Virus record (IMG/VR): IMGVR_UViG_3300043395_002393
Coordinates: 459-64,458 of that record
DNA: 64,000 nt
Source of the DNA: a virus
Lineage: Duplodnaviria; Caudoviricetes
Reading direction: 5' to 3' (one strand)
Shown: one piece after another, positions 1 to 64,000 of the stretch
Layout: the number at the start of each line of letters is the position of its first letter
Position numbering within the stretch: the stretch's first letter is position 1
The notes under the pieces: model-generated
The model's input: only the letters and a program-made list of their open reading frames with translations
The model's database searches: none
What the model was told of the DNA's origin: nothing
Program-made: the position numbers and the translations under genes

Positions 1-731
1 ATCGCGGCAACCTGGGCGCGGATAGCCTCGGCGGCGGCCGGGTAGGTCTCGGCGAGGGCGGAGGGGCAAAGCTGACGAAGCTCGCGGGCCAAGCGGCGGA
101 AGGTGGCGCGGTTGCGGTTGAGGTCGGCGCGGGCTTCCTCAAGGTCGAGCTCGTGGCGGTGCATCTCCTGAAACTCCCTCTCGTCCTCGGCCATGCGTTG
201 GGCGACGCTGTCGGCGCGGCGGACGGTGTCGCGGGCGGCGTCGCGGCGGATGTCGTCGGCGGCATAGCTGCTGTCGGCGTCGCTGTAGTCGATGCGCTCC
301 GCGCTTGTGAGGTCCACGCGCAATCCATCATCCCACGAGCTGCGGACGGCTTCGAAGATCAGGCCGGGGAAGTCGGCGAGAATGACGGCGGCGGCTTCCA
401 GCGTGTCCTGCTGGTGCTCGTCGGTGTACCAACCCCGGTGGCTGAGGAAGGTACGGCCGGGCCAGTAGTGGGAAACAAGGGGGGAGTCCTCGTTCGTCCA
501 TAGGGTGGGGGTGGGGGCGTCGGGAGCGGAAAGCTCCGGGCCGCTGTCGTAGTTACCGAGGCGGTAGGCGCGACGCTCGGCAAGGGTGTTGCCGGCGTAG
601 GTGGGGAGCTGGCGGAGGGCGGCAAGCTGCGAGGGGGCGCGGCGGGTCTGCCAGCGGGCGAGCCGGGCGGCCGGGGTGGTGCGGTTGCGCAGTGCGCGGG
701 TGATGTCGGCGATGGTCGGGGTCGGTTTCAT
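1..731 (-). CDS. Hypothetical early phage protein, runs off the window start (MKPTPTIADITRALRNR...)
   Basis: Manual translation: ATG at 731, open to position 1, GC3-rich codons. Absent from the ORF track because it has no stop in the window. Confidence 0.75.
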   Translation of the reverse strand, partial: MKPTPTIADITRALRNRTTPAARLARWQTRRAPSQLAALRQLPTYAGNTLAERRAYRLGNYDSGPELSAPDAPTPTLWTNEDSPLVSHYWPGRTFLSHRGWYTDEHQQDTLEAAAVILADFPGLIFEAVRSSWDDGLRVDLTSAERIDYSDADSSYAADDIRRDAARDTVRRADSVAQRMAEDEREFQEMHRHELDLEEARADLNRNRATFRRLARELRQLCPSALAETYPAAAEAIRAQVAA

Positions 732-762
732 GGGTCGAGGTGCTGCGGGGTTGGTGGTTGGG

Positions 763-987
763 CTAGGCGTCGGCGATGCGGCGGCAGTGCTGGCAAGGCT
801 TGTTCTCGGGGTTGTGCCGGTGCTCGGCGTCGATGGTTACCGGGGCGGAGTGACGCGGGAGTCCGCAAAGCGTGGCGGAGTAGTCCGGGCACATGATGTG
901 GGCCGGCTTGTTCCGGTGTTTCCATGCTCGGCGCATGGCGGCGGCCTGGTGCCAAGTAAGGGGTGCGGGGTGCGGGGTTGTGGTCAT
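763..987 (-). CDS. Small Cys/His protein (MTTTPHPAPL...AHIMC..TLCG..PCQHCRR), possible Zn-binding
   Basis: ATG at 987 overlaps the stop of the upstream ORF (ATGA); H-C-C-CxxC pattern. Confidence 0.6.
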   Translation of the reverse strand: MTTTPHPAPLTWHQAAAMRRAWKHRNKPAHIMCPDYSATLCGLPRHSAPVTIDAEHRHNPENKPCQHCRRIADA

Positions 988-1391
988 GGGGTGGTCTCGG
1001 TGATGAAAAGCACAGTGCAAGTGCCGGCGGGGTAAAGTGCGACCTGGTCGCCATAGTCGGCGCGGCGGCAGGGGTGGCCGGTCATGTCCAGCGCGGCCTT
1101 AGCCTGGCGGACGGCGTCGCGCATGGTGGCGGCAATGACGGTCCCTCGGCGGGTCCAAGAATAGTTCACTTCCCCTCCGAAGGTGTCGGTCCATTCGTAG
1201 GTGTAGGCGTTGGCGCGGATGACGGCGTAGGCATCGAGCCGGGCGGCGTGCTCGGCCGGGGTCAACTCCTCGTCGCTGAACTCGCGGCGGGCTTTGAGGA
1301 TGTCGGCAAGCACGGCGTCGAGGTCGAGGTCGGCGGGGCTGGTGTCGGCGAGGAAGTCGGCGAGGACGCGGCGGGCGGTGGCAAGTTTCAT
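984..1391 (-). CDS. Hypothetical early phage protein, 135 aa
   Basis: ORF with an ACC-rich leader following the repeated hairpin; GC3-rich. Confidence 0.7.
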   Translation of the reverse strand: MKLATARRVLADFLADTSPADLDLDAVLADILKARREFSDEELTPAEHAARLDAYAVIRANAYTYEWTDTFGGEVNYSWTRRGTVIAATMRDAVRQAKAALDMTGHPCRRADYGDQVALYPAGTCTVLFITETTP

Positions 1392-1411
1392 GGTGGTGCG
1401 GTGGTGGTTGT

Positions 1412-1442
1412 GGGCGGAGGGGTTGAACCTCCGCCCGTGGTG
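1412..1442. repeat. 31-bp intergenic hairpin repeat, copy 1 (GGGCGGAGG-GGTTGAA-CCTCCGCCC-GTGGTG)
   Basis: Identical to 1950-1980; 9-bp perfect stem. Confidence 0.9.
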
Positions 1443-1448
1443 CTGGTG

Positions 1449-1919
1449 CTAGTCGAGGCGGCCGGATGCGATGGCGGCGCGGACGGCGGGGAGGCTGGCG
1501 TTCTGCAAGTCCTCCTCGGTCACGGTGTCCACGTGTCCAAGGGCGAATTCGATGACGCGGGCGGACGCGGCGATTGTGACGGGGTCGTGGGGGAGTCGGG
1601 CGGGGCGGCGGCTCCATTTGCTCCATGCGGTGGCCATTACATCGGCGGGGGCGTGGTGTAGCTCGGCAAGGGTCACGCTGTCCCGGCGGCCGGCGATGTA
1701 GTCGCAAGCGGCGGCGGTCGCCTCGTCGCGCCATTGGGCGGCGGCGGCGTCGGTGGCGGTCCATCCAAGGGCGGCGAGGGCGGCAGCGGTGGCGAGGGCG
1801 GCAGCGGTGGCGATGCGGCGGCCGGCGGCGCGGGCCTGGGTGTGGCGGCGGCGATTGCGGCGGCGGGTCATGGGGCGGAGCATGGCGGCGGACTGGTGGG
1901 CGATAAGTGCGGGGCTCAT
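1449..1919 (-). CDS. Hypothetical early phage protein, 156 aa
   Basis: ORF bracketed by the two 31-bp repeats. Confidence 0.65.
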   Translation of the reverse strand: MSPALIAHQSAAMLRPMTRRRNRRRHTQARAAGRRIATAAALATAAALAALGWTATDAAAAQWRDEATAAACDYIAGRRDSVTLAELHHAPADVMATAWSKWSRRPARLPHDPVTIAASARVIEFALGHVDTVTEEDLQNASLPAVRAAIASGRLD

Positions 1920-1949
1920 GGTGTCGGGGTCGGTTGGTGGTGGTGGGTG

Positions 1950-1980
1950 GGGCGGAGGGGTTGAACCTCCGCCCGTGGTG
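1950..1980. repeat. 31-bp intergenic hairpin repeat, copy 2
   Basis: Identical to 1412-1442. Confidence 0.9.
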
Positions 1981-1985
1981 GGCGG

Positions 1986-2249
1986 TTAGCGGGCGGCGAG
2001 CTTGGCGACGGCGTCGCGGTCGAGGTCGATAGTGCCCTGTCCGTTCATGTTGCGGAAGGGGCGGACGGCAGACCAATCGGCAAAGCAGCCGGCGAGAAAG
2101 CGGGCGGCGGCGGCGGGGGTTTGGAACTCGTGGCGTCCTTCGTCCACGATGATCAGGATGCGCTTGCCGAAGTGTTCGGCGGTGGCGAGGGCGGCGGCGG
2201 TCTTGGCGAGGGCGGCGGCCTGGTCGGCGGTGGGGTATTGCGTAGGCAT
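1986..2249 (-). CDS. Hypothetical early phage protein, 87 aa; first gene of the leftward operon
   Basis: ORF directly after a sigma70-like promoter. Confidence 0.7.
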   Translation of the reverse strand: MPTQYPTADQAAALAKTAAALATAEHFGKRILIIVDEGRHEFQTPAAAARFLAGCFADWSAVRPFRNMNGQGTIDLDRDAVAKLAAR

Positions 2250-2255
2250 GGCGGG

Positions 2256-2283
2256 AGCATCGGGGAAATCGCAGGAAACGCAA
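2256..2283 (-). promoter_or_regulatory. Putative sigma70-type promoter TTGCGT-N16-GATGCT, 6 nt before ATG 2249 (leaderless)
   Basis: Hexamer match plus an upstream A-tract (UP-element-like). Confidence 0.45.
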
Positions 2284-2486
2284 GCAATTTTTTCTTCATC
2301 GTGTTGCGATTGTTTGCAAGTGGTTGTTTTCCAGTGGGTTGTGACGATAAAGTTTTTTAGCGGATGAAATGGGACGGCGTGGGGGATTTTCGATTTCAGC
2401 GGATGAAAAGGGCGGGGGCATATCTTCCGGGCATAAGTGGCTGAAAATGAAAGCGTGGCGGGTTTATTCGATTTCAGGAGATTTCT

Positions 2487-3012
2487 CTATCTGGCATTAC
2501 AACTCGAACAGCGGCGTGACGTGCCAGATATGGGAAAGTGGGTCGGAAAGGCGTTGAAAATGAAGGGGTTGCGAAGATCGGGCGCGGCGAGGGGTCGAGG
2601 TCGTGCCAGATACGTGCCAGATATGTGCCACGGTTGCGAGCCGTTGAAAATGAACGGGTTGCGAGGTAGATATGGTATATCTGGCACGTCACCAGCCGGT
2701 TTTGGGTCTGGCGGGGAGGGGGGAATATTTTTTCGGGTGGTGGAAAAAATCGCTCCCCCGTGTGGGGAGGTCGTTTAGAGTCGATGACGTGCCAGATATG
2801 GGAAAACACGGTTTTTCGGCTTGCGCAAGTGCTTGAAAATTAATGGAAAATGGTCAAATTGTCTATCTGGCATTACATCTGGCGCGTATCTGGCGCATGA
2901 CTTCGGGCTTCCGGGTGGCGGAATGGTGAAATCCCTTGTGGCTCTAGGGCTAGCGGGCGGCGTTTGGCGTATCTGGCACGTCATGGGCGATTTGTTAGAC
3001 AAGTGCCAGATA
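2487..3012. repeat. Array of about 10 GCCAGAT(A) motifs in both orientations plus IHF-like AATGAAnnnnTTG boxes; putative packaging or origin region
   Basis: TGACGTGCCAGATATGGGAAA at 2517 and 2785; CTATCTGGCATTACA at 2487 and 2863; further copies at 2603, 2614, 2677, 2887, 2970, 3003; CGTTGAAAATGAA(G/C)GGGTTGCGA at 2552 and 2642. Confidence 0.8.
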
Positions 3013-3061
3013 GGTCAAAGCGGGGTTTATTCGATTCCAGCGAAAATCGTCTGCGGGGCGC

Positions 3062-3240
3062 GGCTGCTGGTCGGCCGGTCGGCTGGTCGGCTGGTGCTGG
3101 TGCTGGTCGGCTGGTCGGCTGGTGCTGGTCGGCTGGTGCTGGTCGGCTGGTGCTGGTGCTGGTGCTGGTGCTGGTGCTGGTGCTGGTGCATCCTGGGCGC
3201 GGCTGGTGCATCCTGGGCGCGGCTGGTGCTGGTGCAGCCT
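3062..3240 (+). repeat. Simple tandem repeats (CTGGTG)n / GGCTGGTC / CATCCTGGGCGCGGCTGGTG x2
   Basis: Directly visible low-complexity tandem array. Confidence 0.9.
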
Positions 3241-3246
3241 GGGCGC

Positions 3247-3275
3247 TTGCCAGCGGCCGCCGGTTGCGGCATGGT
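3247..3275 (+). promoter_or_regulatory. Putative promoter TTGCCA-N17-CATGGT, 7 nt before ATG 3283
   Basis: Canonical spacing; leaderless arrangement. Confidence 0.45.
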
Positions 3276-3282
3276 GTGGGTG

Positions 3283-3990
3283 ATGTCACTTCTCGAATCG
3301 GTCACAAAGCAGGGCGGGACGCCGGAAGTCCGGGAGGCGCGGCGGTTGTTTCTCTACGGTGCCGGCGATGGCGTGAGGGTGCTCAAGGTCGAGCGGCTGG
3401 CGGAATTGTCGGGTGCTCACCAGCAGTCGATCCGCAAGTGGATTCCGACCTGGGAGGCGGAGCTGGAAAAGATCGTCGCGAATTCGTCGGAATTTGGACT
3501 AGAAATGCGGTTAAATGCCGAAATTCTGGCAAAACACGAAAGCGACTGTTCACAAATTCGCCGTAAAATTGATGCGCAACTCGCTGAATTAGAGCAACTT
3601 CCGAAGATCGAAAAGTCGCTTCTCGCCGCCGTTCGGGCGGTCGCGGATTGTGGAAATCCTACAGCGGCCGATTCCGCGGTTGCGCTGCTGTCTAAGTTTT
3701 TTGAAGCGGGCAACTATCGCAGGACGGCGGAGGCGCACCTGCTCAAGCTGCAAGCTCACTGGTCCCGGATGGCCGGCATCGAGTCCTTGCAAGCGGTGGC
3801 GGAAACGCGGGAGAAAGCGCTTGCAACCGGTCGAGCGAAGCTCCGGCTTAAGAGCGAAGCGGCGGAGGCCGGCGCGGCTGGTGGCGATGGTGCGCGGCCG
3901 GCCGGCGGGTCCAGCGTCGCCGGCGGCGTCTTTGCCAAGCGGTCGCCAGCTGCTCCGGTCGTCGAGTCCATCACGGAAGATGACGTTTGA
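3283..3990 (+). CDS. Putative terminase small subunit / HTH DNA-binding protein, 235 aa
   Basis: N-terminal HTH-like ARRLFL..VERLAELSGAHQQSIRKW, helical body, position beside the repeat-rich non-coding region. Start placed at MSLLES rather than at ORF-track 2821. Confidence 0.5.
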   Translation: MSLLESVTKQGGTPEVREARRLFLYGAGDGVRVLKVERLAELSGAHQQSIRKWIPTWEAELEKIVANSSEFGLEMRLNAEILAKHESDCSQIRRKIDAQLAELEQLPKIEKSLLAAVRAVADCGNPTAADSAVALLSKFFEAGNYRRTAEAHLLKLQAHWSRMAGIESLQAVAETREKALATGRAKLRLKSEAAEAGAAGGDGARPAGGSSVAGGVFAKRSPAAPVVESITEDDV

Positions 3991-4369
3991 CGCTGGCGCG
4001 GCGTCGCCGGCTCGTTTCGGATTCTCCATCGCCGGCTCGCCGGCCGGGTCGCGGCGTCTCTGGTTCTCCGGTTCCGGTTGCTGACCGGATCGCCGGTTGA
4101 CCAGGGCGGAGGCTAGCGGGGCGGGGGCATAGGGGCGCAAGGGACCCCCGGGAGCCGGCGGCGAGGGGGTACGGGGGCTTGCCGGTGCGATTCGCCAGCG
4201 AGACCGACCTCGGGAGCGGTGTGCATACACTGAGACCATTTTCAGTCCTGAAACCCGAAAACGCGAAATCCGGCTACAGTAAAGGGGAAGGGAACCCCGG
4301 ACCCCCATACCCCGGTTGCCAAGGGACCCCCTACGGGGGCCTTCAGGAACCCCTGAATTAACTTGTCGA

Positions 4370-4400
4370 TTGACAGCGCAATTAACGTCCCTATTGTTGC
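4370..4400 (+). promoter_or_regulatory. sigma70 promoter TTGACA-N16-TATTGT with ATTAAC spacer motif
   Basis: Near-consensus hexamers; same architecture as 9982-10012. Confidence 0.65.
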
Positions 4401-4407
4401 CCCCACC

Positions 4408-5205
4408 ATGAACCCCACCGACCACGCCGCGATGCTGCGGCAGACATCCGCCCTGATGGAAGAAGCCGCCCGCGCCGTGGAGCGTGTGGAGGAGCTTGAA
4501 GCCCAGCTTGAGAAGCACCACGTCAACGGGAAGCGGCTCGAAGCTGCCATGCCGCCGCCCAACCCGATCCATCTGCAACCGTTAGTGGAGCGAGTTCTCT
4601 CTCGGTTGGGTCGGTATGAAGAGCTGTTTTCCGAAAACGAGGAGCTTCGTCGTGAGAACGCCGGGTTGAGAAGCGAGATCACCTCGCTCGGAAACCACGC
4701 CATCTGCCGCTTGAACTTGCTGGGCGATATTCACCGTGTCCTCGGTTCGGACGGCGGGGAGACGGGGGCGAACATGTTGACGGGAGTCCCGCCCGAGCTG
4801 GCCCGGCTGCCGAAGCGGATCGAGCGGCTCATCCGCGAGAACGAGACGCTGGCCCGCAACGTGCCGCCCGAACCCTCGGTCACCTCGCTCGACGGGGTGC
4901 ACTACGCCCAAACGACCGAAGCGGCACCGGAGAAGCCTTTCGCGTGGACTGGGAAAACCCCAGAAGAGCAGGCGGCTCTGGACGAGCTGAACGCCCTGGC
5001 GACCACCTGCCGGATCGTCGGACAACAGTGGTGCTCCACGTCAGGAAACCGCACCTTGTCGGACGCAGTCCAATTCTACATCGACCACCCGCTCTCGGGT
5101 AAGGTGTTGGTCCTCTGCAACGTCAACCAGAACGTCGTAACGGGGGCCTTGACCTACGAGCCCGTGCGCGTTAGCGATCTCCCCTCTCTCCCCTCTCTCC
5201 CCTGA
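4408..5205 (+). CDS. Hypothetical coiled-coil protein, 265 aa
   Basis: ORF starting MNPTDH after CCCACC; heptad repeats. Confidence 0.7.
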   Translation: MNPTDHAAMLRQTSALMEEAARAVERVEELEAQLEKHHVNGKRLEAAMPPPNPIHLQPLVERVLSRLGRYEELFSENEELRRENAGLRSEITSLGNHAICRLNLLGDIHRVLGSDGGETGANMLTGVPPELARLPKRIERLIRENETLARNVPPEPSVTSLDGVHYAQTTEAAPEKPFAWTGKTPEEQAALDELNALATTCRIVGQQWCSTSGNRTLSDAVQFYIDHPLSGKVLVLCNVNQNVVTGALTYEPVRVSDLPSLPSLP

Positions 5206-5211
5206 ATTTTT

Positions 5212-5595
5212 GGGTGCCCCGGGTTTCGACGTGATTCCGGTTCACCAATGTAGCACGCGGAGGTTGATCGGCTGGCCTCCTAAAAAGCCGATCGCAAGAC
5301 CAACTGGCAACAATGACCAGATCCCCGATTACGCGCCGAGCCTGGCCGAAGCCGACGAGATCCTCGCCCGCTTCGCGACCGAGCTTGAACTCGTCTGAGG
5401 GAGCACGCCCCGGAGCCGGCCGACGCAGGCCCGGGGAAACAATGCGTCGGAAAAACAGTCTGCATCCTGCCGATGATGCAGTGGTGGAGGTGACCGGAAA
5501 CGGTCGCCTTATGGTGCCCGGCGTCATCCGGGACAAGCGTGTAGAAGCATTGGTGACAGGTGTCGCGGACAGTGGTTCAACTCCACTGGCATCCC
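5212..5595 (+). ncRNA. ssrA: Phage-encoded tmRNA
   Basis: Acceptor stem GGGTGCC/GGCATCC with G3-U; GGTTTCGAC after the 5' end; helix 2 (TCACCAATGT/GCATTGGTGA, GCACGC/GCGTGT); PK1 GGAGG/CCTCC + GATCGGCT/AGCCGATC; T-arm AGTGG-TTCAACT-CCACT; internal tag ORF. Confidence 0.92.
5306..5398 (+). other. tmRNA tag reading frame (A)GNNDQIPDYAPSLAEADEILARFATELELV*
   Basis: Resume codon GGC after CAACT just downstream of PK1; TGA at 5396-5398. Confidence 0.8.
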
Positions 5596-5648
5596 CTTTC
5601 CATTTTTGGCTTGTAAAAAGCGCCAGAAACCGGCAAATCCGGCGGCGC

Positions 5649-6173
5649 ATGAACAAGTCCAACCGATTGTTGAAAGCTGCCTTTGAGCGAGGCTACCGGG
5701 TCAATGAGCGCGGCGAAGTAGTGAGCCCGAAAGGGCGAGTGAGAAAGCCTCAACAGCATCTCAAAAAGTGCGGCTACTGCGTAGCGATCTTCACGGTAGA
5801 CGATCGTGAAGGGACAAGCTACCCACTCAGAGTCCATCGGCTGCTAGCCTACCAGATGTTCGGCGACCGGGTGTTCGAGCCAGGAATCGAGGTCCGACAC
5901 CTCGATGGAAACTCGCTGAACAACACACCTGAAAACATCGCGCTCGGGACACCGTCCCAGAACGCGCTTGATCGCCCTCCGATCGACCGCAGGCTTCACG
6001 CCAGTGTCGCAGGAAAGGCTCAGTCACCGCACACGGACGAAACATGGGCGGCTGTTCGTGCGGACCGCGCGGCCGGGATGGGGTACAAGAAGCTCCGGGC
6101 AAAGTATGGGATTGGGCTTTCAACCTTATCCTTCCAACTCTCGAAAACTGCCAAGCGCAGGACTCCTTTTTGA
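5649..6173 (+). CDS. HNH homing endonuclease, 174 aa
   Basis: VHRLLA..VRHLDGNSLNNTPENIALGTPSQN motif, C-terminal HTH; lower GC than flanks. Confidence 0.9.
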   Translation: MNKSNRLLKAAFERGYRVNERGEVVSPKGRVRKPQQHLKKCGYCVAIFTVDDREGTSYPLRVHRLLAYQMFGDRVFEPGIEVRHLDGNSLNNTPENIALGTPSQNALDRPPIDRRLHASVAGKAQSPHTDETWAAVRADRAAGMGYKKLRAKYGIGLSTLSFQLSKTAKRRTPF

Positions 6174-6177
6174 CGAC

Positions 6178-6702
6178 ATGAATGCAACAGTGAAGACAGC
6201 ACAGATGGGCCTCGCCGCAGGTGAGGTGGTGGAAGTGGTCAACCGCGGCGTCCGGTCCTGCGTGGTCCGCAGCGGCAACCGCGAGATCAACGTGACGGTG
6301 CCGACCGAGGACCTCGACTTCTCGGGACCGATTGACGGGCCGCCGCCCGAACCGGGCGAAACCAGCGACATTGGAACCACCCCGGCACCGGTGGAGAACG
6401 CCGCGCCCTACGACCCGGAGACGGACCCCGCGGTGAAGGATCTGGACGATCCGAACAACGTCATGCGGTCTGAAAAGACCATCGAGGTCCTGCCGGACTC
6501 CTGCGACGAGGAGCTGCCCGATACGATCGGCGGTGAGCCGACCAGCGAGGTCGAGTCCAAGCGGACCTTGCTCGATGACGAGCGCGACGTGGATGCGTTC
6601 CCGGAAGCCCACACGTCCGCCGACGACAGCGACCTCGACGAGGAGCTGCCGGAGCCCCAGGGCGGCTGCACCGACGGCGAGAGCTGCGAGGCGTGCCAAT
6701 GA
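6178..6702 (+). CDS. Acidic protein with small N-terminal beta domain and C-terminal CTDGESCEACQ tail
   Basis: ATG 6178; D/E-rich linker; terminal CxxC. Confidence 0.75.
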   Translation: MNATVKTAQMGLAAGEVVEVVNRGVRSCVVRSGNREINVTVPTEDLDFSGPIDGPPPEPGETSDIGTTPAPVENAAPYDPETDPAVKDLDDPNNVMRSEKTIEVLPDSCDEELPDTIGGEPTSEVESKRTLLDDERDVDAFPEAHTSADDSDLDEELPEPQGGCTDGESCEACQ

Positions 6703-6750
6703 CCTTCCGGCCGGATCGACCGGCGTAAGCAGCCGTCGCTCGGTCCACGC

Positions 6751-6781
6751 AAAGCCCGCGCCCTACCAAGGCGCGGGCTTT
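6751..6781. terminator. Bidirectional intrinsic terminator
   Basis: AAAGCCCGCGCC-N7-GGCGCGGGCTTT between convergent genes. Confidence 0.8.
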
Positions 6782-6799
6782 CTGCTTGGCAGAATCAAA

Positions 6800-7381
6800 C
6801 TACCCGTGGTTCGCAAAGGCCCCGTGGTAGCGCAGCCGGGCGGCTTGAATTGTGCGGATGGCGTCTTCCTTTTCCTCGAAATACCCGAAGTGGTGCAGCT
6901 TTCCATCAAAGTAGAGCCGGACCTGCCACTTTTTCATCGGTCGGAACCAGTAGACCCCTTTGACCCCGCTGGTGCTGTTCCGCCCAAGCTGAGAGTTCCG
7001 GGCGTTCTCTTTCGTCGTAGCCAGTCTCAAATTGGCGATTCGGTTGTCATCGCGGATTCCGTTAATGTGGTCGATTGGAAGGCGTGGCCACTCTCCATGA
7101 GTCAGTGCCCAAGCCGCCCAGTGGCCCGTCATGTTGGACTTCTGAAGCCGAAAGACTCGGTAGCCTTGAATTGAGATGCTGCCGGGGCTTTTTCCACTGA
7201 AACGAAGGTTCCACATCCGCATGTCACACTCCCGAGGAAAGTGGTGCTTTGGGCGTGTTTTCCAACGAAGTTCTCCGGTAGCTGGATCGTAATCAACAGC
7301 TTCTCGAAGGATTTGAACGTCAGGCTTGTCAGCGTGGAGACAAACCGCTAGGGTTCCTCCATCGGATTCATGGTCACTCAT
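6800..7381 (-). CDS. HNH-AP2 homing endonuclease
   Basis: YDPATGELRW, IDHINGIRDDNRIANLRLATTKEN, NSTSGVKGV..WQVRL..HFGYF (AP2). Start codon uncertain. Confidence 0.92.
   Translation of the reverse strand: MSDHESDGGTLAVCLHADKPDVQILREAVDYDPATGELRWKTRPKHHFPRECDMRMWNLRFSGKSPGSISIQGYRVFRLQKSNMTGHWAAWALTHGEWPRLPIDHINGIRDDNRIANLRLATTKENARNSQLGRNSTSGVKGVYWFRPMKKWQVRLYFDGKLHHFGYFEEKEDAIRTIQAARLRYHGAFANHG
7326..7354 (+). promoter_or_regulatory. Promoter TTGTCA-N17-TAGGGT, antisense to the HNH-AP2 5' end, likely driving the fibre operon
   Basis: Good hexamers with 17-bp spacing. Confidence 0.5.
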
Positions 7382-7390
7382 GGTTCTGTA

Positions 7391-7477
7391 GGGTCGGGAG
7401 TCTGCCTCATACAGACTCCCGACCCGATCGGCATACCACGCCCGCGAAAGTGGGTCAAGCATCCCTACGAAAGTAGG
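7391..7477. other. Intergenic hairpin cluster: 14-bp perfect IR plus two GAAA-tetraloop hairpins
   Basis: GGGTCGGGAGTCTG/CAGACTCCCGACCC (7391-7425); GCCCGC-GAAA-GTGGGT (7440-7455); CCTAC-GAAA-GTAGG (7464-7477). Confidence 0.7.
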
Positions 7478-7499
7478 CAACCCGAACCAACAGAAACAA

Positions 7500-7886
7500 A
7501 TGAAACAACTGATTAGCTGGCTGTCGCGGCTCGAAGCCGCTCAGATCGCAGCCACCGTCGTGTCCACCGTCGCCGCGACGATCACTCGCGCCCAAGCTGT
7601 TCGCCACGTCTTCGTGTCGAACGCCGGCGCGTCCGGTGCCGTCACGTTCACCCTCCCGCCCGCTGAGCCGGGTCTCCGGGTGACCGCGATCGTCGAAGCC
7701 GCGCAGCAGCTCCGGCTCGACCCGAGCGGCACCGAGACCGTCGCTCTGCCCTCCACCGGCGTTCAGTCGGCCGCGGGCAAGTACATCTGGGCCGATGCCG
7801 CGACCGAGCACGTCAACTTGGTCTGCCTCGTAAAGGGCACCTGGGATGTCGTCGGCTTCAGCGGCACCTGGACCGCGGAGGTATAA
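7500..7886 (+). CDS. Small virion/fibre-associated beta protein, 128 aa
   Basis: SNAGASGAVTFTLP motif resembling those of neighbouring fibre proteins. Confidence 0.65.
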   Translation: MKQLISWLSRLEAAQIAATVVSTVAATITRAQAVRHVFVSNAGASGAVTFTLPPAEPGLRVTAIVEAAQQLRLDPSGTETVALPSTGVQSAAGKYIWADAATEHVNLVCLVKGTWDVVGFSGTWTAEV

Positions 7887-7954
7887 GCCCCACACCCTAG
7901 CGGCGGCCCGGCTCCCCCGGGTCGCCGCACCCCTTCTCCACCCGATCGCCGCCC

Positions 7955-8857
7955 ATGCTCACCATTACCAGAGGGAGGACTTTCGCGTTCGACGCTACGA
8001 TCTACGACACCTACGTCGCGGACGGCGACCCGGCCAACGTGCCGACCAACCACACCGGCTGGACGATCCGCAGCCAGATTAGGACCAAGGTGGGCAACAA
8101 GCTCGTGGCGAACCTCAACGTCACGTTCCCGGTGCCTACGGCCGGCACCATCGCCATCCGGCACCAGCGCGAGTTCACGCGCAGCCTCCCCGTCGGCGAC
8201 TACTGGTGGGACATCGTCGCCACCGACCCCTCTGGCGCCGACCACGTCTACGTCGAGCCCGAGCCGATCAGCGTCAAGGACCACCCGACCGATCCGGCCG
8301 ACGCGACCTACAGCTTCGTCCCCGGCGGCGGCGGGGTCATCTCCCACACCCACTCGATCTCGGACGTTACCGGGCTGCAAGAAGTCCTCGACGGACTGGA
8401 GCTTCCGCCCGGCGGCACGATCGCCCACTACCTTCGCGGCGACCGCACTTGGCAGACCCTCGGCAAGTCCTCGGTGGGTCTGAACAACGTCCAGAACATC
8501 AACATCACCACCTGGGCCGGCAGCACGAGCCTCACGACTCTCGGCTTGGTGACCAACTTCAACGTCACCGGCGTCCGCACGGCGGTTCGCATCGTCACCG
8601 CCGACACCACGCTGACCGATCAGGACCACACGGTCCTCGTGGACGCCTCCGCGGGGCCGGTCGAGATCACGCTCCCGGCGGTGTCCGCGCACCTCAAACG
8701 GGAGTATCGGATCAAGAAGGTGGACGGCACCGCGAACGTGGTCACCATCACCGCCGCCGGCGGTGACACGATCGAAGGCGAGCCCTTCCTCGATACCGAC
8801 ATCCCCGGCGAGAGCCTCACGATCCAAGGCTTCGGAACCAACTGGAACATTCACTGA
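7955..8857 (+). CDS. Tail fibre/adaptor protein, 300 aa
   Basis: N-terminal baseplate-type beta domain, HTHSISDVTGLQ fibre repeat, YLRGDRTW, C-terminal VDASAGPVEITLP module. Confidence 0.75.
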   Translation: MLTITRGRTFAFDATIYDTYVADGDPANVPTNHTGWTIRSQIRTKVGNKLVANLNVTFPVPTAGTIAIRHQREFTRSLPVGDYWWDIVATDPSGADHVYVEPEPISVKDHPTDPADATYSFVPGGGGVISHTHSISDVTGLQEVLDGLELPPGGTIAHYLRGDRTWQTLGKSSVGLNNVQNINITTWAGSTSLTTLGLVTNFNVTGVRTAVRIVTADTTLTDQDHTVLVDASAGPVEITLPAVSAHLKREYRIKKVDGTANVVTITAAGGDTIEGEPFLDTDIPGESLTIQGFGTNWNIH

Positions 8858-8860
8858 GCC

Positions 8861-9985
8861 ATGAGCACCTCCCGCACCATCCGCATCCAGGACAACGGGC
8901 TCACCCGGACGATCGTCCGGCCGGTCGGTCCCGCAGGACCGGCAGGAGCCGCCGGCGCCCCCGGCTCGATGACCGGCCCGGTCGGCGCGACGGCGGACGC
9001 CATCGCCCTGTTCGACGGCACCACGGGCAACGTCCTGAAGAACTCGAACGTGCTGCTCTCGGCGCTGGCGACCGCGGCCAATCTCGCCGCCGGCCTCGAC
9101 GGCAAGCAGGACGTGGAGGACGGCAAGGGCTTGTCCGAGGAGAACTTCACGGCGGCGCTGAAGGCCAAACTCGACGCCCTTGGCACCGCGACCTACCGCG
9201 GCGCATACCCGTCGCTCGCGCACCTGCAAGCGGCGGTCCCCGCGGGCAACCCCGGCGACTACGCCCACGTCGAGGTCTCTGGCAGCGACCTGAAGCTCTA
9301 CCACTGGGACTCCGAGAACGACTCTTGGCAGATCGGCGTGGATCTCAGCGGCAAGGTGGACAAGGTCACCGGCAAGGCTCTCTCGACCAACGACTTCACG
9401 GACTTCTACAAGGGCTTGATCGAAACCGCGGTGCAGACCAGCACCTTCGAGGCGGCGTTCGACGGCTTGGACACCGCAGTGGCGGCGTTCACCGCGCACA
9501 TCGAGGCGGTCTACAACCCACACCCTTCGACGTTCGCCGGCATCGGCGTGGACAACGGAACGACTCAAGAGTCGGTTGCGAGCAACACGGTGCAGGCGGT
9601 GACCGCCTTCAGCACCGCGGCCGGGTTCAACGAGCCCGCCAACGACTGCGTCTCGAACCGGGTCAACAACCGGGTCGAGATCACCCGCACCGGCCGCTAC
9701 AAGGTGGACTGGTCGCTGTCGATCGCCGCGGACTCCAACAACGTCCAGCTCTACGGCGGCGTGATGGTTGGAGGATCGCTGGTGGCCTCGGGGCAGGCGG
9801 CGACCAAGATCGAGAACATCGCGGATCGCCACTTCATGGGCGGCACGGCGATCATCGAGATCGGAAGCACCGCAGGGACCGCGGGGCACGTTCAGATGGC
9901 GGTCTGGCACGGGCACGGGAGCACGCTCAACCTGACGCCCAGCTTCGCGGGCCTGGTGGTCGTCCGGCTCGGAGATTCGCCTTGA
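8861..9985 (+). CDS. Tail fibre-like protein with short collagen-like G-x-y stretch, 374 aa
   Basis: GPAGPAGAAGAPG; KQDVEDGKGLSEENFT and KVDKVTGKALSTNDFT fibre repeats; C-terminal C1q/TNF-like beta head. Confidence 0.75.
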   Translation: MSTSRTIRIQDNGLTRTIVRPVGPAGPAGAAGAPGSMTGPVGATADAIALFDGTTGNVLKNSNVLLSALATAANLAAGLDGKQDVEDGKGLSEENFTAALKAKLDALGTATYRGAYPSLAHLQAAVPAGNPGDYAHVEVSGSDLKLYHWDSENDSWQIGVDLSGKVDKVTGKALSTNDFTDFYKGLIETAVQTSTFEAAFDGLDTAVAAFTAHIEAVYNPHPSTFAGIGVDNGTTQESVASNTVQAVTAFSTAAGFNEPANDCVSNRVNNRVEITRTGRYKVDWSLSIAADSNNVQLYGGVMVGGSLVASGQAATKIENIADRHFMGGTAIIEIGSTAGTAGHVQMAVWHGHGSTLNLTPSFAGLVVVRLGDSP

Positions 9986-10012
9986 CGGCACGATTAACTG
10001 ACGCATTGTTGC
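9982..10012 (+). promoter_or_regulatory. Promoter TTGACG-N16-CATTGT with ATTAAC spacer motif
   Basis: Matches 4370-4400 in motif and spacing. Confidence 0.6.
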
Positions 10013-10019
10013 GTCGTTC

Positions 10020-10196
10020 ATGGCTGTCCTCAAAGTCAACCTGCCGAAACCGGAGCCCAAGAAGCGCGGGGGGAAGCGTCCCACGGTGCTCGTGGCGATG
10101 ACCGTCGCGGAGCTTCGTGAGAAGGTGGGGGACGATGCGGTCGTCATGGTCGGTCGCAAGCATCTTGGTCGATTGCTTGCACGGTCGCTGGGTTAG
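10020..10196 (+). CDS. Small basic protein, 58 aa (MAVLKVNLPKPEPKKRGGKRP...), moron-like unit
   Basis: Manual translation (below the ORF-track cutoff); has its own promoter and terminator. Confidence 0.7.
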   Translation: MAVLKVNLPKPEPKKRGGKRPTVLVAMTVAELREKVGDDAVVMVGRKHLGRLLARSLG

Positions 10197-10200
10197 CGAG

Positions 10201-10235
10201 GGCCGCGCCGGAAGTGTGCCCCGGCGCGGCCTTTT
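10201..10235 (+). terminator. Intrinsic terminator
   Basis: GGCCGCGCCGG-N9-CCGGCGCGGCC-TTTT. Confidence 0.8.
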
Positions 10236-10275
10236 CCTGTTGCATCCTACCCGCTCTTCGGGTAGACCTCGCCGC

Positions 10276-10521
10276 ATGAGCCTGCTCATCGACGAAGGAC
10301 TTGTCACCGCATCCAAGGACGTGCCGAACATGCCCATGGGCAGGACCGTGTTCATCCAAACCGACGCCGAGCTGTCGCTGGCATGGTTCGACCCGAACAC
10401 CAAGGCGTTCGGCGCCACACAGACCATCTCGACCCCTGGCGAAGAGGTCAGCGTGCCGAGTTACAAGGCCCGCATCACCACCGCGACTACCGCGAACATC
10501 CGCATTGTCCTCCAACCGTAA
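10276..10521 (+). CDS. Hypothetical small virion-associated protein, 81 aa
   Basis: ATG 10276 after TTGCAT-N17-TAGACC; GC3-rich. Confidence 0.65.
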   Translation: MSLLIDEGLVTASKDVPNMPMGRTVFIQTDAELSLAWFDPNTKAFGATQTISTPGEEVSVPSYKARITTATTANIRIVLQP

Positions 10522-10527
10522 TCGACC

Positions 10528-12498
10528 ATGAGCTTCATCAAAGGATCAGGATTTGTCCACGACGCCGGAGGCTCCGTCACCGCTGCCGGCCTCGTCACCG
10601 CCGCCGGGAGCATGACCGACACCCAAGAGCGTGATTTCCGCGGGTCTATCGGCATTCGCAAGGCCGACATCCGTAACACCCAGCGGCACGTCGCCGCGAA
10701 GTCTCGCGCATGGGGATCGTCTTCAACCGATCCGATCCGCGTCATGATCGCGGGCGACTCGCTTTCGACGAATATCGAGCCGCTCGAAAACATGGGGGTT
10801 ACGGGCTATTTCAGCCAAGCCTACCACCTCACCGCTGGGTCAGCGCCGTCGGTTATTGCATCGGATGACTGGATCAACGGGCGAGTCATCGCCATTCCGG
10901 TCGGTGCCACGGTCCAATTCCACCCCACCGGCGGCATCGACGCCGCGTTTGCCTGCTCGAAAATCTCCATTGGATACATCGCGGAAACCGGCGCGGGCGG
11001 ATTCGACATCGAGACCAGCACCCCGCAACGGAGCAGCGGAGCGTGGGAAAAAGTCGGCGTCACTCAGAACACCGAGAACGCAACGAAGATTGGCAAGTGG
11101 TATGACGTGGATGTTCCCAGCACCTCCACGGCACCCGCTTACAAGGTCCGCATCACCAACATCACCGGCAAGCCGCTCAAGCTCATTTGTTGGGGAGTCT
11201 GGAACCACCTGACATGGGGAGTCACTTGGATTTCCGGCGTGGCGAATCTGACCGGCCGCGACGTGACATCGTGGGCGACCTGCCCATCTGCGATTTACAC
11301 GCCGATCATCACCGGGCTACGCCCTGACATGGTGATTTCGCGCTGGGCCGACGCCGCCGCGAGTTGGGATTCAGGCGGGGCATTCCGCACGGAATACGAC
11401 CGGATGAAGGCGATTCTGCCGCAGTGTGATTTCGTCCAGTTGTCCGGTGGCCCGGCCTACAACGGACCGGACAGCGGAGTTGCATGGCCGACTTACTACG
11501 CCGCGCAGTCTCAATACCGAGTCGGCGACGTGGCCGTCGCGCAAAACGACACCACGAAGCTATGGGGCCGCTACACTTGCACCGTCGCGCACACCCAGCA
11601 GGCCGACCGAAAACCGGGGCAGGGAGCGGCATGGGCAAGTTATTGGACGGCCTACGCCTACGACAGCGCCATCACCACGACCAGCGACTCGGAATTCGAA
11701 GCGCAGGCGAAAAGCCAAGAGCTTTGGGCGGCGTCCGCCGGGGAAACCTTCCTCGACCTCCGCGACGTTTTCGGCCCTTACCTCCAAGCGTTCACGAACG
11801 GGCTGATCGGCGATTTTGTCCATCCCACTGCGGCCGGATGGGAGTCGATGATGGCGGAGATCAATCAGCGACTGGACGCTGCAAAAATCCCGATGGGCGG
11901 CTTCTCGGTCGGCGGTCTTTTTTCATTCCAGATCACCGCCGGGAATGGATATGCTCGTCTTGATCGCCCTCTGGAAGTCGGGTCGAGCAGCTTGGGAGGG
12001 AATCCGGCAATTCGCGTTGTAGCCTCTGACGCCGGGACCGATTCCAGAAAGGCTTTGACCCTCACAGCATCGGGCGCGGCGGGTATTTTTAACGTCGATG
12101 GAACCAGCATCTTCAGCATGGTCTTGTCCGCCAACGGCGCTGGGCAGCACGCTCTGGTTCCGGTCAACAGCTCCGTTTCCGTGGGCATCCCCGCAACTCG
12201 CATGAGGGCGTGGCTTGGGGGCGTGGCATCCGGCACGCGGACGATCACCGGCGCGACGACGTTGGCGGGGGCAACCGACCATACCGCCTATTGCGACGCT
12301 ACCTCGGGCGCTTTTACTGTGACGTTGCCAACAGCATCGACGGTATCAGGGCAGCTTTTTGTCCTCAAGAAAATCGACAGCAGCGGCAACGCCGTGACGA
12401 TTGGAGGAACCGTCGATGGCCTAGTGAACCCGACGTTGACGACGCAGTGGCAAGTCCTTCGCGTTCGGTCTAACGGCACCACCTACTATTCGGAATGA
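10528..12498 (+). CDS. Tailspike with SGNH/GDSL esterase domain and inserted CBM-like module, 656 aa
   Basis: IAGDSLS (block I), DFVHP (block V), YRVGDV..YTCTVAHT..PG..W (CBM5/12-like), C-terminal CDATSGAFTVTLP module. Confidence 0.75.
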   Translation: MSFIKGSGFVHDAGGSVTAAGLVTAAGSMTDTQERDFRGSIGIRKADIRNTQRHVAAKSRAWGSSSTDPIRVMIAGDSLSTNIEPLENMGVTGYFSQAYHLTAGSAPSVIASDDWINGRVIAIPVGATVQFHPTGGIDAAFACSKISIGYIAETGAGGFDIETSTPQRSSGAWEKVGVTQNTENATKIGKWYDVDVPSTSTAPAYKVRITNITGKPLKLICWGVWNHLTWGVTWISGVANLTGRDVTSWATCPSAIYTPIITGLRPDMVISRWADAAASWDSGGAFRTEYDRMKAILPQCDFVQLSGGPAYNGPDSGVAWPTYYAAQSQYRVGDVAVAQNDTTKLWGRYTCTVAHTQQADRKPGQGAAWASYWTAYAYDSAITTTSDSEFEAQAKSQELWAASAGETFLDLRDVFGPYLQAFTNGLIGDFVHPTAAGWESMMAEINQRLDAAKIPMGGFSVGGLFSFQITAGNGYARLDRPLEVGSSSLGGNPAIRVVASDAGTDSRKALTLTASGAAGIFNVDGTSIFSMVLSANGAGQHALVPVNSSVSVGIPATRMRAWLGGVASGTRTITGATTLAGATDHTAYCDATSGAFTVTLPTASTVSGQLFVLKKIDSSGNAVTIGGTVDGLVNPTLTTQWQVLRVRSNGTTYYSE

Positions 12499-12713
12499 AA
12501 CACCTCGCCCTCACCCTCGCCTGGCTCGCTGGCTGCACCGCCTTCTGCCTCTCCCTCTCCGGTTGCGGCCTCCACGCCCCCGCCACCTGGGCCGACCGCC
12601 CCAATCCCCTCGACGATATCGCCTCCCCGGAGATCGAGCCCGAGGCCAACGGGCACTGGGGTCCATTTGGCACCGCGCCCGCCAGCCACCGCAACTTCAA
12701 CGGTTCGCCATGA
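12495..12713 (+). CDS. Small lipoprotein (lysis region)
   Basis: Signal peptide with LSGC lipobox; ATGA overlaps on both sides. Confidence 0.6.
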   Translation: MKHLALTLAWLAGCTAFCLSLSGCGLHAPATWADRPNPLDDIASPEIEPEANGHWGPFGTAPASHRNFNGSP

Positions 12714-13288
12714 AGACGGCCATCGTCACCTTCCAGGGATTCACCGAAGACCTCGGCAGCTCGACCGGAACGGAACGTCTCTGGCAGAAGCTCCGACCCC
12801 TCGCGTCTCCTGACCTTCTGGTGACCCAACCGGCGGCGTGGGACGCCCGCACCGATCGGGCCGCGGCGTTCCTCCAACGCCAGCAAATCGAGCGCGTCGT
12901 CATCGTCGGCTATTCCTGGGGGGCCGGTTACGCCTCCCAACGCTTCGCCCGCGAGTGTGGGGAGCGCGGCCTCAGCGTGCCTCTCATGGTGCTGTGCGAC
13001 CCGGTCTACCGCCCCCTGTGGTTGCCCCCATTGCTGCCTCTTCTACCTCTCGCCTTCCGCGCCCTTATTCCTGGCGCGGCGTCCATCAAGATTCCCCGGA
13101 ATGTCCGCCGCGTCGCATGGGTCCGCCAGACCCTCTCTCTGCCGATGGGTCATCCCATCGACGCCGACCCCTACGCAACCGTGGTCGAGGACGCCGTTCT
13201 TCTCCCCTATGGTCATACCGCCATCGACGAGTCCTCTGAATGGCACGCTCTCGCTCTCGACAAAATCACCACCTACCTTCACCCCTGA
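12710..13288 (+). CDS. Alpha/beta hydrolase (LysB/cutinase-like), 192 aa
   Basis: GYSWG nucleophile elbow, LCDPV, GHTAID; start MKTAIV at 12710. Confidence 0.8.
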   Translation: MKTAIVTFQGFTEDLGSSTGTERLWQKLRPLASPDLLVTQPAAWDARTDRAAAFLQRQQIERVVIVGYSWGAGYASQRFARECGERGLSVPLMVLCDPVYRPLWLPPLLPLLPLAFRALIPGAASIKIPRNVRRVAWVRQTLSLPMGHPIDADPYATVVEDAVLLPYGHTAIDESSEWHALALDKITTYLHP

Positions 13289-13299
13289 ATCCCGCACCC

Positions 13300-13548
13300 A
13301 TGGAAATCTCGGACGCATCAGCAGTTGGAGCCGTTGTCAGCCTGTGCGCCGTCGTCGGCAGCCTTGGAGGCATCATCTACAAGACGCTCTCCAGTGCCAT
13401 CGCGGCGCTTGAGAAGCGGGTGTCTCAAACCGAGGCAAAGGCCGATAGCTGCGAAAAGGACCGCGAGGACTTGCGTCAGCAAATCACCACTCTTGACCGC
13501 TCCATCTCACGTTGCTCCGCTCCGGTTTGCCCGCTTCGCGCCAAATGA
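13300..13548 (+). CDS. Single-TM coiled-coil protein, putative holin/lysis membrane protein
   Basis: Hydrophobic N-terminus AVGAVVSLCAVVGSLGGIIY followed by coiled coil; lysis context. Confidence 0.6.
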   Translation: MEISDASAVGAVVSLCAVVGSLGGIIYKTLSSAIAALEKRVSQTEAKADSCEKDREDLRQQITTLDRSISRCSAPVCPLRAK

Positions 13549-13769
13549 CCCGTCGTTCCCCACCTCCGGTTCTCCTTGTGCTCCTCTCCGCCCTCTACTT
13601 CAGCGGAGCGCATACCTCCGCCCTGAGTGTCCCGCCGGTTCGTTGGCGCACAGCCTCCCGTTTTGAAGCCAAACGTCGCTGAGTGCATGATCCGACGCCT
13701 GCTCACCTACATTGCCACGTTCCGGCAGCGGGCGTTGCTCCGCCAGCTTGCGCACAAACGATTCCGCCC

Positions 13770-13928
13770 ATGAAACTCCTTCGCACCATCTGGCATCTCA
13801 TCGTCCTTGTCATCGCGGTCCTCTACGCCGTGAGCTGCACGATGACCATCTCCGCCGACGGTTCGAAGTCCTTCTCCATCGACGGTGAAGAGGCAGCTCG
13901 GGCCATCGAAATCCTCTCTGACAAATGA
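13770..13928 (+). CDS. Small lipoprotein, possible outer-membrane spanin component, 52 aa
   Basis: MKLLR + hydrophobic stretch + AVSC lipobox; overlaps the start of the endolysin-like gene. Confidence 0.6.
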   Translation: MKLLRTIWHLIVLVIAVLYAVSCTMTISADGSKSFSIDGEEAARAIEILSDK

Positions 13929-14557
13929 GTGCTCCAACTCCGCCCACCCGTCCCAAAGGCAGCCGCGAACAATGGCTGGAGGCCGCCGCCGCCGTGTGGA
14001 AGCGCGAACGCCCTGGCAAGGAATTTCCCGCCGCAGGGATCATCGTCAGCCCCGACCACTACCCCTCCATGGGCAAGCCTGGCGTCGGCGACCGAGGCAT
14101 CAACGACGATGGGTTTGCGATCTTCGCCCCCGACCTCTTCGTCACTTTCAATGGGAACGCCGACCCGAGCATCTATCGGCCCGAGGTCGCCACGTTGAAG
14201 CGCGGACAGGTGATCGACTACATCATCGGCCAGCACGCCATCGGGAAGAAGACCCAGCACGAAGCCTGCCGCCAAGCGTCGCCGGTCATTGTCCGTCGCG
14301 ACAACCTCGTCAAGCCGGCCGGCTACGTCCACAAGACCCGCGGCATCTCCCTCGGTGACGGCTTCTGGACCGATGCCGGCTACCCGGAACGCTTCTGGAC
14401 GAACCTCCATCGGCAGACCGGTGGCACCAGTTCCCTCGGATGCCTCACCATTCCCGCGGCGCAGTGGTCCGCTTTCTTGGCGACCGTGAAGGAAGCGATG
14501 CGTCGTACCGGACTGAAGAGGATCTCTGCAATCCTGCTCGACACCCGGATCGCGTAA
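13925..14557 (+). CDS. Putative endolysin with YkuD/L,D-peptidase-like catalytic motif, 210 aa
   Basis: NLHRQTGGTSSLGCLTIP (H...SxGC); lysis-cassette position. Confidence 0.6.
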   Translation: MSAPTPPTRPKGSREQWLEAAAAVWKRERPGKEFPAAGIIVSPDHYPSMGKPGVGDRGINDDGFAIFAPDLFVTFNGNADPSIYRPEVATLKRGQVIDYIIGQHAIGKKTQHEACRQASPVIVRRDNLVKPAGYVHKTRGISLGDGFWTDAGYPERFWTNLHRQTGGTSSLGCLTIPAAQWSAFLATVKEAMRRTGLKRISAILLDTRIA

Positions 14558-14573
14558 CCGCAAGATCCCGACG

Positions 14574-14664
14574 CGCTGGTTCCGGGCGAGTTATAGAGCA
14601 GGTGGAAAGCCTGCCGGGGTCGGGTGCGTCTCATCCCTGGTTGAATTGCAACCCGGAACCAGCG
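14574..14664 (+). ncRNA. Unassigned structured RNA element (long closing stem plus two internal hairpins)
   Basis: CGCTGGTTCCGGG/CCCGGAACCAGCG 13-bp perfect stem enclosing GCAGGT-GGAAA-GCCTGC and CCGGGG..CCCTGG. Confidence 0.45.
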
Positions 14665-14679
14665 AACCTCAAACACACC

Positions 14680-15165
14680 ATGAAAATTGACGAAACCAAG
14701 TTGGCCGCCCTGCACGATTACCTCGTCGCCGGCGGATCGCCCGAGCAAGTGGATGTCGCCCAGCAGATCGGCGCCGACCCCGACGACACCGAGCAGGTGG
14801 ACGCCTACGTCGAGGCGCTGAAAGCCCGTTGGCCGGAAACCTACGGCGACCCGGAAACCCCGGCCGCACCGGCTCAACCCGCTCGGAAAACGGCCAAGAA
14901 GGCGGCGAAAACCGCCACTCCGGCCAGCACCTACCGCCTCCGCCGCGCCGACGGCACAGTGGTCGCGCTGGAGGTCTTGAAGGTCTCCGACAATGGAACC
15001 GTGATCTTGGAGGAGCCCCGTCAAAAGGACCTCGTGACCCTGCTCCTCCGCGGACGCCAGATCACCGTGGATCTGATCGAACTCCGTGCCAAGCCCGCCG
15101 GCTCGATGCTCCACGATCTGCCGGTGACCAAGGTCATCGAGTTGGCTGAACTCGCCAAGGCGTGA
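14680..15165 (+). CDS. Hypothetical protein, 161 aa
   Basis: ATG after AAACACACC leader; GTGA overlap with terL. Confidence 0.75.
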   Translation: MKIDETKLAALHDYLVAGGSPEQVDVAQQIGADPDDTEQVDAYVEALKARWPETYGDPETPAAPAQPARKTAKKAAKTATPASTYRLRRADGTVVALEVLKVSDNGTVILEEPRQKDLVTLLLRGRQITVDLIELRAKPAGSMLHDLPVTKVIELAELAKA

Positions 15166-17216
15166 TCGACGACGCTCCAAGGTCGGACCCGTTCAGTGGG
15201 ATCGTGCTCAACCATGATCTCTTGGACTGGTCCGACCCGACGTTGGATGCCGACGCGGTCACGATGCGGTTGCTCGACTTTCACGACTACTACGACGAGC
15301 CCGAGTATGGTGGCCCGGAGCCGGCGGACGCCACGCCGCAGGAGCTTGCGAAACACCGCATCGCGATCGAGAAGAAGATCCTGTTCGACGCCAAGCGGCC
15401 GAACTGGGGTGGCACGAGCAAGTGGGGCAAGCCCTACTTCCGGCACATGCTCTCCCTCATCAAGCTGGCGTTCCCGGACACCGACATCACGCCGTCCTTG
15501 GCCGACGCGGTCATGCTCTTCTGCATGGGCATCGGCGGCGGAAACAAGAAGCTGGAGCACCTGATCGGCAGCCAGAACTCCGGGAAGTCCGCCGGCGCGA
15601 TCCGCATCGCCTTCGCGATCATGATCGTCGATCCCGAGTACTCGGCGGTTTTCGTCGCCAACCCGTTCGACAACGCCGCCGACTCCACGGTCTGGGGCGA
15701 CGTGGAGGAGCTGTGGGACCAGCTCTGCGAGCACCACCCGAACGACACCGGCAAAGGCTACGAGGACGCGACGTGGCTGTTCCCCTGGGGCAAGAAGTAC
15801 GCCAACCGGCAGCTCGACCTCGTCCCGGGCCTCCCGAAGGCCGGCACGATCGTCCTGCGGAACGTGAAGCACGTCGGCAAGTTCAAGGGGTCGAAAGGTC
15901 GCGGTAAGGACGTGACCCGCGGCGTCATGCTGCTGCTGGTGGACGAGGTCAACGAAATCGAGAATCCCTCGTTCGAGACGATGCTCAACAACCTGGTATC
16001 TCAGGACCAGTTCTTCGCCATCACCTCCCAGAACTTCAAGGACGAGGAGGACATGGGCGGGCGGCTCACTCAACCGGTCGGGCTTTTCGGCGGCCCGTCT
16101 TCTTTCGACGACCTCGACATCGAGGAGGACGTGTGGTGGCACAGCTCGAAGTCCTCGATCACTCTCCGCTTCGATGGCCATCGCAGTCCGAACGTGCTGG
16201 CCCGCCGCACCATCTACCCGAAGCTCTTCAAGATGGAGAACCTCCAGCGGATGCGGGACGATTACGGCGAGCAGTCGCCGGACTACTTCTCGCAAGTCCG
16301 CTCGTTCCCTGTCCGCGGTGACGAGACGAACTCGGTGCTCTCTCGGGCTAAGCTGAGTGCGTCCCGGCACAAAGACACCTTCTTCACCGTCACAAAGTCC
16401 ATCGCTCGGGTGGGATTCTGCGACCCGGCGTTCGGCGGACGGGACAAGGCGGTCTTCGGTTGGATGGAGATCGCCCAAGCCTACATCACCGACGGCGAAG
16501 GGAACCAAGAGCTTCAGGAACTTGTGATTTTCCGTGATCACTTCCGGTCGCTCAAGCTGGTAAAAGGGGCGTGGTTCCCTGGGGATGACAACTATTGGCC
16601 GGATCGGATGAAAGCCTGCGGCATGGACATTTCCGACTACACCGCCGGCGCCGAGATCAGCTACGAGGACCAGATCGCCATCCAGTGCCGCGAGCTGTGC
16701 CTCGCCAACGGTATCCCTTTCGCCAACTTCGGCTACGACTTCTCGATGCGGCCGGACATCGTCAGCTCCATCAACAAGGTGATGGGGTTCAACAGCCTTG
16801 CCTTCGACTACAACCAGGGACCGGAGGGTCACACGATTCAGAACATCAAGAAGAACTCGACCGACTGCTGCAAAAACCGCTGCACCGAGCTGGCGTTCCT
16901 TGCCGCCGACCTGTTCCTCACCCGGCAGGTCCGCGGTGGCAGTTTCATCGAGACGGCTACCACCCAGCTCGCCCGAACCCTCTACACGACGGTCAACCGC
17001 AAGTACGTCGCCGAAGGAAAGCGCGAATACAAGGCCCGATGGCAACAGGTCTCTCCCGATCATCGGGACGTTTTGATGGGCCTGACCGGGGTCGCCTTGA
17101 AGCGCGGATTCCGTCAGAGCGTCGTGGGGCAGAAGTCGGCCGGCGGCGGCCGAAGCGTGTGGGACGAAATTACGTCTCGCGGTCTCGGGAAAAAACGGGT
17201 AGTGAAGCGCGTCTGA
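15162..17216 (+). CDS. terL: Terminase large subunit
   Basis: Walker A GSQNSGKS, Walker B LLVDE, RNaseH-like FCDPAFGGRD and SPDHRD; lies ahead of the portal. Confidence 0.88.
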   Translation: MIDDAPRSDPFSGIVLNHDLLDWSDPTLDADAVTMRLLDFHDYYDEPEYGGPEPADATPQELAKHRIAIEKKILFDAKRPNWGGTSKWGKPYFRHMLSLIKLAFPDTDITPSLADAVMLFCMGIGGGNKKLEHLIGSQNSGKSAGAIRIAFAIMIVDPEYSAVFVANPFDNAADSTVWGDVEELWDQLCEHHPNDTGKGYEDATWLFPWGKKYANRQLDLVPGLPKAGTIVLRNVKHVGKFKGSKGRGKDVTRGVMLLLVDEVNEIENPSFETMLNNLVSQDQFFAITSQNFKDEEDMGGRLTQPVGLFGGPSSFDDLDIEEDVWWHSSKSSITLRFDGHRSPNVLARRTIYPKLFKMENLQRMRDDYGEQSPDYFSQVRSFPVRGDETNSVLSRAKLSASRHKDTFFTVTKSIARVGFCDPAFGGRDKAVFGWMEIAQAYITDGEGNQELQELVIFRDHFRSLKLVKGAWFPGDDNYWPDRMKACGMDISDYTAGAEISYEDQIAIQCRELCLANGIPFANFGYDFSMRPDIVSSINKVMGFNSLAFDYNQGPEGHTIQNIKKNSTDCCKNRCTELAFLAADLFLTRQVRGGSFIETATTQLARTLYTTVNRKYVAEGKREYKARWQQVSPDHRDVLMGLTGVALKRGFRQSVVGQKSAGGGRSVWDEITSRGLGKKRVVKRV

Positions 17217-17218
17217 CC

Positions 17219-17956
17219 ATGCCTTGTGACACCTGCAACAGCTCCGGGGCCGCCGCGAAACCCGCGGCGGCGATGATCTATTCCGCAACCGCGTCGAGCG
17301 TGGTCGGGCGCGACGGTGTTCGCCACTCGATCGCCAAACCCCTCATCCCGGCCGGGCGAAAGCCAACCGGCGGCTGGAAAGTCAACCTGCTGGTGAACGG
17401 GCAGTCGATCGAAGCTGATGGACCCACCGGTGAAGCAGTGCACGCGGAGGCCGTCCGGCTCCTGCAACTCAACGGGATCACCTACTCGGACTTGGACCTG
17501 TGGCTCAATCTCAACCTCCAGTGGGTCCGCCGCGCCGTCGAGAAGTATCAGGTCGTCCGCGAGAGCGATCTCATGACCGCCGCGTCGGGCTCCGCCGTGG
17601 CTCCCGAGCACGCGCCCACCCGCGCCCGGCCACAGGTGGGACCGGCGGTGTGGGGCCGCAAGGGCTGGGGGATGCTCCAGATGTACTTGGCCTTGGACAC
17701 CTACGAGTTCGGCACCCTCCTCATGCTCGCCACCGAGCTTCGCAAGTGGCTCGACCCGAACGTCAACCCGACCACCGGTTGCGCGGAGTGCTTCATTCAC
17801 TTCGGCGCGGCGCTTGCGGATCTCCGCAACCGGCCGCGCTACACCCAGGCCGAGGCCCGCGAGTGGCTCTGGCGGGTGATGAACGGCGCCAACTCCCGGA
17901 AGGGGGTTCCCGAGATGACCTTCGAACAAGCAGCCCTCGCCAACCACTGGACATGA
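17219..17956 (+). CDS. Erv1/Alr-family sulfhydryl oxidase-like protein with N-terminal CxxC, 245 aa
   Basis: WGRKGWGMLQMY, GCAECFIHF and EWLWRVMNGANSRKGVP match the Erv pattern WGxxxWxxLH / CxxC / WxxxxHNxVN; N-terminal MPCDTC. Confidence 0.72.
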   Translation: MPCDTCNSSGAAAKPAAAMIYSATASSVVGRDGVRHSIAKPLIPAGRKPTGGWKVNLLVNGQSIEADGPTGEAVHAEAVRLLQLNGITYSDLDLWLNLNLQWVRRAVEKYQVVRESDLMTAASGSAVAPEHAPTRARPQVGPAVWGRKGWGMLQMYLALDTYEFGTLLMLATELRKWLDPNVNPTTGCAECFIHFGAALADLRNRPRYTQAEAREWLWRVMNGANSRKGVPEMTFEQAALANHWT

Positions 17957-20247
17957 AATTCCAATCCCAATACTTCGAGACGGCGGACGATCTGGTCCGT
18001 GCCAAGGACGACGCCTGGGAAGGTGTCAAGACGCGGCGTGAGCGGCTCGACATCATCCGCAAGTTCACGAACATGCAGCGGTTGATGACCGATGAGGAGG
18101 CCGAAAAGCTCGGCCGCACGGAGATCACCAACTTCGGGCTCTCGCACCGCGACATGCTCCAGATCGAGTCGCAGATCACCTCCATGGTCACCACGACCAA
18201 CGGGCTCGTCGAGGTGATCGTGGACACCGACAACGCCGAGAAGGACTACCAGACGAGCCTGCGGATCTCGGAAGCGATCAACCGCGGGGCGGTTCATTTC
18301 AAAGGGAAGTTCGCGAACCTGTGGCGCAAGGTCGCCGGTGAAATTACGATCGCCGGGGGCACTCCGGTGACCAACAACCCGCGCTTCGGTTGGCTCCCGG
18401 AGATCCGTGCCGATATGTTTTTTCCGAAGGCGACGCCGCTCGATGCCGAGCAGGTATCCTATGCCTTCGATCCTCGCGAGCTTTCAATTCACGACCTCAA
18501 GCACATGCTGGCGGCGATCGGTGATGGTCAGAGCCGCTACATCGTGAAGGAGAGCGTCGAGCACCTCATCAAGGTGTTGGAGGAGCAGGTGAAGGACAAC
18601 CGAAAGGACGAGGGAAGCTCGCACGGGTTCGGGGTCACCGAAGCGGTTCGCGACGGCAAATCCGAGCGGGCCACGACCATCTCGGCGTGGGATTACTTCG
18701 AGGTCAAATACGACGACAAGGGGAACCAATACGTCAGCCGCACCCTCTTCACCGACGGAATCAACGGGACCGCGACAACCGAGAAAGGTGATCGCGGCGA
18801 TGACAAACGCAGCTCCGCGGCCCGCATCATCGACTACGTCGAGAAAGCCTATCCAAGCGCCACGGACTGGCTGCACATGGTATTCGTGGACTCCGAGATC
18901 GGGGGTGTGAAGACCATCGACACCTGCCGCGGCATCGCCGAGCTGATCTACCCGTCGGCTCTGGAGCTGGAGGATCTCATCAACCTGACGCTCGAAGGGG
19001 ACAAGATCCGAGCCAAGCCGAAGATGCAGCTCACCGCGGAGGCGAACATCGACGACGTGGCGAAGTGGAACATCGTCGAGGACATGTATGCTCCAGCCGG
19101 CGTCTCCGAGCTGGAGTTCCGGTCGAACTCGCAGGGGCTCATGACTCCTTTCTCTCTGCTTCGGCAGAATGCCGCGGGGCTTGCGACCTCGTCGGTCGCA
19201 AACTCCGGTCGGGGCGGGGAGCTGCGCCAGCAAGCTCTGGAGCGCCAAGAGAACTCGGCCCAGCTCATCGGGAACCGGCTCGCGGAAGGCTACAACCACT
19301 TGGAGTCGATCTTGGAGACGCTCGTCTGGAGGCTACTCGCCGGCGACGTGAAGCCGGGCACCGACGGCTACCACGAGACGATGTGGGTCCGAGCCTACCT
19401 GGATCGCTACGACATCCCCTACAAGGACCTCGCCAAGCGCGAGCACAACCGGTTCCAGTACATCCGGGTCCGGGCCAAGCGGGTCATCGGCAACGGTGAC
19501 GCGCAGCAGCGGATGGATACGGCGGATTGGCTCATGAGCAACATCATGAACTACGCCCCGGCCACCCGTCCGCTGGTGGTGCAGCAGGCTACCGCGCTGC
19601 GGACACAGGACCCCGACCTCGCCGAGTATCTGGTCAAGGTGCCACAGGCGATTCTCAACGCCCAGAAGATCACCGCGGAGAACGAGTTCTCCACCATCGA
19701 GCGCCGCGCCGCGCTGGGGCAGGTCATCCCGATCGCCCCGGACGACGTTCACCAGGACCACATTCCGGTCCACCTTATCGACATGCAAGCCATGGTCGCG
19801 ATGGCCCAGATGCGCCCTTGGGACAAGCTGGACGTGCTCCAGTTCGCAGGGCTGGCCGAGCACACCGGCGAGCACCTCCAAGTGCTCATGGGCAATCCGC
19901 TGACCAACCCGGAGGCCAAGGCGTTCTTGAAGGACTACCAGAACATCGTCGCCTCCGCGCAGTCCATCGTGCAGGAGGTCGAGGAGCGCCTCGGCTCCGA
20001 ACAGGGGCAGCTCACCGCTCGCGAGCAGGCCGAGGTCGAGCTGAGGGTGGCCGAGCTTCAACTCAAGGCTCAGGCACTCGGACTCAAGATCGAAGACACC
20101 CGCAAGCTCTGGGAGAATCGCGAGGCCCGAGCCCGCCTCTCCCAGCGCAGCCAGTACGCTCGCGAAGTCGGTGATGCCCAGCGGCTCCAGCTTGACAACA
20201 AGCGGATCGAGACGCAGGCTCAATCCAGACAATCCGCGCAACAGTGA
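17953..20247 (+). CDS. Portal protein, 764 aa
   Basis: Size, position after terL, C-terminal helical barrel-like Q/E-rich coiled coil; start MKFQSQ at 17953. Confidence 0.75.
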   Translation: MKFQSQYFETADDLVRAKDDAWEGVKTRRERLDIIRKFTNMQRLMTDEEAEKLGRTEITNFGLSHRDMLQIESQITSMVTTTNGLVEVIVDTDNAEKDYQTSLRISEAINRGAVHFKGKFANLWRKVAGEITIAGGTPVTNNPRFGWLPEIRADMFFPKATPLDAEQVSYAFDPRELSIHDLKHMLAAIGDGQSRYIVKESVEHLIKVLEEQVKDNRKDEGSSHGFGVTEAVRDGKSERATTISAWDYFEVKYDDKGNQYVSRTLFTDGINGTATTEKGDRGDDKRSSAARIIDYVEKAYPSATDWLHMVFVDSEIGGVKTIDTCRGIAELIYPSALELEDLINLTLEGDKIRAKPKMQLTAEANIDDVAKWNIVEDMYAPAGVSELEFRSNSQGLMTPFSLLRQNAAGLATSSVANSGRGGELRQQALERQENSAQLIGNRLAEGYNHLESILETLVWRLLAGDVKPGTDGYHETMWVRAYLDRYDIPYKDLAKREHNRFQYIRVRAKRVIGNGDAQQRMDTADWLMSNIMNYAPATRPLVVQQATALRTQDPDLAEYLVKVPQAILNAQKITAENEFSTIERRAALGQVIPIAPDDVHQDHIPVHLIDMQAMVAMAQMRPWDKLDVLQFAGLAEHTGEHLQVLMGNPLTNPEAKAFLKDYQNIVASAQSIVQEVEERLGSEQGQLTAREQAEVELRVAELQLKAQALGLKIEDTRKLWENREARARLSQRSQYAREVGDAQRLQLDNKRIETQAQSRQSAQQ

Positions 20248-20525
20248 TGCAATTAACTCGCAAACCAACGCTGCCAATAACCGCAGGTCTCGCGGAACTC
20301 GTTGGCAATGTGAACCTTTGCAAGAAGCTCGACTCTGTCTCCGACGAGATCGACATCGTTCTCGCTCAGATCCAGCTCGATCACGTCACTCCCGAGAACC
20401 GGGACAACTGCGGCCCGACGCTGCTGGCGCTCCAGCTTGTCCGGGATGCCTTCTTCCTTTTCACCACCAAAGGCCGCGCCGTGATGAAATCCGAGCAGGC
20501 TCCAAAACCTCCAACCACCACCTGA
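20244..20525 (+). CDS. Small hypothetical protein between portal and scaffold
   Basis: Coupled ORF at a typical podovirus position. Confidence 0.65.
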   Translation: MMQLTRKPTLPITAGLAELVGNVNLCKKLDSVSDEIDIVLAQIQLDHVTPENRDNCGPTLLALQLVRDAFFLFTTKGRAVMKSEQAPKPPTTT

Positions 20526-20526
20526 A

Positions 20527-21888
20527 ATGCCACCCATCGACAACATCGAGCCGCAGCACGAAGACCGTCACAACCGGAACATGGCCGCCCTTTTCGGCGA
20601 CGACGCTCCGCCCCAGGACCCGCCGCAGGACGAGCCGGGTGACGACGCTCCGCCCCAGGACCCGCCGCAGGACGAGCCGGGTGACGACGCTCCGCCCCAG
20701 GACCCGCCGCAGGACGACCCCGAGGAGACTCCCGCGGACGATGTCGAGGAGGACTACGACGCCCCTGCGTCCAAGAAGGACAAGGCCGCCGAAGACGAGC
20801 CGGAGCCCGAGAACGAGACCGTCGCCCGCAAGATGGCGAAGGAGAACGGACGCCGCGCCAAACTCGCCGAGGCCAAGCTCCGCGAGCACGAGCTGGAGAT
20901 CGACCGGTTGAAATCCGAGCTGGAGGCCGAGAAAGCACGCCGCGAGGAGATCGAGGCGGTGCAGGTCGATCCTCGCGATTTCCCGGAGGTAAAGTCCCTG
21001 CGCGAGAAGGTGCTCAACGACGTGAAGCGGGGCGCCGCGCTTCTCGGTGTCCGGGACCCGAAGACCTTCCGCGACAACTTCGGCAGCTACATCACGAGCT
21101 TCATGGACGCGGACGCGCTCGACGGCGAGGAGTTCGATGCGGCGATCCTCAACCTCCGCAAGCAGATCATCAAGGATGTCGGCGGGTTCGAGGATGCGTA
21201 CGACGACCTCGATTTCACCGAGCAGGCCCGCGCCGACGCGATCGCCGACAAGGCGATGGCGGTCCTGGAGCGGGCGGTCCCCGACACCAAGAAGGCGATC
21301 GAACTCGCGGAAGGGCTGAAATCCCGCGCAAAAACCGGCCAGCTCATGGTGGGGACCCGCGAATACCAAGCTGCGGTGGCTGAATACCAACCGGTTCTCG
21401 ACGCCATCGGCGACCTGCCGGACGAAGTGATCGAAGCCGATCCGCACAGCATCCCGACCGTGGTCGCCCGAATGGTCAAGGAGTCGCCGGAGGCCCGCCG
21501 CCGCTTGGAGCGTGCCAAAGCCGACGTTCTGGAGATCATCGTCGGCCCGCGGGCGATCACCCAGGAGGAAGCCGAGAAGCTCCAAGCCAACGGCACCGAC
21601 CTCAAGACCTTCTACGCCGAGCGCCAGAAGCTCGTCGCCGAGAAGCGCAAGAAGCTCATCCCCCTGCTGGTTCAAGGGCTGGCCACCCGGTCGGTGTTCG
21701 CCGACGTGGTCAAGAAGCTCGCGAAGTACGAGGCGGCGAACGCCTCCGACGAGGAAGAGTTCGACGTGATGCGGCAGGTCCGCTCCCCCAAACCGGTGCC
21801 GAAGAAGAAGCCGGACCCCGTTCCGGCCGGCAAGCGCCGGAACTCGGTCCTGACCGAAATGTTCGGGGGCAACTACGACGAGCTGTGA
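20527..21888 (+). CDS. Putative capsid scaffolding protein, 453 aa
   Basis: Acidic low-complexity N-terminus, coiled coil, directly upstream of the capsid gene. Confidence 0.7.
   Translation: MPPIDNIEPQHEDRHNRNMAALFGDDAPPQDPPQDEPGDDAPPQDPPQDEPGDDAPPQDPPQDDPEETPADDVEEDYDAPASKKDKAAEDEPEPENETVARKMAKENGRRAKLAEAKLREHELEIDRLKSELEAEKARREEIEAVQVDPRDFPEVKSLREKVLNDVKRGAALLGVRDPKTFRDNFGSYITSFMDADALDGEEFDAAILNLRKQIIKDVGGFEDAYDDLDFTEQARADAIADKAMAVLERAVPDTKKAIELAEGLKSRAKTGQLMVGTREYQAAVAEYQPVLDAIGDLPDEVIEADPHSIPTVVARMVKESPEARRRLERAKADVLEIIVGPRAITQEEAEKLQANGTDLKTFYAERQKLVAEKRKKLIPLLVQGLATRSVFADVVKKLAKYEAANASDEEEFDVMRQVRSPKPVPKKKPDPVPAGKRRNSVLTEMFGGNYDEL
20599..20717 (+). repeat. 42-bp tandem repeat x~2.8 (DDAPPQDPPQDEPG)
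   Basis: Identical units at 20599 and 20641, partial unit at 20683. Confidence 0.95.
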
Positions 21889-21895
21889 TTCCGAC

Positions 21896-21948
21896 TTGAC
21901 GGGAAACCCGCTTTGTGGCTGCATCCTCGCAGCCTAGCGGGTTTCCCG
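21896..21948 (+). promoter_or_regulatory. Long hairpin at the start of the ~200-nt capsid leader
   Basis: CGGGAAACCCGCT..GGCTGC-ATCCTC-GCAGCC..AGCGGGTTTCCCG, overlapping TTGACG. Confidence 0.55.
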
Positions 21949-22099
21949 ACCCGCAGCTCTCATTTCTTGCAGCAACCTACCGGCGGACGTGGTGCCCCGC
22001 CATTGCAGGACCAAGCAGAGTGGATCTTTGGTGGCTCGCTGATCGTTTGGGGAAGCCGGACATTCGTGTCCTCCGTTCCAACATCAGCACATCACTCCA

Positions 22100-23914
22100 A
22101 TGCCCTCTTGCAATCCTGACAAAATCAAGTCCGCCCTCTTCGAGGAAGCCGACATCGTGACGGACATCGTCCGCGAGAAGATCGTGAAATCCGATCGCAT
22201 GGCCCTCCGCATGATCCCCGATGGCGGGGTCGTCGAGCGCCACGACAACAACGACACCATCATCTACGGTGAAGGTCGTCAGGCGTCCCGTGCCTACAAG
22301 CAGCTCGACCACTCGGTCAAGGCGCTGGTTGGCGGTGAGATGCGCGGTCGCAAGGAGAACGGCGCGTCCGGTCTCTTCACCGCCGACATCAACGACATCG
22401 CCGACAACGCCTGCCACGGGCAGTGCGAGATCGACTTCGCCCAAGGCTTCCGCCGCCGCGGCACGGTCGATTACGGTCTGGATGTCACCACTCCGATCAA
22501 GTGCGCTCGCGAACTCGATCGCCTCGGCAAGGAGCACATCCGCGGCTACTTCACCGGGTTCAGGAACCAGTTCTCCATGTGGGGTCTGGACAATTTCAGC
22601 GACAACCTGCTGAACCTCGTCATCCAGAACTCGGAGTCGAACGCTTCGGTGCTCGGCGCCAACCAGTTCAACGTCACCGCCGGCGGATGGCAGGCGCCCC
22701 CGGTCTACCGCATCTCCATCCACTTCCTCCAGGACTACAAGGACCACATCAAGGCCGAAATGAAGGGCCGCGGCATGGAGGTCGGCGAGAACTGGAAGCT
22801 CACCGTCGAGATGCCGATGGACGACTGGTTGGACGCCGTCAAGGCCGACCAGATCGCCCGCAACCCCACCGGCACCAGCTACAACACCGAAGTCTTCAAG
22901 GACGAAGAAGGCCCGATGCGCGGCCGTCAGTTCGCGGACTACGGCGGTATCCGGTGCTACTTCACCGATGAACCGATCCGCGGCTACTTCGTGCAGACCG
23001 CCATCGCGTCCGGCAACCCCGTCTACAACTTCGTCCGGGTCTACCCCTGGATCAACAAGCAGGACGAGGAAGGCGGCATCGTGACCGGTGTGAACCACCA
23101 GTATCGTCAGGACCAGATCACCGTCGATGGGGTCACCTACGACATGTGCACCCTCCTGCCGCACATCGACCCGCGCTCCTTCAAGCGTTACGGCTTGATG
23201 AAGCCGCTCAAGCCGATCGGTGGTGCCAACGAAGGCGTCAACTACCAGGTCAAGGTCATCGACGGCCCCCACCTCGGTTGCAACGACTTCAACGACAAGT
23301 TCAAGCTCGTCGCTCGCCACGAGTTCCGGTTCAAGTCGATCTACCCGGAATTCTCCGGCTTCATCGCCTATCGTCACGGTCGCCGTCAGGGCTACACCAT
23401 CGCGGTCACCCCGCGGGAATACGTGGCCGGCCCGGACACCCCGGCGAACCCCGAGCGTTTCGACGCTTGCCACGACGACACCGGTTGCCAGACCGCCGAG
23501 TGCGCTCAGTGTGGCAAGGTCCCGGGCGACGAAGGCGCTTGCGTCGAGCCCAGCTCGACCTCTGCGGTCCTCAACTTGGAGCCCTGCGGCAGCATCGACG
23601 CGGTGTTCCTCGGTGATGCGTTCAACATCGTCCTGCGGGTCACCCGCACCGGCGACACGAGCGCGGCCGCGCAGGTCAACTGGACCTCCGCGCACGTCAC
23701 CACCAACGACTCCGACTTCCTCGACACCACGGGGGTCCTGTCGTGGGCCGCGGGCGACGACAGCCCGAAGGAAATCACGATCCCGATCCTTGGCACCTTC
23801 TCGGAGGCTGTCTCTGGAACCGCGGATCAGTTCACGGTCACCATCAGCTCGCCGGTCGGGGACACCCTCGGCACCTGCACGGTGGCTACCGTCAACGTCA
23901 GCGACCTGTCCTGA
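22100..23914 (+). CDS. Major capsid protein with Cys-rich linker and C-terminal Calx-beta (Ig-like) domain, 604 aa
   Basis: Position after scaffold, strong codon bias, terminator downstream; VTRTGDTSAAAQVNW..DF..TGVLSWAAGD..KEITIPI..FTVTIS is Calx-beta-like. Confidence 0.75.
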   Translation: MPSCNPDKIKSALFEEADIVTDIVREKIVKSDRMALRMIPDGGVVERHDNNDTIIYGEGRQASRAYKQLDHSVKALVGGEMRGRKENGASGLFTADINDIADNACHGQCEIDFAQGFRRRGTVDYGLDVTTPIKCARELDRLGKEHIRGYFTGFRNQFSMWGLDNFSDNLLNLVIQNSESNASVLGANQFNVTAGGWQAPPVYRISIHFLQDYKDHIKAEMKGRGMEVGENWKLTVEMPMDDWLDAVKADQIARNPTGTSYNTEVFKDEEGPMRGRQFADYGGIRCYFTDEPIRGYFVQTAIASGNPVYNFVRVYPWINKQDEEGGIVTGVNHQYRQDQITVDGVTYDMCTLLPHIDPRSFKRYGLMKPLKPIGGANEGVNYQVKVIDGPHLGCNDFNDKFKLVARHEFRFKSIYPEFSGFIAYRHGRRQGYTIAVTPREYVAGPDTPANPERFDACHDDTGCQTAECAQCGKVPGDEGACVEPSSTSAVLNLEPCGSIDAVFLGDAFNIVLRVTRTGDTSAAAQVNWTSAHVTTNDSDFLDTTGVLSWAAGDDSPKEITIPILGTFSEAVSGTADQFTVTISSPVGDTLGTCTVATVNVSDLS

Positions 23915-23937
23915 TAGGACGGTCTGAATCATCAACC

Positions 23938-23964
23938 GGGGCGGGGTCCGAGCGACCCCGCCCC
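23938..23964 (+). terminator. Hairpin terminator after the capsid gene
   Basis: GGGGCGGGGTC-CGAGC-GACCCCGCCCC followed by a pyrimidine tract. Confidence 0.65.
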
Positions 23965-23981
23965 CTTCCCCTTTCAAAGCC

Positions 23982-25661
23982 GTGGCCAAGAAGACCCTTC
24001 GCAATTTCCAAGTCGCCGGAGCCCTTTTCGTTTCACCTGGAGGCGCGGAGATCGCCGCCGGGGATGAGGTCCGGCTTTTCCTCAACCAGGTTGCCAATCC
24101 GGCGTTCCCCGAGTTCATCGATGGGATCGCTCAGAACCCGATCACTCGGGTCAACCTCGTGTCCGGTGGATGCGTGGTCGAAGGCACCTCCTACACCTTC
24201 GAATACGAGGCCGATGACCTGGATGGTGCGGCCACGATGCTCAACGTGTGCGACGTGGTCGAAGTCTCGGCGATCGCCTGCTGCGAGGTCCTGCGCGACG
24301 CCCTCGACGACGAGATCGCGGCCCGCACGGCGGCCGACACCGCGTTGCAGGAGAACATCGACGAAGTCCAAGCGGACCTCGACACTTGGGACGTTCTGGA
24401 GCTGAACGCGGAGCCGGTGGACGGCGTCCTCGGAGCCAAACAGATCACGACCCAAACGGTCATCGGAACGATCATCACCGCGGGCACCGCAATCACCACG
24501 GTCACCGCGGCCGGTCTCACGGGCTCCCCGCTGGCGCTCACTTTCGATGTGGATTCCGGTGACACCCCTTCGGTCGTCGCCGCGAAGGCCGCGGCCAAGC
24601 TGGAGCAGACGGCCGCCATCACCGCGTTGTTCGAGGTGGACAACATCGGGTCGAGCTACGCGCTCACCCGCAAGATCGAAGCGGCCAACGACGGCACGCT
24701 CAACATCGCGATCACCAACGGCACCTGCACCGGACTCACCCCGGACGGAGCCAGCACGGCAACGCAGGCGGGCGTCGCCTCGGTCGCAGGGACGGTCGCC
24801 GAGCGCATTGGACGCCGGGCGACGTTCAACGGGCGACTCTTCGAGGCCCGCGACATCAGCCCGAACGAGTGGGTCGAGATCACCACGGAGGTGAACTCGG
24901 TCAACTACAGCGCGAGTCTCGGAGCCCTCACGGGAGCGGGCGGGTTGGACACTTTGGTGGTCACTTTCGAAGATGTTGGTCGCTGCCAGGCGGTCATGGG
25001 CAGTGGCTACACCTACCACTACGTTCTGAACTCCGACAACTCCGCGGAGAACTCCCCCTACGTCATCCGGCCGAACAACTACTCCGAACCGGACAACACG
25101 GTGGTCTGGGAACTCCGCCCGGCCATCACGGTGTCTTCGGCGGTTCTCGACGCCACCACCGGCGGCAACGGCAGTTCCGACAGCGGGTTGGTCGTGAAAT
25201 ACGGCGCCAACGGTCAGTTGTCCTCGTCGTTCTCCGTGGTCCTGGTGGATGAAGCCTCCGGTTTCGTCGCCAACATCGAGAATGACGGGGCGCTCTCGTC
25301 CAGCCAGACCTACTCGGTCCCGAACGGAAGCGGCACTCTCGCGTTGTTCCCCGGCGTCGTCGCAGCGACTCCCACTACCGGTTTCACGATCACCGCGGCC
25401 CGCTACACGGACCAGACCCACTACCTCACCCCGGCTGGGACTCTGGCGACCGGAACCTTCTCCTTGCCCACGGCGGCCAACAGCCGCGTCGGCCAGATCG
25501 TCCGCCTCTGGAGCACTCAGATCGTCACCGCCCTGACCGTCAACGTCGCCGGCGGCGGCACGATCCGCGGCTCGGCCCTCACCGCGGCTGCCGTGGATGT
25601 TCCCTACGCTTGGCAGTGCGTCAGCACCGCTGGCGCCGGAACTTGGATTCGCCTTCAATAA
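23982..25661 (+). CDS. Virion structural protein (head/tail fibre-like), 559 aa
   Basis: T/A/G-rich beta domains, short coiled coil EIAARTAADTALQ, C-terminal TGTFSLP module. Confidence 0.7.
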   Translation: MAKKTLRNFQVAGALFVSPGGAEIAAGDEVRLFLNQVANPAFPEFIDGIAQNPITRVNLVSGGCVVEGTSYTFEYEADDLDGAATMLNVCDVVEVSAIACCEVLRDALDDEIAARTAADTALQENIDEVQADLDTWDVLELNAEPVDGVLGAKQITTQTVIGTIITAGTAITTVTAAGLTGSPLALTFDVDSGDTPSVVAAKAAAKLEQTAAITALFEVDNIGSSYALTRKIEAANDGTLNIAITNGTCTGLTPDGASTATQAGVASVAGTVAERIGRRATFNGRLFEARDISPNEWVEITTEVNSVNYSASLGALTGAGGLDTLVVTFEDVGRCQAVMGSGYTYHYVLNSDNSAENSPYVIRPNNYSEPDNTVVWELRPAITVSSAVLDATTGGNGSSDSGLVVKYGANGQLSSSFSVVLVDEASGFVANIENDGALSSSQTYSVPNGSGTLALFPGVVAATPTTGFTITAARYTDQTHYLTPAGTLATGTFSLPTAANSRVGQIVRLWSTQIVTALTVNVAGGGTIRGSALTAAAVDVPYAWQCVSTAGAGTWIRLQ

Positions 25662-25670
25662 TCCCACCCC

Positions 25671-26531
25671 ATGAGCTGCAACTGCACCACGCCCGCCTCG
25701 GTGGCTCCGGTCAACCCGGAGCTACCGACCCTCTCCGCGCTGTCGCAAGCCTGCACGGACACCGTCGCCTGCGCGACCGACGAGTGCCTTGGTACGACTC
25801 CGGCGAGCGTCACCGGCAGCCCGGTGTCCCGCTGCGCCGATGCGAACGCGCTGCGGTCGTCCGCGAGCTGCGGCTACACCCTTCCGAACGGCTTCACCGA
25901 CGCGATCGCCGATCGCAACACCGAGGGGGTCACGCTCCTCGGTCGCATCGGCGCGAAGTTGGCGAAGCTGACCGGGTCCGGTTTCATCAAGATCGTCGAA
26001 GGCAAGGCGTTCATCGTTTCGTCAGTGCCGATCAAGATCGCCACGCTCTGGCACCAGTGGTGGAAGCCGGCGGGCATCAACGCCCGTCCGGTGCTCGGCG
26101 ACCCGCTGCCGTTTCATCACGCCGTCGTCGCTGATTCCGAAGGAAACCTCCATGGGATCAAAGGCGGCACGGAAGACGCGAGCCACGTCTGGAACGGCGA
26201 GCTTGGTCAGTGGGAAACCCGTGCGGAGGCCGATCGGACGCTCTGCAAGCGAGGGCACCTCGAACGGGCTGCGTCGCTGGAGCTGGTCGGTTTGGAAGCG
26301 ATCGCCGTGACGGGAACGGGCGCTGAGGTTCGCAATTTCAAGACCCTCGCGGGCTCCGGCATGATCGTGGTGGAGCAGACCCCGACCACGGCGTCGAGCT
26401 GTGACTGCCCAGGATGCGAGCCGGTTCCCGCGGTGTCCAGCGTCGCCAGGTTCGTTCCGTTCCCCACCGGCGACGGCACTTGGACCTTGAAGTGGGACGC
26501 CGAAAATGGTCCTCATTGGGTCGAAGACTGA
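25671..26531 (+). CDS. Cys-rich structural protein, 286 aa
   Basis: MSCNC..., CDCPGC; 11 Cys counted; structural operon. Confidence 0.7.
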   Translation: MSCNCTTPASVAPVNPELPTLSALSQACTDTVACATDECLGTTPASVTGSPVSRCADANALRSSASCGYTLPNGFTDAIADRNTEGVTLLGRIGAKLAKLTGSGFIKIVEGKAFIVSSVPIKIATLWHQWWKPAGINARPVLGDPLPFHHAVVADSEGNLHGIKGGTEDASHVWNGELGQWETRAEADRTLCKRGHLERAASLELVGLEAIAVTGTGAEVRNFKTLAGSGMIVVEQTPTTASSCDCPGCEPVPAVSSVARFVPFPTGDGTWTLKWDAENGPHWVED

Positions 26532-26536
26532 CCCCC

Positions 26537-27646
26537 ATGCCTACCGTCAACATTCTGACCATCGGCGCCCGCGGCGTGGACATGCGGGCCAACCCTCTCG
26601 GGCTGGGGAATCAGAAGTTGCACTCCGCGGTCAACCTCGTCTTCGAGGAAGGTGTGATCCGCACGCGCCCGGGATTCGTCTACCACGATCTCGGCGTCTC
26701 CGGTCAGTTTCAGGGGGTCTGCGCGTACGCTCCGGCGATGGGGCTCTCCGCGGAGGCTTTCGGCCCGCCGCTCTCCTGCTTGGCGATCGCCGCGGCCGGC
26801 CGAATCTTCGTCGTGGACACCACCGGGGGCGAGATCGGTTGCGTTCCGCAAGACATCACCCCGGACGACGCCGAGCTGCGATGCCGCGGCGAGATCAACC
26901 TATTCCAAGCCGAGAACTATTTGATCGCCCAGGGCGCGTCGGCGAACACCTTGTGGTGGGCTGGGGAAGGCCGCATGGCCCGCAGTCCCGGTTTGGCCGA
27001 TGAGAGCTACTGGGAAGATCCCGAGCCGCCGAAAGTCGAATACAGCTTCGTGCCGCCGGAAGCCGAGAACCCCGGCTGCGACACCTTCCCTTGCTACGTC
27101 CCTGGGGGCAACAACGGATCGAACTCCGGCGGCGCGTTCCCGCCGACGCTCCCTGGAGGGAGCGACAATGGAGGCGGCAGCGGAGGTGGTGGAGGCGGGG
27201 GGTCTTCCAGCAGCTCTTCGTCTTCGAGCAGTTCGTCTTCATCCTCATCTTCGAGCAGCTCGTCTTCATCGAGCAGCTCGTCGCGGTCGTCCAGCAGCGG
27301 CAGCGCATCCTCGTCGAGCAGCGCGTCGAGCAGCAGTGGTAGCGTGTCATCCTCTAGCAGCGCATCGGTCAGTGGCGCTTGCAGCTACACTTGGGAGGTG
27401 GTCACCGGGATCATCTACACCCCACCTTGGGCGGGTGGATACTTGGACATCGAGTTCACCAACACCGGCACGGTTCCGATCCAGATCACCGGAGCGTCCG
27501 GCGTGGTCACGCTCGACATCTTCGGAGGGCCGATCACGGTCAACCCAGGCGCTACGGTCACGTTCTCGGTGGGCTCCTACACGGACGACATGGCGGGTCA
27601 CGGCTTTACAATCCACACGACCTGTGGTGACTTCGGCATTGCCTGA
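26537..27646 (+). CDS. Tail nozzle-like N-terminal fragment fused to a Gly/poly-Ser tract and small Ig-like domain, 369 aa
   Basis: N-terminal GVD..AVNLVFEEGVIRTRPG typical of the start of P22 gp10/T7 gp12-type proteins; 27 consecutive Ser; C-terminal TNTGTVPIQI..VNPGAT. Confidence 0.65.
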   Translation: MPTVNILTIGARGVDMRANPLGLGNQKLHSAVNLVFEEGVIRTRPGFVYHDLGVSGQFQGVCAYAPAMGLSAEAFGPPLSCLAIAAAGRIFVVDTTGGEIGCVPQDITPDDAELRCRGEINLFQAENYLIAQGASANTLWWAGEGRMARSPGLADESYWEDPEPPKVEYSFVPPEAENPGCDTFPCYVPGGNNGSNSGGAFPPTLPGGSDNGGGSGGGGGGGSSSSSSSSSSSSSSSSSSSSSSSSSSSRSSSSGSASSSSSASSSSGSVSSSSSASVSGACSYTWEVVTGIIYTPPWAGGYLDIEFTNTGTVPIQITGASGVVTLDIFGGPITVNPGATVTFSVGSYTDDMAGHGFTIHTTCGDFGIA

Positions 27647-27652
27647 CGCGCC

Positions 27653-28381
27653 ATGATCGACCTGCGAAATTTCTTCGGCCGAGCCTACGTTCTCAATCTC
27701 GACATCCGACCCGACCGCTGGGTTCAGTTCCAAGAGAGAGCTGCGGCAGCCGGCATCACCGGCTTTGAGCGGTATCGAGCCATCGAAGGAGACAAGTGCC
27801 CGCACCCGGCGTGGTGGCGTGCCGGCAACGGGGCCTGGGGCTGCTTGATGAGCCACCTTCGAGTGGCGCAGGACGCCCTCATGGACGGACTACCGAGCTA
27901 CCTCGTGTTCGAGGACGACGCGGTGTTCGCGCCGGACTTCGCCGATCGCCTGCCGGAAATCATGGAGCGCCTCGACGGGGTCGAGTGGGACCAACTCTAC
28001 CTCGGCGGCCAACACCTCTGGGTCGAGGCTGGCCCTCCGTGGCCATTCCGCAAGGGTCTCGTGAGCTGCCGAAACGTGAACCGCACCCACGCCTTCGCGG
28101 TCAACGCGAGGTTCATGGTGAAGTTCTCGCAACACATCATGCACGCCCCGGACTACATCGCCGCGCACGTACCGCCGGTGGAGCCGGACGCCGGCGGGTC
28201 CGGTGCGGTCCAAGAGTGGTTCCCGCACATCGACCACCAACTCGGGAGGCTGCACGAGACGCGGCAGTTCAAGATCCTCGCCGCGAACCCGTGGCTTTGT
28301 GGGCAGGCGGCCAGCAGCTCCAACATCACGGGAACCGTGAAGGACGAGGAGTGGTGGAACTCAACTGGATGGGGGGAATAG
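27653..28381 (+). CDS. Glycosyltransferase, GT25-like
   Basis: YVLNLDIRPDRW, RAIEG, GAWGCLMSH, VFEDD, LYLGG, THAFAVN motifs. Confidence 0.85.
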   Translation: MIDLRNFFGRAYVLNLDIRPDRWVQFQERAAAAGITGFERYRAIEGDKCPHPAWWRAGNGAWGCLMSHLRVAQDALMDGLPSYLVFEDDAVFAPDFADRLPEIMERLDGVEWDQLYLGGQHLWVEAGPPWPFRKGLVSCRNVNRTHAFAVNARFMVKFSQHIMHAPDYIAAHVPPVEPDAGGSGAVQEWFPHIDHQLGRLHETRQFKILAANPWLCGQAASSSNITGTVKDEEWWNSTGWGE

Positions 28382-29668
28382 ATGCACACGAGCGTGATTG
28401 ATTTTCTGAAACGGGTGCTCACGAAGGAGCGTGTCGGCGGGGCTCGGGTTCTCGAAGTCGGGGCGTTCAACGTCAACGGCAGCCCTCGCGACTTGGTTGA
28501 AGAACTCAGTCCTCGCATCTACGTCGGAGTGGATATGGCTCCGCAGCCTCGGTTTGTTGATCTGGTCCTGAATGCGGAGAACCTGACGGCGCACTTTGGG
28601 TTGGCAGCCTTCGACGTGGTGATCTGCACCGAGATGATGGAGCACGTCGAGAACTGGAAATCCGTCTCGGACGAGTTGAAGAACGTGCTGGCTCCAGGAG
28701 GGCTGCTCATCGTGACCACGCGTTCCGAAGGGTTTCCTGTTCACGGCTACCCGTCGGATCATTGGAGGTACACCACCGAGGATCTAGGAGCGATGTTCGG
28801 GGAGTTTCGCCCGATCTACCTCGGAGACGATCCCGATCCGTTGTCTCCTGGGGTGTTTTTTGCAGGGGTGAAGCCTCCTGAAGCGCCCCTGAAACTGGCG
28901 AACCCCACGACTGTTGAGGTGCCCTATCACTGCGATCTAGCGTTTCACGAGCGGTTGAGACTCCGGCAAACCGATCCGAAGGAGGTCAGCCCTTTGCGCA
29001 CCTTCTACCACGTCGCGTGCATGGGGTCTTGGCGGCAGGTGTTCCGCGATCAAGTCGCTATTCTCGGCGACCTCGGCCTGCAACCGGAATGCCATGTTCT
29101 CGGCACTTCGGAGGATTTTGCCGAGGTCGTCGCGCAGTTCCCGGACGCGGTTCATCACGGTCAAAACTTCACCCTCTACGAAACGCCGACGCTCGAAGCG
29201 GCCCACAGATGGGCGATTGAGAACCCAACGGGCGCCGTTCTCTACCTGCACACCAAGGGGGTGAGCCAGCCCCAAGACGAGGGCAAGCAGGCGTGGAGGA
29301 TTCTCATGGAGGAGGCGCTGTTGCGGGATTGGGTGGGGGCTCTCCGCAGCTTGAGCCACTACGACATGGTGGGGCTGAACTGGATGGCCAATCAAGATTT
29401 CCCCCACTACTGCGGCAATTTCTGGATGGCTCGGAACGATTGGCTCGCCTCGCTGCCGTCACCACAGGATTACCGGGCAGCCGGTGGACCTTGGATTGCC
29501 GGAAACCCGTGGGAGCGGATGCACGCGGAGATGTGGCTGGGGTCGCGACCGTGGCATCACATGAGGTCGCTCCGGTTCCAAGGCGAAAGACTTTGGGAGC
29601 GTGATCGCGCTACGGAACTCTTGGACCCGGTCGGAAAAGAGAGATTCGAGAAGTTCATCCGAAGCTGA
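28382..29668 (+). CDS. SAM-dependent methyltransferase fused to an uncharacterised 'YLHTKG/GNFW' glycan-related domain
   Basis: VLEVG, VGVDM, FDVVICTEMMEH, HGYPSDHWR; second half YETPTL, YLHTKG, HYCGNFWMA, AEMWLG. Confidence 0.8.
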   Translation: MHTSVIDFLKRVLTKERVGGARVLEVGAFNVNGSPRDLVEELSPRIYVGVDMAPQPRFVDLVLNAENLTAHFGLAAFDVVICTEMMEHVENWKSVSDELKNVLAPGGLLIVTTRSEGFPVHGYPSDHWRYTTEDLGAMFGEFRPIYLGDDPDPLSPGVFFAGVKPPEAPLKLANPTTVEVPYHCDLAFHERLRLRQTDPKEVSPLRTFYHVACMGSWRQVFRDQVAILGDLGLQPECHVLGTSEDFAEVVAQFPDAVHHGQNFTLYETPTLEAAHRWAIENPTGAVLYLHTKGVSQPQDEGKQAWRILMEEALLRDWVGALRSLSHYDMVGLNWMANQDFPHYCGNFWMARNDWLASLPSPQDYRAAGGPWIAGNPWERMHAEMWLGSRPWHHMRSLRFQGERLWERDRATELLDPVGKERFEKFIRS

Positions 29669-29727
29669 TTTCCGCGTGGGACTTTTGCGCTTCCGAAGGC
29701 GTCTGAACCTGCTACCCTGTTGCCGCT

Positions 29728-31158
29728 GTGAACGACAACTTCCAAATCGGCGGAGGCGAGTCCGCGCAGAACGTGGTCGAGTCCACCCACGACACCTTCG
29801 ATTCTGCGAAGTTCTCGAACTGGCTCGCCAATGGCGCCGGGCTCGGAATCTACGCCCACGGGCGGGTCCACCAGCAGGTCGGCCGCCTAATCTACGTCGG
29901 CGACCTGATCCACAAGCGCGGGCACTCCAGCACCGAGGACATCCTGCTCATGGAGGAGCAGTGCACGCTGTCCCACAGCGATCCGCTGTCAGCGCCGAGT
30001 CGGCTTGGGCGGATGACCTGCATGGCGGTCCTGCCGACCATGAACACCGCCAACGGCGAGGGGGACTTGATCGCCTACTACGAGAACGGCGTGGTCGCCT
30101 TCAACACGTTCGAGGCCCCGCGGGAAACCCGGATCGACGGCAAAGGGACGATCGTCCAGAAGGGCTGGGACACGAAGCGCCTGGTCAACCATCTGCTCAA
30201 CCGCGTCAGCGCCGTGGGCCGATACGCCGTGGCGACCCTCACCCGGGACCACTTTTTCCGATCCGCCTTCGGCCTGCACTTCCTCAAAACCACGATCGGC
30301 GAAGGGAGCTTCAACACCGAGCAGACCAATCGGCTCTCCCAAGATGTCGATCCGATCCTCCAGAAGGACCTTCCGGTGCTGCTCCGCGGGGCCGCGACCG
30401 GTCACTGGTTGGAGGGTAACCGGATGCTGGCCACCACCGGGCTCCAAGCCGGGTCGCACACGGCGACCGCCGCCGGCCGCGGCATGGTGGTCTGGAACCA
30501 AGCGACCTCGTTCACCGATGACCGGACCCCGGTTCCCGCGTGGGAAGGTCTCTGGACCTTCGACAACGGCATCGCCGGGGCGCACTGGCTCGGGGACGCC
30601 ACGGCGATCCCTCGATCCGGCAGTTTCGGAGCCTTGGTGTCCGATCAATCCGGCAAGCTCTACTTCGCATCAATGAATCGCGATGCGTTGAAGGACTTCC
30701 GCGACGGGGAGCACATCCCCATCGAGTGGTCGTTGGAGACCGCTCGGTTCGCCTACGACGGGCTCCTGACCGTGAAATCGGTGCGCGAAGGCCGCTTGGA
30801 GGGGGTCTTCGGCGAGTCTTCCCAGCGGGTTCGGGTGCTGATCCGAACCGATGTCAACAGCGCGTGGAAGGTCTGGAAGGAGTTTGCCCCCTGCGACAAG
30901 GCGAAGATTGCAAACCAGAGCTACTTGATCTCGGAACCACTCGGTCAGCCGCCGGCGGGGTGCCGCGAGGCGACATGGTTCCAAGTCCGGGTCGAAGGGC
31001 TCGGCGCGGCGGAGATCCGGGGGATTGACCTTGATTTCAGCCCCGGAACCGTCAAATCTGGAAGGCACCAGTGCTCGGTGATCGGAGCACCGGAACGAGA
31101 TTTCTTCGAGATCAACTCTTCACCCGCCGCTTCCCGATGGACCTCCAGCTCCGACTGA
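29728..31158 (+). CDS. Tail nozzle/stabilisation protein, C-terminal part, 476 aa
   Basis: Beta-propeller-like YAHGR..YVGDL, LSQDVDP, WEGLWT, IEWSLETARF, WFQVRVEGLG; GTG start. Confidence 0.65.
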   Translation: MNDNFQIGGGESAQNVVESTHDTFDSAKFSNWLANGAGLGIYAHGRVHQQVGRLIYVGDLIHKRGHSSTEDILLMEEQCTLSHSDPLSAPSRLGRMTCMAVLPTMNTANGEGDLIAYYENGVVAFNTFEAPRETRIDGKGTIVQKGWDTKRLVNHLLNRVSAVGRYAVATLTRDHFFRSAFGLHFLKTTIGEGSFNTEQTNRLSQDVDPILQKDLPVLLRGAATGHWLEGNRMLATTGLQAGSHTATAAGRGMVVWNQATSFTDDRTPVPAWEGLWTFDNGIAGAHWLGDATAIPRSGSFGALVSDQSGKLYFASMNRDALKDFRDGEHIPIEWSLETARFAYDGLLTVKSVREGRLEGVFGESSQRVRVLIRTDVNSAWKVWKEFAPCDKAKIANQSYLISEPLGQPPAGCREATWFQVRVEGLGAAEIRGIDLDFSPGTVKSGRHQCSVIGAPERDFFEINSSPAASRWTSSSD

Positions 31159-31367
31159 AACAGCACGCTCCCGCCCTGAACCACTTCACGGCGGAGCAGC
31201 TCATCGACTTGGCCCGCAGCTTCACGGTCAAGCTCGATCCCGGCGTCGAGCTGGTCTACTTCGGTCAGACGGCGCCCTTCGACACCTCGAAACGCTGGCA
31301 GCCGACCGATGCCTACGGGGCTCCGGTGGGGCAGATGAAAACCTTCAACGGCACATCTTGGACATGA
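31137..31367 (+). CDS. Small tail-region protein, 76 aa
   Basis: Overlaps both neighbours; GC3-rich. Confidence 0.6.
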   Translation: MDLQLRLKQHAPALNHFTAEQLIDLARSFTVKLDPGVELVYFGQTAPFDTSKRWQPTDAYGAPVGQMKTFNGTSWT

Positions 31368-32362
31368 GCATCGGACTCGACCCCACGACGGTTGACCGGG
31401 CCGGGCCGATTCTGGCCGCGGCGAAGGGACTGCGCTGGCCGGAAGATCGACCGGAGGTGGTCGCCTACCTCAACAAGTACCGGAACCTCCTCTTCAACAG
31501 CTACGAGGACTTCAAGCTGTTCGGCAACGTCTTCCACTGCATCTGCGTCTCCACGTTTCGCGAGCGGTGCGCCACGGGCGCTTGCAACGATCCGGCGACC
31601 TATCAAGGCTTCACCCTGCCGGCGGATGTCGCCGCGGTCGAAGCCGTCTGGGACTCCGGCGAGCCAATGAAGATTCGCTCCCGCTGGCGCGAGGCGATGA
31701 CCGGTATCGGTCTGGTCGGCCCTCGTGTCGAGGTGCTGGAGATGGCCGAGCAGTTTTCCACCGAGCGCGACCCGAACTCGATCTGCGCCTTGAAGGTGTG
31801 GTGCGAGCGGGATGAGGACGCCGGGAAGCACGTCGTCATCGAGGTGATCGACGGCGACTGGAAAACCCGCAAGCTCGACTTCGAGCTGATCGCCGGCGGG
31901 TGGTCCACGGTCGAGGAGCGGGTTCGCGAGATTCGCAGCGTCGCCTTGCCGCTCGGCCGCACCGGCTCGATCACGCTGGCCCAGCAGGACGGTTACGAGC
32001 TGTCGATCTACGCCCCCGACGAGACGGTCCCGAGCTACCGCCGGTTCAAGATCGCGAGCACCTGCCCGGCCGGCGCGGTGAAGATTCAAGGCACCCGCCG
32101 CTTCCGGCCGGTCTACTTCGACTCGGACATCGTCGAGGTCGGGGATCAACTCGTGATTGAGTCCGCCGCCAGGTTCTTCAAGTACGGCGAGAACACCACC
32201 GAGGCCAACGAGATCCGCACCGCGGCCTACCACAAGAACGAGATGGTGGGCTACCTCAACGGTCTGATCTCGCGCCACCGCGGGCACGCGATCCAGGACC
32301 AGACCCCCTTCAAGGGGCGTCCTTTGCCCCGTCGATCCAAACACCTTCCCGGCTACCGATGA
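31364..32362 (+). CDS. Putative head-tail adaptor / tail tubular protein
   Basis: Position and size; Cys cluster HCIC..RCATGAC. Confidence 0.55.
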   Translation: MSIGLDPTTVDRAGPILAAAKGLRWPEDRPEVVAYLNKYRNLLFNSYEDFKLFGNVFHCICVSTFRERCATGACNDPATYQGFTLPADVAAVEAVWDSGEPMKIRSRWREAMTGIGLVGPRVEVLEMAEQFSTERDPNSICALKVWCERDEDAGKHVVIEVIDGDWKTRKLDFELIAGGWSTVEERVREIRSVALPLGRTGSITLAQQDGYELSIYAPDETVPSYRRFKIASTCPAGAVKIQGTRRFRPVYFDSDIVEVGDQLVIESAARFFKYGENTTEANEIRTAAYHKNEMVGYLNGLISRHRGHAIQDQTPFKGRPLPRRSKHLPGYR

Positions 32363-32817
32363 CCCCGCTTCCCCAGTCCAAGCTCCGCAACATCGCCCCG
32401 CTGATCGAGGCGTTCATCCGCGAGTCCTCGTGCTCCGATCGCACTAGCGTGGAGCACTGCTTGGAGCGGTTGGCCCAAGGCTACCTGTGCCAGAACATGG
32501 ACGCCTACGTGGACGACCCGGACGCGCCCCGCAAGGTCATCATCTTCGGCCGCTATCCGGGCCTCGCGGTGAAGGAGGAGCTGATCTGCATCAACTTCGT
32601 CTACGCCGTCGAGGAGGACCGCCTCAAACCGGAGACGGTTGCCGCGTTTCGTGAAGTCATCGAGAAATACGCGGAAGCTCATCCGCGGGACTCGATCCTC
32701 GCGTCCTCGTGGGTGTATCGCGGATCTCGCGGTATCGACGCTTTCTGGCGGCACCTCGGCTTCGAGAAGCAGGAGGTCATCTACGTCAAACGACTCAAGG
32801 AGGTGAAGCATGGGTGA
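32359..32817 (+). CDS. GNAT-fold protein preceding the ejection proteins
   Basis: FVYAVEEDR..., DAFWRHLGF motif; position as in podoviruses. Confidence 0.6.
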   Translation: MTPLPQSKLRNIAPLIEAFIRESSCSDRTSVEHCLERLAQGYLCQNMDAYVDDPDAPRKVIIFGRYPGLAVKEELICINFVYAVEEDRLKPETVAAFREVIEKYAEAHPRDSILASSWVYRGSRGIDAFWRHLGFEKQEVIYVKRLKEVKHG

Positions 32818-33871
32818 CTATGGAGCAGCAGCCGCGGCGGTGACCTACGCGGCATCGAACGTGTTCTCGTGGGCGCAGGCGCTCTTGGTTCCTGGTGCGC
32901 AGGCCGCGGCCAACATTCTGCTCATGGAGAAGCAGAAGTCGGACTACGACAGCATCGTCAACCAGCAGCGCAACCTCTTGGACGCCGCGGTGTCCCAATA
33001 CATCTCCGGGATCGACGCGCTGATCCCGTTGTTCGATCAAGCCTACCCGGACGTTCCGCAGGCCGCCGAGTACGTGCCGATCGACGCCTGTTGCATCCAG
33101 CGGGCGACGATCGAGTGCAACATCGCCACCATGCCGAGGGCGGATGTCTACGCGGCGTCCCTGAGCCGCTACCACGAGCAGAGCGCCATCGTCCGAGCGA
33201 TCGTGTTCGACCCGAGGTTCTTGGTCAACATGGACCTCGCATCGGTCCAGATCAGCGACCTCCTGCGGGGGCGGTCCTCGGTCGGGGATGTGGTCGAGGT
33301 GATGACCGACAATGCCGAACTGGCCGCCCTTACCGGAAGGATCGGTGCCACTCGGCGCACTACGGCACGGGATCTCGGTCTCTCGAAGATGCGGGCGCAG
33401 GCGGCCGGCCGCGAGGAGCTGCGGACCCACCACGGGTTCATCTCGCGGGATGTCTCTCCGCTCTCGCGACTCGGCGACATCCGCGACATGGTGCAGACGC
33501 CGGCCCAGCGCATTGCGTTGGCGCTCACCCAGGCGCAGCTCATCCAGAACAGCCTCCAGAACCTCTACAACCAGCAGGCGCAAAAAGATCCACGTTTGCT
33601 GGCGGAACTTCAGACGAAAATTCAAAAAGTCATCACCAAGCTCCAGTTCCAAGCCAACAAGGCGACGCTGGTGAACACCTTCGTCCCGAATTACGCGGCG
33701 ATCTTGGAGCCCATGGTGAAGTCCGTGGCGCAAGCCATCGGCGATCCGATCGGTTCGGCTTCCGGCGTCGGGTTCTACGGTGAACCCGGTCAGCAGGTGG
33801 GTTACAATCAACCGGGTATCATCGGGACCCGCTCCGCCTCGGAGCGCCCAGGAATCCACTACGCCAAGTGA
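32810..33871 (+). CDS. Putative internal virion/ejection protein, 353 aa
   Basis: Q/A-rich helical; TTARDLGLS; SD GGAGG upstream. Confidence 0.65.
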   Translation: MGDYGAAAAAVTYAASNVFSWAQALLVPGAQAAANILLMEKQKSDYDSIVNQQRNLLDAAVSQYISGIDALIPLFDQAYPDVPQAAEYVPIDACCIQRATIECNIATMPRADVYAASLSRYHEQSAIVRAIVFDPRFLVNMDLASVQISDLLRGRSSVGDVVEVMTDNAELAALTGRIGATRRTTARDLGLSKMRAQAAGREELRTHHGFISRDVSPLSRLGDIRDMVQTPAQRIALALTQAQLIQNSLQNLYNQQAQKDPRLLAELQTKIQKVITKLQFQANKATLVNTFVPNYAAILEPMVKSVAQAIGDPIGSASGVGFYGEPGQQVGYNQPGIIGTRSASERPGIHYAK

Positions 33872-34719
33872 TCAAGCCCGTCGAAATCTTCTCGCAGGAC
33901 CCCGGACGAATCATGGATTTTTCCGGGGTCCCCGTCGCGGAGATTTTCAACGGCTCCGTGCTCGCCCGATCCCAAGCGATGGAACGGGAGGCTCCGGTCG
34001 AAGAGCCCGAGCCGTTGGCGAGCTTCACCCCGCAGACCTTGTTCAACCCGGATCGTGGGGCCGAGCTTTTCCAGATGCCACGGGAGTCCACAACCCCGGC
34101 GCCATCGGCCGGTCGATCCACGTCGCCGGGGAGCTACCCCTCCTTGGAGAACTACGACGCGCCGCTGTCTTCCCCGCCGGGGAGTCCCGAAGACTTCATC
34201 TTCAACGCGGAAGCTCGCCGGGACGCCCGCGGTCAGTTGCAGGTCTACACCCCGCCGGCCGGCGATGGTGGTGGATCTTTCGAGGTCGCCGGCATCACCG
34301 CTCGCTACCAACCGAAGGAGGCCGCCCGTCTCAAGGCGCTCATTGAGTCGGGACAGGTCCAGCAGGCGGAAGCCGAAGCCAAGGATTTCTACCGCCGCCG
34401 GGCGGCACCTTTCACGAGCCTGACGGACAACCCCGGTCTCCAGCTCCAGCTTGCCGACACGGTCCACCACCGCGGCGAAGGCGGGCTGCGGCGGGTGCTT
34501 CAACGGGCAACCGGATCGGACTCCAAGGACTACCGCGATCTGATCGGGATGCTCGCGAGTGATCCGACGGCGCTGGACAAGTTCAACCAAGCTCGGCAGT
34601 CCTACGAGTGGGAAGAGGTTGATCGCGGCAGGTCGTCGAGGAAAAAGTTTCGCAAAGGGCTCCAGAATCGGTTTAATCGTGCCGACGCGGCAGCCCGCAG
34701 TCTCATCACCGGAGAATAG
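33868..34719 (+). CDS. Virion-associated peptidoglycan hydrolase, GH108-like
   Basis: FNAEAR..PAGDGGGSFEVAGI, DTVHHRG, KFRKGLQNR resemble GH108 + PG_binding_3. Confidence 0.65.
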   Translation: MIKPVEIFSQDPGRIMDFSGVPVAEIFNGSVLARSQAMEREAPVEEPEPLASFTPQTLFNPDRGAELFQMPRESTTPAPSAGRSTSPGSYPSLENYDAPLSSPPGSPEDFIFNAEARRDARGQLQVYTPPAGDGGGSFEVAGITARYQPKEAARLKALIESGQVQQAEAEAKDFYRRRAAPFTSLTDNPGLQLQLADTVHHRGEGGLRRVLQRATGSDSKDYRDLIGMLASDPTALDKFNQARQSYEWEEVDRGRSSRKKFRKGLQNRFNRADAAARSLITGE

Positions 34720-34721
34720 CC

Positions 34722-35996
34722 ATGGCCCTCACCCCGATCTCACTTTTCCAGTCTCAAGGAAGCGGCATCGCCCAGTTCCTCCAGGGTGGGCAGAACGCGC
34801 TCGCGTCCGCGCTCAACAACGTGATCCAGGTGGGGCGCGATACCGCGAACAAGCAGTTCGCACAGGAGCGCGACTTCCTCGGCGAGCGGCAGCGGGTCGA
34901 GGCACTGGCGCAGCGGCGGGGCGAGGTGGCGCAGCAGCAGGCGAACCTCGATCGCAGTTTCGCCCGCGGCATTTTCGAGTCCGATCGCGAGTTCGCCGAC
35001 CGCAATGCCGACCAAGCGCGGCAGGAGCAGCGCCAGATGGCAATGGACCTGTTCAACGTGAACGAGTCCAACCGCAACTTCGCGCTGCGGCAAACCGAGG
35101 CGGAACGCATCGCCGAGGAACGTCGTCGGCAGGAAGAGTTCAATCAAGGCATCCTGTCTCAGCCGCCCGTCGGGGCTGCGGCGCCGCCGGCCCGCCCTGA
35201 ACTGTCCGCGGACTACCTCTTCGGTCCCATTCCGGGATCGCCCGCCCCCGCGCCGATGACCGGGACGACCGGTGGCGCGTCGGCCGGTTCCGCTGCGACG
35301 CCGGAGGCCCGCATTGCCAACGCGCAGAGCCGCATGCGGGCGGCCCAAGGGCGCGATCCGCAGGCGTTCATGGCGGCCGAAGCGGAATTGGCTGCGGCCC
35401 AAGCCGAACTGCGTCGTGCCGGCGGCGGGGTCACTCCGGCCGAGCAGCGGGCGCAAGCGCGGTTCCTCATGTCGGCTACCACGTTCCAGCAGGGTCAGAT
35501 GGACCGGGCGACCAAGGCCCAAGAGTCCGCGGCGAAGCAGGAGCGGGGCAAAGCGACTTCGCAGGCCCAGGTTCTCGTGGAAGCCAACGCCGATGCGTTC
35601 CCGCCGGCCGGCGCGTCCATCCCCAAGGACCTGCCGGAAGAGGAGCGCAAGGCCGCGATCGAGCAGGCGAAGGCGGCCGATGCAAACCGAGTCGCCGTCG
35701 AGATCCAAGCGGCGCTCGATTCTCCCACCTTCGAAGACTACCTCGCCAAGATGGTCCCTTCGGCCAAGAAGCAGGGCAACCAGTGGGTCCCCAAGACGGC
35801 CGACGAGATCAAGGCGGAAGCCGCCGCACTACCGAAGGCGGTGAAGGACGAGCGACGGAAGCTGTGGGACCTTGCCCGGCGAACGGGACTTGGCGACTCG
35901 GCGGCTCCGGCTCCGGCTCCGGCTCCGGCACCTCAGTCTGGTGTGACTTCGGAAATCGAGCGTCTGTGGGGAGCCCGGTCCAAACTCTCGGATTGA
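34722..35996 (+). CDS. Ejection protein, 424 aa
   Basis: Q/R/E/A-rich helical, no Cys. Confidence 0.65.
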   Translation: MALTPISLFQSQGSGIAQFLQGGQNALASALNNVIQVGRDTANKQFAQERDFLGERQRVEALAQRRGEVAQQQANLDRSFARGIFESDREFADRNADQARQEQRQMAMDLFNVNESNRNFALRQTEAERIAEERRRQEEFNQGILSQPPVGAAAPPARPELSADYLFGPIPGSPAPAPMTGTTGGASAGSAATPEARIANAQSRMRAAQGRDPQAFMAAEAELAAAQAELRRAGGGVTPAEQRAQARFLMSATTFQQGQMDRATKAQESAAKQERGKATSQAQVLVEANADAFPPAGASIPKDLPEEERKAAIEQAKAADANRVAVEIQAALDSPTFEDYLAKMVPSAKKQGNQWVPKTADEIKAEAAALPKAVKDERRKLWDLARRTGLGDSAAPAPAPAPAPQSGVTSEIERLWGARSKLSD

Positions 35997-36021
35997 TCCG
36001 CTGCCGGGCAGCGGGTAGAAG
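35993..36021 (+). promoter_or_regulatory. Putative promoter TTGATC-N17-TAGAAG with palindromic spacer, 9 nt before the giant gene
   Basis: Same GGGTAGA -10 context as 10240-10268. Confidence 0.4.
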
Positions 36022-36030
36022 GTCTTCGCC

Positions 36031-39000
36031 ATGCCTCGCATCCCTTTCTCGGATCTCGCATCCGCCCCGGAGTTCCGGTCGCTCCTGCTCGAAGAGCAGC
36101 AGACTGTCGCGTCGAACTACTGGGACGAGGTCGCCGCGGAGCGCCCCGAAGCCGCGCAGTTCTTCACCGAGGTCCGCGACATGTCGAAGTCGCTGTTCGA
36201 TCTCAAGGCGCGGCGGAGCGATGCGGCCCCCATCCAGCGGCGCTTCCTCGACGCCGAGGTCCAAGACACCGCGTTCATGGTCTCTCTCGGGGAGGAGCTT
36301 GCCGCGGGAACGCTGACACCCGAAGGTCGGGACGAGGCGCTACGCCTCCGCGCCGCCGAGCAGGCGGACCACAAGGCTCGCATCGACAAGATGCGGGAGC
36401 TGACCAACCCGGAGGCGGCGGATCGCGTGGCCCCGCGTCTGGCCGGGCTGGAGCAGACGGCACTGGCCGGCGGAGTCTTCGGATCGACACCGTTCAACCA
36501 ACGGTTCATGGATGCTACGACCGACGCGGACTCGGTCGGCACGAGCCGCCAAGCCTACGAGGCGCTGCGCAGCCAGATGACTGAAGACTACGGTCTGGAG
36601 CCGGGCGAAGTGGACGATCTCATCAAGCACCGGCTCGGGTTCCAAGAGAAGCCGGTGAGCCGCGACGCCCTCGGCGTCCCGCACATCAAGCCGGAGGTCC
36701 TGGCGCAAGGCCCGGACGCCGTGAAGTCGGCGATCCTCAACTCCGACCTCCCGTGGCGCGAGAAGCAGCGGATGACCGAGTCGTCCGATCTGCGCGAGAG
36801 GATGGGGAGCTACTACCAGTCCACCTTGGAGCGCGTGAAGCAGGACCACCCGGAACTCGCCGGGCAGCTCGGTCTCGACACCGTGGACGACCCGCAGGCG
36901 GGCTACGCCGCGCTGGTGTCTTCGCTCAACCAGACGGGTTTCTCCAAGCTCGCGAGCGGTTTCACCGCCAACATCCTCGGAGCCGCGGAGGAAATCGTCC
37001 CGCGGGTCTTGGCTGGCGAACGCGCAGGGGCGGAAGAGCGGCGGCAGGAGATCCGCGAAACGATGCAGCCGACCCGCCGCGCCATCGAGTCGGCCAACCA
37101 GCTCTCGCAGGAGTTCTACGCGGACCAAGGCACTCTGTGGGGCGTGGACATGTCCTCGTTCGGGCAGGGTCTCGGCAGCGTTCTGTCGGCGACCGGCTTG
37201 GGAGTTCTCACCGGTGGCGCCAGCCTGCCCGTGAGCGCCGCCCGCGTCGCCACCATGGGGCCGACCGGTCTGCGGATGCTCAACGGCGCGAACAGCGTGC
37301 TGCGGGCGTCACCGGGCATCGGGCTCGCCATGGCGCAGACCGGCACCTCGACCTACGAGCAGGCGATCAAGTCCGGCATGTCCGAAGAGGAGGCTGGCAA
37401 AGCTGCAACGCTGTCGGCCGCCACCGAGGGCGTCATCACCGGGTTGTTCAGCCTTGTGGGCGCGGGCGGTGTGGAAGCCGTCGGCGAGCAGCTTGTGGGC
37501 ACCGCAGCCCGTCAGGCCGCCCGCGACAGCGCCAAGAGCGTTGCCCGGACCTTCGGCGAGAAGGTCGGCAAGGGGCTTCTCGGCGAGCAGTTCGAGGAGA
37601 ACCTCATCACCGCGTTCGATGCGGCCACCGTGCAGGCTCGCATCGACCCCACGATGACCGTGGACGACTTCAAGAACCAGCTTCGCGAGACGGCGCTGGT
37701 CACGCTCGCGGTGTCCGGCCCGACCGTGACGGCCGGCTCGCTGCGGGAGACTCTGGCCGAGAAGGCCACCTACGAACAAAGCACCGATGAAATCAAACTC
37801 CGAGCAGACCTCAACCTCGCTGAAGCCTCCGACCCCCTCCGCACCGCCGTCCGCCGCGAAGGTGGGATCGGAACGACCGTCGGCGAGCGGCTTCGACGAG
37901 CGGCAACTCAGCCAGGCGAGGCAAATCTTCCACCCGCCGGGCAAGCCGCGGCCGACACCACGGAAGACGGCGGAGCACCTGCTCCAGGAGCACTTGAACC
38001 TGTCGCGCCGGGAGGCACGGAGCCTGTGGCTCCGGCTCCAGTCGGAGGCGAACAAGCTCCGGCAGTCGGAGGAGCTGAAGTGCCCGGAGTGCGGACTGGA
38101 GGAGCCTCCGAGCCCGTGCTGGTGCCAGCAGATGCCGTGAACGAAACACCGGTTCGTGCAACACAAACCGGTTTGAGGGACACAGGTGAGAGACAAACTT
38201 CCGGGTTCTCGAAGCTCCGCAAAGCCGTGGGCGCGAACACCCGACTTCAAGGAGATGTTTTCGGTGACAAGATCGGATTCTCCACCAAAAAGACCGGGGA
38301 CGAGCCCGGTGTCGAGATGACCTTGGTGCCCGACGAAGAAGACCCGAACCGTGCGACCCTGGATGCCATCATCACGCCGCAAGCGGAGCGTCAAAAAGGT
38401 GCGGCGACCGAGGCGATGCAGAAGCTCACCAAGGAAGCGGACGCGGCGGGGGTCACGCTGGACTTGGATGTCCAACCGCAGCGACTTGTCCCCGAGGGGG
38501 AGACGCCGCCGATGTCCGCCGAACAGCTCAAAGACTGGTATCGCCGTTTCGGGTTCCGGTTCGCGGAAGATTCAAATCGCGGTGTCCGGCTTTCGGATTC
38601 TGAGCTCCAGAAGGCTTGGGGTGAAACTCTTCCTGCCTACACGGGGGATCTGAACACGCTCCCGGACGACCGGAACTTCTCCGACAACCAGACTCTCCGC
38701 GATGTGTTCGAGGAGAATCCCGCCAATTTTGAGGAAGGTCAGACCTACTTTGCCGAGTCGGTGTTCACGGTCCAAGACGGCAAACTCAAACGCCATCGCG
38801 GAGTCGCCGCCGATTACAACTACCGGACCAAGAAGTTCGGTCTTCGCAGAGTCGAGGACGTGGTTCCCGAGCCGCCGTCTCAGGTGTTCCACGCCGGACC
38901 TTCCAAGTTCACCCCTGAGAGCGTCCAGTTCGACAAGGGCGCGATCGGGTTTCACGCGGGCACTCGCGACCAAGCGGAGTTCGTCGCGTCCGGGAAAACC

Positions 39001-42000
39001 GGCAAGAAGCAAGGCACCATCTCCGAGTTCTCCGTGCAGGAGACTTCGGACGACGGGCAACTCCAAACGGAGACGGTGACGACCGACATGCCGTGGGAGC
39101 AGCCGGACGCGCTGCTCGCTGAACTTGTTCATCAGGGTCTCATCAACCCCGACGAGGCGACTACCTTGGTCGGGACGTGGGACATCTCGGACGAGCACAA
39201 GAACGCGGCGATGGCTGCGATCGGCAAAGCGGCTCGCATGTTCGGCAATCCCGAATTCGCCACGTTGGACGAACCCATCGGGGAGTTCTACACGAACCCC
39301 GGCACCTACCGCAACCGCGAGAAACTCGACCAAGTCCGCGAGCTTCTCATCGAAAGCGGGGTCGGTGCGATCCGCTATCCAAACGATGTCGAGGGAACTG
39401 AACCTGGCGAGTCTGTCGCGGTGCTCGACAAGCGAATGTTCTTCCGAACCACAACCCCAACAACCAATGAAGAAGTCCAAGTCGAAGAAGCAGGTGGGCT
39501 ACCTCCTGTCGAAGGGCAGCCCGCTGTCCAAGGCCCAGCAGTCCAAGCTGAAGAAGGAGCTGCACAGCGGCAAGGTGAAGGTGCGCAAGAAGTGACGGAA
39601 CCGCCGGCGGAGGCGCTGCCCGAGCCGGAGCCGAACATGGACGAGGTCTTCGCCACCTTGCGCGAACGGGAACCGACGACTCGCCGGATCAACACCAGCT
39701 CACCGAAGTTCCGGGAGCTGGTCACCGAGTTGAAGAACCAGCGAGCTGCTGCGGCGGCCGGCGGTCTGGCGCAGCGGAAGGCGGACATCGTGACTCAGCG
39801 CAAAGAGATCGAGCAAGCCCGGATCGACCGCAACAAAGAGCGGCTCAAACGCAACCGAGAACGTGCCAAAAATCGACCTCTGGACGAGCATCGGAAGCGG
39901 ATCATCGAACTTACGAAAGACGAGAGGTTCCCGGAGGGTCGGAACCCGGACTATGAAGGGGGTTTGCGTGAATGGCTCCGTGAGCGTGGTTACGACGCCA
40001 GCATCAAGAAAAAGGGTTTCCTCGACGGACTACTCGGCTATGTGACGCCTTTGCGAGTGGACAAGCGGGATCGCCTCGACGCCCTCCGCGCCACGTTGAC
40101 GCCGGAGGTCCGGGAGCTGTTGAATGCGATCTATCAGAAGCCGGAGAAAGGGAAGGAACAGATTCCGATCATCGAAGCCTTCGCCAACACCACGATCGGC
40201 GCAGCCATCTTGGAGAATAAGCTCCGCAGCCTCAAATGGTACCGTGATCGAAAACTTCCGGCACCTGGTGAATACGACATGCTGGAGGACGCAGACATCC
40301 CCGGCCACATTCAGAGTCGAGTGTTCTCTGAAAATGGTCTGACTCCAGACGTGCTTGCCAAAAACATCGCAGTCCAGAGTGAGAAAGAGGGGGGCAGTCT
40401 GAATCCTTCGGCTGAAGACATCTGGCGTGCGGTTCTCGATCTCGCGGACGGGAAAGTCACCACCGAAGAGGACGCGGAGTCCTACTACGAACGCAAGCAG
40501 CAGCAAGAGGAAGACGCAACCGTGGCTTTTGCCGAGCAGCAGCTCGAACTCGCCGGATCGGAGAACTCGCAGGTCATCGACATCACCGAGGTTCGCGAGG
40601 GCGACCGCTTCACGATCGGCGGCGTCGAATACGTGGCGGCCCAGGTCGAGGACTCGGAAGGTCTGACGGACAGCTTCGTGCTGAAGGGCGACGGCCCGCT
40701 CAATCGGACCTCCGTCACTTCCGACTTCTTCGCCGAAAGCGTTGTACCTACCGAAGGCTCCCTGGTCGGCGTTGACCCGGCGGAGGTGGAAGCATTCCGC
40801 ATCACCCAAAACGACCCGGAGTTCTACAACGAGGCGGAGCCTGCGCCCGCACCTGAGTCTGCACCTGAACCAGCTCCGGTAGCGCAAGAACAACCGGCCC
40901 CTCCACAAGCTCAAACGCCGGAGGCCCCGGAAACCCCGCAGCAGCAAGCCCCCGAGCCGGTTAAGGAAAAACCGCCGGAGGCTAAGGCAAAAGCAGAGCA
41001 ACCCATCGACGCCGTCGGCACCGCCAACGCGCTCACCGACCGGCTCCGTGCCAAACGTGGTCTGCCGCCGCGATTCGCGCCGGCCCGCCTTGGCAACGAG
41101 CAGGCGTGGGACGCGGCGATGGACCGGATCAACGCCGCCCCAGGCGTGGCGAGGAAGCTGGTGGACGAACTCAAGAAGTCGCTGCGGTCCATCGACCCGG
41201 TCGAAACCGCGATGTTCGCCCACGAAATGCTCGTTCGCGAGAACGCTCTCGATGACGCTCTCGACGCCTACAACGGCAATCCGACCGCGGAAAACCTCAA
41301 GAAGGTGCAGCTTGCCGAGACTTACCGGAATGAAGCCGTTCGGACGGCGGAGCAGATCGGCACCATCGAAGGCCGAGCCTTGCAGGCCCGCAAGATCCTC
41401 ATCCACCAGGACTTCTCCTTCGGCCGCATGGCGGCGATGAAGGTCAAGGCTCAAGGCGGCAAGGCGCTGACCGCGGACCAGACCAAGGAACTCGTCGAGT
41501 TGCACAAGCAGATGGAAGACGTGCGACGGCAGCTCGAAGCCGCCAACGCGAAGCTCGCCGAGCAGGAGGCGCAGCAGCTCACGCTGAACATCCAAGTCGA
41601 GTTCAAGAACGAGCTGAAGGCCGCCAAGAAGCGCGGCGAGAAGCCTCTCAGCTTCATCGAACGCAAGGCGGAGGAAGCCCGTGCCCGCATGGCTGCACGC
41701 AAGCAACAGGGTCGGTTGAACTCGCTCCCCGTGGACGAGTTCCTCGACATCTCCATCATCGGCGTCTCCTACATCGCCAAAGGCTTCAACACGATCGGCA
41801 CCTTCACGTCCCAACTGGTCAAGGATTTCGGTCGCAAGTATCTCCCCTTCGCCGGCGACATCTTCGCGAAGTCGCAGGAGCTTTACGACGCCGCGGCACC
41901 GTCGAGCCGGGTCAAGCCCAAGGAGGACATCCTGAACGCCATCGACGGCGACGCTCCTCTCGACGGCAAGGCGATCTACCAGCTCGTCCGGCACTACATC

Positions 42001-44877
42001 AACGAGGACGTGGAAGGAGCGACCTTCGACAACGTGATGGAGGCGGTGCTGCGGGACCTCAAGGAGTTCTACCCAGACCTCGATCGCCGGCAGCTCCACG
42101 TCGCCTACTCGAACTACGGCAAGGTCACCCAGCCAGATCCCGCGGAGGATGCGAAGAAGGCCCGCGACTACCGGGCGCTGGCTCGTCTCCAGTCGCAGCT
42201 CGAAGACGCCCAGCGCGGGCTCGCCCCGCTCAAGACGGGGATGCAGCGAGACCCCGCGGTCCAAGCAGTCCGCGACTTGGAGAAGCAGGTGCGTGACACG
42301 ATGAAGCGCCTCGGTATCAAGCCGACCAACGAGAACACCCAGCGCAAGAACCAGCTCGATGCCATCAAGACCCGGCTGCGCAATGAGTTCGAGGACCTCG
42401 ACAAAGCGGTGCGGAGCGGCACGCCGCGGCCGGCCTACCAGTCGCAGATCGAGTATGACGAGGAGGCCAAGCGGCTCAAGCAGATGCGCGACGACCGCAA
42501 GGCCGACTACGACGCGATCTTCTCGGCACCGGGGCTCACCCAGGAGCAGCATCTCGAACGCGCCGAGAAGCTGCTGGACCGCCGCATCGCGGAAGAGCGC
42601 AAGATGCTCGCGGAAGGCGTGCTCAAGCGCATCCGGGACGTGAAGATGGGTCCGTGGACCCCCGAGCTTCGGGCTCGCCAGCGGGAGCTGGATCAGCTCA
42701 AGGCCGATCGCCGCGAGCGACTGAAAGCCTCCAAGCCGAAGAAGCCGGAGGACCTCAAGAAATACGAGCGCGACTTGGCATCGCTGGAGCGCCGCATCAA
42801 GGAGGAAGAGGCGCTGCTCGCCGCGGGTCTCACCGCTCGCCAGAAGGACTTCCGCATGGGGCGCTGGAGCCCCGAGCTGGCCGAGATGCAAGTTCGTCTG
42901 GACGCCCTGCGGAACCAACGGCGCGAGCTGGCCAAGAGTCTCCGACCGAAGAAGGACGAGGCTGCGGCAGCCTACGAGAAGGCTGTCAAGGCGATCGAAG
43001 CGAGCGTCCAGCGGTACAAGGACATTCTCGCCGGCATCGCGAAGCCAGAAGCCGGGAAAAAATACACCCCGGACGCCGAGATGCTCGCGCTCATCGACCA
43101 GCGTGACGCGCTCCGGGATGCGGTCGCCGAGATGCGGGAGAGCGATCCGTCGCGCCGTGAGAAGCGCAAGCAGGATCTCATCCGGCAGCTCGACCGGTCC
43201 ATCGCCGAGATCACCCGCAAGATCCAGGACGGGGACCTCTCGACCAAGTCGAAGAGCGATCCTTTCGCGAGCGACCCGGACGTGGCCCGATTGCGCGAAG
43301 CACGGGACCTGCTCAACAAGACGGTCGCGGAGATGCGCCGGAACGCGCTACCCAAGCGCAGCCCCGAGGAGATCGCGATCAATCGTGATCGGAACATGCT
43401 CCAGCGCAAGATCGAGAAGCTCGAAACGCGCATCCGCACGAAGGACTACTCGAAGCCAGTGAAGGCTCCGAAGCCCGACTACGCCGAGCGGGACGCCCTG
43501 CTCAAGCGAAAGAAGGAGCTGGAGGCGCAGTTCAACGACGACCTACTCCAGGCCGAGCTGGCGAACCGCAGCCTCGGGAAGAAGATTTTCGACAACACCA
43601 CGGATGTCGTGTTCGGGGTGTCGCGAGCGATGCTCACCTCGTTCGACGCGGGCGCCTTCGGCCGCCAAGCCGGACTGGTCAACTTCATGCGCCCCGGTCT
43701 CGCCCTCAAGAACCTGCCGGCCAACTTCGCCTTCACCGAGAAGGCCGCGACCCGCTACGAGACGGCGTTGGAAAGCGACCCGCTGTTCGCCCGCGCCGAG
43801 GCCGCCAAGCTGGCGCTGACCACCTGGCGGCCGGGCAGCAGCCTGTCCGATCGCGAGGAGGTCTACCGCAGCCGCCTGGCGAAGAAGATCCCCGGCGTCG
43901 GTGCGTCCGAGCGTGCCTACGTCACCTACCTCAACGTGGTCCGATTCAGCTATTTCAACAAGCTGGTCGAGTCCCTGCCGGTGACCGAGCAGACCGAGGA
44001 AAACATGAAACGGATTGCATCTTTCGTGAACACGATGACGGGTCGTGGCAACCTCGGGAAGATGGAAGCCGCCGCGGCGGCGCTGGCTTCGGTGTTCTTC
44101 TCGCCGAAATACTGGTGGAGCCGCCTCCAGGTTCTCGGTGGGTTGGTCTACCACCCGCTCGACGCGCTGAGCGGCTTCCGCCTCGGTCCGAAGGAGACCG
44201 TCTCCGCCCGCAAGATCATCGCCGGCGAGTACGCCCGCCTGATCGGATCGGTCGGCTTGGTGTTCAGCCTGCTCGCGCTGGCCAAGTTCGGCTTCGGTTT
44301 CGACGATGACGAGTTCGAGGTGGTCGCCGATCCTCGCTCCAGCGACTTCGGCAAGATCAAGATCGGCAACACCCGCATCGACTTCATGGCGGGCTTGCTC
44401 CAGAACGTCGTCTTCATCTCGCGCATGGTGACCGGCGAGAAGGTTACCGCCGGCGGGGAGGTCAAGGCGATGTCGGGACCGGACGCCGGCTTCAAGGAGA
44501 CCCGTCTGGGCGAGACCATTCGCCTGCTGCGGACCAAGCTGTCTCCGGCCGCCGGGTCGATCGCCAATGCCCTCGACGGCGCCGACGTGGTCGGGAACAA
44601 GTTCAACTGGGAGACGGAGATTCTCGGTTCCTACATCCCGATGTCCGCTGCGGAAACCTACGCCTCGATGCGGGAGCTGGGGATCGCCCCAGGCGTTGCG
44701 GCCGGCCTGCTCGGCTTCATCGGTTACAGCGCCAACACCTACGGCGGCGAGGAGGAAGCCAACATCGAGCAGGACATCATGACCGGCGTGTTCGGCGTGG
44801 ACCAGTCCCGCTACGAGAAGGAGGAGCGGGAGACGGTCTACAAGCTGCCGAAGGCGAAGCCCCTACCGTCGTTCTAA
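36031..44877 (+). CDS. Giant ejection / large polyvalent protein, 2948 aa (GNAT-like, ADP-ribosyltransferase-like, helical repeats, LPD-like C-terminus)
   Basis: ERQKGAATEAMQ..LKDWYRRFGF (GNAT); VFHAG..GFHAGT..IRYPNDVEG..SVAVLD (PolyVal ART-like); DPRSSDFGKIKIGNTRID at the C-terminus. Confidence 0.8.
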   Translation: MPRIPFSDLASAPEFRSLLLEEQQTVASNYWDEVAAERPEAAQFFTEVRDMSKSLFDLKARRSDAAPIQRRFLDAEVQDTAFMVSLGEELAAGTLTPEGRDEALRLRAAEQADHKARIDKMRELTNPEAADRVAPRLAGLEQTALAGGVFGSTPFNQRFMDATTDADSVGTSRQAYEALRSQMTEDYGLEPGEVDDLIKHRLGFQEKPVSRDALGVPHIKPEVLAQGPDAVKSAILNSDLPWREKQRMTESSDLRERMGSYYQSTLERVKQDHPELAGQLGLDTVDDPQAGYAALVSSLNQTGFSKLASGFTANILGAAEEIVPRVLAGERAGAEERRQEIRETMQPTRRAIESANQLSQEFYADQGTLWGVDMSSFGQGLGSVLSATGLGVLTGGASLPVSAARVATMGPTGLRMLNGANSVLRASPGIGLAMAQTGTSTYEQAIKSGMSEEEAGKAATLSAATEGVITGLFSLVGAGGVEAVGEQLVGTAARQAARDSAKSVARTFGEKVGKGLLGEQFEENLITAFDAATVQARIDPTMTVDDFKNQLRETALVTLAVSGPTVTAGSLRETLAEKATYEQSTDEIKLRADLNLAEASDPLRTAVRREGGIGTTVGERLRRAATQPGEANLPPAGQAAADTTEDGGAPAPGALEPVAPGGTEPVAPAPVGGEQAPAVGGAEVPGVRTGGASEPVLVPADAVNETPVRATQTGLRDTGERQTSGFSKLRKAVGANTRLQGDVFGDKIGFSTKKTGDEPGVEMTLVPDEEDPNRATLDAIITPQAERQKGAATEAMQKLTKEADAAGVTLDLDVQPQRLVPEGETPPMSAEQLKDWYRRFGFRFAEDSNRGVRLSDSELQKAWGETLPAYTGDLNTLPDDRNFSDNQTLRDVFEENPANFEEGQTYFAESVFTVQDGKLKRHRGVAADYNYRTKKFGLRRVEDVVPEPPSQVFHAGPSKFTPESVQFDKGAIGFHAGTRDQAEFVASGKTGKKQGTISEFSVQETSDDGQLQTETVTTDMPWEQPDALLAELVHQGLINPDEATTLVGTWDISDEHKNAAMAAIGKAARMFGNPEFATLDEPIGEFYTNPGTYRNREKLDQVRELLIESGVGAIRYPNDVEGTEPGESVAVLDKRMFFRTTTPTTNEEVQVEEAGGLPPVEGQPAVQGPAVQAEEGAAQRQGEGAQEVTEPPAEALPEPEPNMDEVFATLREREPTTRRINTSSPKFRELVTELKNQRAAAAAGGLAQRKADIVTQRKEIEQARIDRNKERLKRNRERAKNRPLDEHRKRIIELTKDERFPEGRNPDYEGGLREWLRERGYDASIKKKGFLDGLLGYVTPLRVDKRDRLDALRATLTPEVRELLNAIYQKPEKGKEQIPIIEAFANTTIGAAILENKLRSLKWYRDRKLPAPGEYDMLEDADIPGHIQSRVFSENGLTPDVLAKNIAVQSEKEGGSLNPSAEDIWRAVLDLADGKVTTEEDAESYYERKQQQEEDATVAFAEQQLELAGSENSQVIDITEVREGDRFTIGGVEYVAAQVEDSEGLTDSFVLKGDGPLNRTSVTSDFFAESVVPTEGSLVGVDPAEVEAFRITQNDPEFYNEAEPAPAPESAPEPAPVAQEQPAPPQAQTPEAPETPQQQAPEPVKEKPPEAKAKAEQPIDAVGTANALTDRLRAKRGLPPRFAPARLGNEQAWDAAMDRINAAPGVARKLVDELKKSLRSIDPVETAMFAHEMLVRENALDDALDAYNGNPTAENLKKVQLAETYRNEAVRTAEQIGTIEGRALQARKILIHQDFSFGRMAAMKVKAQGGKALTADQTKELVELHKQMEDVRRQLEAANAKLAEQEAQQLTLNIQVEFKNELKAAKKRGEKPLSFIERKAEEARARMAARKQQGRLNSLPVDEFLDISIIGVSYIAKGFNTIGTFTSQLVKDFGRKYLPFAGDIFAKSQELYDAAAPSSRVKPKEDILNAIDGDAPLDGKAIYQLVRHYINEDVEGATFDNVMEAVLRDLKEFYPDLDRRQLHVAYSNYGKVTQPDPAEDAKKARDYRALARLQSQLEDAQRGLAPLKTGMQRDPAVQAVRDLEKQVRDTMKRLGIKPTNENTQRKNQLDAIKTRLRNEFEDLDKAVRSGTPRPAYQSQIEYDEEAKRLKQMRDDRKADYDAIFSAPGLTQEQHLERAEKLLDRRIAEERKMLAEGVLKRIRDVKMGPWTPELRARQRELDQLKADRRERLKASKPKKPEDLKKYERDLASLERRIKEEEALLAAGLTARQKDFRMGRWSPELAEMQVRLDALRNQRRELAKSLRPKKDEAAAAYEKAVKAIEASVQRYKDILAGIAKPEAGKKYTPDAEMLALIDQRDALRDAVAEMRESDPSRREKRKQDLIRQLDRSIAEITRKIQDGDLSTKSKSDPFASDPDVARLREARDLLNKTVAEMRRNALPKRSPEEIAINRDRNMLQRKIEKLETRIRTKDYSKPVKAPKPDYAERDALLKRKKELEAQFNDDLLQAELANRSLGKKIFDNTTDVVFGVSRAMLTSFDAGAFGRQAGLVNFMRPGLALKNLPANFAFTEKAATRYETALESDPLFARAEAAKLALTTWRPGSSLSDREEVYRSRLAKKIPGVGASERAYVTYLNVVRFSYFNKLVESLPVTEQTEENMKRIASFVNTMTGRGNLGKMEAAAAALASVFFSPKYWWSRLQVLGGLVYHPLDALSGFRLGPKETVSARKIIAGEYARLIGSVGLVFSLLALAKFGFGFDDDEFEVVADPRSSDFGKIKIGNTRIDFMAGLLQNVVFISRMVTGEKVTAGGEVKAMSGPDAGFKETRLGETIRLLRTKLSPAAGSIANALDGADVVGNKFNWETEILGSYIPMSAAETYASMRELGIAPGVAAGLLGFIGYSANTYGGEEEANIEQDIMTGVFGVDQSRYEKEERETVYKLPKAKPLPSF
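37787..38140 (+). CDS. Nested out-of-frame gene in the giant ORF, 117 aa, ending CPEC..CWC
   Basis: Alternative frame is GC3-rich where the main frame turns A/T-ending; AC-rich leader. Confidence 0.55.
   Translation: MKSNSEQTSTSLKPPTPSAPPSAAKVGSERPSASGFDERQLSQARQIFHPPGKPRPTPRKTAEHLLQEHLNLSRREARSLWLRLQSEANKLRQSEELKCPECGLEEPPSPCWCQQMP
39467..39595 (+). CDS. Nested out-of-frame basic peptide MKKSKSKKQVGYLLSKGSPLSKAQQSKLKKELHSGKVKVRKK
   Basis: All sense codons end in G/C; leader CCGAACCACAACCCCAACAACCA like other genes of this phage. Confidence 0.8.
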   Translation: MKKSKSKKQVGYLLSKGSPLSKAQQSKLKKELHSGKVKVRKK

Positions 44878-45080
44878 AGGAACCCCAGCTCGGCGAATGT
44901 GTAGGTCATGGACAGCCCGCTCACCGGATCGGAGACTTTCACGATCCGGCGCTTGAGATTCACCTCCATCACGAGCCCGTCGGTCGGCATCGCGTGGGCT
45001 TTGACGAAGACCATCGCCGCCTCCTTGATGATCTCCTGGGCCTCCGAGCCGTAGGCTTGGGGTTTGATGTAGTAGCCCAT
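44874..45080 (-). CDS. Hypothetical protein, 68 aa
   Basis: Last gene of the leftward operon, convergent with the giant gene. Confidence 0.65.
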   Translation of the reverse strand: MGYYIKPQAYGSEAQEIIKEAAMVFVKAHAMPTDGLVMEVNLKRRIVKVSDPVSGLSMTYTFAELGFL

Positions 45081-45694
45081 CAGGTTTCAAGTGAGGCGAG
45101 GGCGGATTCGGCCCATTCCATGCAATCGTCAACGCAGCCTTTGGCGTCGGCATCGGGGTGCAGTCGGATCGTCTCGTCTTGCGCCCGATCCCGAATGTCC
45201 CTCAGCGTCTCGGCCAGCCGGTCCCGCTGGTCCCGCACCTCGGCGAGTTGGCGGAGAGCGTCCTCCAGCCTTTCCGGTGCGACCCAAAATCCGCCGCACT
45301 TTTGGCACTCATGGCGGCACTTACGCATTTCATCGTGCGGCGTCGGTCGCTGCCCGAACATCAGCGCGAACTTGTCCGCCGGCTTCGGCGCGATGCGGTC
45401 CAGCTCCCGCGCCATCGCGGCCCGTTCCTCCGCGGTCGGCGGCGGGCCTTCGAGGTTGTTCGGGTCTTTCACGGCTTCGATGTAGAAACCCATCCCCTCG
45501 GGCCAACGGTCTTCGCGGATGGTCCATTTGTGAGGGTATCCGGTCTTCGCGCTGGATTCGGCGGACACAGCACTGGCGTAGGTGGTCGCCTGGCCATCGT
45601 CGCAGCGCCAACCCTCTCCACGGTATTCCCAGCGGGAGAAGCCGTCAGGGACAGGCGGGAGCGGCGGGAGAAAATTGGGGATTTCGGTGTTCAC
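45080..45694 (-). CDS. Hypothetical protein, 204 aa
   Basis: Coupled ORF; CxxC and coiled coil. Confidence 0.65.
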   Translation of the reverse strand: MNTEIPNFLPPLPPVPDGFSRWEYRGEGWRCDDGQATTYASAVSAESSAKTGYPHKWTIREDRWPEGMGFYIEAVKDPNNLEGPPPTAEERAAMARELDRIAPKPADKFALMFGQRPTPHDEMRKCRHECQKCGGFWVAPERLEDALRQLAEVRDQRDRLAETLRDIRDRAQDETIRLHPDADAKGCVDDCMEWAESALASLET

Positions 45695-46224
45695 GGCTTG
45701 TCAGGGTATTCGAGTTCGATCATCAGGCGGATCTCGTGGATCGCCTTCTCCAAGTCTTCCCTGCCGTTCTTGCGCCGATGACGGCAGATGCGTTTCACGA
45801 CGCAGCCTTCGAGGAACGTGAGGTTGTTGGCGGTGATGAACTCGACCGGCTGGATCTTGCAGTCCTTGTAGTGGGCACCACCGACCTGCTCGTCGAGGGC
45901 GGCTTTCGGAGCGAGGTCGATCAGCTCTTGGATATCGGGGTCCATAGGGCTCCACGCTACTTGGTCTCCGAGAGGGGCGGCCTCGACCATTTCCGGTTCG
46001 CGGGCAAACTGGATCGGCTTGTCGGTTTCCCACCATTCGCTCGGCTCGCCGAGATACTCGGCTCTGGTCCTGTATGCCGCGTTGTCCCACGCAGCCGAGG
46101 CACTTCGACCCTCACCAAGGGTGACGTTTTTGTCGTCGTCGAGGAACACGAACCAACTTCCGCACCCGGAGACGCAGATGGCGGACGGGTATCGTTCGAG
46201 AACTTGTTGCTTAGGTGTCTTCAT
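45691..46224 (-). CDS. DUF3310 (SaV-like) domain protein
   Basis: QVGGAHYK..IQPVEFI..FLEGCVVKRICR..KNGREDLEKA; start MKTPK. Confidence 0.8.
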   Translation of the reverse strand: MKTPKQQVLERYPSAICVSGCGSWFVFLDDDKNVTLGEGRSASAAWDNAAYRTRAEYLGEPSEWWETDKPIQFAREPEMVEAAPLGDQVAWSPMDPDIQELIDLAPKAALDEQVGGAHYKDCKIQPVEFITANNLTFLEGCVVKRICRHRRKNGREDLEKAIHEIRLMIELEYPDKP

Positions 46225-46420
46225 CTTCGTTTTCAGGTTGAGGTGCAAAGTCGCCGTCCGCGTCGAGGTGAGGCGGGGGCCAGCCATGGTGCTTGATGTT
46301 GCGGCTGCGGAGCCAGTATTTCCAGCAGTAGCGGATCGCGTCGAACGGGAGGGAGAGCAAGACCCACGTCCCGACGAAGGACCAGAAGCCGGACAGGGCG
46401 ATTTCGAGGAGGTCTTTCAT
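46211..46420 (-). CDS. Small membrane protein, 69 aa
   Basis: SGFWSFVGTWVLL hydrophobic segment; HGWPPPHLDADGDF. Confidence 0.65.
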   Translation of the reverse strand: MKDLLEIALSGFWSFVGTWVLLSLPFDAIRYCWKYWLRSRNIKHHGWPPPHLDADGDFAPQPENEDEDT

Positions 46421-46659
46421 TCAAGATCAACTTCGTGCTGAAGATCGCAGTAATTCATGCTACGGGAGCAGACTCGCGCCATGCACCGAAGGGCGACCCG
46501 GAGCCCGCGAGCCTCGGCTCTGTGCATCGCGGCTTTGGAGTAGTCCCCCTTCTCAACGGCGACCTGCATGTCCCGTTCCTCCTGCGTAATGAATTTAACG
46601 GTCTCCGCCTTAAACTTTTGCAAAAGGTCTCGCAGGTAGGGTGTGGCTTCGCTGTTCAT
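46417..46659 (-). CDS. Hypothetical protein, 80 aa (MNSEATPY...)
   Basis: ATGA overlaps on both sides. Confidence 0.6.
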   Translation of the reverse strand: MNSEATPYLRDLLQKFKAETVKFITQEERDMQVAVEKGDYSKAAMHRAEARGLRVALRCMARVCSRSMNYCDLQHEVDLE

Positions 46660-47243
46660 GGCTTCTCCTTGGTTGCGCCGTAGCCCGCTGAGAGCATGTC
46701 GGCTTGGTGGAGGATCAGCGCCTCGATGGTGCGCGGAGCCTCGGGCGAGCCCCACTCCTTGACGGGTCCGTGGTGGGCCAAGATGCAGTGGATGACGGCG
46801 TCTCGGGTGGCCCGATCGACGCTGTACGTCACTGCGGCTTGGTGGAACTGGATCGCCGAGGAGAGGATGTGTGACATCGCGTTGGAGTCGCGGACCCATG
46901 CTTCGTCGCCGATCGGGAGGTGACGGGTGCGCGAGTCCATGGCTGCGTAGAGTGGCACCTTCTTGTATTCGAGAATCTTCCCGTAGTCGTGCCACAGCGC
47001 GGCGGCGATGAGCACGTCGCGGTTCACCTGTGGGAACTGGTCCGCGGTGTGCAGAGCAGTGAGCGCCACGTCGAGCGTGTGCTCCACAAGCCCACCTTCG
47101 TAGGCATGGTGCATGGAGATAGCGGCGGGCCAGCCCCAGAACAATGTGTCTCCGAGCAGTTTTTCGCAGGTGATACGGAGGGATTCGTCGTCGATGAGCA
47201 GCAGGATCTCTTTGAAGAGATCGAATCGGTTGGTGTGAGTCAT
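46656..47243 (-). CDS. HD-domain phosphohydrolase (YhaM/Cbf-like)
   Basis: PAA..HHAYEGGLVEHT, LWHDYGK, HCILAHHG..WGSP, LHQADM. Confidence 0.88.
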   Translation of the reverse strand: MTHTNRFDLFKEILLLIDDESLRITCEKLLGDTLFWGWPAAISMHHAYEGGLVEHTLDVALTALHTADQFPQVNRDVLIAAALWHDYGKILEYKKVPLYAAMDSRTRHLPIGDEAWVRDSNAMSHILSSAIQFHQAAVTYSVDRATRDAVIHCILAHHGPVKEWGSPEAPRTIEALILHQADMLSAGYGATKEKP

Positions 47244-47277
47244 GGTGATTCTTCGATTAGCGGAATTACGGAACGAG

Positions 47278-48729
47278 TCAAGCGGCGATTTTCTGAAGTG
47301 CCCGAAGCGCGTTGAGAAGACCGGTCTGGGTGTCGCTCTTGTCGCGCAGTGCCGCGGCCACGGCGTCGTCGATCGAGCCTGGTACGATGATCCGGTAGAT
47401 CAGCGTCTCGTAGCTCTGACCGGTGCGGACGATGCGGGCGTTGGTCTGGATGTAGGTCTCGTTGGAGTAGGTGAGGGTCATCCACACCGCGATGCGGCAG
47501 GACTGCTGGAGTCCATCGAGCCCGTGCGAGAGCGACCGCGCATCGCAGACCCAAGTGTGGATCTCGCCGCGCTGCCAAGCAGGCAGGTCCTTCTCGTCGA
47601 ACACCCGCGATCCGGGGATCGCTTCCAGCACTCGGGCCGACTCGTGCTTGTAGGCGCAGAGCACGAGGATCGGTTCTTTGCCGTGCTTCTTGCGCAGCTT
47701 CTTGAGCGCCTCGATCTTCGCGTCGTGGACATGGTAGACGCCCTTGAACTCGTCGTAGACCGCGCCGCCGGTGATCTGGAGCAGCTTGCCGGCCAGCGTC
47801 GCGGCGTTGAGCGCCACCACGTCGGACTTCTCCAGCTCGATGAGCAGCTCCTTCTCCATCTTCTTGTACTGCGCGACGGCGGCCGACGGGAGCTTCACCT
47901 CCACGTCGATACTCTCGCAGGTCGGCACGTCGAGCCAGTCGTCACCGAGCATGGTCAGCGCGAGGTCCGCGAGCTTCGCGTCGATCTTCTCCTTCGCCCC
48001 AGGGCGCAGACCGAACTGGTAGCCCATGTAATCGGTCTGCTGGAAGTAGGTCCGCTTGTAGTGGTGGAAGCTGCGGCCGAGGCGTTCGCCGTCATCGAGC
48101 AGGCGGATCTGACCCCACAGGTCGAGGTAGCTGTTCGGCACCGGGGTTCCGGTGAGGCCGATGCGGTATTGGAACCGGTCGAGCCAGGGCCATAGCGAGC
48201 GGAACCTCTTCGAGTTGGCGTCCTTGGCGAGGCTGAGTTCGTCGATCACCAGCGTGTCAACGTGCGAGCTGCGGGTGCCCTTGAACATCTTGTCCACGGC
48301 ACCGGTCGAGACGCTCGGGACATAGCCTCCGTCGCACTCCTCGCAGTCGAGGCACTCGATCGGGTCGTTCTTGCAGACGCGGCACTTGATCCGGCGGGCG
48401 ATGGTCGGGAGCTGCTCGGGGTTGATGAGGGCCACGTCGAAGTCGCCGCGCTTCCACAGCTTCCAGCCTTCCGCCGTGCGGAGGTGGGCGATCTTCATCC
48501 ACTTCGACAGGTTCCATCGGGCGATCTGGGTGGGCCAAGTGATGGTGGTCACCCGGAGCGGAGAGATGATGAGCGCGGCGCGGGACTCGCCGGACGCGAT
48601 GCGCTCGGCAATGGTGTCGAGGGTCACCACGGTCTTGCCGAGCCCTGGACTGCAAAAAAGGGCCGAGCGGTCCCGGCTTTTCAGCCAGTCGAGCATCGGC
48701 GGTTGGTGCGGCAGCGGGGTGAAGTTCAC
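47278..48729 (-). CDS. SNF2-family helicase with Cys-rich insertion
   Basis: PGLGKT, VIDELS, LTGTP, HGLDGLQ, QTNARIVRTGQ; GTG start inferred from the GTGA overlap. Confidence 0.9.
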   Translation of the reverse strand: MNFTPLPHQPPMLDWLKSRDRSALFCSPGLGKTVVTLDTIAERIASGESRAALIISPLRVTTITWPTQIARWNLSKWMKIAHLRTAEGWKLWKRGDFDVALINPEQLPTIARRIKCRVCKNDPIECLDCEECDGGYVPSVSTGAVDKMFKGTRSSHVDTLVIDELSLAKDANSKRFRSLWPWLDRFQYRIGLTGTPVPNSYLDLWGQIRLLDDGERLGRSFHHYKRTYFQQTDYMGYQFGLRPGAKEKIDAKLADLALTMLGDDWLDVPTCESIDVEVKLPSAAVAQYKKMEKELLIELEKSDVVALNAATLAGKLLQITGGAVYDEFKGVYHVHDAKIEALKKLRKKHGKEPILVLCAYKHESARVLEAIPGSRVFDEKDLPAWQRGEIHTWVCDARSLSHGLDGLQQSCRIAVWMTLTYSNETYIQTNARIVRTGQSYETLIYRIIVPGSIDDAVAAALRDKSDTQTGLLNALRALQKIAA

Positions 48730-49004
48730 GGGATCAGTTGGTTGAGAATCCACTGGGACGCTTGCTTCGGCGAGTCGGTCCAGTCGGCGAACATGCCCTT
48801 CTCGCGGAGCTTTTTGATGTTGCGGAGCTGGAGTTCGGTCGGTTTTTCACCAGTTGCCTTCAGCTCGATGAAGATCGCCTTGCCGTCCTTGAAGAACAGG
48901 CGATCCGGTTTGCCCCGGTCGTTGGGACCTGCTAGCTTGTAGGTGCCGACGCCGACGCCGGCGGCGAACAGGCACACGGCGGCTTCAACGTCGCGCTCTT
49001 TCAT
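48726..49004 (-). CDS. VRR-NUC domain nuclease
   Basis: MKERDVE..GKPDRLF..FIELKATGEKPTELQ. Confidence 0.88.
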   Translation of the reverse strand: MKERDVEAAVCLFAAGVGVGTYKLAGPNDRGKPDRLFFKDGKAIFIELKATGEKPTELQLRNIKKLREKGMFADWTDSPKQASQWILNQLIP

Positions 49005-49267
49005 TTCCGCGACTTGAGATACTTCACGATGCGGGCTTCCAGCTCGGAGCTTTCGAGCTGCCGGAGGCGACGGAGGAGCACTTGCAGCACGCCCCGGCGA
49101 AGCGGGCCGCGGCAGTCGTCCAGCTCGATCAGGATCGCCTTGCGGACCTCCGTGATCGACGGATTGGTGCGAAGCCACTGGAGGGCGAACTTGGTGTTGC
49201 TGATCTCCGGCGCGATGCGCTGGCGATCCTTGTCGGTGACGATGGGGTCGGAATTGAACAGGTTCAT
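49001..49267 (-). CDS. Hypothetical protein, 88 aa
   Basis: Coupled ORF. Confidence 0.65.
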   Translation of the reverse strand: MNLFNSDPIVTDKDRQRIAPEISNTKFALQWLRTNPSITEVRKAILIELDDCRGPLRRGVLQVLLRRLRQLESSELEARIVKYLKSRK

Positions 49268-49273
49268 GGTGTT

Positions 49274-51940
49274 TTAGTCTTTCTGGTAGCTGTCGGCCAT
49301 CGAGCCATCGGCATCGAGCGGGAAGTCGGGGAACCACGCCGGCCGGGTGCAAAGGGCTTCGATGAAATCTTCGAGGGTGCGACCTTCGGCATGGTGGCCG
49401 AGAGCTTGGTCGTGGACGACGAAGAAGGGCTCGTGGCCGCGGCGTTCGGCCTCGACGCAGCCGTGGAGCAGGAAGTCCATCCCGGTGCCCTGGGTGGCGC
49501 TTTGCAGCAGGTCGCCGCCGTAGGTCTTCACAGTGCCCCAGTGCGCGTCCTTGACGTGCCCCCAGAACTCAAGCTCGTGGGTGTGGAAGTGCCCGGTGAC
49601 GCTCTGCCAGCCGCGGGCTGCCTTGTGCATCATGCAGACGGCGGGCTCCAAGTGACCGGGCAGCCGGAGCCACTCGGACTTCTGAACCTCTTCGATGACC
49701 TCGTAGGCTTTGGTTTGGTCGCCCTCTTTCTTGACTTCAACCCGCACGGTGCGGGCGAAGCGGACCATCGTGATCGGTTGCGCCTTCGGGTAGGGGTAGA
49801 CGATGTCGCGGCCGGCGGGGAGGCGCATCAGCATCCGCGGGAACGGGTCCTTGGTCGAGTAGGCGAACTTGACCTTCTCGGTAGCTTGGTGCCAGCGGCC
49901 GGGCTCACGCAGTGCCTTGATCCAGGTGTTCTGGAACGTGTCCCATGCTTCGACGACCTCGGGGTTCTCCTTGCGATAGACCGCGACGGCTTTGCGGGCG
50001 TCGGCTTCGGTGATCTTGTCGCCGAGCGGCACCTTGACCGCCCGCCAGCCACCCTGGAACTGACAGTTGCTCACGAGCTTTCCAGACACGGTGAATCGGT
50101 GCCGTGGCCCGGCATTCAGGATGTCATACACCGTGGCCACACTCGTGTGAATTGCCCCTTGGAATTTGAGCCCTTTGAATTTCATCCTGCGGGTGTCACT
50201 TGCGGAAATTGGGCGGGCTGCGTGCCCGCTACGGACCAACGGAAGTTTCTTCTCCATGGCAGCTTGGTGAGACATTTTGACGATGGTGGAATCGCCCAAA
50301 ACATTCACGACGTAGACCTCATGATCTGGAGTTGCCTTGAGACCATCATACAAAAGGACCTCCCTAACTCCTTTGCACACGACGCCCTCATGACGAACCC
50401 ACTCCACTCCGTCCCATACGCGCATGTCGGTGGTGACTGACTCGATAGGGACAAGACCTTGGTCGGTGAGAACCAATTCGCCCTCCGCGATGCACAGGAG
50501 CGAGATGACCTTCCCCATGTCACGATCGACGCCGAGGGCGTTGGCCACGTCCATGTAGATGTCCTCACCGCGGCGGAACTTGTCGAGGATGCGCTCGCAG
50601 CCGATGAGGGCGGGGAGGATGCGGGCCTCCACCTGGGCGAAGTCCACGTCGTAGATCTTCTGGCCGGGGATGCGGACGAAGTACCGGGAGAGCGAGGCGT
50701 AAATCTCGTAGGGGTTGCCGAACAGGATGGCCACCAGCTCGTTGTCGAGCTTGCCGGCGGCGAGCAGCGAGTAGATGTAGGGCACCAGCTTTTTGATCTT
50801 CTTGCCCGGCTTCTTCATGTTCTGGAACTGCGGACCTTGGCTCGTCCAGCGGCCGGTCTTCTGCGCTCCGTAGAAGGTGAACGCACCGCGGATACGGTTG
50901 TCCGGGCACACCCATTGCATCATGGCAGGGACCTTCTTGACCGCGGCGAAGGACAAGGAGACCCGGATGTCGAGCGCCTCGCGGCCTTCGGCGTCGAGCT
51001 GGTCGTAGTGCTTTTTGCGAACGTCCGCGACGGTCGCCGCATTGAGGCTGTCGCCGGCGTAGCCGTGGCTCTTGAGCCACTTCAAGGCCGCCGCGGTCTG
51101 GCTGGGGTTCAGCCCCGTGAGTTCCCGGAAGCGGTCGGACAGCTCTGCCTCGTAACTCACGATGAGGTCCTGCACCTTTCGCAATGTCGGCAGATCAACG
51201 GGGACTCCGCGGTCATTCATCCGCAGGTCGAACTGGAAGCCGGCGAGGACCTCGGGCGAAGGCTCGAACGCCGCGAGCTTGCGGGCGACCTCGCGCTCAA
51301 CGACAACGTCCTGGCGGCAGTAGGCGATGAAGTGCTCCCACGCTTCGCGGACGGTCATGCGGCCACCGGCGATGGAGAAAGTCCAGTCCCAGGGGATCTC
51401 GTCTTCGAGGATCGGGCTGGCGCTGGTCCGCTTGAGCTTCTTCCACTCCTTGTCGGTGAGGTCGCCTTTCGGCGGCAGGAGATCGACCTTCTTGTTCTGG
51501 TCGGAGAAGACGCCGATCAGAGCCTTGCCGATCGGGTTCTTCTGGTCGCCCAGCTTGAGGAACTCCGCGGCCTTGGCGAGCGACGGCGGGGCGCCGCTGC
51601 GGCGGCAGAGGAACTGGGTGCATCGCCACTGCTCCAGCGCCGGCGGCTTGATGCCGAGCTGGCGCTCCAGCACGTATTTGCAGATCGCGGCCTCGAAGCC
51701 GACGTTGAAGGCTCGGATCGGTGCGCCCTCCTTGACGGCCACCGACAGCATGAATTTGGCGTAGATGGAATCCTCGGAGTCCGGCGCGTCGATGCGCCAC
51801 ACGACCGGCGGCTTGTCATCCTCCGCGATGGCGAACAGTAGGATGCGCGTGCTTGGGCAACTCGCGTAGCGGTAGGCCCCCCGGGCGATGTCGCAGGCGG
51901 AAGTCGTTTCGAAGTCGAGGCTGAAGGTGGGCGCGGACAT
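49274..51940 (-). CDS. Family A DNA polymerase (phage type) containing a mini-intein
   Basis: Exonuclease LDFET, AFNVGFE, YCRQDV; polymerase TGRW, DFAQVEAR, RDMGK, VHDQ. Confidence 0.92.
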   Translation of the reverse strand: MSAPTFSLDFETTSACDIARGAYRYASCPSTRILLFAIAEDDKPPVVWRIDAPDSEDSIYAKFMLSVAVKEGAPIRAFNVGFEAAICKYVLERQLGIKPPALEQWRCTQFLCRRSGAPPSLAKAAEFLKLGDQKNPIGKALIGVFSDQNKKVDLLPPKGDLTDKEWKKLKRTSASPILEDEIPWDWTFSIAGGRMTVREAWEHFIAYCRQDVVVEREVARKLAAFEPSPEVLAGFQFDLRMNDRGVPVDLPTLRKVQDLIVSYEAELSDRFRELTGLNPSQTAAALKWLKSHGYAGDSLNAATVADVRKKHYDQLDAEGREALDIRVSLSFAAVKKVPAMMQWVCPDNRIRGAFTFYGAQKTGRWTSQGPQFQNMKKPGKKIKKLVPYIYSLLAAGKLDNELVAILFGNPYEIYASLSRYFVRIPGQKIYDVDFAQVEARILPALIGCERILDKFRRGEDIYMDVANALGVDRDMGKVISLLCIAEGELVLTDQGLVPIESVTTDMRVWDGVEWVRHEGVVCKGVREVLLYDGLKATPDHEVYVVNVLGDSTIVKMSHQAAMEKKLPLVRSGHAARPISASDTRRMKFKGLKFQGAIHTSVATVYDILNAGPRHRFTVSGKLVSNCQFQGGWRAVKVPLGDKITEADARKAVAVYRKENPEVVEAWDTFQNTWIKALREPGRWHQATEKVKFAYSTKDPFPRMLMRLPAGRDIVYPYPKAQPITMVRFARTVRVEVKKEGDQTKAYEVIEEVQKSEWLRLPGHLEPAVCMMHKAARGWQSVTGHFHTHELEFWGHVKDAHWGTVKTYGGDLLQSATQGTGMDFLLHGCVEAERRGHEPFFVVHDQALGHHAEGRTLEDFIEALCTRPAWFPDFPLDADGSMADSYQKD
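50066..50494 (-). mobile_element. Mini-intein (143 aa) in PolA motif B
   Basis: L|CIAEGELVLT...ATPDHEV...VYDILNAGPRHRFTV..LVSN|C; no endonuclease; lower GC than the extein. Confidence 0.92.
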
Positions 51941-51950
51941 CTGGTGCCCG

Positions 51951-51985
51951 AAAAGCCCCGCCCCGGCGAACCAGGGCGAGGCGGG
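51951..51985 (-). terminator. Putative terminator between SSB and polymerase
   Basis: GC-rich imperfect hairpin followed by TTTT on the minus strand. Confidence 0.45.
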
Positions 51986-52006
51986 TCGAATCAGATCGCA
52001 GGGCGA

Positions 52007-52570
52007 TCAGACATCGTCCTCGTCGATCTCCTCGTCGGAGTCGGGCATGTCGTCCACGGTCGGCGTGCTGGAGCCGAACGGCTCGCCGTGCTTCGAGAAC
52101 TTCACGACCTGAAGCTCGGCGCAGATGCGCTTGCCGTGGGTCGGGTCGTGTCCCTTGTCGTTCTTCCCGTTCATCGAGAAGAAGTTGACCTTGGCGTGGA
52201 CGAAGCAACCCGCGTAGGGGTAGCCGTCCTCGTCGGGACTGACCTGCTCGTTCTTCGAATTGACCACCGCAGGGCGGCGACGCTTCTCGGCGCGGTTGGC
52301 CGAGACGACCATCGCGTTCTCGTAGCCGTCGTAGTCCTTCTCGGCACCGTCGCGCAGAGCGAGGCGGTCGCCGGTGGGGAGCTTGCCGCCGAACTCAGCG
52401 TCGGCGATCTCCTTGAGGATCGCCTCGATCTCCTTGATCTGCTTCTTGTCCGAGTCCTTGTCGAGGAGGAAGGCGGCGCCGTAGCGCGGCGCACCACCAT
52501 TGACGGACTTGGCTTCGTGCAGGTTCGGGAAGGACAGGCGGACGTTCTTGAGGATGTATTCTTTGTTCAC
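52007..52570 (-). CDS. Phage ssDNA-binding protein (DUF2815/Enc34-like)
   Basis: NVRLSFPNL, LRDG, YAGC, LQVVKF..GEPFG, acidic tail. Confidence 0.85.
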   Translation of the reverse strand: MNKEYILKNVRLSFPNLHEAKSVNGGAPRYGAAFLLDKDSDKKQIKEIEAILKEIADAEFGGKLPTGDRLALRDGAEKDYDGYENAMVVSANRAEKRRRPAVVNSKNEQVSPDEDGYPYAGCFVHAKVNFFSMNGKNDKGHDPTHGKRICAELQVVKFSKHGEPFGSSTPTVDDMPDSDEEIDEDDV

Positions 52571-52644
52571 GGTTCTATGGTTCTATTGGTCTAGTAGTTC
52601 AGGGCGATCCTGGCTCGCCGGGGCCGTCGGGGTGGTGAAAGGGT

Positions 52645-54039
52645 TCAGACCTCGTCCTCGCTGACGGGCATGTCTTGGACGGCCGCCGCCACAGCTTCGC
52701 GCTTGTCGCTCTCCAGGGCAAGCACCGGACGGGCCGGGTTGCGCTGGACCAGCGCCTCGAAGCAGTTGCGGAAGCGGGTGGAGGACTCGATCTTCTCCTT
52801 GAGGAGCGACTCGGCCTGCGTCGGCGAGATCAGCGCCATCTTGTAACGCTGCTCCATCTTGAGCTTGCCGGACTGCGCGAGCAGCTTGTCGGCGGCGTCC
52901 TCGTCGGACCAGGCGCGGTTGCCCTCGCGGCCGAGGACGAGCTTGAGACCGGGGATGTGGGCTCCGGCGACGACACGGGCTTCGAGGTGCTCGGCCACGT
53001 CGTCGAGGAAGGTCTTGATCCCCTCCGTCGCCTTGAACAGGCGCACCAGGTAGTCATCGGTCAGGACCCCGCCGGTGAAGTCGAGCTGACCGGACTCCGT
53101 GGCTGCGCGGGCCAGCATGGACTCGGCGCGGTCGAGGGGCTCCATCTTCTTCTCCTCCTTGGTGGCCTCGGGCATCCCGGCGATCAGCTCTTCGAACTCA
53201 AGCTGGGGCAGCTCCACGTCGGCGAGAGCCGCCTTGAGACGGGCCTCGCAGAAGCCCTTGGCCTTGCACCAGCGGCAGGCACCGCTGTCGCCGTCGGAGG
53301 GTGCGAAACGCAGCCCTGGGGCGGCTTCGAGGATCTCCGCGACGGCGATGTCGCGGGAGCCGCAGGGGAGCGCGTTCTGAACACGGCGCAGACCCTCAGA
53401 CGCTTGGATCGCGGCGTAGTCGATGTCCTTGCAGAAGTTCTCCAACTCGGCGAGGGTCAGCACCCAAGGCTTCTGCTCGGCACCTTCGCGGTGCCGGGGC
53501 TGGAACACGGCGATGTCGATCACGGTGTCGGGCTCGAAGTTCCAGAGCCCCGCGTCCATCATCTCGCGGAGGTAGGACAGCGCGTAGATGGCAAGCTGCT
53601 CGTTCTCGTGCGAGCGGACCAGGACGCCGGCGCCATACTTCAGGTCGCGGACGACGACCCGCTCGTCGCTGACGGAGATGAAGTCGCAGGTGCCGGTGGC
53701 GTCGGGCTGGTAGAAGAGCGGAACCTTGACCTCGATCTCGACCAGACCATCGCCGGCCGCGGCGCGGCAGTGCTCGATGTAGGCTCCGACGTGCTCGCGG
53801 AACTTCTCCGGGATCTCTTCAAGGGTGACCTTGCCGAGCAGGATGTTGGCGGCGTGGTCGTGGGCCTCGGTGCCCTCGTCGGAGTAGACCGAACGGTCGT
53901 CCTTCGGGATGCGGTGCCGGTTGGCCTCGATCAGGGCGATAGAGCCGGTGCATTGGGTCCACTGGTGGGACGCGGACGGGGCGAGGCGGGCGTGGGTGTT
54001 GTGCGAGCCGGACGCGCCGGCGGTGTTTTCGGTATTCAT
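52645..54039 (-). CDS. DUF2800 Cas4-like PD-(D/E)XK exonuclease
   Basis: HARLAPSAS..W..C, EGTEAH, GTCD, DLKYG, NEQL..YA, CRWCKAKGFC. An in-frame upstream extension to 54267 is possible. Confidence 0.85.
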   Translation of the reverse strand: MNTENTAGASGSHNTHARLAPSASHQWTQCTGSIALIEANRHRIPKDDRSVYSDEGTEAHDHAANILLGKVTLEEIPEKFREHVGAYIEHCRAAAGDGLVEIEVKVPLFYQPDATGTCDFISVSDERVVVRDLKYGAGVLVRSHENEQLAIYALSYLREMMDAGLWNFEPDTVIDIAVFQPRHREGAEQKPWVLTLAELENFCKDIDYAAIQASEGLRRVQNALPCGSRDIAVAEILEAAPGLRFAPSDGDSGACRWCKAKGFCEARLKAALADVELPQLEFEELIAGMPEATKEEKKMEPLDRAESMLARAATESGQLDFTGGVLTDDYLVRLFKATEGIKTFLDDVAEHLEARVVAGAHIPGLKLVLGREGNRAWSDEDAADKLLAQSGKLKMEQRYKMALISPTQAESLLKEKIESSTRFRNCFEALVQRNPARPVLALESDKREAVAAAVQDMPVSEDEV

Positions 54040-54389
54040 CAGTTTGTCAGTTTGGTTGATTTTGCGGATTCCGATGTCGATCCAGTGATGACCGTTGAAC
54101 TGCTGGATGATGACGACATCGTCGCAACCGCAGTGTTTGTGGTATGGGATCTCTCGGGTCATCTGCTTTCGTTTCGAAGGAGAGGAATGCCGGTCTTCCC
54201 CGGCTGCCATGTGGATCGTCGAAACGGATGCTCCTACCACACTCCAACCCCCGGTCAGGTCGCTCACCGTTCGGACTTTTACCGATTCCGCACGCGCTCG
54301 GCGGCGAGCATCATGCTCATCTTGGTGCCCTCACTGCGGAGGCTGGAGTGTGGTCGCAGACTTTTACCGGTCTGCGAGCGGCGGGTGAA

Positions 54390-54809
54390 TCACAGCTTGG
54401 CCAGCTCCGCCATGTAGGCGTCGATCTGGTCCTCGGCGAGGTCCTTGACGGTCTTGATGCCGAACTTCTCCCGAAGCTCCGCGAGCTTCGGCTTGTTGGC
54501 GTCGCGGTCCTTTCCGAGGAAAGCCATTGAGGCTTCGACAGCCTCCTTGAGGGTGTGCTTCGGCGAGGCCGCAGCGGTTTCGGACTCCGTGGTCTCGACC
54601 GGTTCCTCAGTCTTGGTGGTTTCGACAGGAGCTTCCGGCTCGACGACCTTGAGGTCGGCGGACTTCTTCTCCTTCGGAGCCTTGGCAGGCTTCGGGGTCT
54701 CGACCGGTTCGGCGGCGCTGGTGTTGCCGGACGAAGCGAGGATCTGATTCAGAACCGCGGTGTTCGCTTCGATGGCGGCGGTCAGCTTGGCAATGGCGTC
54801 TTCAATCAT
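54390..54809 (-). CDS. Conserved replication-module protein preceding DUF2800, 139 aa
   Basis: N-terminal helix, P/E/T linker, C-terminal KFGIKTVKDL. Confidence 0.75.
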   Translation of the reverse strand: MIEDAIAKLTAAIEANTAVLNQILASSGNTSAAEPVETPKPAKAPKEKKSADLKVVEPEAPVETTKTEEPVETTESETAAASPKHTLKEAVEASMAFLGKDRDANKPKLAELREKFGIKTVKDLAEDQIDAYMAELAKL

Positions 54810-54838
54810 AGGTTACGGTGTTGTTCGGTTTGCGGGTT

Positions 54839-54876
54839 CGCGATTCCTTAATTAGGCGAATCGCGGAAAAGGTCAA
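54839..54876 (-). promoter_or_regulatory. Promoter TTGACC-N16-TAATTA overlapped by operator-like IR CGCGATTC-N11-GAATCGCG
   Basis: Visible hexamers and 8-bp inverted repeat. Confidence 0.55.
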
Positions 54877-54896
54877 TGGGAAATTTTCGGAAAGTT

Positions 54897-57455
54897 TCAG
54901 AGATAGTCGATGGATTCGGCGAGACGCATCTCCAGCAGCTCTTCGGCCGCGATGATGCCGGGGTCGTAGTTGTCCCGATGGACCCAGATCGCGGAGCGGG
55001 TGCCGTTGAAAACGAAGCGGCGGCCCTCCTGGTAACGCTCGTAGCCGAGAACGGCGAGGTAGTGGGCGGGCTTGTGATTGTTCTTCGACTCCTCTACCGT
55101 GAGGCGGGTCACTTCGGACGCCAGGATGACATCGGGGCCGATCAGTGGGTTGCTGCTTTCGATCAAGTCCTCGATGGCGATCTGGAGGCGGTTCTTGCTG
55201 GCCTCGATCATCTCCCTGCGATACTTGGTCCGCGGGGCGTCGTTGACCGGGAAGGAGTCCGGGATCGGGTAACCGAGCAGGGCGTGGCGCAGCGCCCCGG
55301 CGTGGTTGTGAATGATGTCCGCGGCTTCCTCGAAGATGCCTGATGCCCGCAGCCGGTCGCGGTCGGCCGCCGTCTGGATGGGGGACCTCACCGGAGCGTA
55401 GCGCCGGTCGCTCTCGGTCATGTAAAGCGCCCCTTCGTGGTTGGTGTAGGCGATGCAGTTGGCGAAGTTCAGGATCTTCCGGGCGTCGCGGTTCTTCCGG
55501 TTCATGGTCACCTCGCTGTTGGTCACCAGGGTCTTGAGCTTGTCCATAATCGCGGCGCGGTTCTCACCGGCGACGTAGATTTCCTCGAACACGATCAACT
55601 GCTTGCCATACTTCCAATCGTCGAAGTCCGAGCGGATGAGGTTCGGCTCGATGGCGATCACGTTGGACTCGCCGATGGCGGCTCCGACCATGGAGGCGAT
55701 CTGGGACTTGCCTGCGCCCTCGCCGGACTGCACACAGAAGCACCAGCGGATCTTGTGACCCGGACGCTGGACGAGGTGGGCGAAGAACTGCATGGCCAGT
55801 TCCCACACCTCGCCGAAGACGTTCTTGACCATCTGCTCGAAGACGCGCAGCGCCCGCTCGGAGCCGACCGAGGTCTCGGTGGGCGTGGTGTCGGCGCGGT
55901 ACTCGTTGAGGTATTTCACGCCCTTGTATTCGAAAATCGACGGGGTGTCGGGTCGGGGGTCGTACATCGTCGAGTCCACCCGGTCGATGGCTTGGACGTT
56001 CAGGGCGAACTTGTCAGGGTTGACCAAGGGGAGGCCGATCTTGGCCAGCTCGTTGTCCTTCTCGTCGCTCATCAGGCGCACCGAGTAGGTCAGGTTGAAG
56101 TTGGTCGGGGTCAACCGGACGCCGCTGGCCTTGTTGACGAACTCGCCATCGGTCGAGACGAACACCCACGGGCGGAGCCACCCTGGCAGCTCCTTCTTGT
56201 TGCTCTCGACCCTGGCGACCGTGCGGGCCTGCTTGAGCGCCTTGTTCGCGGTGGTGGCGGTGATCGGAGCACCGAGTTCCTTGAGCCGGGAGCGGAACGT
56301 GTCGAGCAGCCGGGCCTCGGTGATCGCGTCGCGGATCGGGAACGCGGCGATGCGGGCCGGACCCTCGCGGCCGAGGAGCTTGGGATCGTCCTGTGCGGCG
56401 ATCCACTCCTCCAACTTCTCGCCCAGCTCCTCGGTGGCCTTCTCGGGCTTCCAACCGGCCTGCTTCGCGTGGTGGTAGAGGGTCGAGATCGTGACGGGTC
56501 GCTTGCCGGTCGGGTCGGGCTTGAAGCTGCGCCACTTCGAGAACGTCTCCTTCTCGCCCTTGTATTTCGCCCCTTGGGACGACCACTCGTCGAACAGCTC
56601 GTAGGCTTGCCGCGCCTCGTCCTCACGGCGGAACTGGTGCCGCAGCGCCGAGGCGACCTCGGTCCACCTCTTGTAGCCGCCCGAGTCCGGGTCGATGGCG
56701 AACAGCGGCTCGCGGATCTCGTCCACGGTCAGTCCGTATGCGGGGAGGTTGTCGAGGCCGATGTCGTCGTCACCGCCGGCCGAGTAGGTCCGCTGGTCCG
56801 GGGTCTCGGGGATCTCTTCGATGGACTGGTGATCGAGGTCGACACCGCTGGTGCGGACGGCGAGCAGGCGCGGGGTCGAGTTGTCCTCGTCCTTGAAGAT
56901 GACGGGCCGATAGGCGGGCTGGGATAGAACGGTGGATTCAACAACCCCTTTGAAGTCGTGCGGCAGCCCGAGACGGTCGGCGAGATGGCGGATGATCTTG
57001 CGCCGATGGATCGGGTCGCAAGGGGTCAGCGGGACGATGATCCGAAGCCGCGGACGCTCCGGTGTGTGGTTCGCCGTGGCGTAGGCCAGGTAGTTGAGCG
57101 GGGCGAGGGCCTCGCCGATGCACTCCGGGCATTGCCAGAAGTCGCTGACGTAGTCGGGCTCGTCGAAGTCCACGTCCGGCGGATCGAGGTCGAGGCAGGC
57201 CAGCACCAGCTTGTCGGCGTTGGCGTCGCACCGCTTGGTCTCGCCGGGCTTGAAGGTGCAAGACGTGACGCAGGGACCGTCCTTGATGTGGTCCCGCTCG
57301 GTCTTCGGCAGTGCCAGGAACTCGGCGCGTTCCATCCCGATCGGCACCGGCACGTCGAAGTATTTGCGCACCAGCTCGTCGAAAGTGCTTGCCTTCAGGG
57401 GGTGGATCTTCCCCGACCTCGCGCTGGGTCCGCCGTAGTAGGTGAAGGTGCTCAT
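54897..57455 (-). CDS. Primase-helicase (AEP-like + PriCT_2 + DUF5906/SF3 NTPase), 852 aa
   Basis: LDLD, YATANH, RLRIIVP; WTEVASAL..FDEWSSQGAKY (PriCT_2); SGEGAGKS, FEE, YTNH, DRRY. Confidence 0.88.
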   Translation of the reverse strand: MSTFTYYGGPSARSGKIHPLKASTFDELVRKYFDVPVPIGMERAEFLALPKTERDHIKDGPCVTSCTFKPGETKRCDANADKLVLACLDLDPPDVDFDEPDYVSDFWQCPECIGEALAPLNYLAYATANHTPERPRLRIIVPLTPCDPIHRRKIIRHLADRLGLPHDFKGVVESTVLSQPAYRPVIFKDEDNSTPRLLAVRTSGVDLDHQSIEEIPETPDQRTYSAGGDDDIGLDNLPAYGLTVDEIREPLFAIDPDSGGYKRWTEVASALRHQFRREDEARQAYELFDEWSSQGAKYKGEKETFSKWRSFKPDPTGKRPVTISTLYHHAKQAGWKPEKATEELGEKLEEWIAAQDDPKLLGREGPARIAAFPIRDAITEARLLDTFRSRLKELGAPITATTANKALKQARTVARVESNKKELPGWLRPWVFVSTDGEFVNKASGVRLTPTNFNLTYSVRLMSDEKDNELAKIGLPLVNPDKFALNVQAIDRVDSTMYDPRPDTPSIFEYKGVKYLNEYRADTTPTETSVGSERALRVFEQMVKNVFGEVWELAMQFFAHLVQRPGHKIRWCFCVQSGEGAGKSQIASMVGAAIGESNVIAIEPNLIRSDFDDWKYGKQLIVFEEIYVAGENRAAIMDKLKTLVTNSEVTMNRKNRDARKILNFANCIAYTNHEGALYMTESDRRYAPVRSPIQTAADRDRLRASGIFEEAADIIHNHAGALRHALLGYPIPDSFPVNDAPRTKYRREMIEASKNRLQIAIEDLIESSNPLIGPDVILASEVTRLTVEESKNNHKPAHYLAVLGYERYQEGRRFVFNGTRSAIWVHRDNYDPGIIAAEELLEMRLAESIDYL

Positions 57456-57649
57456 GCTTTGGGCTTGGCGTAGAGTTCGCCGTCAAATTCCTGATACTCG
57501 TATTCGTCCTCCTGCGTCGGACCAGGACACTCGCACTCATCGCAGTAGTCGAGACCGCAGATCGAGCACTCGTTACCAAGCTCATCCTCACTGCCCCCGA
57601 GGCAGTCGGCAGCGAAGCTCACTTTCTTCCATCCTGTGGGTGGGTTCAT
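57452..57649 (-). CDS. Small Cys-rich acidic protein, 65 aa
   Basis: CSICGLDYCDECECPGPT; ATGA overlap. Confidence 0.65.
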   Translation of the reverse strand: MNPPTGWKKVSFAADCLGGSEDELGNECSICGLDYCDECECPGPTQEDEYEYQEFDGELYAKPKA

Positions 57650-58262
57650 TCAGATAGACAGGTAGAGGTCCCATTGATCAGCCATCGCGTCGGCGATGCC
57701 TTGGTAGGTTCGCGACCGCTCTTTCCAGCGGTCTTCAGAAGGTCCGAGACGGTTCTGACCGCTATCAGTCTGGTTGGCCCACCGCTTCCGACCCCCGACA
57801 ATGCGGGGCGCGACGAGCTTGGTGGGAGAGAGAGAGAGGCGGCAGATTTTTCAGCCACAAGCAGGTGGCCTTGCTGGCGTCGTCGCCGAACTGGTAGGGC
57901 TGGATGATCTGCGTCGGTTTGCAGATTCGTTTCGAGAGGATTCCAATTGGGTTCTCCAGTGCGATGTGAGGTATCGGCTGCTCCCACAGCATCCTGAAAA
58001 ACTCGACGGCTGCTTCCGTCTTCTCCCAGCCGCGACCCCTGTCGTTCCAGTGGATGCCCGACCCACAAACGTAGGTGCACTCCGGGAAAGCGATCAGCAC
58101 GTCCCAGCCTTTGTCGATGACTTCCCGCAGGTCGCACTGGAGGTGGTATGGTGAAGGGGTCTCTGCCGGCAGAAGATCGCAGCTCCACGCATCGTGTCCG
58201 AGCTTTCGGAAAGCATCTCGGACCCGACCGGAGTACTCGCAAGCTACGAGGATGCGTTTCAT
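57650..58262 (-). pseudogene. DNA cytosine methyltransferase-like gene frameshifted at a (CT)6 tract
   Basis: ILVACEYSG, IAFPECT, ALENP, KATCLWLKNLPPL, then the conserved RWANQTDSGQN..RSRTYQGIADAMADQW continues in another frame after 57827-57838. Confidence 0.85.
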
Positions 58263-58459
58263 TCGGCGAAGCCTTTTCCGGTGAGAGCGCGATGGACTTT
58301 CTCGGCTTGGACGAAGTCGAACTTCGTCTGCCGACCGGTGTACCAGCTCCAGAGGCTCATCATCGGAACCTCCGCTTCGCGGGCGATGACGGCGAGCTTC
58401 CTGCCGTCTTTTCGGATGGCTTCGCGGAGCCGTTGGTCGACGGTCGTGGACTCAGGCAT
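58259..58459 (-). CDS. Cro-like HTH regulator, 66 aa
   Basis: LREAI..LAVIAREAEVPMMSLWSW; first gene after a promoter. Confidence 0.7.
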   Translation of the reverse strand: MPESTTVDQRLREAIRKDGRKLAVIAREAEVPMMSLWSWYTGRQTKFDFVQAEKVHRALTGKGFAE

Positions 58460-58471
58460 GTCGGTTCGGGG

Positions 58472-58516
58472 ACGGTGGGGTTCTCGGGGTCGGAGGTCAA
58501 TCAAGAAATCTTGATT
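58472..58516 (-). promoter_or_regulatory. Promoter TTGACC-N17-CACCGT with adjacent operator-like palindrome AATCAAGA-AA-TCTTGATT
   Basis: Hexamers at 58495-58500 and 58472-58477; IR at 58499-58516. Confidence 0.55.
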
Positions 58517-58552
58517 TAGTGTCGGAAATAAACCAAGAAGGGGGTCAATGCG

Positions 58553-58783
58553 TTACGGAGGATCTCCCAACTCGGGGTGGGGGTATTCACTGTTCGCGGT
58601 AATGAATTGGCGTATATCCTCGGCGTGCTGCTCAACCGTAACGTCTTCTCGGAACGTGGACGTGATTCCACTTTTAGCGACTGGTGATGGCTTCCGAGAT
58701 TTGACCACGCGCTGGGGCAAGCCGCGAACAAGGCGGTGATCAGAACCGCCCGAAGGCGTCTGTTGTGATGGTGAAGCTTTCAT
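58553..58783 (-). CDS. Cassette A ORF, 76 aa, starts inside attC1
   Basis: ATGA-coupled to the upstream ORF. Confidence 0.45.
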   Translation of the reverse strand: MKASPSQQTPSGGSDHRLVRGLPQRVVKSRKPSPVAKSGITSTFREDVTVEQHAEDIRQFITANSEYPHPELGDPP

Positions 58784-58813
58784 AATGGGCGGTCTGATAC
58801 CTCGGCGTTCTCC
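58723..58813 (+). repeat. attC-like site 1
   Basis: CGCGAAC-AAGGC-GGTGATCAGAACCGCCC ... GGGCGGTCTGATACC-TCGGC-GTTCTCC with bulged bases. Confidence 0.8.
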
Positions 58814-59004
58814 CGAATAAAATCCCCGCGTAGATTCCGCATGGAGATTCCGGCGGCTTTGAGCTGTGCGGGCGTTCGCTCGCTGGTTTCGATCACCCGT
58901 TCCTCGCAGTTCACGAAGAGTCGGAATGTCGTCATTTGCTCAGGGGATTCCTCGCGGAGTGCTTCCACAAGCGCGTCGATTGCGTTGGTGATTTTCGGTG
59001 TCAT
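58780..59004 (-). CDS. Cassette B ORF, 74 aa (MTPKITNAID...)
   Basis: Protein-like composition; stop lies inside attC1. Confidence 0.65.
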   Translation of the reverse strand: MTPKITNAIDALVEALREESPEQMTTFRLFVNCEERVIETSERTPAQLKAAGISMRNLRGDFIRENAEVSDRPL

Positions 59005-59022
59005 ATCGGTGATTCGGAAAAG

Positions 59023-59112
59023 GGAGAACAAGGGTGGTGGAGAGGAACCGCCGGGAACGCGGCTATTGAAATCGGCATCTATGGCGGCGGTCCCTCACCA
59101 CCAGCGTTCTGC
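59023..59112 (+). repeat. attC-like site 2
   Basis: GGAGAAC-AAGGG-TGGTGGAGAGGAACCGCC ... GGCGGTCCCTCACCA-CCAGC-GTTCTGC. Confidence 0.8.
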
Positions 59113-59294
59113 AAAGGAAACCACGAATGAACCCGGCTCCTGAATACGCCGTCGCGATCCTCCCACCGGAACTTTTCGGCGTTCCATCGGCCTTCAAATC
59201 GCGTTGGCCCGCCGTCGCCGTCTGGATGCCTTTCCAGCATGACCCATCGGTCACGCGGAGCAGTCACCATGCTTGTATCTCGTTTCGTTTTCAT
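59079..59294 (-). CDS. Cassette C ORF2, 71 aa (DUF551-like MVTAPRD...HSWFPL)
   Basis: TAPRD and W-x-P-L motifs; stop lies inside attC2. Confidence 0.55.
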   Translation of the reverse strand: MKTKRDTSMVTAPRDRWVMLERHPDGDGGPTRFEGRWNAEKFRWEDRDGVFRSRVHSWFPLQNAGGEGPPP

Positions 59295-59605
59295 TTCGTA
59301 TTCTGCTGAGACTTGCATGAGCGGCAGTGTGATCCGCAGTAGTAGCTTATTTGATCGCAGGTCATGCCCTTTGATGATTTCTCCACGCACACGGCGGGCG
59401 GATTTTTCCGCAGGTATTCCCGCCTCGCGTTCGCCGCGTCGATCCTGCGTTGACCATCCGGCGTGATCGGATCTTCCATGACGGCATCGAATTTACCACA
59501 GTCGCACCTTGCCGCCTCGCCCTCACAGAAGAAGCAGAACAAGGCCGCCGCATGCAACGCCGGAGGCGCTGCATCTTCAATTCGGGCTGTGAGGGCGGCG
59601 TGCAT
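59291..59605 (-). CDS. Cassette C ORF1, Cys-rich, 104 aa
   Basis: Starts inside attC3; ATGA-coupled to ORF2. Confidence 0.45.
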   Translation of the reverse strand: MHAALTARIEDAAPPALHAAALFCFFCEGEAARCDCGKFDAVMEDPITPDGQRRIDAANARREYLRKNPPAVCVEKSSKGMTCDQISYYCGSHCRSCKSQQNTK

Positions 59606-59622
59606 GGGCTTAGTCGTTCCCC
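59534..59622 (+). repeat. attC-like site 3
   Basis: GCAGAAC-AAGGCC-GCCGCATGCAACGCC ... GGCGTGCATGGGC-TTAGTC-GTTCCCC. Confidence 0.78.
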
Positions 59623-60089
59623 CCGATGATCCGCTGCCATTGGCCGCCGGCTTCGGGGTCTTTCAGGATGAGTTTTTGAATCCGGCGGCGGGCATGGATG
59701 ACGGTGGTGTGATCCCTGCGACCGCAGGCCGCGGCTGCATCCTGGAGAGAGCGGCCGGAGTGATGGATGGCAGCCATGGCCATCTGGCGAGCGAGCGCGA
59801 TCTTGGCATTGCCGCGCGCGCGAGCGGCGAGGGCGGTGACAGAAACGCCAAACTCGGCGGCAGCACGCTGAATGATTTCCGATTCCAGGGAGCGCCAGTC
59901 GGCGTCCGCGAGCAGATCATTGACTCCGCCCAGGGTGGCGCGCAGGACCTTGCGGCGCTGGCGGAGGTCGAGGAGCGATTGATTGACGCCGGCCAGGGTG
60001 GTGCGCAGGGCCTCGCGGCGGTGGCGGACCTCGATCAGCAGCTCGCCGAGCGAGAAGCGGGCGAGGGCAGGAATGGCGTGGGCTTCCAT
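59610..60089 (-). CDS. DnaA C-terminal (Bac_DnaA_C) HTH domain protein
   Basis: AAAEFGVSV..ALARQMAM..SLQDAAAACGRRDHTTVIHARRRI. Confidence 0.85.
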   Translation of the reverse strand: MEAHAIPALARFSLGELLIEVRHRREALRTTLAGVNQSLLDLRQRRKVLRATLGGVNDLLADADWRSLESEIIQRAAAEFGVSVTALAARARGNAKIALARQMAMAAIHHSGRSLQDAAAACGRRDHTTVIHARRRIQKLILKDPEAGGQWQRIIGGND

Positions 60090-60094
60090 GGCGG

Positions 60095-60403
60095 TCAGTC
60101 GTCGATGTCCAGGACGGCGGTGATTTCCAGGAGGCCGCGCTGGGCGGCCCAGGGGCGGCAGCTCTTGATGATCTCCTCCGGGCGGCGGACGCCGTGGCGC
60201 TGGTAGCTGCGGCGGGTGCGCTCGCGGAGGGCGTAGGCGACTTCCTCACACCAGATCTTGTAAGCGTGTCCCGCACGGCGCGGGGCACCGTAGCGGGCGA
60301 AAGCGCGGCGCAGGGCGGCGCGCTGCTCCTTGCGGGTCTTCCCCGCCATCTCGATCATCACCGGGGCGATGATGGAGCGGGCAATGGTTCGCCAGGTGGT
60401 CAT
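60095..60403 (-). CDS. Hypothetical phage protein, 102 aa
   Basis: TWR..A..II..RAGHAYKIWCEEV motif; GC3-rich. Confidence 0.7.
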   Translation of the reverse strand: MTTWRTIARSIIAPVMIEMAGKTRKEQRAALRRAFARYGAPRRAGHAYKIWCEEVAYALRERTRRSYQRHGVRRPEEIIKSCRPWAAQRGLLEITAVLDIDD

Positions 60404-60406
60404 GGG

Positions 60407-60904
60407 TCAGCGGAGGTAGGAGTCCTGGTGAGGGCGGTGAATGGTGGCGCGCCAGGCGAGGCTGCGGGCGTCGCGGTAGAGCTCGACCCGCGCCCAGCAG
60501 CCCATGCAGCAGCCGGTGAGTTCGGCATCGGGGCCGTCTTCGGGATCGTAGTCCGGGAGGAAGGGGGAATCGATGGGTGCCCAGCCGTCATTCGCGGCGA
60601 TGCAGTGGCCGCAGTGGAGCAGGACCTGGTTGGGAAGGCCGGCGGCATCCTCGACCAGGGAATGGATGCGGGACTCGCGACGGGTCAGGATCTCGACGGC
60701 GGCGCGGAAGAGACGACTGGAAAAGCGCCCTTTATAGTACCGATCGCGGATGCGGATCTGCCCGGCGCCAACGAAGGCGAGGCCGCGGGTGTGCCAGAGA
60801 CGCTCGCAGCGGCTGAGGAGCATGCCCTCGTGGTTGTTCGGGAAGCGGGTGGCGGTGGCGAGCCATTGGTTCCGTTTGGTGTTCTTGGTCGTGGTGGTGT
60901 TCAT
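60407..60904 (-). CDS. Hypothetical Zn-ribbon protein, 165 aa
   Basis: CGHC...CMGC; SD GAGGA. Confidence 0.65.
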   Translation of the reverse strand: MNTTTTKNTKRNQWLATATRFPNNHEGMLLSRCERLWHTRGLAFVGAGQIRIRDRYYKGRFSSRLFRAAVEILTRRESRIHSLVEDAAGLPNQVLLHCGHCIAANDGWAPIDSPFLPDYDPEDGPDAELTGCCMGCWARVELYRDARSLAWRATIHRPHQDSYLR

Positions 60905-60935
60905 GGTGTCCTCTCAGGTGGAAAATGGGCAGGCC

Positions 60936-61169
60936 TCAGAAATCGGCCCCAGAAGGCGCGAGGGGCGGAAGCTGGGCGACAGTCGCCTCCCCGGCTGAAA
61001 ATGCGTCCTGACCCCCGGCGAGGCCCGGCGAGGGGGCTTCCGGGGCCGGGGCGGGACGATCGATCTGCGCGGAGCATCGGGAGCAGTGCCACCAATCCCG
61101 TCCGGCGTGGCGGCGGACGTAGATCATGGAGGTGCCGTGGAGCGGGCAACTGGGGGCGGCGGGGATCAT
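60936..61169 (-). CDS. Small Zn-ribbon protein (CPLH..WHCSRC)
   Basis: ATGA-coupled. Confidence 0.5.
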   Translation of the reverse strand: MIPAAPSCPLHGTSMIYVRRHAGRDWWHCSRCSAQIDRPAPAPEAPSPGLAGGQDAFSAGEATVAQLPPLAPSGADF

Positions 61170-61360
61170 GGTTTGCGCTTCCAAGTGCGGTTGGAGAGAG
61201 CGGCGGCGATGCGGTCCAGCTCGTGGACCGTCGGCTCGCGGAGGGTGGGGCGCTCCAGCGGGGCGGGCAGGCCGGGGACGATGACGGTGATGGAGACGAT
61301 GGCGACGAGGTCCTCGCCAAGGTCGACTTCCAGCTCGGTGGTCGGGGCGGGCGTGGTCAT
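61166..61360 (-). CDS. Hypothetical protein, 64 aa (MTTPAPTTELEV...)
   Basis: SD AGGAGG, ATGA overlap. Confidence 0.55.
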   Translation of the reverse strand: MTTPAPTTELEVDLGEDLVAIVSITVIVPGLPAPLERPTLREPTVHELDRIAAALSNRTWKRKP

Positions 61361-61821
61361 GGCTGGGGGGCCTCCTTTTTCGGGGACTTGGCGCCGATCC
61401 AGTCGTCCGCCTGCATGAAGCGCTTGCGGCGCTCCGGGGTCCAGAACTCGGGATCGCCGGCGGCCTCGATGTGGTCGACCAGGCTGCCGAGGTCCACGAG
61501 GATGACATTTGGGGCCGGGCGGGTCTGCTTGACGAAGCCAGCATTCACGAGGCGGTAGAAGGTGCGGTAGGACATCGCTTCCAGGCCGGTGTCCTTCAGC
61601 AGGTCCTCGCCGCAGCGGCGCCACTGGCCGTGGTGCCGGAGCATGGGGAGGTAGGTGCCGTCCGTCTGGCGCATGAGCTTGACCAGGCCGAAGCGCGGGA
61701 CATCCGCCGGATGGACGGTGGGGGCGGCGTAGTGGCCGGGGGCGATCTCGACCAGCTGGGTCTGCGCGGGCAGGCCGCTGCGGATGAGCGTCAATTCCGG
61801 GGTCCTCTTCTTGGGGTCCAT
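61357..61821 (-). CDS. Winged-HTH/excisionase-like protein, 154 aa
   Basis: MSYRTFYRLVNAGFV..ILVDLGSL. Confidence 0.55.
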   Translation of the reverse strand: MDPKKRTPELTLIRSGLPAQTQLVEIAPGHYAAPTVHPADVPRFGLVKLMRQTDGTYLPMLRHHGQWRRCGEDLLKDTGLEAMSYRTFYRLVNAGFVKQTRPAPNVILVDLGSLVDHIEAAGDPEFWTPERRKRFMQADDWIGAKSPKKEAPQP

Positions 61822-61829
61822 GGTGGTTC

Positions 61830-62567
61830 TCAGCGGTCAGGGGTGAAGTCGTGCTTGGAGGCCTTGCGGGTGCCGCGCTGGGACTTGTTCCGGGCGGCGG
61901 GGTCTCCCCTGCCCTCGCGGGCGGCGATGCGGTTGCGGGTGGTGTAGAGGATCATCTCCAGCCGATCGGCCGGGAGATCGGCCAGGGCCCGCCCCTTGTT
62001 CTGGAACTTGGCGATCTGGACGATGTAGGCGGGGGTGATGAGGCCCTTTTCCATGACGCGGGCGGCGATGGCGGGGTCGAACTCCTCCGAGCGCGGATCG
62101 CAGCGGCGGCCGTGGGCCAGCAGCTCGTCGAGGATGAGCTTGCGGAAGGTCTCGCGGGCCTCGTGGGTGTCGGTCGCCGGGCCCTTGTCGCGGACCTTTC
62201 CGGTGCGGGTGAAGTCGCGGTAGCCCTTGTCTTCCCGCCCGCAGAGGGTCTCAAAGTGGCCGCGGAGGGTGCGGTAGTGGCTGTTCCGGCACTCGGTCAG
62301 GGAGGCGATGCCGACGGCCTTCAGCTGCTCCGCGCGGCGCCAGTCGCGGAGGCGGGCGCTGGCGGATCCGGCGGGGAGATCGATGAGGCCGAGGGTGTCG
62401 AGCTTCTGGAAAGCTTCCTTGGCCAGCATGTTGAGCGCGGCCTTTTGGTCGGCGGAGAGGAGGGAGCCGTGGCCGCCGGCGGCGGGGCGGCGAGCCTGGG
62501 GCGCGCGGCCGGCCTCGGCGCGGTGCCAGGGCTGGCGGTGGGTTGGGGATTTCGTCCGTGGCTTCAT
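61830..62567 (-). CDS. Hypothetical protein of Mu-like early regions (GemA/gp16-like?), 245 aa
   Basis: LSADQK..LAKEAF..WRRAEQ..GIASLTEC; Gam neighbourhood. Family is tentative. Confidence 0.5.
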   Translation of the reverse strand: MKPRTKSPTHRQPWHRAEAGRAPQARRPAAGGHGSLLSADQKAALNMLAKEAFQKLDTLGLIDLPAGSASARLRDWRRAEQLKAVGIASLTECRNSHYRTLRGHFETLCGREDKGYRDFTRTGKVRDKGPATDTHEARETFRKLILDELLAHGRRCDPRSEEFDPAIAARVMEKGLITPAYIVQIAKFQNKGRALADLPADRLEMILYTTRNRIAAREGRGDPAARNKSQRGTRKASKHDFTPDR

Positions 62568-62645
62568 GGTGTGGTGTCCTTTCACCCGGAAAGCCCGGCA
62601 CCCCGTGAGGAGTGCCAGGCGATTCTTAGGGGGAGACCGTGGGCC

Positions 62646-62855
62646 TCAGAATTCGTAGGGAATGTTCGCGGGGTGTTCGTACTGGCGGAGCGGATTGGTC
62701 CGGACGAATGGGGTGCTGTCCGCGGGGATCTCCTCGCCGGGCCGGGTGGCGGCGTCGTAGCCTTCATGCCAGCCCCCGGCGCGGCCGAGCAGGGCGCCGA
62801 AGCAGAAGGAGAGGGCGCAGCAGATCAGGAGGATGATGATGGCCCAGGCGATCAT
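62646..62855 (-). CDS. Small membrane protein, 69 aa
   Basis: N-terminal TM helix. Confidence 0.6.
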   Translation of the reverse strand: MIAWAIIILLICCALSFCFGALLGRAGGWHEGYDAATRPGEEIPADSTPFVRTNPLRQYEHPANIPYEF

Positions 62856-63133
62856 GCGGCCCCCCTTTCTTGCTTGGCCGCGGTGCCGGCGATCGCCGCC
62901 AGGTCATTACTGGCCACCCGCTTGCGGAGGGCGGTTTCCAGGATGGCGCGGCGGGTCTTATTCCCCTCTGGATTCATGGAGCAGTGGCGGATGGCGTGGA
63001 TGAGATCCGCGCGGCTGGCCCGCTGGGCGATGCGGCGGCAGTCCTCCGTGCCGGCGTGGATGAGCCACTCCAGATCGGACAGCTCTTCCTTGGCGACGAT
63101 GGGGCCGATGGTGGTGCCTTTGCGGAGGTTCAT
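62852..63133 (-). CDS. Hypothetical protein, 93 aa
   Basis: ATGA-coupled. Confidence 0.65.
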   Translation of the reverse strand: MNLRKGTTIGPIVAKEELSDLEWLIHAGTEDCRRIAQRASRADLIHAIRHCSMNPEGNKTRRAILETALRKRVASNDLAAIAGTAAKQERGAA

Positions 63134-63717
63134 GCCTCCCCCTTTCCGACCAGCACCGGGCTGGCTTCCGCGATCGCGTCGCGATCAGGCTCGAAGGTGA
63201 AGCGCTCTTCCTTCACGACGGTGATGCCGGCGGTGGCGAGGAAGTCCCGCATGGTCTGGCTGCCGCGCCAGGCGCTGAGGACGGCGTTCTTGTTGAGGCT
63301 GGTCTTGATGGCGACGAAGCGCTCGGCGAGGGCCTCATCCTCCTGGGCGAGGATGGTGTCCAGGGCCTCCGCCTCCTTGGTGCCGGCGACGAACTCGACC
63401 TTCCCGGTGCCCTCGCGGAAGGCGAGCTTGTGACCGGCGAGGGTGATGGTCTGCTTGTCGCCGAATTCCGCCTTGCGATTGGCGACGGCCCAGGCGCTGA
63501 GTCGCTTGGTATTCCGCTCGACCTCGCGGCCGAGTTCCTCGATCTCGACGTTGAACTCCATTTTTAGCGCCTCGATCCGCTCATCGCGGAGCAAGGCGGC
63601 GCGTTCCTGGGCGAGGATAAGGTTCGCGGTGCCGGCGGCGATGGCCGTGGCCTCGTCGCGGTCGCGGATCGGCTCGATCCGGATTTTTTTCAGTAGGCTC
63701 TTTGCAGTGGTGGTCAT
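63130..63717 (-). CDS. gam: Mu Gam-like host-nuclease inhibitor
   Basis: Coiled coil then WAVANRKAEFGDKQTITLAGHKLAFR..LNKNAVL..GITVVKEERFTFEP. Confidence 0.82.
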   Translation of the reverse strand: MTTTAKSLLKKIRIEPIRDRDEATAIAAGTANLILAQERAALLRDERIEALKMEFNVEIEELGREVERNTKRLSAWAVANRKAEFGDKQTITLAGHKLAFREGTGKVEFVAGTKEAEALDTILAQEDEALAERFVAIKTSLNKNAVLSAWRGSQTMRDFLATAGITVVKEERFTFEPDRDAIAEASPVLVGKGEA

Positions 63718-63833
63718 GGTGTGGTGTCCTTTTGGTGGTTCTGGTCTTTCGGTTGTTTCAGGGAGATCAGGCCCCCGCTGCCGTCCGCGTCGATGTGGTG
63801 TCCTCCGGGCGGCAGCGGGTTCGTTTTCGCCTC

Positions 63834-64000
63834 TCAGCAGAGGCGGGAATTCAGGAGGTGGAAGGCGTCGCGGAAGGCATCGTCGGACCGCAGCAGCTCC
63901 GCGGCACGGCGCAGGCGGTCGGCGGCTTCCGCCGGGCTGATGGAGAGCTCCGCGGCGAGCTGATGGGCCGGTGGGTCCTGCTTCACGTAGAGGAGCAGGA
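63834..64000 (-). CDS. Partial HTH protein (3' end only)
   Basis: Manual translation ...AHQLAAELSISPAEAADRLRRAAELLRSDDAF..LC*. Confidence 0.55.
   Translation of the reverse strand, partial: LLLYVKQDPPAHQLAAELSISPAEAADRLRRAAELLRSDDAFRDAFHLLNSRLC

Follow-up and report, generated by a model that had tools for sequence, protein, structure and literature searches.

The 64 kb stretch of DNA analysed here (the window) carries a tmRNA gene, ssrA, of the one-piece type. The phage record to which it belongs comprises 64,458 b (64.5 kb assembled), is ~79% complete and has a G+C content of 64%. Its source is a novel freshwater phage, and ssrA is carried as an accessory gene. The parts of the RNA gene and its 3' boundary are located as follows:

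5212..5598, + strand: one-piece tmRNA gene (ssrA), RF00023; the body spans 5212-5594 and the Rfam match reaches 5598
5212..5218, + strand: 5' strand of the acceptor stem, GGGUGCC, with G3 at 5214
5259..5290, + strand: pseudoknot 1 (PK1) region, 32 nt, identical to Verrucomicrobiales tmRNAs
5306..5398, + strand: tag frame with the resume codon GGC, 30 codons (GNNDQIPDYAPSLAEADEILARFATELELV) and the stop codon TGA at 5396-5398
5571..5587, + strand: T arm AGUGG-UUCAACU-CCACU, with a 5-bp stem and the loop TTCAACT
5588..5594, + strand: 3' strand of the acceptor stem, GGCAUCC, with U70 at 5592
5595..5595, + strand: discriminator position, occupied by C, at which the HNH insert begins

The gene matches RF00023 over 5212-5598 (+) with 89.9 bits and an E-value of 1.3e-33, covering model positions 1-374 of 374. 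The gathering score of the family is 47, and RF00023 is the sole Rfam family matched in the window. This full-length match bears out the initial annotation, which had recognised a complete tmRNA amid phage genes and had suggested ARAGORN and Rfam as a check. ARAGORN recovers the gene only at a relaxed threshold. With default settings it reports 0 genes in the window, tRNA genes included, and at a 95% threshold (-ps) it returns a 'tmRNAp' at 5212-5596 with the tag GNNDQIPDYAPSLAEADEILARFATELELV*. According to PMC9004378, tmRNAs are annotated in ~2% of phage genomes (402 of 18,146). Phage tmRNA counts are underestimates, because default ARAGORN misses such variants. The Rfam score is the lowest among the tmRNAs compared, with 89.9 bits vs 120.6 for the viral tmRNA L120 and 146-165 for the hosts. 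The minimum free energy of the predicted fold is -170.9 kcal/mol (z = -3.9), and 0 of 100 shuffled sequences fold as well.

The acceptor stem consists of seven pairs, including G1-C72, G2-C71 and G3:U70, the last being the AlaRS determinant. The G3-U pair within a GGGTGCC/GGCATCC stem, followed by CCTTT, is present as first described. The stem was also called atypical, which needs correcting, as a similar one (GGGTGCG/CGCATCC) is found in the phage-type tmRNAs L120 and L139. In the tRNA-like domain, both the T arm and the D-loop analogue (GGNUUCGAC) are present; GGUUUCGAC of the D-loop analogue is retained, and GGTTTCGAC is invariant across alignment A1. Helix 2 forms ~27 pairs via TCACCAATG/CATTGGTGA, where hosts have CGCGCTGG/CCAGTGTTG, and by sequence these differences are compensatory changes. 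The host-like character of the tRNA-like domain suggests that the RNA would make use of the SmpB of its host. PK1 is positioned just upstream of the resume codon, and every pair in it is canonical in the Rfam alignment. Together, the acceptor stem, D-loop analogue, T arm, helix 2 and PK1 provide all that the RNA would require to work with the machinery of the host. For PK2-PK4 the posterior probability of this alignment is low, and several of the pairs are non-canonical. By eye, a putative H-type knot can be drawn in which CCCCGG/CCGGGG is combined with CCGACGCA/UGCGUCGG, followed by GC-rich hairpins.

The translation of 5306-5398 yields the 30 residues reported by ARAGORN and the TGA stop, and thereby agrees with the 30-aa tag ending in -ELELV that had been read from the sequence at the outset. 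Two other frames were considered as the tag and rejected. Of these, the GCA frame runs without a stop as far as 6173 and the TGG frame ends after 3 codons, whereas the GGC frame is supported by both Rfam and ARAGORN. L120 and several viral tmRNAs likewise have a glycine codon called as the resume codon. The tag does not end in a hydrophobic degron of the typical (L/V/Y)AA type. In the codon alignment, host GAG CTC GCA CTG GCC GCT TAA stands against phage GAG CTT GAA CTC GTC TGA. Compared to the host ELALAA*, two alanine codons are thus changed at the second position (to E and V) and the last alanine is lost in ELELV*. We read -ELELV, in place of the Ala-Ala degron for ClpX, as a degron that is probably weakened or altered but not proven to be null. 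As to the possible sparing of tagged products raised in the initial annotation, Val-ended ssrA variants (AAV, ASV) are described in PMC11003136 as slower but still ClpXP substrates in enterobacteria. A variant in the metagenomic run X4 contains an in-frame 3-nt deletion in the tag at 5376.

The exact 32-nt PK1 stretch (5259-5290) occurs in 37 genome stretches, and 37/37 are named Verrucomicrobiota. Identity to these Verrucomicrobiales tmRNAs amounts to 77-84% over the 5' 72-88 nt and to ~78% over the 3' 61-65 nt. The chromosomal tmRNAs of this order (Luteolibacter, Haloferula, Akkermansiaceae type) share with the phage RNA the one-piece form, the same D-loop analogue, PK1 and a homologous tag end. 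In them, too, CCA is often not encoded. On this sequence comparison, the phage tmRNA descends from a Verrucomicrobiales-type host ssrA. The two differ in several respects. The host tag has 10 aa (ADSNELALAA, found in 13/13 loci scanned of 110 fetched) and resumes at GCA, the phage tag has 30 aa and resumes at GGC. The host acceptor stem is GGGGGCG/CGCCUCC, whereas the phage stem has U4:A69, and the phage RNA is ~30 nt longer with an extra hairpin. The host discriminator is A73 in 96/96 genes vs C in the phage. A comparison with the host had been proposed as a way to decide whether tag ending and discriminator are peculiar to the phage, and the host-type lineage differs in both. The ancestry names the donor lineage, which is not necessarily the present host; PMC9004378 describes one phage with a tmRNA from a class other than that of its host.

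Searches for closer relatives were negative within their scope. Neither 5150-5650 (distant mode) nor 1-20000 (near mode) gave a blastn match among the isolate phages of INPHARED. In viral_contigs there were 0 matches to the exact T-arm/acceptor 21-mer, and likewise 0 to degenerate patterns back-translated from the start and from the middle of the tag. The tag-middle pattern matched nine times in genome_contigs; the three matches scanned with Rfam (L146, L148, L150) contained no tmRNA, and the one in L148 reads as protein-coding. A looser T-arm/acceptor pattern returned 22 metagenome loci, none of them close to the phage tmRNA. L122, considered as a relative, was rejected as an unrelated AT-rich partial tmRNA.

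The closest relative of the phage, G001, has a DNA polymerase with 64% identity and is syntenic across the window. In G001, which is 100% complete according to CheckV, no tmRNA was found at E<=1, and the homologues of the ORFs that flank the tmRNA abut directly with an ATGA overlap. The flanking features are the following:

4363..5205, + strand: upstream ORF of up to 280 aa, no family match; its C-terminus is homologous in G001
4370..4397, + strand: sigma-70-like promoter match TTGACA-16-TATTGT, 10/12, a consensus match only
5595..6164, + strand: 570-bp insert, flanked by CCTTT at 5595-5599 and 6165-6169; missing in one X4 contig
5649..6173, + strand: HNH endonuclease ORF, 174 aa, PF13392 HNH_3
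6178..6702, + strand: downstream conserved ORF (MNATVKTAQMG...), whose G001 homologue abuts the homologue of the upstream ORF

The stop codon of the upstream ORF (5203-5205) lies 6 nt before the tmRNA, and its true start is probably located after the promoter. The promoter scan found 1 site vs a shuffle mean of 0.3. From its sequence, 4370..4397 is a candidate promoter for co-transcription of the upstream ORF and the tmRNA. None of the sequencing runs that contain 4300-7300 is recorded as RNA, which says nothing on expression either way. The 280-aa upstream ORF has no relatives in viral_contigs, a 684-aa conserved ORF has none in genome_contigs, and a 2948-aa ORF matched nothing in Pfam, in PHROGs or among PDB sequences. 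The GC skew is unusual in the first 4 kb of the window.

Genes for replication are among the phage genes that flank the tmRNA. In line with the initial annotation, which had seen no smpB in the window, SmpB (PF01668) was not found in the 64,458-b record, and at ~79% completeness this does not prove its absence from the whole phage. The same record contains no CCA-adding enzyme (PF01743) and no integrase (PF00589; 44 ORFs scanned against PHROGs). This setting bears on the possibility that the gene is an artefact, either a host ssrA next to an integrated prophage or part of a chimeric contig. Such a reading could draw on the use of ssrA as a common prophage integration site (PMC3029335, PMC9004378) and on the GC skew of the first 4 kb. 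It is strongly disfavoured, and its probability is very small. G001-syntenic phage-type genes lie on both sides (3283-4879 and from 6178 on) and no integrase was found in the record. Moreover, the tag and C73 are unlike those of all 96 host-type tmRNAs, the RNA is only ~80% identical to host tmRNAs, and independent runs hold the same arrangement.

The bases after the acceptor stem are CCTTT, which makes C5595 the discriminator and leaves CCA unencoded. Both points had been raised in the initial annotation. The missing CCA is real but ordinary, as it is also missing in 33/96 Verrucomicrobiota tmRNA genes and in 10/41 viral one-piece tmRNAs. The C discriminator is likewise present and was found in 0/140 comparators; A73 is the base in 96/96 Verrucomicrobiota, 41/41 viral one-piece tmRNAs, L120, L139 and Bxz1. 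Its interpretation as a feature in its own right fares less well. The ORF at 5649-6173 matches PF13392 HNH_3 with an E-value of 5.3e-10 and 39.2 bits (cut-off 24.8), and 5595-6164 is interpreted as a putative free-standing homing-endonuclease insert. In an X4 contig, from a metagenomic run of another study, 5594 is followed by one A and then directly by 6165 (GGCAUCC-A-CC), so that the empty site reads ...GGCATCC-A-CCTTTTTGACG...; this HNH-free junction rests on one 110-nt contig with a depth of 2.8 and a shorter side of 30 letters. A second X4 contig (5518-6194) contains the HNH gene with a gapless junction and shows 44 differences in 677 nt (~6.5%). Run X4 therefore holds both states, a presence/absence polymorphism of the HNH gene at one site, and runs of other studies hold the same HNH-bearing arrangement. 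This comparison of variants was made over 4300-7300, and for runs X3, X4, X6 and X7 it extends to the contig-covered parts; variants occur in runs X1-X4 and X7.

The C discriminator appears to be a side effect of the mobile element rather than a designed feature, because C5595 is the first base of the insert and the HNH-free contig restores A73-C-C. The HNH gene would have entered precisely where the RNA ends on its 3' side, whereby the ancestral A73(CC) would have been replaced by C(C). C73 is not tied to the 570-bp insert alone, because in X7 the ...CCTT end is followed by unrelated sequence. Free-standing phage homing endonuclease genes of the T4 mob/seg type often adjoin tRNA genes. The insert resembles such free-standing HNH genes in being a small HNH_3 ORF between genes, at a site that is polymorphic in a natural population. 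It differs from them in lying directly against the gene of a structured RNA, which loses its discriminator base to the insert, and homing is putative here. Bacterial tRNA-His requires G-1. A histidine identity conferred by C73 was considered and rejected, as the base before G5212 is T and not G-1. All prokaryotic tRNA-Ala share A73, and mutating this base has a severe effect on how AlaRS recognises minihelices (PMC9976931). As A73 matters for AlaRS, C73 probably lowers charging and the HNH-bearing form may be poorly charged. C73 is best seen as collateral damage from a mobile element that is tolerated by the phage.

The rare discriminator also lends itself to the view that a once-functional tmRNA has decayed neutrally in this phage, in its degron, discriminator and pseudoknots, and is now a useless passenger. 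The absence of C73 from all 140 comparators fits this view, as do the failure of default ARAGORN, the relaxed label 'tmRNAp' and the lowest Rfam score of the tmRNAs compared. The closest relative manages without the gene, and 5410-5482 is of the same length but diverged in the X4 variant. However, the seven acceptor pairs, the T arm, the ~27 helix 2 pairs and PK1 all remain undamaged, the tag can be read through its 30 codons, and the sole variant indel seen is in frame. The C73/HNH arrangement is not a fresh lesion, because the HNH-bearing junction without the A persists in the ~6.5% diverged contig and in runs of other studies. Decay of this kind is unlikely on balance, while being the most serious competitor of a functional tmRNA.

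An SmpB decoy or inhibitor, which had been suggested early on, would bind the host SmpB, be poorly charged owing to C73, and shut down the trans-translation of the host. The SmpB-contacting elements (GGUUUCGAC, helix 2a and the T arm) are host-like, no phage smpB was found in the record, and C73 should reduce alanylation judging by PMC9976931. There is also a precedent in mycobacteriophage DS6A, whose tmRNA is described in PMC4131195, citing Mao et al. 2009, as having little beyond the tRNA-like domain; such a molecule strongly inhibits tmRNA. In contrast to this type, the RNA in the window has a full mRNA-like domain as well as the pseudoknot region. A decoy needs no mRNA-like domain, yet PK1, the resume codon in its host-like context, the 30-codon frame with its stop and the downstream helices are all kept. 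Poor charging is not fixed in the lineage of this tmRNA, because the HNH-free variant has the canonical A73, and the sister form L120 has A73-CCA and the canonical ELALAA end. A decoy function is accordingly disfavoured and held to be improbable.

L120 is the IMG/VR representative of a type that also includes L125, L129, L134 and L136. This type shares with the phage tmRNA U4:A69, the GGC resume codon, a UUCAAYU T loop, an extra hairpin followed by GGUGGAGG, and tags of 29-30 codons (29 aa in L120). From the sequences, these are shared derived characters, which makes L120 a sister phage-type tmRNA. In contrast to the tmRNA in the window, L120 keeps -ELALAA and A73-CCA and is found by default ARAGORN. 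Its gene stands at one end of an array of 11 tRNAs that includes two group I introns, and the phage around it, with 38% G+C, has no tblastx similarity to the window.

Of the tags called in viral contigs, 56/69 end in AA and 13/69 do not; -AV, -LV or -TV ends account for 6/69 and occur mostly in tRNA-rich loci. Non-AA phage tags are already annotated in ~200 Bxz1-like mycobacteriophages (-ALV), and a Val ending is not unprecedented. The Bxz1-type tmRNA, found in 207 phage records of cluster C1 and with the tag peptide annotated in some, is likewise a full-length one-piece molecule without an encoded CCA, there in lytic phages. Its tag is long and acidic, with 25 aa and an -ALV end in place of -AA (ATDTDATVTDAEIEAFFAEEAAALV*, ARAGORN). 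Bxz1 differs in that it keeps A73, has a host from another phylum and carries its tmRNA as part of an extensive tRNA array (9 tRNAs in the 3.4 kb retrieved), whereas the window is without a tRNA gene. Bxz1 and the phage tmRNA have no nucleotide similarity. Homology of the two tags, considered on account of the pattern 'EI.A.FA...LV', was rejected, since BLASTP gives no alignment and 1960/5000 shuffles score as well. In the literature found, no phage SmpB is reported for Bxz1-like phages, and the literature searched held no functional study of any phage tmRNA, Bxz1-like ones included.

These tags raise the idea that phage tmRNAs constitute a separate functional class, in which host-compatible rescue is kept and the tag is repeatedly lengthened and Val-ended. 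Examples would be the change from ELALAA to ELELV here, -ALV in ~200 Bxz1-like phages and the 6/69 viral calls. If so, ribosomes would be recycled during infection and the tagged products degraded slowly or rerouted. Saturation of ClpXP would then be avoided, or truncated phage proteins spared. C73 would curb charging still more, a condition that would be tolerated or even tuned. Such a class is speculative, ranking slightly below neutral decay and above a decoy.

The explanation given somewhat better than an even chance as a whole is that of a Verrucomicrobiales-derived phage ssrA that performs classical trans-translation with an altered degron, C73 being tolerated damage from the HNH element. 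Classical trans-translation in the infected cell is its most likely function. The RNA would be matured by RNase P and a 3' nuclease, receive its CCA from the CCA-adding enzyme of the host, and be charged by the AlaRS of the host. With the help of host SmpB and EF-Tu it would then reach ribosomes that have stalled on broken mRNAs, where translation would restart at GGC (5306), with alanine and 30 residues being added.

The locus represents a natural experiment, in which the likely host-type ancestor, a sister phage form and two alleles (A73 without HNH, C73 with HNH) can be compared. Whether the phage tmRNA tags proteins, and whether the loss of Ala-Ala alters the fate of the tagged proteins, are testable questions. 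It also provides a clear case in which a putative homing-endonuclease gene has come to lie at the final functional nucleotide of the gene for a structured RNA. Finally, the Verrucomicrobiales offer a lead to the host or the donor of an otherwise unplaceable freshwater phage.

The RNA at window positions 5212-5598 (plus strand) matches RF00023 (tmRNA) over 374 of 374 model positions, with 89.9 bits against a gathering score of 47 (E 1.3e-33). This is the sole Rfam match within the window. At default settings ARAGORN reports no tRNA and no tmRNA anywhere in the window, while at a threshold lowered to 95% it calls a 'tmRNAp' at 5212-5596 with the tag peptide GNNDQIPDYAPSLAEADEILARFATELELV*. Translation of 5306-5398 yields the same peptide; in the Rfam alignment GGC 5306-5308 stands at the consensus resume codon. 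The phage tmRNA and the 30-aa tag of the initial annotation are confirmed. The entire RNA has a folding energy of -170.9 kcal/mol (z = -3.9), which none of 100 shuffles reaches. Its terminal elements are as follows.

5212-5218 and 5588-5594, plus strand: acceptor stem GGGUGCC/GGCAUCC, seven pairs, with G3:U70
5571-5587, plus strand: T arm AGUGG-UUCAACU-CCACU

CCUUU directly follows the acceptor stem, so that the discriminator is C and CCA is unencoded, as initially described.

The viral record (64,458 b, of which the window is bases 459-64458) is classed as linear and estimated by CheckV to be 79% complete. The replication module lies at 45-58 kb, minus strand, and encodes a family A DNA polymerase, a gp2.5-like SSB, an exonuclease, a primase and a helicase. 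The window also encodes proteins resembling Gam and a tail fibre, beside numerous ORFs without an assigned family. Window 5150-5650 and window 1-20000 have no nucleotide match in INPHARED, and the polymerase is at most ~33% identical to that of any isolate phage. Neither a tyrosine integrase nor SmpB nor a CCA-adding enzyme was found in the record (64,458 b, 79% complete). The phage carries a structurally intact, host-derived tmRNA gene whose 30-codon tag frame is open, with no SmpB of its own found in the record. Three further features belong to this genomic setting.

4363-5205, plus strand: upstream ORF, with its stop 6 nt before the tmRNA start
4370-4397, plus strand: promoter-like site of the upstream ORF, by sequence match
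36031-44877, plus strand: giant ORF of 2948 aa, conserved in the closest phage relative, G001

The giant ORF has no match in Pfam, PHROG or PDB sequences and, judged by size and position, could encode a virion-associated giant protein. Several repeats were also observed. The intergenic region 2480-3020, between divergent gene blocks, contains at least 10 copies of the motif GTGCCAGATA/TATCTGGCAC in both orientations, including perfect inverted pairs of 15-16 nt, interleaved with TTGAAAATGAA and GATTTCAG repeats; its appearance is that of an operator or iteron region, for an origin or early control. Imperfect tandem repeats of 6/12/14 nt (GCTGGT, GGTCGGCTGGT, GCATCCTGGGCGC) occupy 3056-3246, immediately before an ORF that starts near 3290, or at its beginning. 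The 31-nt sequence GGGCGGAGGGGTTGAACCTCCGCCCGTGGTG occurs in two identical copies (1412-1442 and 1950-1980) between small minus-strand genes; each holds a GC-rich hairpin and is possibly a terminator or regulatory hairpin.

G001 was the one relative retrieved from IMG/VR by the polymerase query (62,458 b, CheckV 100%, polymerase 64% identical), and by tblastx it is syntenic with the window over its length. With RF00023 it gives no hit, even when E<=1 is allowed. In fine alignment, window 4834-4879 corresponds to G001 32978-32933, and window 6178-6316 to G001 32733-32595. The G001 homologues of the upstream ORF and of the ORF starting at 6178 overlap (ATGA), so that window 5206-6177, with the tmRNA and an HNH ORF, is cleanly extra. 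By this comparison the tmRNA is an accessory gene of the phage. The 3' end of the upstream ORF (5170-5205) is a short CTCCCCTCT repeat encoding ...PSLPSLP*, and its G001 homologue ends differently, in ...LPEVSTQ*.

The origin of the RNA was traced with contigs from four other public sequencing runs, aligned to window 4300-7300. A high-depth contig of run X7 tracks the phage RNA to 5290, beyond which its tag region looks canonical. A 22-nt motif taken from this further part has 110 matching stretches in the species-genome collection, and 79 of 80 titles among the matches listed name Verrucomicrobiota (Luteolibacter, Haloferula, Akkermansiaceae or Akkermansia, Prosthecobacter, Verrucomicrobiales). 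The one Cytophagales title among the 80 is the 2.4-Mb contig CAVTPD010000001.1 (L087, 'uncultured Cytophagales bacterium'), which may be a mislabelled MAG. Nine Verrucomicrobiota-type loci score 146-165 bits with Rfam. The 32-nt phage PK1 stretch 5259-5290 recurs exactly in 37 genome stretches, all 37 named Verrucomicrobiota. Identity to Verrucomicrobiota tmRNAs is 77-84% over the 5' 72-88 nt and ~78% over the 3' 61-65 nt. Helix 2 reads TCACCAATG/CATTGGTGA in the phage and CGCGCTGG/CCAGTGTTG in the host type; the sequences differ but pairing is kept, which marks the RNA as having evolved under structural constraint since its split from the host type. The G+C content is 63.9% in the phage and 46.5-67% (median 57.7%) in the 94 Verrucomicrobiota loci of at least 4 kb. 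Sequence comparison thus assigns the donor lineage to the Verrucomicrobiota type and suggests Verrucomicrobiota as phage host. One published phage carries a tmRNA from a class other than its host's (PMC9004378), which calls for caution, as the donor need not be the host.

The tag ADSNELALAA* was found in 13 of 13 loci scanned with ARAGORN, of the 110 fetched. Its last codons, GAG CTC GCA CTG GCC GCT TAA (ELALAA*), compare with GAG CTT GAA CTC GTC TGA (ELELV*) in the window: E, L and L are unchanged, the two Ala codons are each altered at position 2 (GCA to GAA, GCC to GTC), and no codon remains for the final Ala. A sister tmRNA, by shared derived features, lies on the unrelated viral contig IMGVR_UViG_3300042363_001418 (L120; 38% G+C, no tblastx similarity to the window). 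Within L120 3295-10060 it closes an array of 11 tRNA genes that also has two group I introns, and it recurs in four metagenome contigs (L125, L129, L134, L136). It shares the U4:A69 acceptor stem, the GGC resume codon, a long tag (29 codons) and an extra hairpin followed by GGUGGAGG, whereas ...ELALAA, A73 and CCA are retained. Its 29-aa tag, GKAKNVVNAIFGRGSRNESFVGGELALAA, has an ending like that of the Verrucomicrobiales host tag. ELALAA is therefore the ancestral state, and Ala-Ala loss is specific to the window lineage. A 63% G+C metagenome contig (L139, Ga0070686_100015347, 1251-1648) carries another long-tag tmRNA (tag AKPSLESLVPFDMIVSQGFGQRLAA), which shares GGUGGAGG and an acceptor of the U4:A69 type and may be a third member of this phage-type group. 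A variant from run X4, ~95% identical over 5208-5410, has an in-frame 3-nt deletion at 5376; this is compatible with a translated frame, a single indel being weak evidence. In enterobacteria, the ssrA variants -AAV and -ASV are still degraded ClpXP-dependently, less efficiently than -LVA (PMC11003136). Hence -ELELV is treated here as a weakened or altered degron rather than as proof of the 'sparing' of products that was initially suggested.

C at the discriminator position is truly rare. A73 is present in 96 of 96 Verrucomicrobiota tmRNAs with a parsable 3' end (14 of 110 loci being unparsable), in 41 of 41 one-piece ARAGORN tmRNAs among the matches listed (115 IMG/VR loci), and also in L120, L139 and mycobacteriophage Bxz1. 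CCA, by contrast, is frequently left unencoded, in 33 of 96 host-type genes and in 10 of 41 viral one-piece genes among the matches listed. No host-type tmRNA with the phage tag ending (13 loci scanned) or discriminator (96 parsed) was found. It is very improbable that the gene is an artefact or a host ssrA. Two features adjoin the 3' end.

5595-6164, plus strand: 570-bp insert with CCTTT on either side, absent from the X4 empty-site contig
5649-6173, plus strand: HNH_3 ORF (HNH_3 domain, E 5.3e-10)

One X4 contig spans 5518-6194 with the tmRNA 3' end and the HNH ORF (44 differences, no gaps). Another (110 nt, depth 2.8, shorter side just 30 letters) goes from 5594 straight to 6165, with one A as the sole intervening letter. 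As the window reads CCTTTTTGACGACATG at 6165, the empty site is GGCATCC-A-CCTTTTTGACGAC-ATG, with canonical A73 + CC. Were the insert simply lost through its repeats, no A would arise; the form with A is therefore best taken as the ancestral empty site, with the discriminator replaced when the HNH element inserted. The A-less end exists in another context too, since an X7 contig that agrees with the window as far as 5598 (CCTT, no A) continues into unrelated sequence. C73 is most simply a mobile-element scar. All prokaryotic tRNA-Ala share A73, and mutating it has severe effects on minihelix recognition by AlaRS (PMC9976931), so that with C73 the RNA is probably charged less well by this enzyme. 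A tmRNA that is a decaying passenger is a possibility of some weight, though a minority one; the C73 form is nevertheless kept in a lineage ~6.5% diverged, and helix 2 remains paired.

A working tmRNA that performs trans-translation with host machinery and a changed tag signal is somewhat favoured. The RNA would share a transcript with the upstream ORF, be processed by RNase P, a 3' nuclease and the CCA-adding enzyme of the host, be charged with Ala, and be delivered to stalled ribosomes by host SmpB and EF-Tu. Rescued ribosomes would append A-GNNDQ...ELELV and stop at UGA. The phage would probably gain added capacity for ribosome rescue at a time when mRNAs of host and phage are cut in infection, with the tag's proteolytic signal changed. 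The alternative role proposed initially, that of an SmpB decoy, appears unlikely. The initial observation stands, and its interpretation is supported in part.

Phage tmRNAs as such are not new. The 2014 tmRNA Website update lists Bxz1-like mycobacteriophages, Bacillus phage G and DS6A (tRNA-like domain only) (PMC4131195), ARAGORN found tmRNA in 402 of 18,146 phage genomes (PMC9004378), and huge phages carry both tmRNA and SmpB (PMC7162821). The Bxz1 tmRNA occurs in 207 phage records, some with an annotated tag peptide; its ARAGORN tag, ATDTDATVTDAEIEAFFAEEAAALV*, has a non-AA ending, as in the window. Such endings occur in 13 of 69 ARAGORN tmRNA calls among the matches listed (68 of 115 IMG/VR loci with a call; an arbitrary sample), some probably being miscalls, and six of the 13 end in Val (AV 3, LV 2, TV 1). 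Four of these six loci (L154, L171, L207, L265) also hold tRNA genes, 2 to 22 each and in several 10-22. Together with L163 and L221 they carry mostly two-piece tmRNAs with cyanobacterial-style tags, ending in -PVAV, -TALV, -ATLV, -SLAV or -EVTV. Val-for-Ala-Ala endings may be a recurrent phage-specific degron change. The published literature searched yielded no functional study of a phage tmRNA and no discussion of non-AA endings; supplementary tables (e.g., Table S1 of PMC9004378) lie outside that search and may list tags. The gene belongs to a kind that is known, though functionally unexplored. New in this case are its descent from a Verrucomicrobia-type RNA, the codon-by-codon change of ELALAA into ELELV, C73, and the connection of C73 with the HNH insertion. 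The locus offers natural allelic contrasts, which would make phage tmRNA function testable.

What the first reader, a model, noticed from the sequence alone, without database searches (positions are those of the whole stretch)
17219..17956. Erv1/Alr-like sulfhydryl oxidase between terL and portal: a phage-encoded cytoplasmic disulfide pathway for a Cys-rich virion?
Seen: the C-terminal ~100 aa (17651-17953) reads WGRKGWGMLQMY...GCAECFIHF...EWLWRVMNGANSRKGVPEMTFEQA, and the N-terminus carries a second CxxC (MPCDTC). The gene starts 2 nt after terL and overlaps the portal start. Established: Erv1/Alr FAD-linked oxidases have WGxxxWxxLH / CxxC / WxxxxHNxVN; Erv1 uses a distal shuttle CxxC; poxvirus E10 and ASFV pB119L use this fold to make virion disulfides in the reducing cytoplasm. 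Inference: a tailed bacteriophage doing the same would be an NCLDV-like morphogenesis strategy. Caveat: both conserved His are replaced (LQ, MN), so FAD binding may be altered or lost.
Basis: partly seen in the sequence, partly recalled or inferred. Interest (0 to 1): 0.88.

Follow-up and report, generated by a model that had tools for sequence, protein, structure and literature searches.

The report
Phage-encoded Erv-type disulfide-forming enzyme
An uncultivated bacteriophage carries, among its head-assembly genes, a divergent relative of the Erv/ALR disulfide-forming enzymes of eukaryotes and their giant viruses, and two cysteine pairs in a neighbouring virion protein are present only in related phages whose copy still looks catalytic.

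Summary
ORF 17219-17956 encodes 245 aa, starts 2 nt after the upstream ORF and overlaps the next one by ATGA. All quoted motifs are present.

Residues 143-245 are a true but divergent Erv/ALR domain. A 135-member family profile hits only Erv oxidases in the PDB (20 of 20; ASFV pB119L E 4.5e-9). The six best fold matches are all Erv.

The family has 182 representatives, all from uncultivated phages as far as seen. It splits into a canonical HNxVN+CxxC clade, an MNxxN+CxxC clade that holds the window, and forms whose CxxC and flavin motif decayed together or whose Erv domain is absent. In the window's clade the Erv domain is under strong constraint (dN/dS about 0.04).

New evidence for a target: in the neighbouring 604-aa virion protein, C109/C457 and C496/C593 behave as covarying pairs. 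At least one pair occurs in 8 of 8 phages with a catalytic-looking Erv domain and in 0 of 8 without one.

Flavin binding and activity remain untested. The N-terminal CxxC persists without the Erv domain. The terL, portal and capsid labels are inferred.

The parts
17219..17956 (+). Gene for the 245-aa two-domain protein (P0001)
   Evidence: ORF and translation. GC3 is 0.85. 25 homologues and 182 representatives.
17225..17236 (+). N-terminal CxxC (C3, C6) on a low-confidence arm (residues 1-15)
   Evidence: Codons checked. pLDDT is below 50 for residues 1-15. C at position 3 in 70 of the 72 family members that have a residue there. The motif is also kept in 14 of 18 members without the Erv CxxC and in 23 of 30 N-domain-only proteins.
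17276..17593 (+). N-terminal domain (about residues 20-125): four short strands plus three helices, with no known family
   Evidence: AF2 block pLDDT 83-93. P49, G52, W53, N85, W95, N99 and W102 are at least 90% conserved over 135 members. No Pfam, PHROG or NCBIfam hit and no Atlas lead.
17645..17953 (+). Erv/ALR-like domain (residues 143-245): four-helix bundle plus a short fifth helix
   Evidence: Helices 151-158, 164-178, 189-204, 210-228 and 235-241. VIA Z 8.9 to 3gwl over residues 143-245. Profile hit to 3gwl at E 4.5e-9. dN/dS 0.037-0.053 against L002-L005.
17654..17680 (+). Helix-1 motif G146-R147-x-x-W150-x-x-L153-Q154 (canonical GRxxWxxLH, with His replaced by Gln)
   Evidence: HMM alignment to pB119L, AtErv1 and ALR. 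G146 and W150 are kept in 95-100% of CxxC-bearing members but in 13% and 46% of CxxC-less ones.
17780..17791 (+). Putative active-site C188-A-E-C191, at the N-terminus of helix 3
   Evidence: Codons checked. Aligned to the CxxC of Erv structures. Both Cys are present in 96 of 135 family members and in 24 of 25 close homologues.
17879..17893 (+). M221-N-G-A-N225, in place of the canonical HNxVN flavin-binding motif
   Evidence: Position 221 is M in 50 and H in 49 of 135 members. M occurs with CxxC in 46 members.
15162..17216 (+). Upstream 684-aa ORF, terminase-large-subunit-like. Label inferred from motifs and gene order only.
   Evidence: Invariant G136/K142 (GSQNSGKS), D261-E262 and D421-P-A-F-G-G-x-D428 across 11 loci. 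No hit in Pfam, PHROGs, NCBIfam, the PDB or the phage records. Two homologues carry intein domains.
17953..20247 (+). Downstream 764-aa ORF, portal-like. Label inferred from size and position only.
   Evidence: Conserved directly downstream in all related loci. No library hit.
20527..21888 (+). 453-aa acidic, Cys-free ORF, scaffold-like by position
   Evidence: 0 Cys. 42-nt tandem repeat at 20599-20717. No family hit.
22100..23914 (+). 604-aa Cys-rich virion protein (putative major capsid protein), the candidate substrate. C109 is at 22424-22426, C457 at 23468-23470, C496 at 23585-23587 and C593 at 23876-23878.
   Evidence: 14 Cys. Pair statistics are, and the association with the Erv state. 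The capsid label is only a weak Atlas lead (scores 0.77-0.79) plus gene order.
23558..23911 (+). C-terminal Calx-beta (Ig-like) domain of the 604-aa protein, holding C496 and C593
   Evidence: Profile against the PDB: E 1.8e-8 to Na/Ca-exchanger CBD domains. VIA Z 13.9, rmsd 2.0, 110 residues aligned.
25671..26531 (+). 286-aa protein with 11 Cys (3.85%), a possible further substrate
   Evidence: Cys count. C28 and C249 are present in 7 of 7 loci with a catalytic-looking Erv domain and in 0 of 6 without. The alignment is gappy in this region.

Best explanation
The gene encodes a homodimeric, two-module thiol oxidase of the Erv/ALR family, carried by an uncultivated tailed phage.

Shown:
- Residues 143-245 are homologous to Erv/ALR domains and are predicted to adopt their fold.
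- The CxxC (C188/C191) sits at the start of helix 3.
- The domain is under strong purifying selection.
- The gene holds a fixed place in the head-morphogenesis gene block.

Inferred:
- The domain still binds a flavin. W150, G146, F195, N222, N225 and W244 are kept. M221 replaces the adenine- and Trp-stacking His, and the Lys of HNxVNxxLxK is lost.
- It uses the C188-C191 disulfide to oxidise dithiols and passes the electrons to O2 or another acceptor.
- It thereby writes specific disulfides into virion proteins while they fold and assemble in the reducing cytoplasm.
- The best candidate targets are C109-C457 and C496-C593 of the neighbouring 604-aa protein; C496-C593 lies inside its Calx-beta domain.
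- The phage-specific N-terminal module (residues ~20-125, with C3xxC6 on a flexible arm) most likely docks the enzyme on its target or carries the disulfide to it, as the Trx module does in QSOX or the N-arm in Erv1. That module must also have a role of its own.
For: Homology to Erv/ALR:
- The A2 profile (135 members) hits 20 of 20 Erv-family PDB sequences and nothing else: pB119L 4.5e-9, AtErv1 1.5e-7, ALR 1.4e-6.
- 85 of 135 members hit Pfam Evr1_Alr at E<=0.01.
- 8 of 9 HNxVN-clade members tested reach the gathering score, at 28.1-42.4 bits.

Fold:
- The AF2 model has pLDDT 79.9.
- All top 10 Foldseek PDB rows are Erv-family chains, with probability 0.72-0.99 but E only 0.075-0.18.
- The named top BFVD rows are giant-virus sulfhydryl oxidases.
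- The VIA top six are all Erv, at Z 8.9-7.5; the next row is Z 6.2.

Function retained in this lineage:
- dN/dS is 0.037-0.053 for residues 136-245 and 0.148-0.203 for residues 2-135, window against L002-L005.
- Across the family the CxxC and the flavin-proximal residues stand or fall together. G146 is kept in 95-98%, W150 in 98-100% and N222 in 95-100% of the CxxC-bearing groups, against 13%, 46% and 31% of the 39 CxxC-less members.

Dimer: predicted homodimer ipSAE 0.86 against a best control of 0.00, through helices 1-2, with partner pLDDT at least 80 and runs agreeing in at least 90% of contacts. In the calibration 20 of 30 solved homomers and 1 of 23 monomers reached the mark. The pass may stem from likeness to solved Erv dimers.

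Target:
- Among 122 homologues of the 604-aa protein, C109 and C457 occur together in 50, are both absent in 72 and never occur singly.
- C496 and C593 occur together in 24, C496 occurs alone in 1, and both are absent in 97.
- On a tree built with the Cys columns masked there are 3 Fitch changes for the first pair and 9 for the second.
- In the 16 loci that hold both genes, 8 of 8 with CxxC plus (H/M)NxxN have at least one pair, and 0 of 8 with a degenerate or absent Erv domain have any.
- L033 is a loss separate from the main clade.

Synteny: the order terL-like, this gene, portal-like is kept in all 19 related loci that have both flanks.
Against: Against flavin binding or membership:
- No flavin or activity was measured.
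- M221 replaces the His that PMC4721541 (passages read) calls invariable and places in the Trp95/adenine stack. Q154 replaces the helix-1 His. The Lys at position 230 (95% K in the HNxVN clade) is not kept in the window's clade.
- The protein itself scores below Pfam's gathering score (18.5 against 27.6 bits). Alone it finds no Erv chain in the PDB, and the 25-member profile finds AtErv1 only at E 1.1.
- The fold-search scores are modest for a helical bundle; the tool itself warns about Z under about 13.

Against an oxidase role as the gene's core function:
- 39 of 135 members lack the CxxC.
- In 4 loci the gene ends after the N-domain, so the conserved core of the gene is the N-domain.
- The N-terminal CxxC is kept without the Erv domain.

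Against the target assignment:
- Cys 4, 105, 135, 394, 468 and 471 of the 604-aa protein are kept in all 15 loci compared, and 286, 463 and 481 in 13-14 of them, whatever the Erv state. Other Cys-rich proteins persist in Erv-less phages.
- The association rests on only 2-3 independent loss events. The gene trees disagree on whether the main Erv-less group is one clade.
- The model of the 604-aa protein is poor (pLDDT 49.5), so no Cys-Cys distances could be checked.
- The host and its oxygen regime are unknown.
Confidence: 0.55

Rival explanations
1. The protein is a redox-inactive assembly or structural factor of the head-portal-terminase machinery. The N-domain carries the real function. The Erv-derived bundle serves only as a dimerisation or scaffold module that no longer binds flavin.
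For: - The N-domain is the part conserved family-wide.
- 39 of 135 members lack the CxxC.
- In L015, L016, L023 and L025 the gene encodes the N-domain alone and the portal-like gene follows directly.
- Both canonical His are replaced and the Lys at 230 is lost.
- The predicted dimer interface lies entirely in the Erv domain.
Against: - Within the window's clade the CxxC is invariant. G146, W150 and N222 are kept in 98-100% of members.
- The Erv half evolves about four times more slowly at non-synonymous sites than the N half.
- A mere dimerisation bundle would not need the CxxC and the isoalloxazine-proximal residues, and these would not decay together wherever the CxxC is lost.
- The Cys pairs in the 604-aa protein track the catalytic-looking state.
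Confidence: 0.17
2. The enzyme is an active thiol oxidase or oxidoreductase, but its targets are not the capsid Cys pairs. Candidates are other virion proteins such as the 286-aa Cys-rich protein, its own N-module partner, or host thiols (thioredoxin or glutathione pools, or a defence protein). Alternatively, the CxxC acts without flavin in thiol-disulfide exchange or metal binding.
For: - The Erv fold, the CxxC and the strong constraint are established.
- Several other neighbouring proteins are Cys-rich.
- In the 286-aa protein C28 and C249 also follow the Erv state (7 of 7 against 0 of 6).
- The flavin site is altered on its adenine side, which leaves room for a changed cofactor or chemistry.
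Against: - The gene lies inside the morphogenesis block, translationally coupled on both sides.
- Presence of the 604-aa Cys pairs agrees with the Erv state in all 16 loci.
- No host-takeover context was seen.
Confidence: 0.22
3. The resemblance is a chance motif in a generic four-helix bundle, or the ORF is not a real gene.
For: The single-sequence evidence is weak: Pfam E 0.0026, below the cut-off; no Erv hit with the protein alone against the PDB; Foldseek E values of 0.016-0.1.
Against: - The family profile hits only Erv chains, down to E 4.5e-9.
- Relatives pass Pfam's cut-off.
- The alignments match motif by motif: GRxxW, CxxC-xx-HF, W-x4-(H/M)NxxN, and the C-terminal W.
- The codon-position GC pattern and dN/dS show a coding gene under selection.
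Confidence: 0.02

Closest known systems
African swine fever virus pB119L (PDB 3gwl), a viral Erv-family FAD-linked sulfhydryl oxidase
   Same: It is the best sequence-profile hit (E 4.5e-9) and the best structural hit (VIA Z 8.9, rmsd 2.7, 92 residues aligned; Foldseek rank 1). Both have the four-helix Erv core with the CxxC at helix 3. Both are virus-encoded, with a proposed role in virion morphogenesis in a reducing cytoplasm; the role of pB119L is recalled from the literature cited in PMC3509050.
   Different: pB119L is a single-domain protein of about 119 aa from a virus of eukaryotes, and it keeps HNNVN (alignment). The phage protein has an extra ~140-aa N-terminal module with its own CxxC, has MNGAN, and has Gln in place of the helix-1 His.
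Yeast Erv1 and human ALR (mitochondrial disulfide relay)
   Same: The architecture matches: an N-terminal CxxC on a flexible arm plus a C-terminal Erv domain, forming a head-to-tail homodimer (PMC4721541, passages read). A dimer through helices 1-2 is predicted here. The equivalents of G91, R92, W95, C130, C133, F137 and W183 are present, as G146, R147, W150, C188, C191, F195 and W244.
   Different: The equivalents of His162, Lys171, Tyr128 and Arg182 are M221, V230, T186 and H243. There is no CX16C structural disulfide, since the protein has only 4 Cys. There is a folded N-domain of unknown family and no Mia40-type partner is known. Here the N-terminal CxxC persists in relatives that lack the Erv domain.
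QSOX (quiescin sulfhydryl oxidase)
   Same: One polypeptide joins a CxxC-bearing substrate-facing module to an Erv domain. QSOX Erv domains are among the profile hits (4p2l 6.3e-5, 3lli 1e-4).
   Different: The N-module here has no detectable relation to thioredoxin: there is no Pfam hit and the strand/helix order differs. Its fold was not searched on its own.
Poxvirus E10R-A2.5L-G4L and baculovirus Ac92/P33 cytoplasmic disulfide pathways
   Same: The concept is the same: a virus brings its own Erv-type oxidase to make virion disulfides in the cytoplasm. The pathway details are recalled; E10R and Ac92 are mentioned in PMC10598087, section 16, which was read.
   Different: Those are viruses of eukaryotes. 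Poxvirus E10R belongs to a separate Pfam family (PF04805, per PMC10598087) and works through a multi-protein relay. In the phage no separate relay proteins were identified.
Disulfide-stabilised phage particles without a phage oxidase (Qbeta capsid, phage Milano sheath, a siphovirus tail tube)
   Same: Phage virions cross-linked by disulfides are documented (PMC13576161, passages read).
   Different: In the passages read, no phage-encoded oxidase is invoked. Here a dedicated enzyme gene accompanies the Cys pairs.

Membership tests
Erv/ALR sulfhydryl oxidases (Pfam PF04777 Evr1_Alr) | Four-helix-bundle Erv fold with a short fifth helix | tested here: met
   The AF2 model has helices 151-158, 164-178, 189-204, 210-228 and 235-241. 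The VIA top six are all Erv structures, at Z 8.9-7.5 over residues 143-245. The Foldseek top 10 are all Erv-family chains. This rests on a predicted model and modest scores.
Erv/ALR sulfhydryl oxidases (Pfam PF04777 Evr1_Alr) | Active-site CxxC at the N-terminus of helix 3 | tested here: met
   C188-A-E-C191 aligns with the CxxC of pB119L, AtErv1 and ALR. It is present in 24 of 25 close homologues.
Erv/ALR sulfhydryl oxidases (Pfam PF04777 Evr1_Alr) | FAD bound next to the CxxC | not testable with these tools
   FAD rode along in the complex job but is not scored. Only residue conservation could be examined.
Erv/ALR sulfhydryl oxidases (Pfam PF04777 Evr1_Alr) | Conserved flavin-contact residues: GRxxW(x3)H in helix 1 and W-x4-HNxVNxxLxK in helix 4 (the residue list for Erv1 comes from PMC4721541) | tested here: not met
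   G146, R147, W150, N222, N225 and W244 are present. The two His are Q154 and M221, and the Lys position is V230. Relatives in the same family do keep HNVN and K (43 members).
Erv/ALR sulfhydryl oxidases (Pfam PF04777 Evr1_Alr) | Score at or above Pfam's gathering threshold (27.6 bits) | tested here: not met
   The window protein scores 18.5 bits. 8 of 9 HNxVN-clade relatives tested score 28.1-42.4 bits. P0018, from the window's own clade, scores 26.0.
Erv/ALR sulfhydryl oxidases (Pfam PF04777 Evr1_Alr) | Homodimer | tested here: met
   Prediction only: ipSAE 0.86 against a best control of 0.00. In the calibration 20 of 30 solved homomers and 1 of 23 monomers reached the mark. The pass may reflect likeness to solved Erv dimers.
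Erv/ALR sulfhydryl oxidases (Pfam PF04777 Evr1_Alr) | Distal shuttle disulfide that relays electrons to the active site (Erv1, ALR, Erv2) | tested here: inconclusive
   C3xxC6 lies on a low-confidence arm. But it is retained in members without the Erv CxxC (14 of 18) and in N-domain-only proteins (23 of 30).
Phage terminase large subunit (label of the upstream neighbour) | Recognised terminase ATPase and nuclease domains | tested here: inconclusive
   No hit in Pfam, PHROGs, NCBIfam, the PDB profile search or the phage records. Only Walker A/B-like and DPAFGGxD motifs are invariant. Two homologues carry inteins.
Calx-beta domain (C-terminus of the 604-aa candidate substrate) | Calx-beta sequence profile and Ig-like sandwich fold | tested here: met
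   E 1.8e-8 to NCX1/CALX CBD domains. VIA Z 13.9-12.9 to six Calx-beta structures. Precomputed PF03160 in many homologues.

The most novel reading that the evidence does not exclude
A large clade of uncultivated tailed phages runs its own cytoplasmic disulfide-writing system, a strategy so far described for giant viruses of eukaryotes. A single fused protein joins a docking or carrier module with CxxC to an Erv flavin oxidase that carries an unprecedented Met in place of the 'invariable' stacking His. The gene is translationally coupled between the terminase and portal genes. The enzyme installs two defined disulfides (C109-C457 and C496-C593) in the capsid protein before lysis. Enzyme and target cysteines are gained and lost as one evolutionary unit.
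Probability: 0.4. Interest if true: 0.88.

Novelty: new variant of a known kind. Interest (0 to 1): 0.78.

Why it matters
In the papers read here, Erv/ALR oxidases are treated as a hallmark of eukaryotes and their large DNA viruses, plus 'few bacterial groups' in database listings (PMC3509050 passages; PMC10598087 section 16). Five full-text searches found no report of a phage-encoded Erv oxidase. The 50,697 deposited phage genomes hold no relative of this protein.

If the protein is active, three things follow:
- Tailed phages can make structural disulfides inside a reducing bacterial cytoplasm instead of waiting for lysis.
- It gives a natural experiment on how far the Erv flavin site can drift (His to Met, Lys lost).
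- It offers a compact bacterial-context oxidase fused to a targeting module, of possible use for cytoplasmic disulfide formation in expression hosts.

The family's internal series runs from canonical, through Met-variant and degenerate, to domain deleted, with matching changes in a target protein. This makes the hypothesis directly testable.

Tried and rejected
Searches with the protein or its close relatives that found nothing useful:
- The single protein against PDB sequences gave only a histidine-triad protein at E 0.22.
- The 25-member profile A1 against the PDB gave three rows at E 0.5-1.1, with AtErv1 third. This was too weak and was superseded by the A2 profile.
- PHROGs and NCBIfam gave nothing for the protein.
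- An Atlas search with the N-domain (residues 1-130) gave no usable hit.

Neighbour identity:
- The terL-like and portal-like ORFs have no hits in Pfam, PHROGs or NCBIfam, in the phage records (terL-like only) or in PDB profile searches with A8 and A9.
- Their homologues are all unnamed.

The 604-aa protein:
- The AF2 model is poor (pLDDT 49.5).
- The BFVD and VIA searches matched only its Calx-beta end.
- Atlas scores of 0.77-0.79 to capsid clusters are leads only.

Widening the locus set:
- Alignments A2 and A4 were too diverse for the search for related loci.
- A6, covering an independent CxxC-loss lineage, found no locus.
- A7 added one new contig, L033. A8 added none.
- The genome-contig scan gave one real locus, L007, on a contig binned with a Saccharibacteria MAG and therefore not trusted for the host. 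It also gave one spurious 57-aa match, L008, which is not an ORF and was rejected.

Contig-length matching through the listing of cluster members yielded 1 usable pair from 10 proteins and was not pursued.

No host could be assigned. The window ends still carry phage genes, including a Mu Gam-like ORF.
Full report
**1. Observation**

The window is bases 459-64458 of a 64,458-base virus record, with an estimated completeness of 79%.

ORF 17219-17956 (+) gives a 245-aa protein without stops. The upstream 684-aa ORF stops at 17214-17216 and the ATG follows at 17219. The downstream 764-aa ORF starts at 17953 inside ATGA.

Both canonical His positions are indeed replaced, by Q154 and M221. GC at codon positions 1/2/3 is 0.64/0.51/0.85, as in the neighbouring genes.

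**2. Is the C-terminal part an Erv/ALR domain?**

Taken alone, the protein gives only weak signals:
- Pfam Evr1_Alr at E 0.0026, 18.5 bits against a gathering score of 27.6.
- No Erv chain when searched alone against PDB sequences.
- Nothing in PHROGs or NCBIfam.

The family settles the question.
- A word-indexed search found 25 relatives at 40-87% identity.
- An exhaustive profile search found 182 representatives at E<=0.001, of which 150 were listed.
- I aligned the 135 stored sequences of at least 195 aa as A2. I left out 38 shorter ones and the fragment P0025.
- The A2 profile hits 20 distinct PDB sequences at E<=10, and all 20 are Erv-family oxidases. The best are ASFV pB119L 4.5e-9, Arabidopsis Erv1 1.5e-7, human ALR 1.4e-6 and yeast Erv1 7e-6. 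QSOX1, Erv2 and mimivirus R596 follow.
- The alignments match motif by motif: WG..W..L, G-C-x-x-C-x-x-(H)F, A-R-x-W-x4-(H)N-x-V-N-x-R-L-G-K.
- 85 of 135 members hit Evr1_Alr at E<=0.01.
- 8 of 9 tested members of the canonical clade exceed the gathering score.

The AF2 model built from the 25-sequence alignment has mean pLDDT 79.9. It shows two confident domains, residues ~20-123 and 143-245, and floppy stretches at 1-15 and 125-134.
- Foldseek against the PDB gives no hit at E<=0.001. Its ten best rows are nevertheless all Erv-family chains (E 0.075-0.18, probability 0.72-0.99).
- Against BFVD, the named top rows are sulfhydryl oxidases of giant viruses (best E 0.016).
- The Foldseek-independent VIA search ranks six Erv structures first, at Z 8.9-7.5 over residues 143-245. 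The next row is Z 6.2. The tool warns that such Z values are unremarkable for helical bundles, so the fold evidence counts only together with the profile evidence.

I conclude that residues 143-245 are a divergent member of the Erv/ALR superfamily.

**3. Anatomy of the family**

Column counts on the 135 sequences define four groups:
- 43 members have CxxC plus HNxVN, the canonical form. K at position 230 is kept in 95% of them.
- 46 members have CxxC plus M-N-x-x-(N/R). This is the window's clade. H194 is kept in 89% and the Lys at 230 is not conserved.
- 7 members have CxxC with another residue at position 221.
- 39 members lack the CxxC.

In the CxxC-less group the flavin-proximal residues have decayed too. 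G146 stands at 13%, W150 at 46% and N222 at 31%, against 95-100% in both CxxC-bearing groups.

On a family tree, Met-221 marks one deep clade. CxxC loss occurs in one large clade and in several small ones. Only 3 members have His at position 154.

PMC4721541 (passages read) lists the FAD contacts of Erv1 as G91, R92, W95, Y128, C133, F137, C159, H162, V165, K171, F174, R182 and W183. It calls H162 invariable, stacked with W95 and the adenine. By the alignments:
- The window protein keeps the equivalents of G91, R92, W95, C133, F137 and W183.
- It has M, V, T and H at the equivalents of H162, K171, Y128 and R182.

The isoalloxazine side of the site is therefore conserved and the adenine side is remodelled.

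In the window's lineage the Erv half is under stronger constraint than the N half. dN/dS is 0.037-0.053 against 0.148-0.203 (window against L002-L005). This argues against a decaying domain.

A homodimer through helices 1 and 2 is predicted, with ipSAE 0.86 against a best control of 0.00. In the calibration 20 of 30 solved homomers and 1 of 23 monomers reached the mark. The runs agree in at least 90% of contacts and the partner pLDDT is at least 80. The pass may come from likeness to solved Erv dimers.

**4. The N-terminal module**

Residues ~20-125 form four short strands and three helices. This is the most widely conserved part of the protein: P49, G52, W53, N85, W95, N99 and W102 are at least 90% conserved. 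It has no match in any library tried.

The N-terminal CxxC is present in 70 of the 72 sequences that have a residue at position 3. It is also kept in 14 of 18 members of a CxxC-less clade and in 23 of 30 proteins that consist of the N-domain alone.

In loci L015, L016, L023 and L025 the gene really ends after about 125 codons and the portal-like gene follows. The N-module therefore has a role that does not need the Erv domain. A pure 'shuttle disulfide' reading is too simple.

**5. Context**

The window is phage-like throughout.
- A minus-strand replication block carries an SNF2 helicase, family-A polymerase, Enc34-type SSB, DUF2800/PD-(D/E)XK and PriCT-2/DUF5906 primase.
- A Mu Gam-like ORF lies near the end.
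- A long plus-strand block holds mostly unannotatable genes.

No library confirms the 'terL' and 'portal' labels. The upstream ORF has invariant Walker A/B-like and DPAFGGxD motifs, and two of its homologues carry inteins. The labels are reasonable but inferred.

The order is: small ORF, terL-like, this gene, portal-like, acidic Cys-free protein, 604-aa protein. It is kept in every related locus that has the flanks. There are 20 distinct contigs. 19 of them have the upstream gene, and L022 begins inside the gene. All 20 have the portal-like gene downstream.

No relative exists in 50,697 deposited phage genomes.

**6. A candidate substrate**

The 604-aa protein encoded at 22100-23914 has 14 Cys, or 2.3% against 1.0% over 38 ORFs. 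Its last ~118 residues are a Calx-beta domain (E 1.8e-8; Z 13.9). Its identity as the major capsid protein rests on gene order and weak Atlas leads. Its AF2 model is poor.

Comparing 15 loci:
- Cys 4, 105, 135, 394, 468 and 471 are kept in all 15, and Cys 286, 463 and 481 in 13-14 of them.
- In the 8 phages whose Erv domain looks catalytic, C109 is present in 8, C457 in 8, C496 in 7 and C593 in 6.
- In the 7 phages whose Erv domain is degenerate or absent, all four are absent.

Among the window protein, the best 120 of 148 homologues and L033, 122 sequences in all:
- C109 and C457 occur together in 50 and never singly.
- C496 and C593 occur together in 24, with a single exception (C496 alone).
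- On a tree built with the Cys columns masked, the two pairs change state 3 and 9 times.

That is the pattern expected of two disulfides. One of them would tie the first and last strands of the Calx-beta domain, but that geometry is inferred and was not measured.

A prediction followed: a pair-less lineage nested among pair-bearing ones should lack a catalytic Erv domain. It could be tested on one new contig, L033. Its homologue between the terL-like and portal-like genes matches the family HMM at E 2e-11, has no CxxC and reads FNDIN at the motif. Its 604-aa homologue lacks both pairs.

The tally is therefore 8 of 8 against 0 of 8. Five loci without the 604-aa region (L017-L020, L023), the re-fetched duplicates and the spurious L008 are not counted.

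That includes P0020 with a protein that keeps only C496/C593. One degenerate member sits with no pair. This matching is heuristic.

Caveats:
- L002-L005 are close kin, and L013 and L014 are near-identical.
- The independent events number two to three.
- The terL and 14-taxon capsid trees make the main Erv-less group paraphyletic. The portal tree (support 53) and the 122-taxon tree make it one clade.

**7. Mechanism proposed**

Shown: homology, fold, CxxC placement, constraint, synteny and covariation.

Inferred: a dimeric flavin-dependent oxidase whose C188-C191 disulfide is re-formed by the flavin and O2 or another acceptor. It oxidises Cys pairs in virion proteins, with C109-C457 and C496-C593 as first candidates. 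It does so during assembly in the cytoplasm, and the N-module provides docking or disulfide carriage.

I put the whole statement at 0.55. The homology alone is near certain, and activity is about 0.6. The rivals are:
- an inactive assembly factor, 0.17;
- an active enzyme with other targets or altered chemistry, 0.22;
- chance, 0.02.

**8. Comparison and novelty**

The closest known proteins are pB119L, Erv1/ALR and, in architecture, QSOX. The closest known strategy is the poxvirus, ASFV and baculovirus cytoplasmic disulfide pathway.

Membership in the Erv superfamily is supported by fold, CxxC and profile. Two defining sequence features are not met: the stacking His, and the Pfam threshold for this protein. 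FAD binding is untestable here.

PMC3509050 (passages read) defines Erv enzymes by fold, cofactor binding and active-site cysteines, and describes them as universal in eukaryotes and conserved in giant viruses. PMC10598087 (section 16 read) notes database occurrences in a few bacterial groups and 'some dsDNA viruses'.

Five full-text searches returned no report of a phage Erv oxidase. Subscription-only papers and supplements were not visible.

I rate the finding a new variant of a known kind, with interest 0.78.

Noticed in passing
window 36031-44877 (+): A 2948-aa ORF without a single Cys and without any Pfam hit at E<=0.001. It closes the plus-strand block. It might be an ejection, tape-measure or virion-polymerase-like giant protein.
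   Followed up: partly
window 22100-23914, residues 463-481 (23486-23542): C463-x4-C468-x2-C471-x9-C481 is a four-Cys cluster just before the Calx-beta domain. C468, C471 and C481 are present in 121 of 121 sequences and C463 in 89 of 121. The cluster is independent of the Erv state. It looks like a metal site rather than a pair of disulfides.
   Followed up: partly
window 17225-17236, 22109-22111, 25677-25685: Three proteins of the block carry conserved Cys within their first six residues: the Erv-like protein (MPCDTC), the 604-aa protein (C4, in 15 of 15 loci) and the 286-aa protein (C3 and C5, in 13 of 13 loci). This is unexplained.
   Followed up: no
window 20599-20717: A perfect 42-nt tandem repeat of 2.8 copies encodes DDAPPQDPPQDEPG units near the N-terminus of the acidic, Cys-free scaffold-like protein.
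   Followed up: partly
window 27653-28381 and 28382-29668: A glucosyltransferase-like ORF (PHROG 2835, E 5e-8) and a SAM methyltransferase-domain ORF (Pfam, E 8e-9) sit inside the structural gene block. They may point to modification of the virion or of the DNA.
   Followed up: no
P0367 and P0408 (homologues of window 15162-17216): Two terL-like homologues are about 1030 aa long and carry Hint/homing-endonuclease (intein) domains.
   Followed up: no
L015, L016, L023, L025: Related phages, with terL-like proteins 64-66% identical to the window's in the three loci that hold the full gene, encode only the N-domain (~125 aa) at this position. The Erv domain is cleanly absent.
   Followed up: yes
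L033 (whole locus): A relative with only 48% GC, against 63% for the window, keeps the same gene order. The phage clade therefore seems to span hosts of very different base composition.
   Followed up: no
window 47278-57455 (-) and 63130-63717 (-): The replication block (SNF2, PolA, Enc34-type SSB, DUF2800/PD-(D/E)XK, PriCT-2/DUF5906 primase) and a Mu Gam-like ORF show that the window is phage DNA up to its ends. No host flank was seen.
   Followed up: partly
L007 (contig of a MAG labelled Candidatus Saccharibacteria): A 16.6-kb contig carrying the whole head block is binned in a Saccharibacteria MAG. This is probably a phage contig and not evidence of the host.
   Followed up: no

Follow-up and report, generated by a model that had tools for sequence, protein, structure and literature searches.

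We analysed a window of 64,000 nucleotides from a viral, freshwater IMG/VR record whose full length is 64.5 kb and whose completeness is estimated at 79%. When 11 large ORFs of the window were compared with PHROGs, a single weak tail-fibre match was returned, and given this near-silence the viral nature of the window rests on its IMG/VR label and on its replication genes. The locus described here is an operon in which a gene encoding a DnaA_C-type HTH protein (59610-60089, minus strand; PF08299, E = 1e-13) is followed by a set of short cassettes, then by an 81-aa gene, and then by a primase gene. The 81-aa gene and a conserved inverted repeat at 58499-58519 (together 58259-58519, minus strand) mark the start of a backbone common to the window and two relatives, L002 and L003, as seen by alignment and by blastn, which places the beginning of homology at 58518/58534. 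Base composition changes along the locus, with a G+C of 0.50 to 0.59 across 58500-59499 compared to 0.63 to 0.73 across 59500-60499.

Three imperfect palindromes, P1 to P3, lie within 900 bp of one another and have cores of 83 to 85 nt. P1 spans 58722-58814 including its 5-nt flanks (core 58726-58810), P2 spans 59022-59113 (core 59026-59109), and P3 spans 59533-59623 (core 59537-59619) and overlaps the last DnaA_C codons; the attC bottom strand of each corresponds to the window minus strand. An earlier, sequence-only reading had placed the palindromes at these positions, and its unit lengths of 215, 299, and 510 bp were likewise correct. Cassette A (58594-58807; 215 bp, TTCGCGG...CCGCGAAC-P1-G) is closest to an attI-like end and has no convincing gene of its own; a 76-aa ORF over it (58553-58783, minus strand) starts in the P1 loop, crosses A, and ends in the attI remnant, and it matches nothing in Pfam or PHROGs. 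Cassette B (58808-59106; 299 bp) carries an ORF of 74 to 83 aa at 58780-59004/59031 (minus strand). Cassette C (59107-59616; 510 bp) carries two, the Cys-rich, 104-aa C1 (59291-59605, minus strand) and the 71-aa C2 (59079-59294, minus strand), for which we found no family match besides one weak PHROG of unknown function.

All of the window ORFs at the array lie on the minus strand and each starts or stops inside attC sites, a feature proposed in the sequence-only reading and borne out by the coordinates. Within P3 are the DnaA_C stop codon (59610-59612) and an ATG at 59605, P2 holds a stop at 59079, and in P1 a stop at 58780 overlaps an ATG at 58783 (ATGA). A second such ATGA, at 59291-59294, is the overlapping stop and start of the two ORFs of cassette C.

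Identity and structure of the attC sites

The pattern GAACAAGG-N55-85-GTTC occurs four times in the 64-kb window against 0.26 expected, and none of 100 shuffles reached four. Three of these matches, all on the plus strand, are the cores of P1, P2, and P3. The fourth (56160-56247, minus strand) falls inside the primase gene and reaches only 12 to 13 bits with the site models described below. The palindromes are also chained through their flanks by the cassette signature, in which the bases 3' of each GTTC are the reverse complement of those 5' of the next GAAC. This signature holds at the three window junctions: GTTCGCGG (58592) pairs with CCGCGAAC (58722) at 8/8 bases, GTTCTCCC (58807) with GGGAGAAC (59022) at 8/8, and, for cassette C, GTTCTGC (59106) with GCAGAAC (59534) at 7/7. 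Beside the fixed GTTC/GAAC, 11 variable bases are matched, for which simple arithmetic gives a chance of ∼4^-11. The same signature occurs in G001, an integrase-bearing phage contig, at 10 junctions as exact matches of at least 8 bases and at 2 more imperfectly.

A leave-out covariance model, R2, trained solely on 22 sites from integrase-linked arrays of other phage contigs, found exactly P1 to P3 in the window (55.1, 51.8, and 52.4 bits, respectively), with the next best match at 12.3 bits. Its sister model R1 scored the minus strand of P1 at 64.5 bits, of P2 at 63.3 bits (versus 8.2 bits on the plus strand), and of P3 at 68.5 bits. On R100, R1 recovered the aadA1 attC site at 30.6 bits (E = 8e-7; runner-up, 11.1 bits), and it detected all three attC sites of the dfrA12-gcuF-aadA2 array of a Klebsiella plasmid; all four of these class 1 matches were on the strand opposite the cassette gene, that is, the bottom strand. 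On a third class 1 array, L025, it detected 0 sites at E <= 0.05, and in L028 and L023 the model matched nothing above 12.9 bits. An Rfam scan of 57500-60500 returned just five weak chance matches, and Rfam holds no attC family.

We then compared the structure of 25 aligned attC sites, including the window's three. The AAC/GTT triplets of the R boxes are invariant in 25/25 sites. The extended R-box consensus RYYYAAC / GTTRRRY does not describe them, the base after GTT being C in 21 sites, A in 2, and G in 2; since GTTC is also found in a bacterial integron whose IntI passes TIGR02249, the C after GTT looks like a lineage trait. Each site is laid out as an R box, an unpaired spacer, a 3-bp L box, a bulged base, a 6-bp stem, a bulged T, and a further stem. 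In columns this reads stem-T-6 bp-C/G-3..4 bp-spacer-GTT, the T being nearly invariant, and the 3' arm of P1 reads GGGCGG-T-TCTGAT-C-ACCG-CCTT-GTT. [quoted passage not shown] Paired cells make up 86.7% of the alignment versus 66.4% in shuffles, a value that none of 500 shuffles reached, and slid-alignment controls gave 32 to 58%. Compensatory change is present at 11 of 15 consensus pairs (covariation score, 0.49 versus 0.16). Folding of the bottom strand, a check put forward in the sequence-only reading, favored two of the sites but not the third: single-stranded DNA fold z-scores on the minus strand were -1.9 for P1, -3.8 for P2, and -0.2 for P3 (plus strand: -2.0, -3.9, and +0.3). By energy alone P3 folds no better than shuffles; when aligned, it fits the structural model.

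The palindromes could instead be something other than integron recombination sites, whether RNA or DNA hairpins (terminators, REP-like repeats, or translational couplers) or the sites of an Xer-like recombinase. Their overlap with gene ends and starts, their A/T-rich loops with ATGA, and the lack of an Rfam family would suit such a role. However, it leaves unexplained the chain of flank complementarity, the adjacent IntI-like gene, the bulge geometry, and the cross-matches to class 1 attC sites, and it is contradicted by the movement of [site + segment] blocks between the near-identical genomes L011 and L012, described below. We consider this explanation very improbable, and on sequence grounds we assign P1 to P3 as integron-type attC sites bounding three cassettes.

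The attI-like end and integrase-bearing relatives

The array ends in an attI-like remnant (58535-58593, minus strand), 3' of the last half-site CCGCGAA|C, with no integrase behind it. The core of this remnant, AACAG-AAT, is invariant in the window and five integrase-linked loci, and the ∼28 bases beyond it are almost the same as in the site that precedes the integrase of another locus, L014. The distal half-site of the array is formed by the last codons of the DnaA_C gene, GGG GGG AAC. According to the sequence-only reading, removing the cassettes at G^TT joins the DnaA_C gene in frame; the joined sequence, ..IIGG-NSEYPHPELGDPP*, is real, but the tail that it adds is the attI-like site, and the sole close relative of the protein, P0002 (78% identical, on a 1353-bp contig), is without the predicted tail. 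Given that this tail is the attI-like site of a phage integron family, the array probably began as a complete phage integron that later lost intI. Chance insertion at a GTT inside a gene is ruled out by the attI-like tail, which is common to integrase-linked loci. We found no relatives of the window DnaA_C protein in viral contigs, and the one locus that a metagenome scan for such relatives brought up, the bacterial dnaA-dnaN-gyrB locus L001, has no bearing here. Upstream of the DnaA_C gene there is no sign of a further cassette, with neither a partner for GTTCCCCC nor a model match.

As the sequence-only reading had it, intI is absent from the window, which gave 0 matches to TIGR02249, 0 to PF00589, and no tblastn match below E = 0.4 with three IntI proteins. 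A CALIN is a cluster of at least two attC sites that lacks a nearby integrase; the window, with three such sites and no intI in 64 kb, corresponds to one, and it has an attI-like end in addition. The arrangement of a complete integron, with intI beside attI and an array, is absent from the window and present in five relatives (G001, L010, L011, L012, and L013). We conclude, with a probability of roughly 0.85, that this locus is what remains of a phage-borne integron after loss of its integrase (a CALIN plus attI), with an attI-like site followed by three attC-ended cassettes.

In related IMG/VR phage contigs, an IntI-like integrase lies ∼40 to 57 nt past the last half-site. The recombinase of G001, whose ATG is ∼40 nt after that half-site, has TIGR02249 as its best NCBIfam match (180 bits, cut-off 265) versus 98 bits for XerD. 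Its best PDB match is VchIntIA (2A3V, E = 1.4e-32), in one stretch spanning the IntI-specific insert; the recombinase shares 36% identity with IntI1 across 276 aa, and its extra segment aligns with both VchIntIA and IntI1. Homologues of the phage integrase number 709 proteins at E <= 1e-10, and the best 120 of the 709 are 68 to 100% identical (the top one being the query itself), none of them on a contig longer than 62.4 kb. Going by these protein comparisons, a phage-borne IntI-like clade exists.

Cassette movement and its candidate agents

Two of the integrase-bearing relatives, L011 and L012, have shared flanks that are 100% and 99.99% identical and carry the same cassettes in a different order. 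Blocks of [attC + segment] differ in rank between them (4466-5218 of L011 equals 1927-2679 of L012 at 99.9%, and 2573-2827 equals 2669-2923 at 97.6%), and each contig holds some cassettes absent from the other. Such block shuffling lends indirect support to recombination of these sites by an integron integrase. At the window's own backbone locus, where the sequence-only reading had called for relatives with different cassettes, L002 has no site, L003 has one attC and one cassette, and the window has three. L002 was rejected as an example of an empty attI: although the array is absent, its junction lacks the form of a clean, empty AA|C site. Cassette B (58804-59033) recurs in L004, L005, and L006 at 93.5, 89.6, and 93.2% identity, with homology stopping at both R boxes. 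Its own attC differs between the window and L004 despite B being 93% identical, a difference for which crossover at AA|C alone is insufficient. A homologue of C1 (56% at the amino acid level) sits in L026 behind a P3-like attC that is identical to P3 at 80 of 91 bases and has a different 5' flank.

The contigs of what is probably the source sample are broken at positions 58807 and 59109, and the loose ends run into other sequence on both sides. A 303-nt contig in run X1 spans exactly 58807-59109, runs X3 and X4 hold small parts of the locus only, and a run from another study places cassette B beside a different hairpin. The contigs at the locus have depths of 34.1, 48.6, and 10.4, and no excision circle or empty junction was seen among the sample contigs; these runs are contigs and not reads, and depth and absence therefore carry little weight. 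The cassettes behave as modules in relatives as well as in the probable source sample, and the integron-type attC array claimed in the sequence-only reading is supported by the models, the covariation, the shuffled arrays of relatives, and the breaks at GTT boundaries.

These observations bear on whether the window's array is an inert relic, its sites inherited and its variants spread by homologous recombination of mosaic phages, with no integrase acting. The record contains no intI, ORFs are fused over cassette borders with overlapping stops and starts, suggesting long residence, and the alternative contig junctions could be other phage lineages, each with its own integrase. Against this, the junction variants of the probable source sample coincide precisely with the GTTC boundaries 58807 and 59109 instead of being placed at random, cassettes B and C1 occur on backbones without detectable window genes (tblastn of 12 window proteins, looking for a backbone in common with integrase-bearing loci, found nothing in 13 loci), and the habitat and the host phylum are rich in integrases that could act in trans. 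We regard an inert relic as rather unlikely.

The strand on which the cassette genes lie bears on the source of such an integrase. [quoted passage not shown] Among 41 phage cassettes, the attC bottom strand carries the longest ORF in 39, a count that includes copies common to L011 and L012 and in which longest-ORF calls are crude in 64% G+C DNA. The corresponding counts are 1 of 5 in L029, a contig of a Verrucomicrobiales MAG, and 0 of 3 in the class 1 array L024. The cassettes of the window could, as the sequence-only reading had inferred, have been moved by the chromosomal integron integrase of a bacterial host, borrowed by the phage. Three of five Verrucomicrobiota MAGs encode an IntI above the TIGR02249 cut-off (348 to 423 bits), and L029 carries five sites of the window's attC type (R1, 53 to 64 bits) with GTTC/GAAC R boxes. 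However, the attI-like remnant in the window corresponds to the attI of phage-type integrases and not to a random GTT, and host cassettes are coded on the other strand, so that phage and host do not simply draw on one pool. We find a borrowed host integrase rather improbable as the mover of these cassettes.

Under the preferred reading, that of an integron remnant with its attI-like site, the array would begin with that site at 58535-58593, followed by three cassettes in top-strand (plus) order, the attC hairpin last in each. An IntI-type tyrosine recombinase would fold the attC bottom strand (the window minus strand), cut between the A and C of the 5' AAC, and exchange strands with attI or another attC, with the outcome that cassettes insert at attI, excise, and reshuffle. 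Such recombination may still be ongoing in the window's phage through a phage- or host-type IntI supplied in trans; either the phage-borne IntI-like clade or a Verrucomicrobiota host-type IntI could be its source. Because the genes are on the attC bottom strand, each attC precedes its gene. Run-through from the phage early/replication operon would read the whole array, with stop and start codons inside the hairpins, and the cassette genes would be expressed as part of the phage operon.

Comparison with known integrons

Integrons are known as bacterial gene-capture platforms. Their carriage by phages has been reported as rare and mostly fragmentary: the text of Qi et al. 2023 (PMC9892861) reports that 21 of 10,705 phage genomes from NCBI contained integron components, for the most part CALINs or fragments of bacterial integrons. 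Those phage CALINs resemble the window in being attC clusters without an integrase, and DNA methyltransferases are among the cargo in both, with five in that paper and 6 of 29 cassette ORFs in the relatives studied here. The window array differs in having an attI-like end and in belonging to a family with its own IntI-like clade. Phage CALINs are thus already in print. A phage-specific integrase clade and bottom-strand genes are not described in the text of Qi et al. 2023 (PMC9892861), its supplementary tables aside, and we found neither a phage IntI clade nor bottom-strand cassettes in the full-text literature outside subscription journals and supplements.

Like canonical integrons (class 1 In2 of R100 and the sedentary chromosomal type), the phage type has intI and attI adjacent with crossover at AA|C, bottom-strand attC model matches that share the strand of intI and lie upstream of it, and an R box, spacer, L box, and two bulges 6 bp apart. 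Unlike them, its genes lie on the attC bottom strand and point toward attI and intI rather than away from Pc, its R box is mostly GTTC and not GTTR, and the window has no integrase. The Treponema-type "inverted integrase" integrons, as portrayed in parts of two reports (PMC3607928, PMC4889954), likewise have intI and cassette genes in the same direction; there intI is transcribed toward attI and the integrase is the flipped part, whereas in the phage type intI keeps its usual direction, away from attI, and it is the genes that are flipped relative to attC.

Taken jointly, these comparisons suggest a distinct and widespread integron lineage in freshwater Verrucomicrobiota phages, with its own IntI clade and its own "reverse-coded" cassette pool (attC before gene, gene on the recombinogenic bottom strand), of which the window would be a member without an integrase of its own, possibly still exchanging cassettes in trans. 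We advance this tentatively, at slightly less than even odds. The findings point to an integron family dedicated to phages, represented here by a few viral contigs, with hundreds of integrase homologues in metagenomes as a further hint; the family appears to shuffle small accessory genes, often DNA methyltransferases with a likely antirestriction role, among unrelated phage backbones. Systems of this kind may escape detection by profile cut-offs: that of TIGR02249 is 265 bits, and the phage integrase scores 180. The reversed gene orientation would depart from the rule of cassette expression from a Pc promoter: a cassette landing at attI would join the 3' end of a phage operon, with no Pc promoter drive. 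During transcription, the bottom strand would also be the non-template strand and be displaced, a state that could link expression with folding of the hairpins and with recombination.

The closest bacterial counterpart, the Verrucomicrobiales integron L029, is like the window in its attC type, its GTTC/GAAC R boxes, and its chain of flank complementarity. It is unlike the phage type in that its IntI passes TIGR02249 (395.6 bits) and that four of its five cassettes have the longest ORF on the usual strand. If the joint reading is true, the same attC type in hosts of the same phylum that code on the other strand implies two cassette pools made separately, and these separate phage and host pools would be a natural contrast for asking how cassettes are born. 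Host integrons with the same attC type could then provide a handle on cassette creation and on what sets cassette polarity.

Structure and attC identity of the array

The window covers positions 459-64458 of a viral record that has 64,458 bases, is classed as linear and has an estimated completeness of 79% (IMG/VR). The array is embedded in a minus-strand gene block typical of a phage replication/early module, comprising a Mu Gam-like gene, a DnaA_C-type HTH gene (59610-60089, minus strand), a DNA methyltransferase-like gene (57765-58262, minus strand), a PriCT_2/DUF5906 primase (54897-57455, minus strand), and genes for a DUF2800 nuclease, an Enc34-type SSB, a family A polymerase, and SNF2 and HD proteins. 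The 165-aa methyltransferase-like ORF aligns only to positions 14-177 of the 247-position PHROG 757 profile (DNA methyltransferase, E 1e-48) and could be either short or truncated. Structural genes are nearly unrecognizable with PHROGs, which gave one weak tail-fibre match on 11 ORFs; the structural half includes a single 2948-aa ORF (36031-44877, plus strand) with high third-position G+C.

Within the block we found three sites of 83 to 85 nt with the form GAACAAGG...GTTC, at 58726-58810 (P1), 59026-59109 (P2), and 59537-59619 (P3). Window-wide, this pattern occurred four times (expectation, 0.26); the one match outside the array is unrelated to it. The flank 3' of each GTTC is exactly reverse-complementary to the one 5' of the next GAAC (over 8, 8, and 7 bases), for which our own arithmetic gives a chance of ~4^-11. 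Both the sites and this flank complementarity had been claimed by an earlier sequence-only reading and were confirmed. So were its antisense ORFs: all plausible ORFs of the array lie on the minus strand, with stops and starts inside the sites and two ATGA overlaps. The cassette ORFs had no fitting family in Pfam or PHROG. G+C is 64% for the window and drops to 0.50-0.59 in the cassette region.

Across 25 aligned sites, AAC+G and TTGTT never varied. From the outside in, the consensus fold opens with a 4-pair R box, followed by an unpaired spacer (5 or 6 columns) and a 3-bp L box; next comes a 6-bp stem between two bulged positions, the outer one mostly C and the inner one a nearly invariant T, and then a further stem. 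Compensatory changes were present in 11 of 15 pairs, and 86.7% of cells were paired, compared to 66.4% in shuffles (0 of 500 reached the observed value) and 32 to 58% when partners were slid. PMC5027507 describes the same layout for attC bottom strands, in which two or three extrahelical bases lie close to L'' at 6-bp spacing and the farthest of them is a T. Judged by energy alone, folding was notable for P2 only (z about -3.8), was marginal for P1 (about -2), and for P3 was no better than in shuffles.

A covariance model (R2) trained on 22 sites of integrase-linked arrays, with the window rows excluded, found P1 to P3 on the minus strand at 51.8 to 55.1 bits; nothing else in the 64 kb exceeded 12.3 bits. 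A second model that included the window sites (R1) scored their plus strand at 8.2 bits or less. R1 also detected the aadA1 attC of In2 on R100 (30.6 bits, E 8e-7; next match, 11.1 bits) as well as the three attC sites present in a dfrA12-gcuF-aadA2 array (33.7, 18.1, and 15.4 bits), and each of these class 1 matches lay on the strand opposite the cassette gene and on that of intI1; a third class 1 array gave nothing at E ≤ 0.05. One difference from textbook attC sites, which have a purine after GTT, is that this base was C in 21 of the 25 sites. Overall, the evidence supports the proposed identification of the three palindromes as integron-type attC sites, and the initial observation was confirmed.

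Cassette exchange among relatives

The protein of cassette B, the middle one of the three, recurs in three further viral contigs, with DNA homology spanning exactly R box to R box (window 58804-59033, 90 to 93% identity). One of these contigs, G001 (loci L004 and L008), holds a long array in which we counted 12 sites of this kind; in its flank chain, 10 junctions are exact over at least 8 bases and 2 are imperfect. The fourth base co-varies at some junctions (GTTA/TAAC, GTTG/CAAC), so that the conserved site core is AAC/GTT. The attC before cassette B in L004 only loosely resembles P2, indicating that sites beside the same cassette can differ. Separately, the P2 centre (59046-59120) is 80% identical to an attC of another viral locus (L012, 4976-5050), with stems that differ by paired changes, and from such comparisons attC sites look mosaic. 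In L005, the 3' end of cassette B is tandemly duplicated (4128-4283 and 3854-3983); the site before it appears hybrid, a different palindrome followed by a 3' arm as in L004, and scores only 14 bits with R1.

Two viral integrase loci, L011 and L012, have shared flanks that are 100% and 99.99% identical, integrase included, and arrays that differ in order and content. The relocated blocks consist of a site plus the following segment, with homology that runs from the site AAC to a point just beyond the segment's closing AAC. In gene orientation, the site therefore precedes its segment and has the crossover, AA|C, at its own 5' end. This bears out the suggested cassette polarity (top strand, window plus strand) and accounts for the lone half-site at the integrase end.

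At the window's backbone locus, relative L002 lacks sites, L003 carries a single site with one cassette, and the window carries three. P3 recurs in L026 at 80 of 91 bases, ahead of a homologue of its gene (56% amino acid identity) and preceded by a different flank. In a run of the probable source sample (X1), compared over 57600-60400, assembly breaks lie at 58807 and 59109; the B unit is exactly covered by one 303-nt contig at depth 48.6, against 34.1 up to 58836 and 10.4 from 59080 on, and the loose ends run into other sequence on both sides, one resembling the L003 array terminus. A run of another study places cassette B beside a different hairpin. As the searched runs are contigs rather than reads, they record variants, not recombination events. 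Given the differences in depth, the assembled window may be one of several co-existing variants with a common backbone. Taken together, the backbone-locus differences, P3 in L026, and the source-sample breaks indicate modular gain, loss, and exchange.

A phage-type integrase and an attI-like end

The G001 array closes with a lone half-site, and a 324-aa tyrosine recombinase starts about 40 nt beyond on the same strand. Its sequence places it close to integron integrases, because its best NCBIfam family is TIGR02249 (integron integrase; 180 bits, below the 265-bit cut-off, with XerD at only 98), among proteins of solved structure it is closest to VchIntIA (2A3V, E 1.4e-32; a single-stretch alignment through a segment absent from Xer proteins), and it shares 36% identity with IntI1 of R100 over 276 residues, that segment included. 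At E ≤ 1e-10 there are 709 homologues, and identity ranges from 68 to 100% over the best 120 (the top one being the query's own cluster); among the matches listed, none is on a contig of >62.4 kb and one is named uncultured Caudovirales phage. Catalytic residues were invariant in 20 of 20 aligned members. Eight more viral loci carry relatives, one an identical duplicate, and in L009 to L013 sites lie directly upstream of the integrase gene on its strand. Downstream attC-like matches in L014 (4218-4314, 46.9 bits) and L010 (4463-4588, 40.6 bits) are perhaps second arrays.

In the window, the sequence after the last half-site (minus strand, 58592 downward) contains a core, AACAG-AAT, common to the pre-integrase sites of L009, L010, L011, L013, and L014, and nearly matches L014 for ~28 more bases. 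Integrase profile and protein searches of the 64-kb window found no integrase or remnant behind this half-site, in agreement with the reported lack of intI, and the backbone in common with L002 and L003 restarts at 58518-58534 instead. We read this locus as a phage integron from which intI has been lost. The DnaA_C gene could be rejoined in frame as proposed, but from the shared core the reconstructed tail is attI sequence, and the only close relative of the protein (78% identical) has a different tail after the same ..IIGGN. The restart of homology among the window, L002, and L003 also coincides with an inverted repeat of the AATCAAGA-TT-TCTTGATT type (58499-58519; kept at 6940-6965 in both relatives), directly ahead of an 81-aa gene and possibly an operator or promoter element.

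Gene strand and relation to known integrons

In seven phage arrays, 39 of 41 cassettes had their longest ORF on the bottom strand of attC, in the same direction as intI and toward attI; this count includes copies common to L011 and L012 and rests on longest-ORF calls, a crude measure at high G+C. The class 1 control had it on the other strand in 3 of 3, bearing out the unusual gene orientation noted at the outset. The strongest control was provided by Verrucomicrobiota, the likely host phylum of the phage. MAGs of Akkermansiaceae, Luteolibacter, and Verrucomicrobiales have contigs with relatives of the phage-type integrase, and three of five of these MAGs also have integrases above the TIGR02249 cut-off (348 to 423 bits). 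In the Verrucomicrobiota MAGs (G005 to G009, behind loci L019 to L023), both phage-type (185 to 230 bits to TIGR02249) and host-type (348 to 423 bits) integrases occur, often several per genome. In a Verrucomicrobiales MAG integron (L029), five sites beside a host-type integrase score 53 to 64 bits with R1 and share the GTTC/GAAC R boxes and the flank chain; there the longest ORF is on the usual strand in four of five cassettes, PEP-CTERM-type proteins included. One attC type is therefore paired with genes on one strand in host arrays and on the other in phage arrays.

In searches of the open full-text literature, we found neither such a phage integrase clade nor bottom-strand cassettes described. 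The window array is a CALIN (an attC cluster without integrase) in a phage, and phage CALINs are already known from Qi et al. 2023 (PMC9892861), which reports integron components in 21 of 10,705 NCBI phage genomes, 17 CALINs among them, recombination of five phage attC sites with attI1, and methyltransferase cassettes. The latter also occur in the relatives of the window: of 29 cassette ORFs there, 6 encode DNA methyltransferases, and the remainder have no family. The phage arrays differ from the Treponema-type arrangement, in which, as outlined in PMC3607928 and PMC4889954, intI itself faces attI. Set beside these systems, the window's family looks like a new integron variant that is phage-borne, is reverse-coded, and has its own integrase clade.
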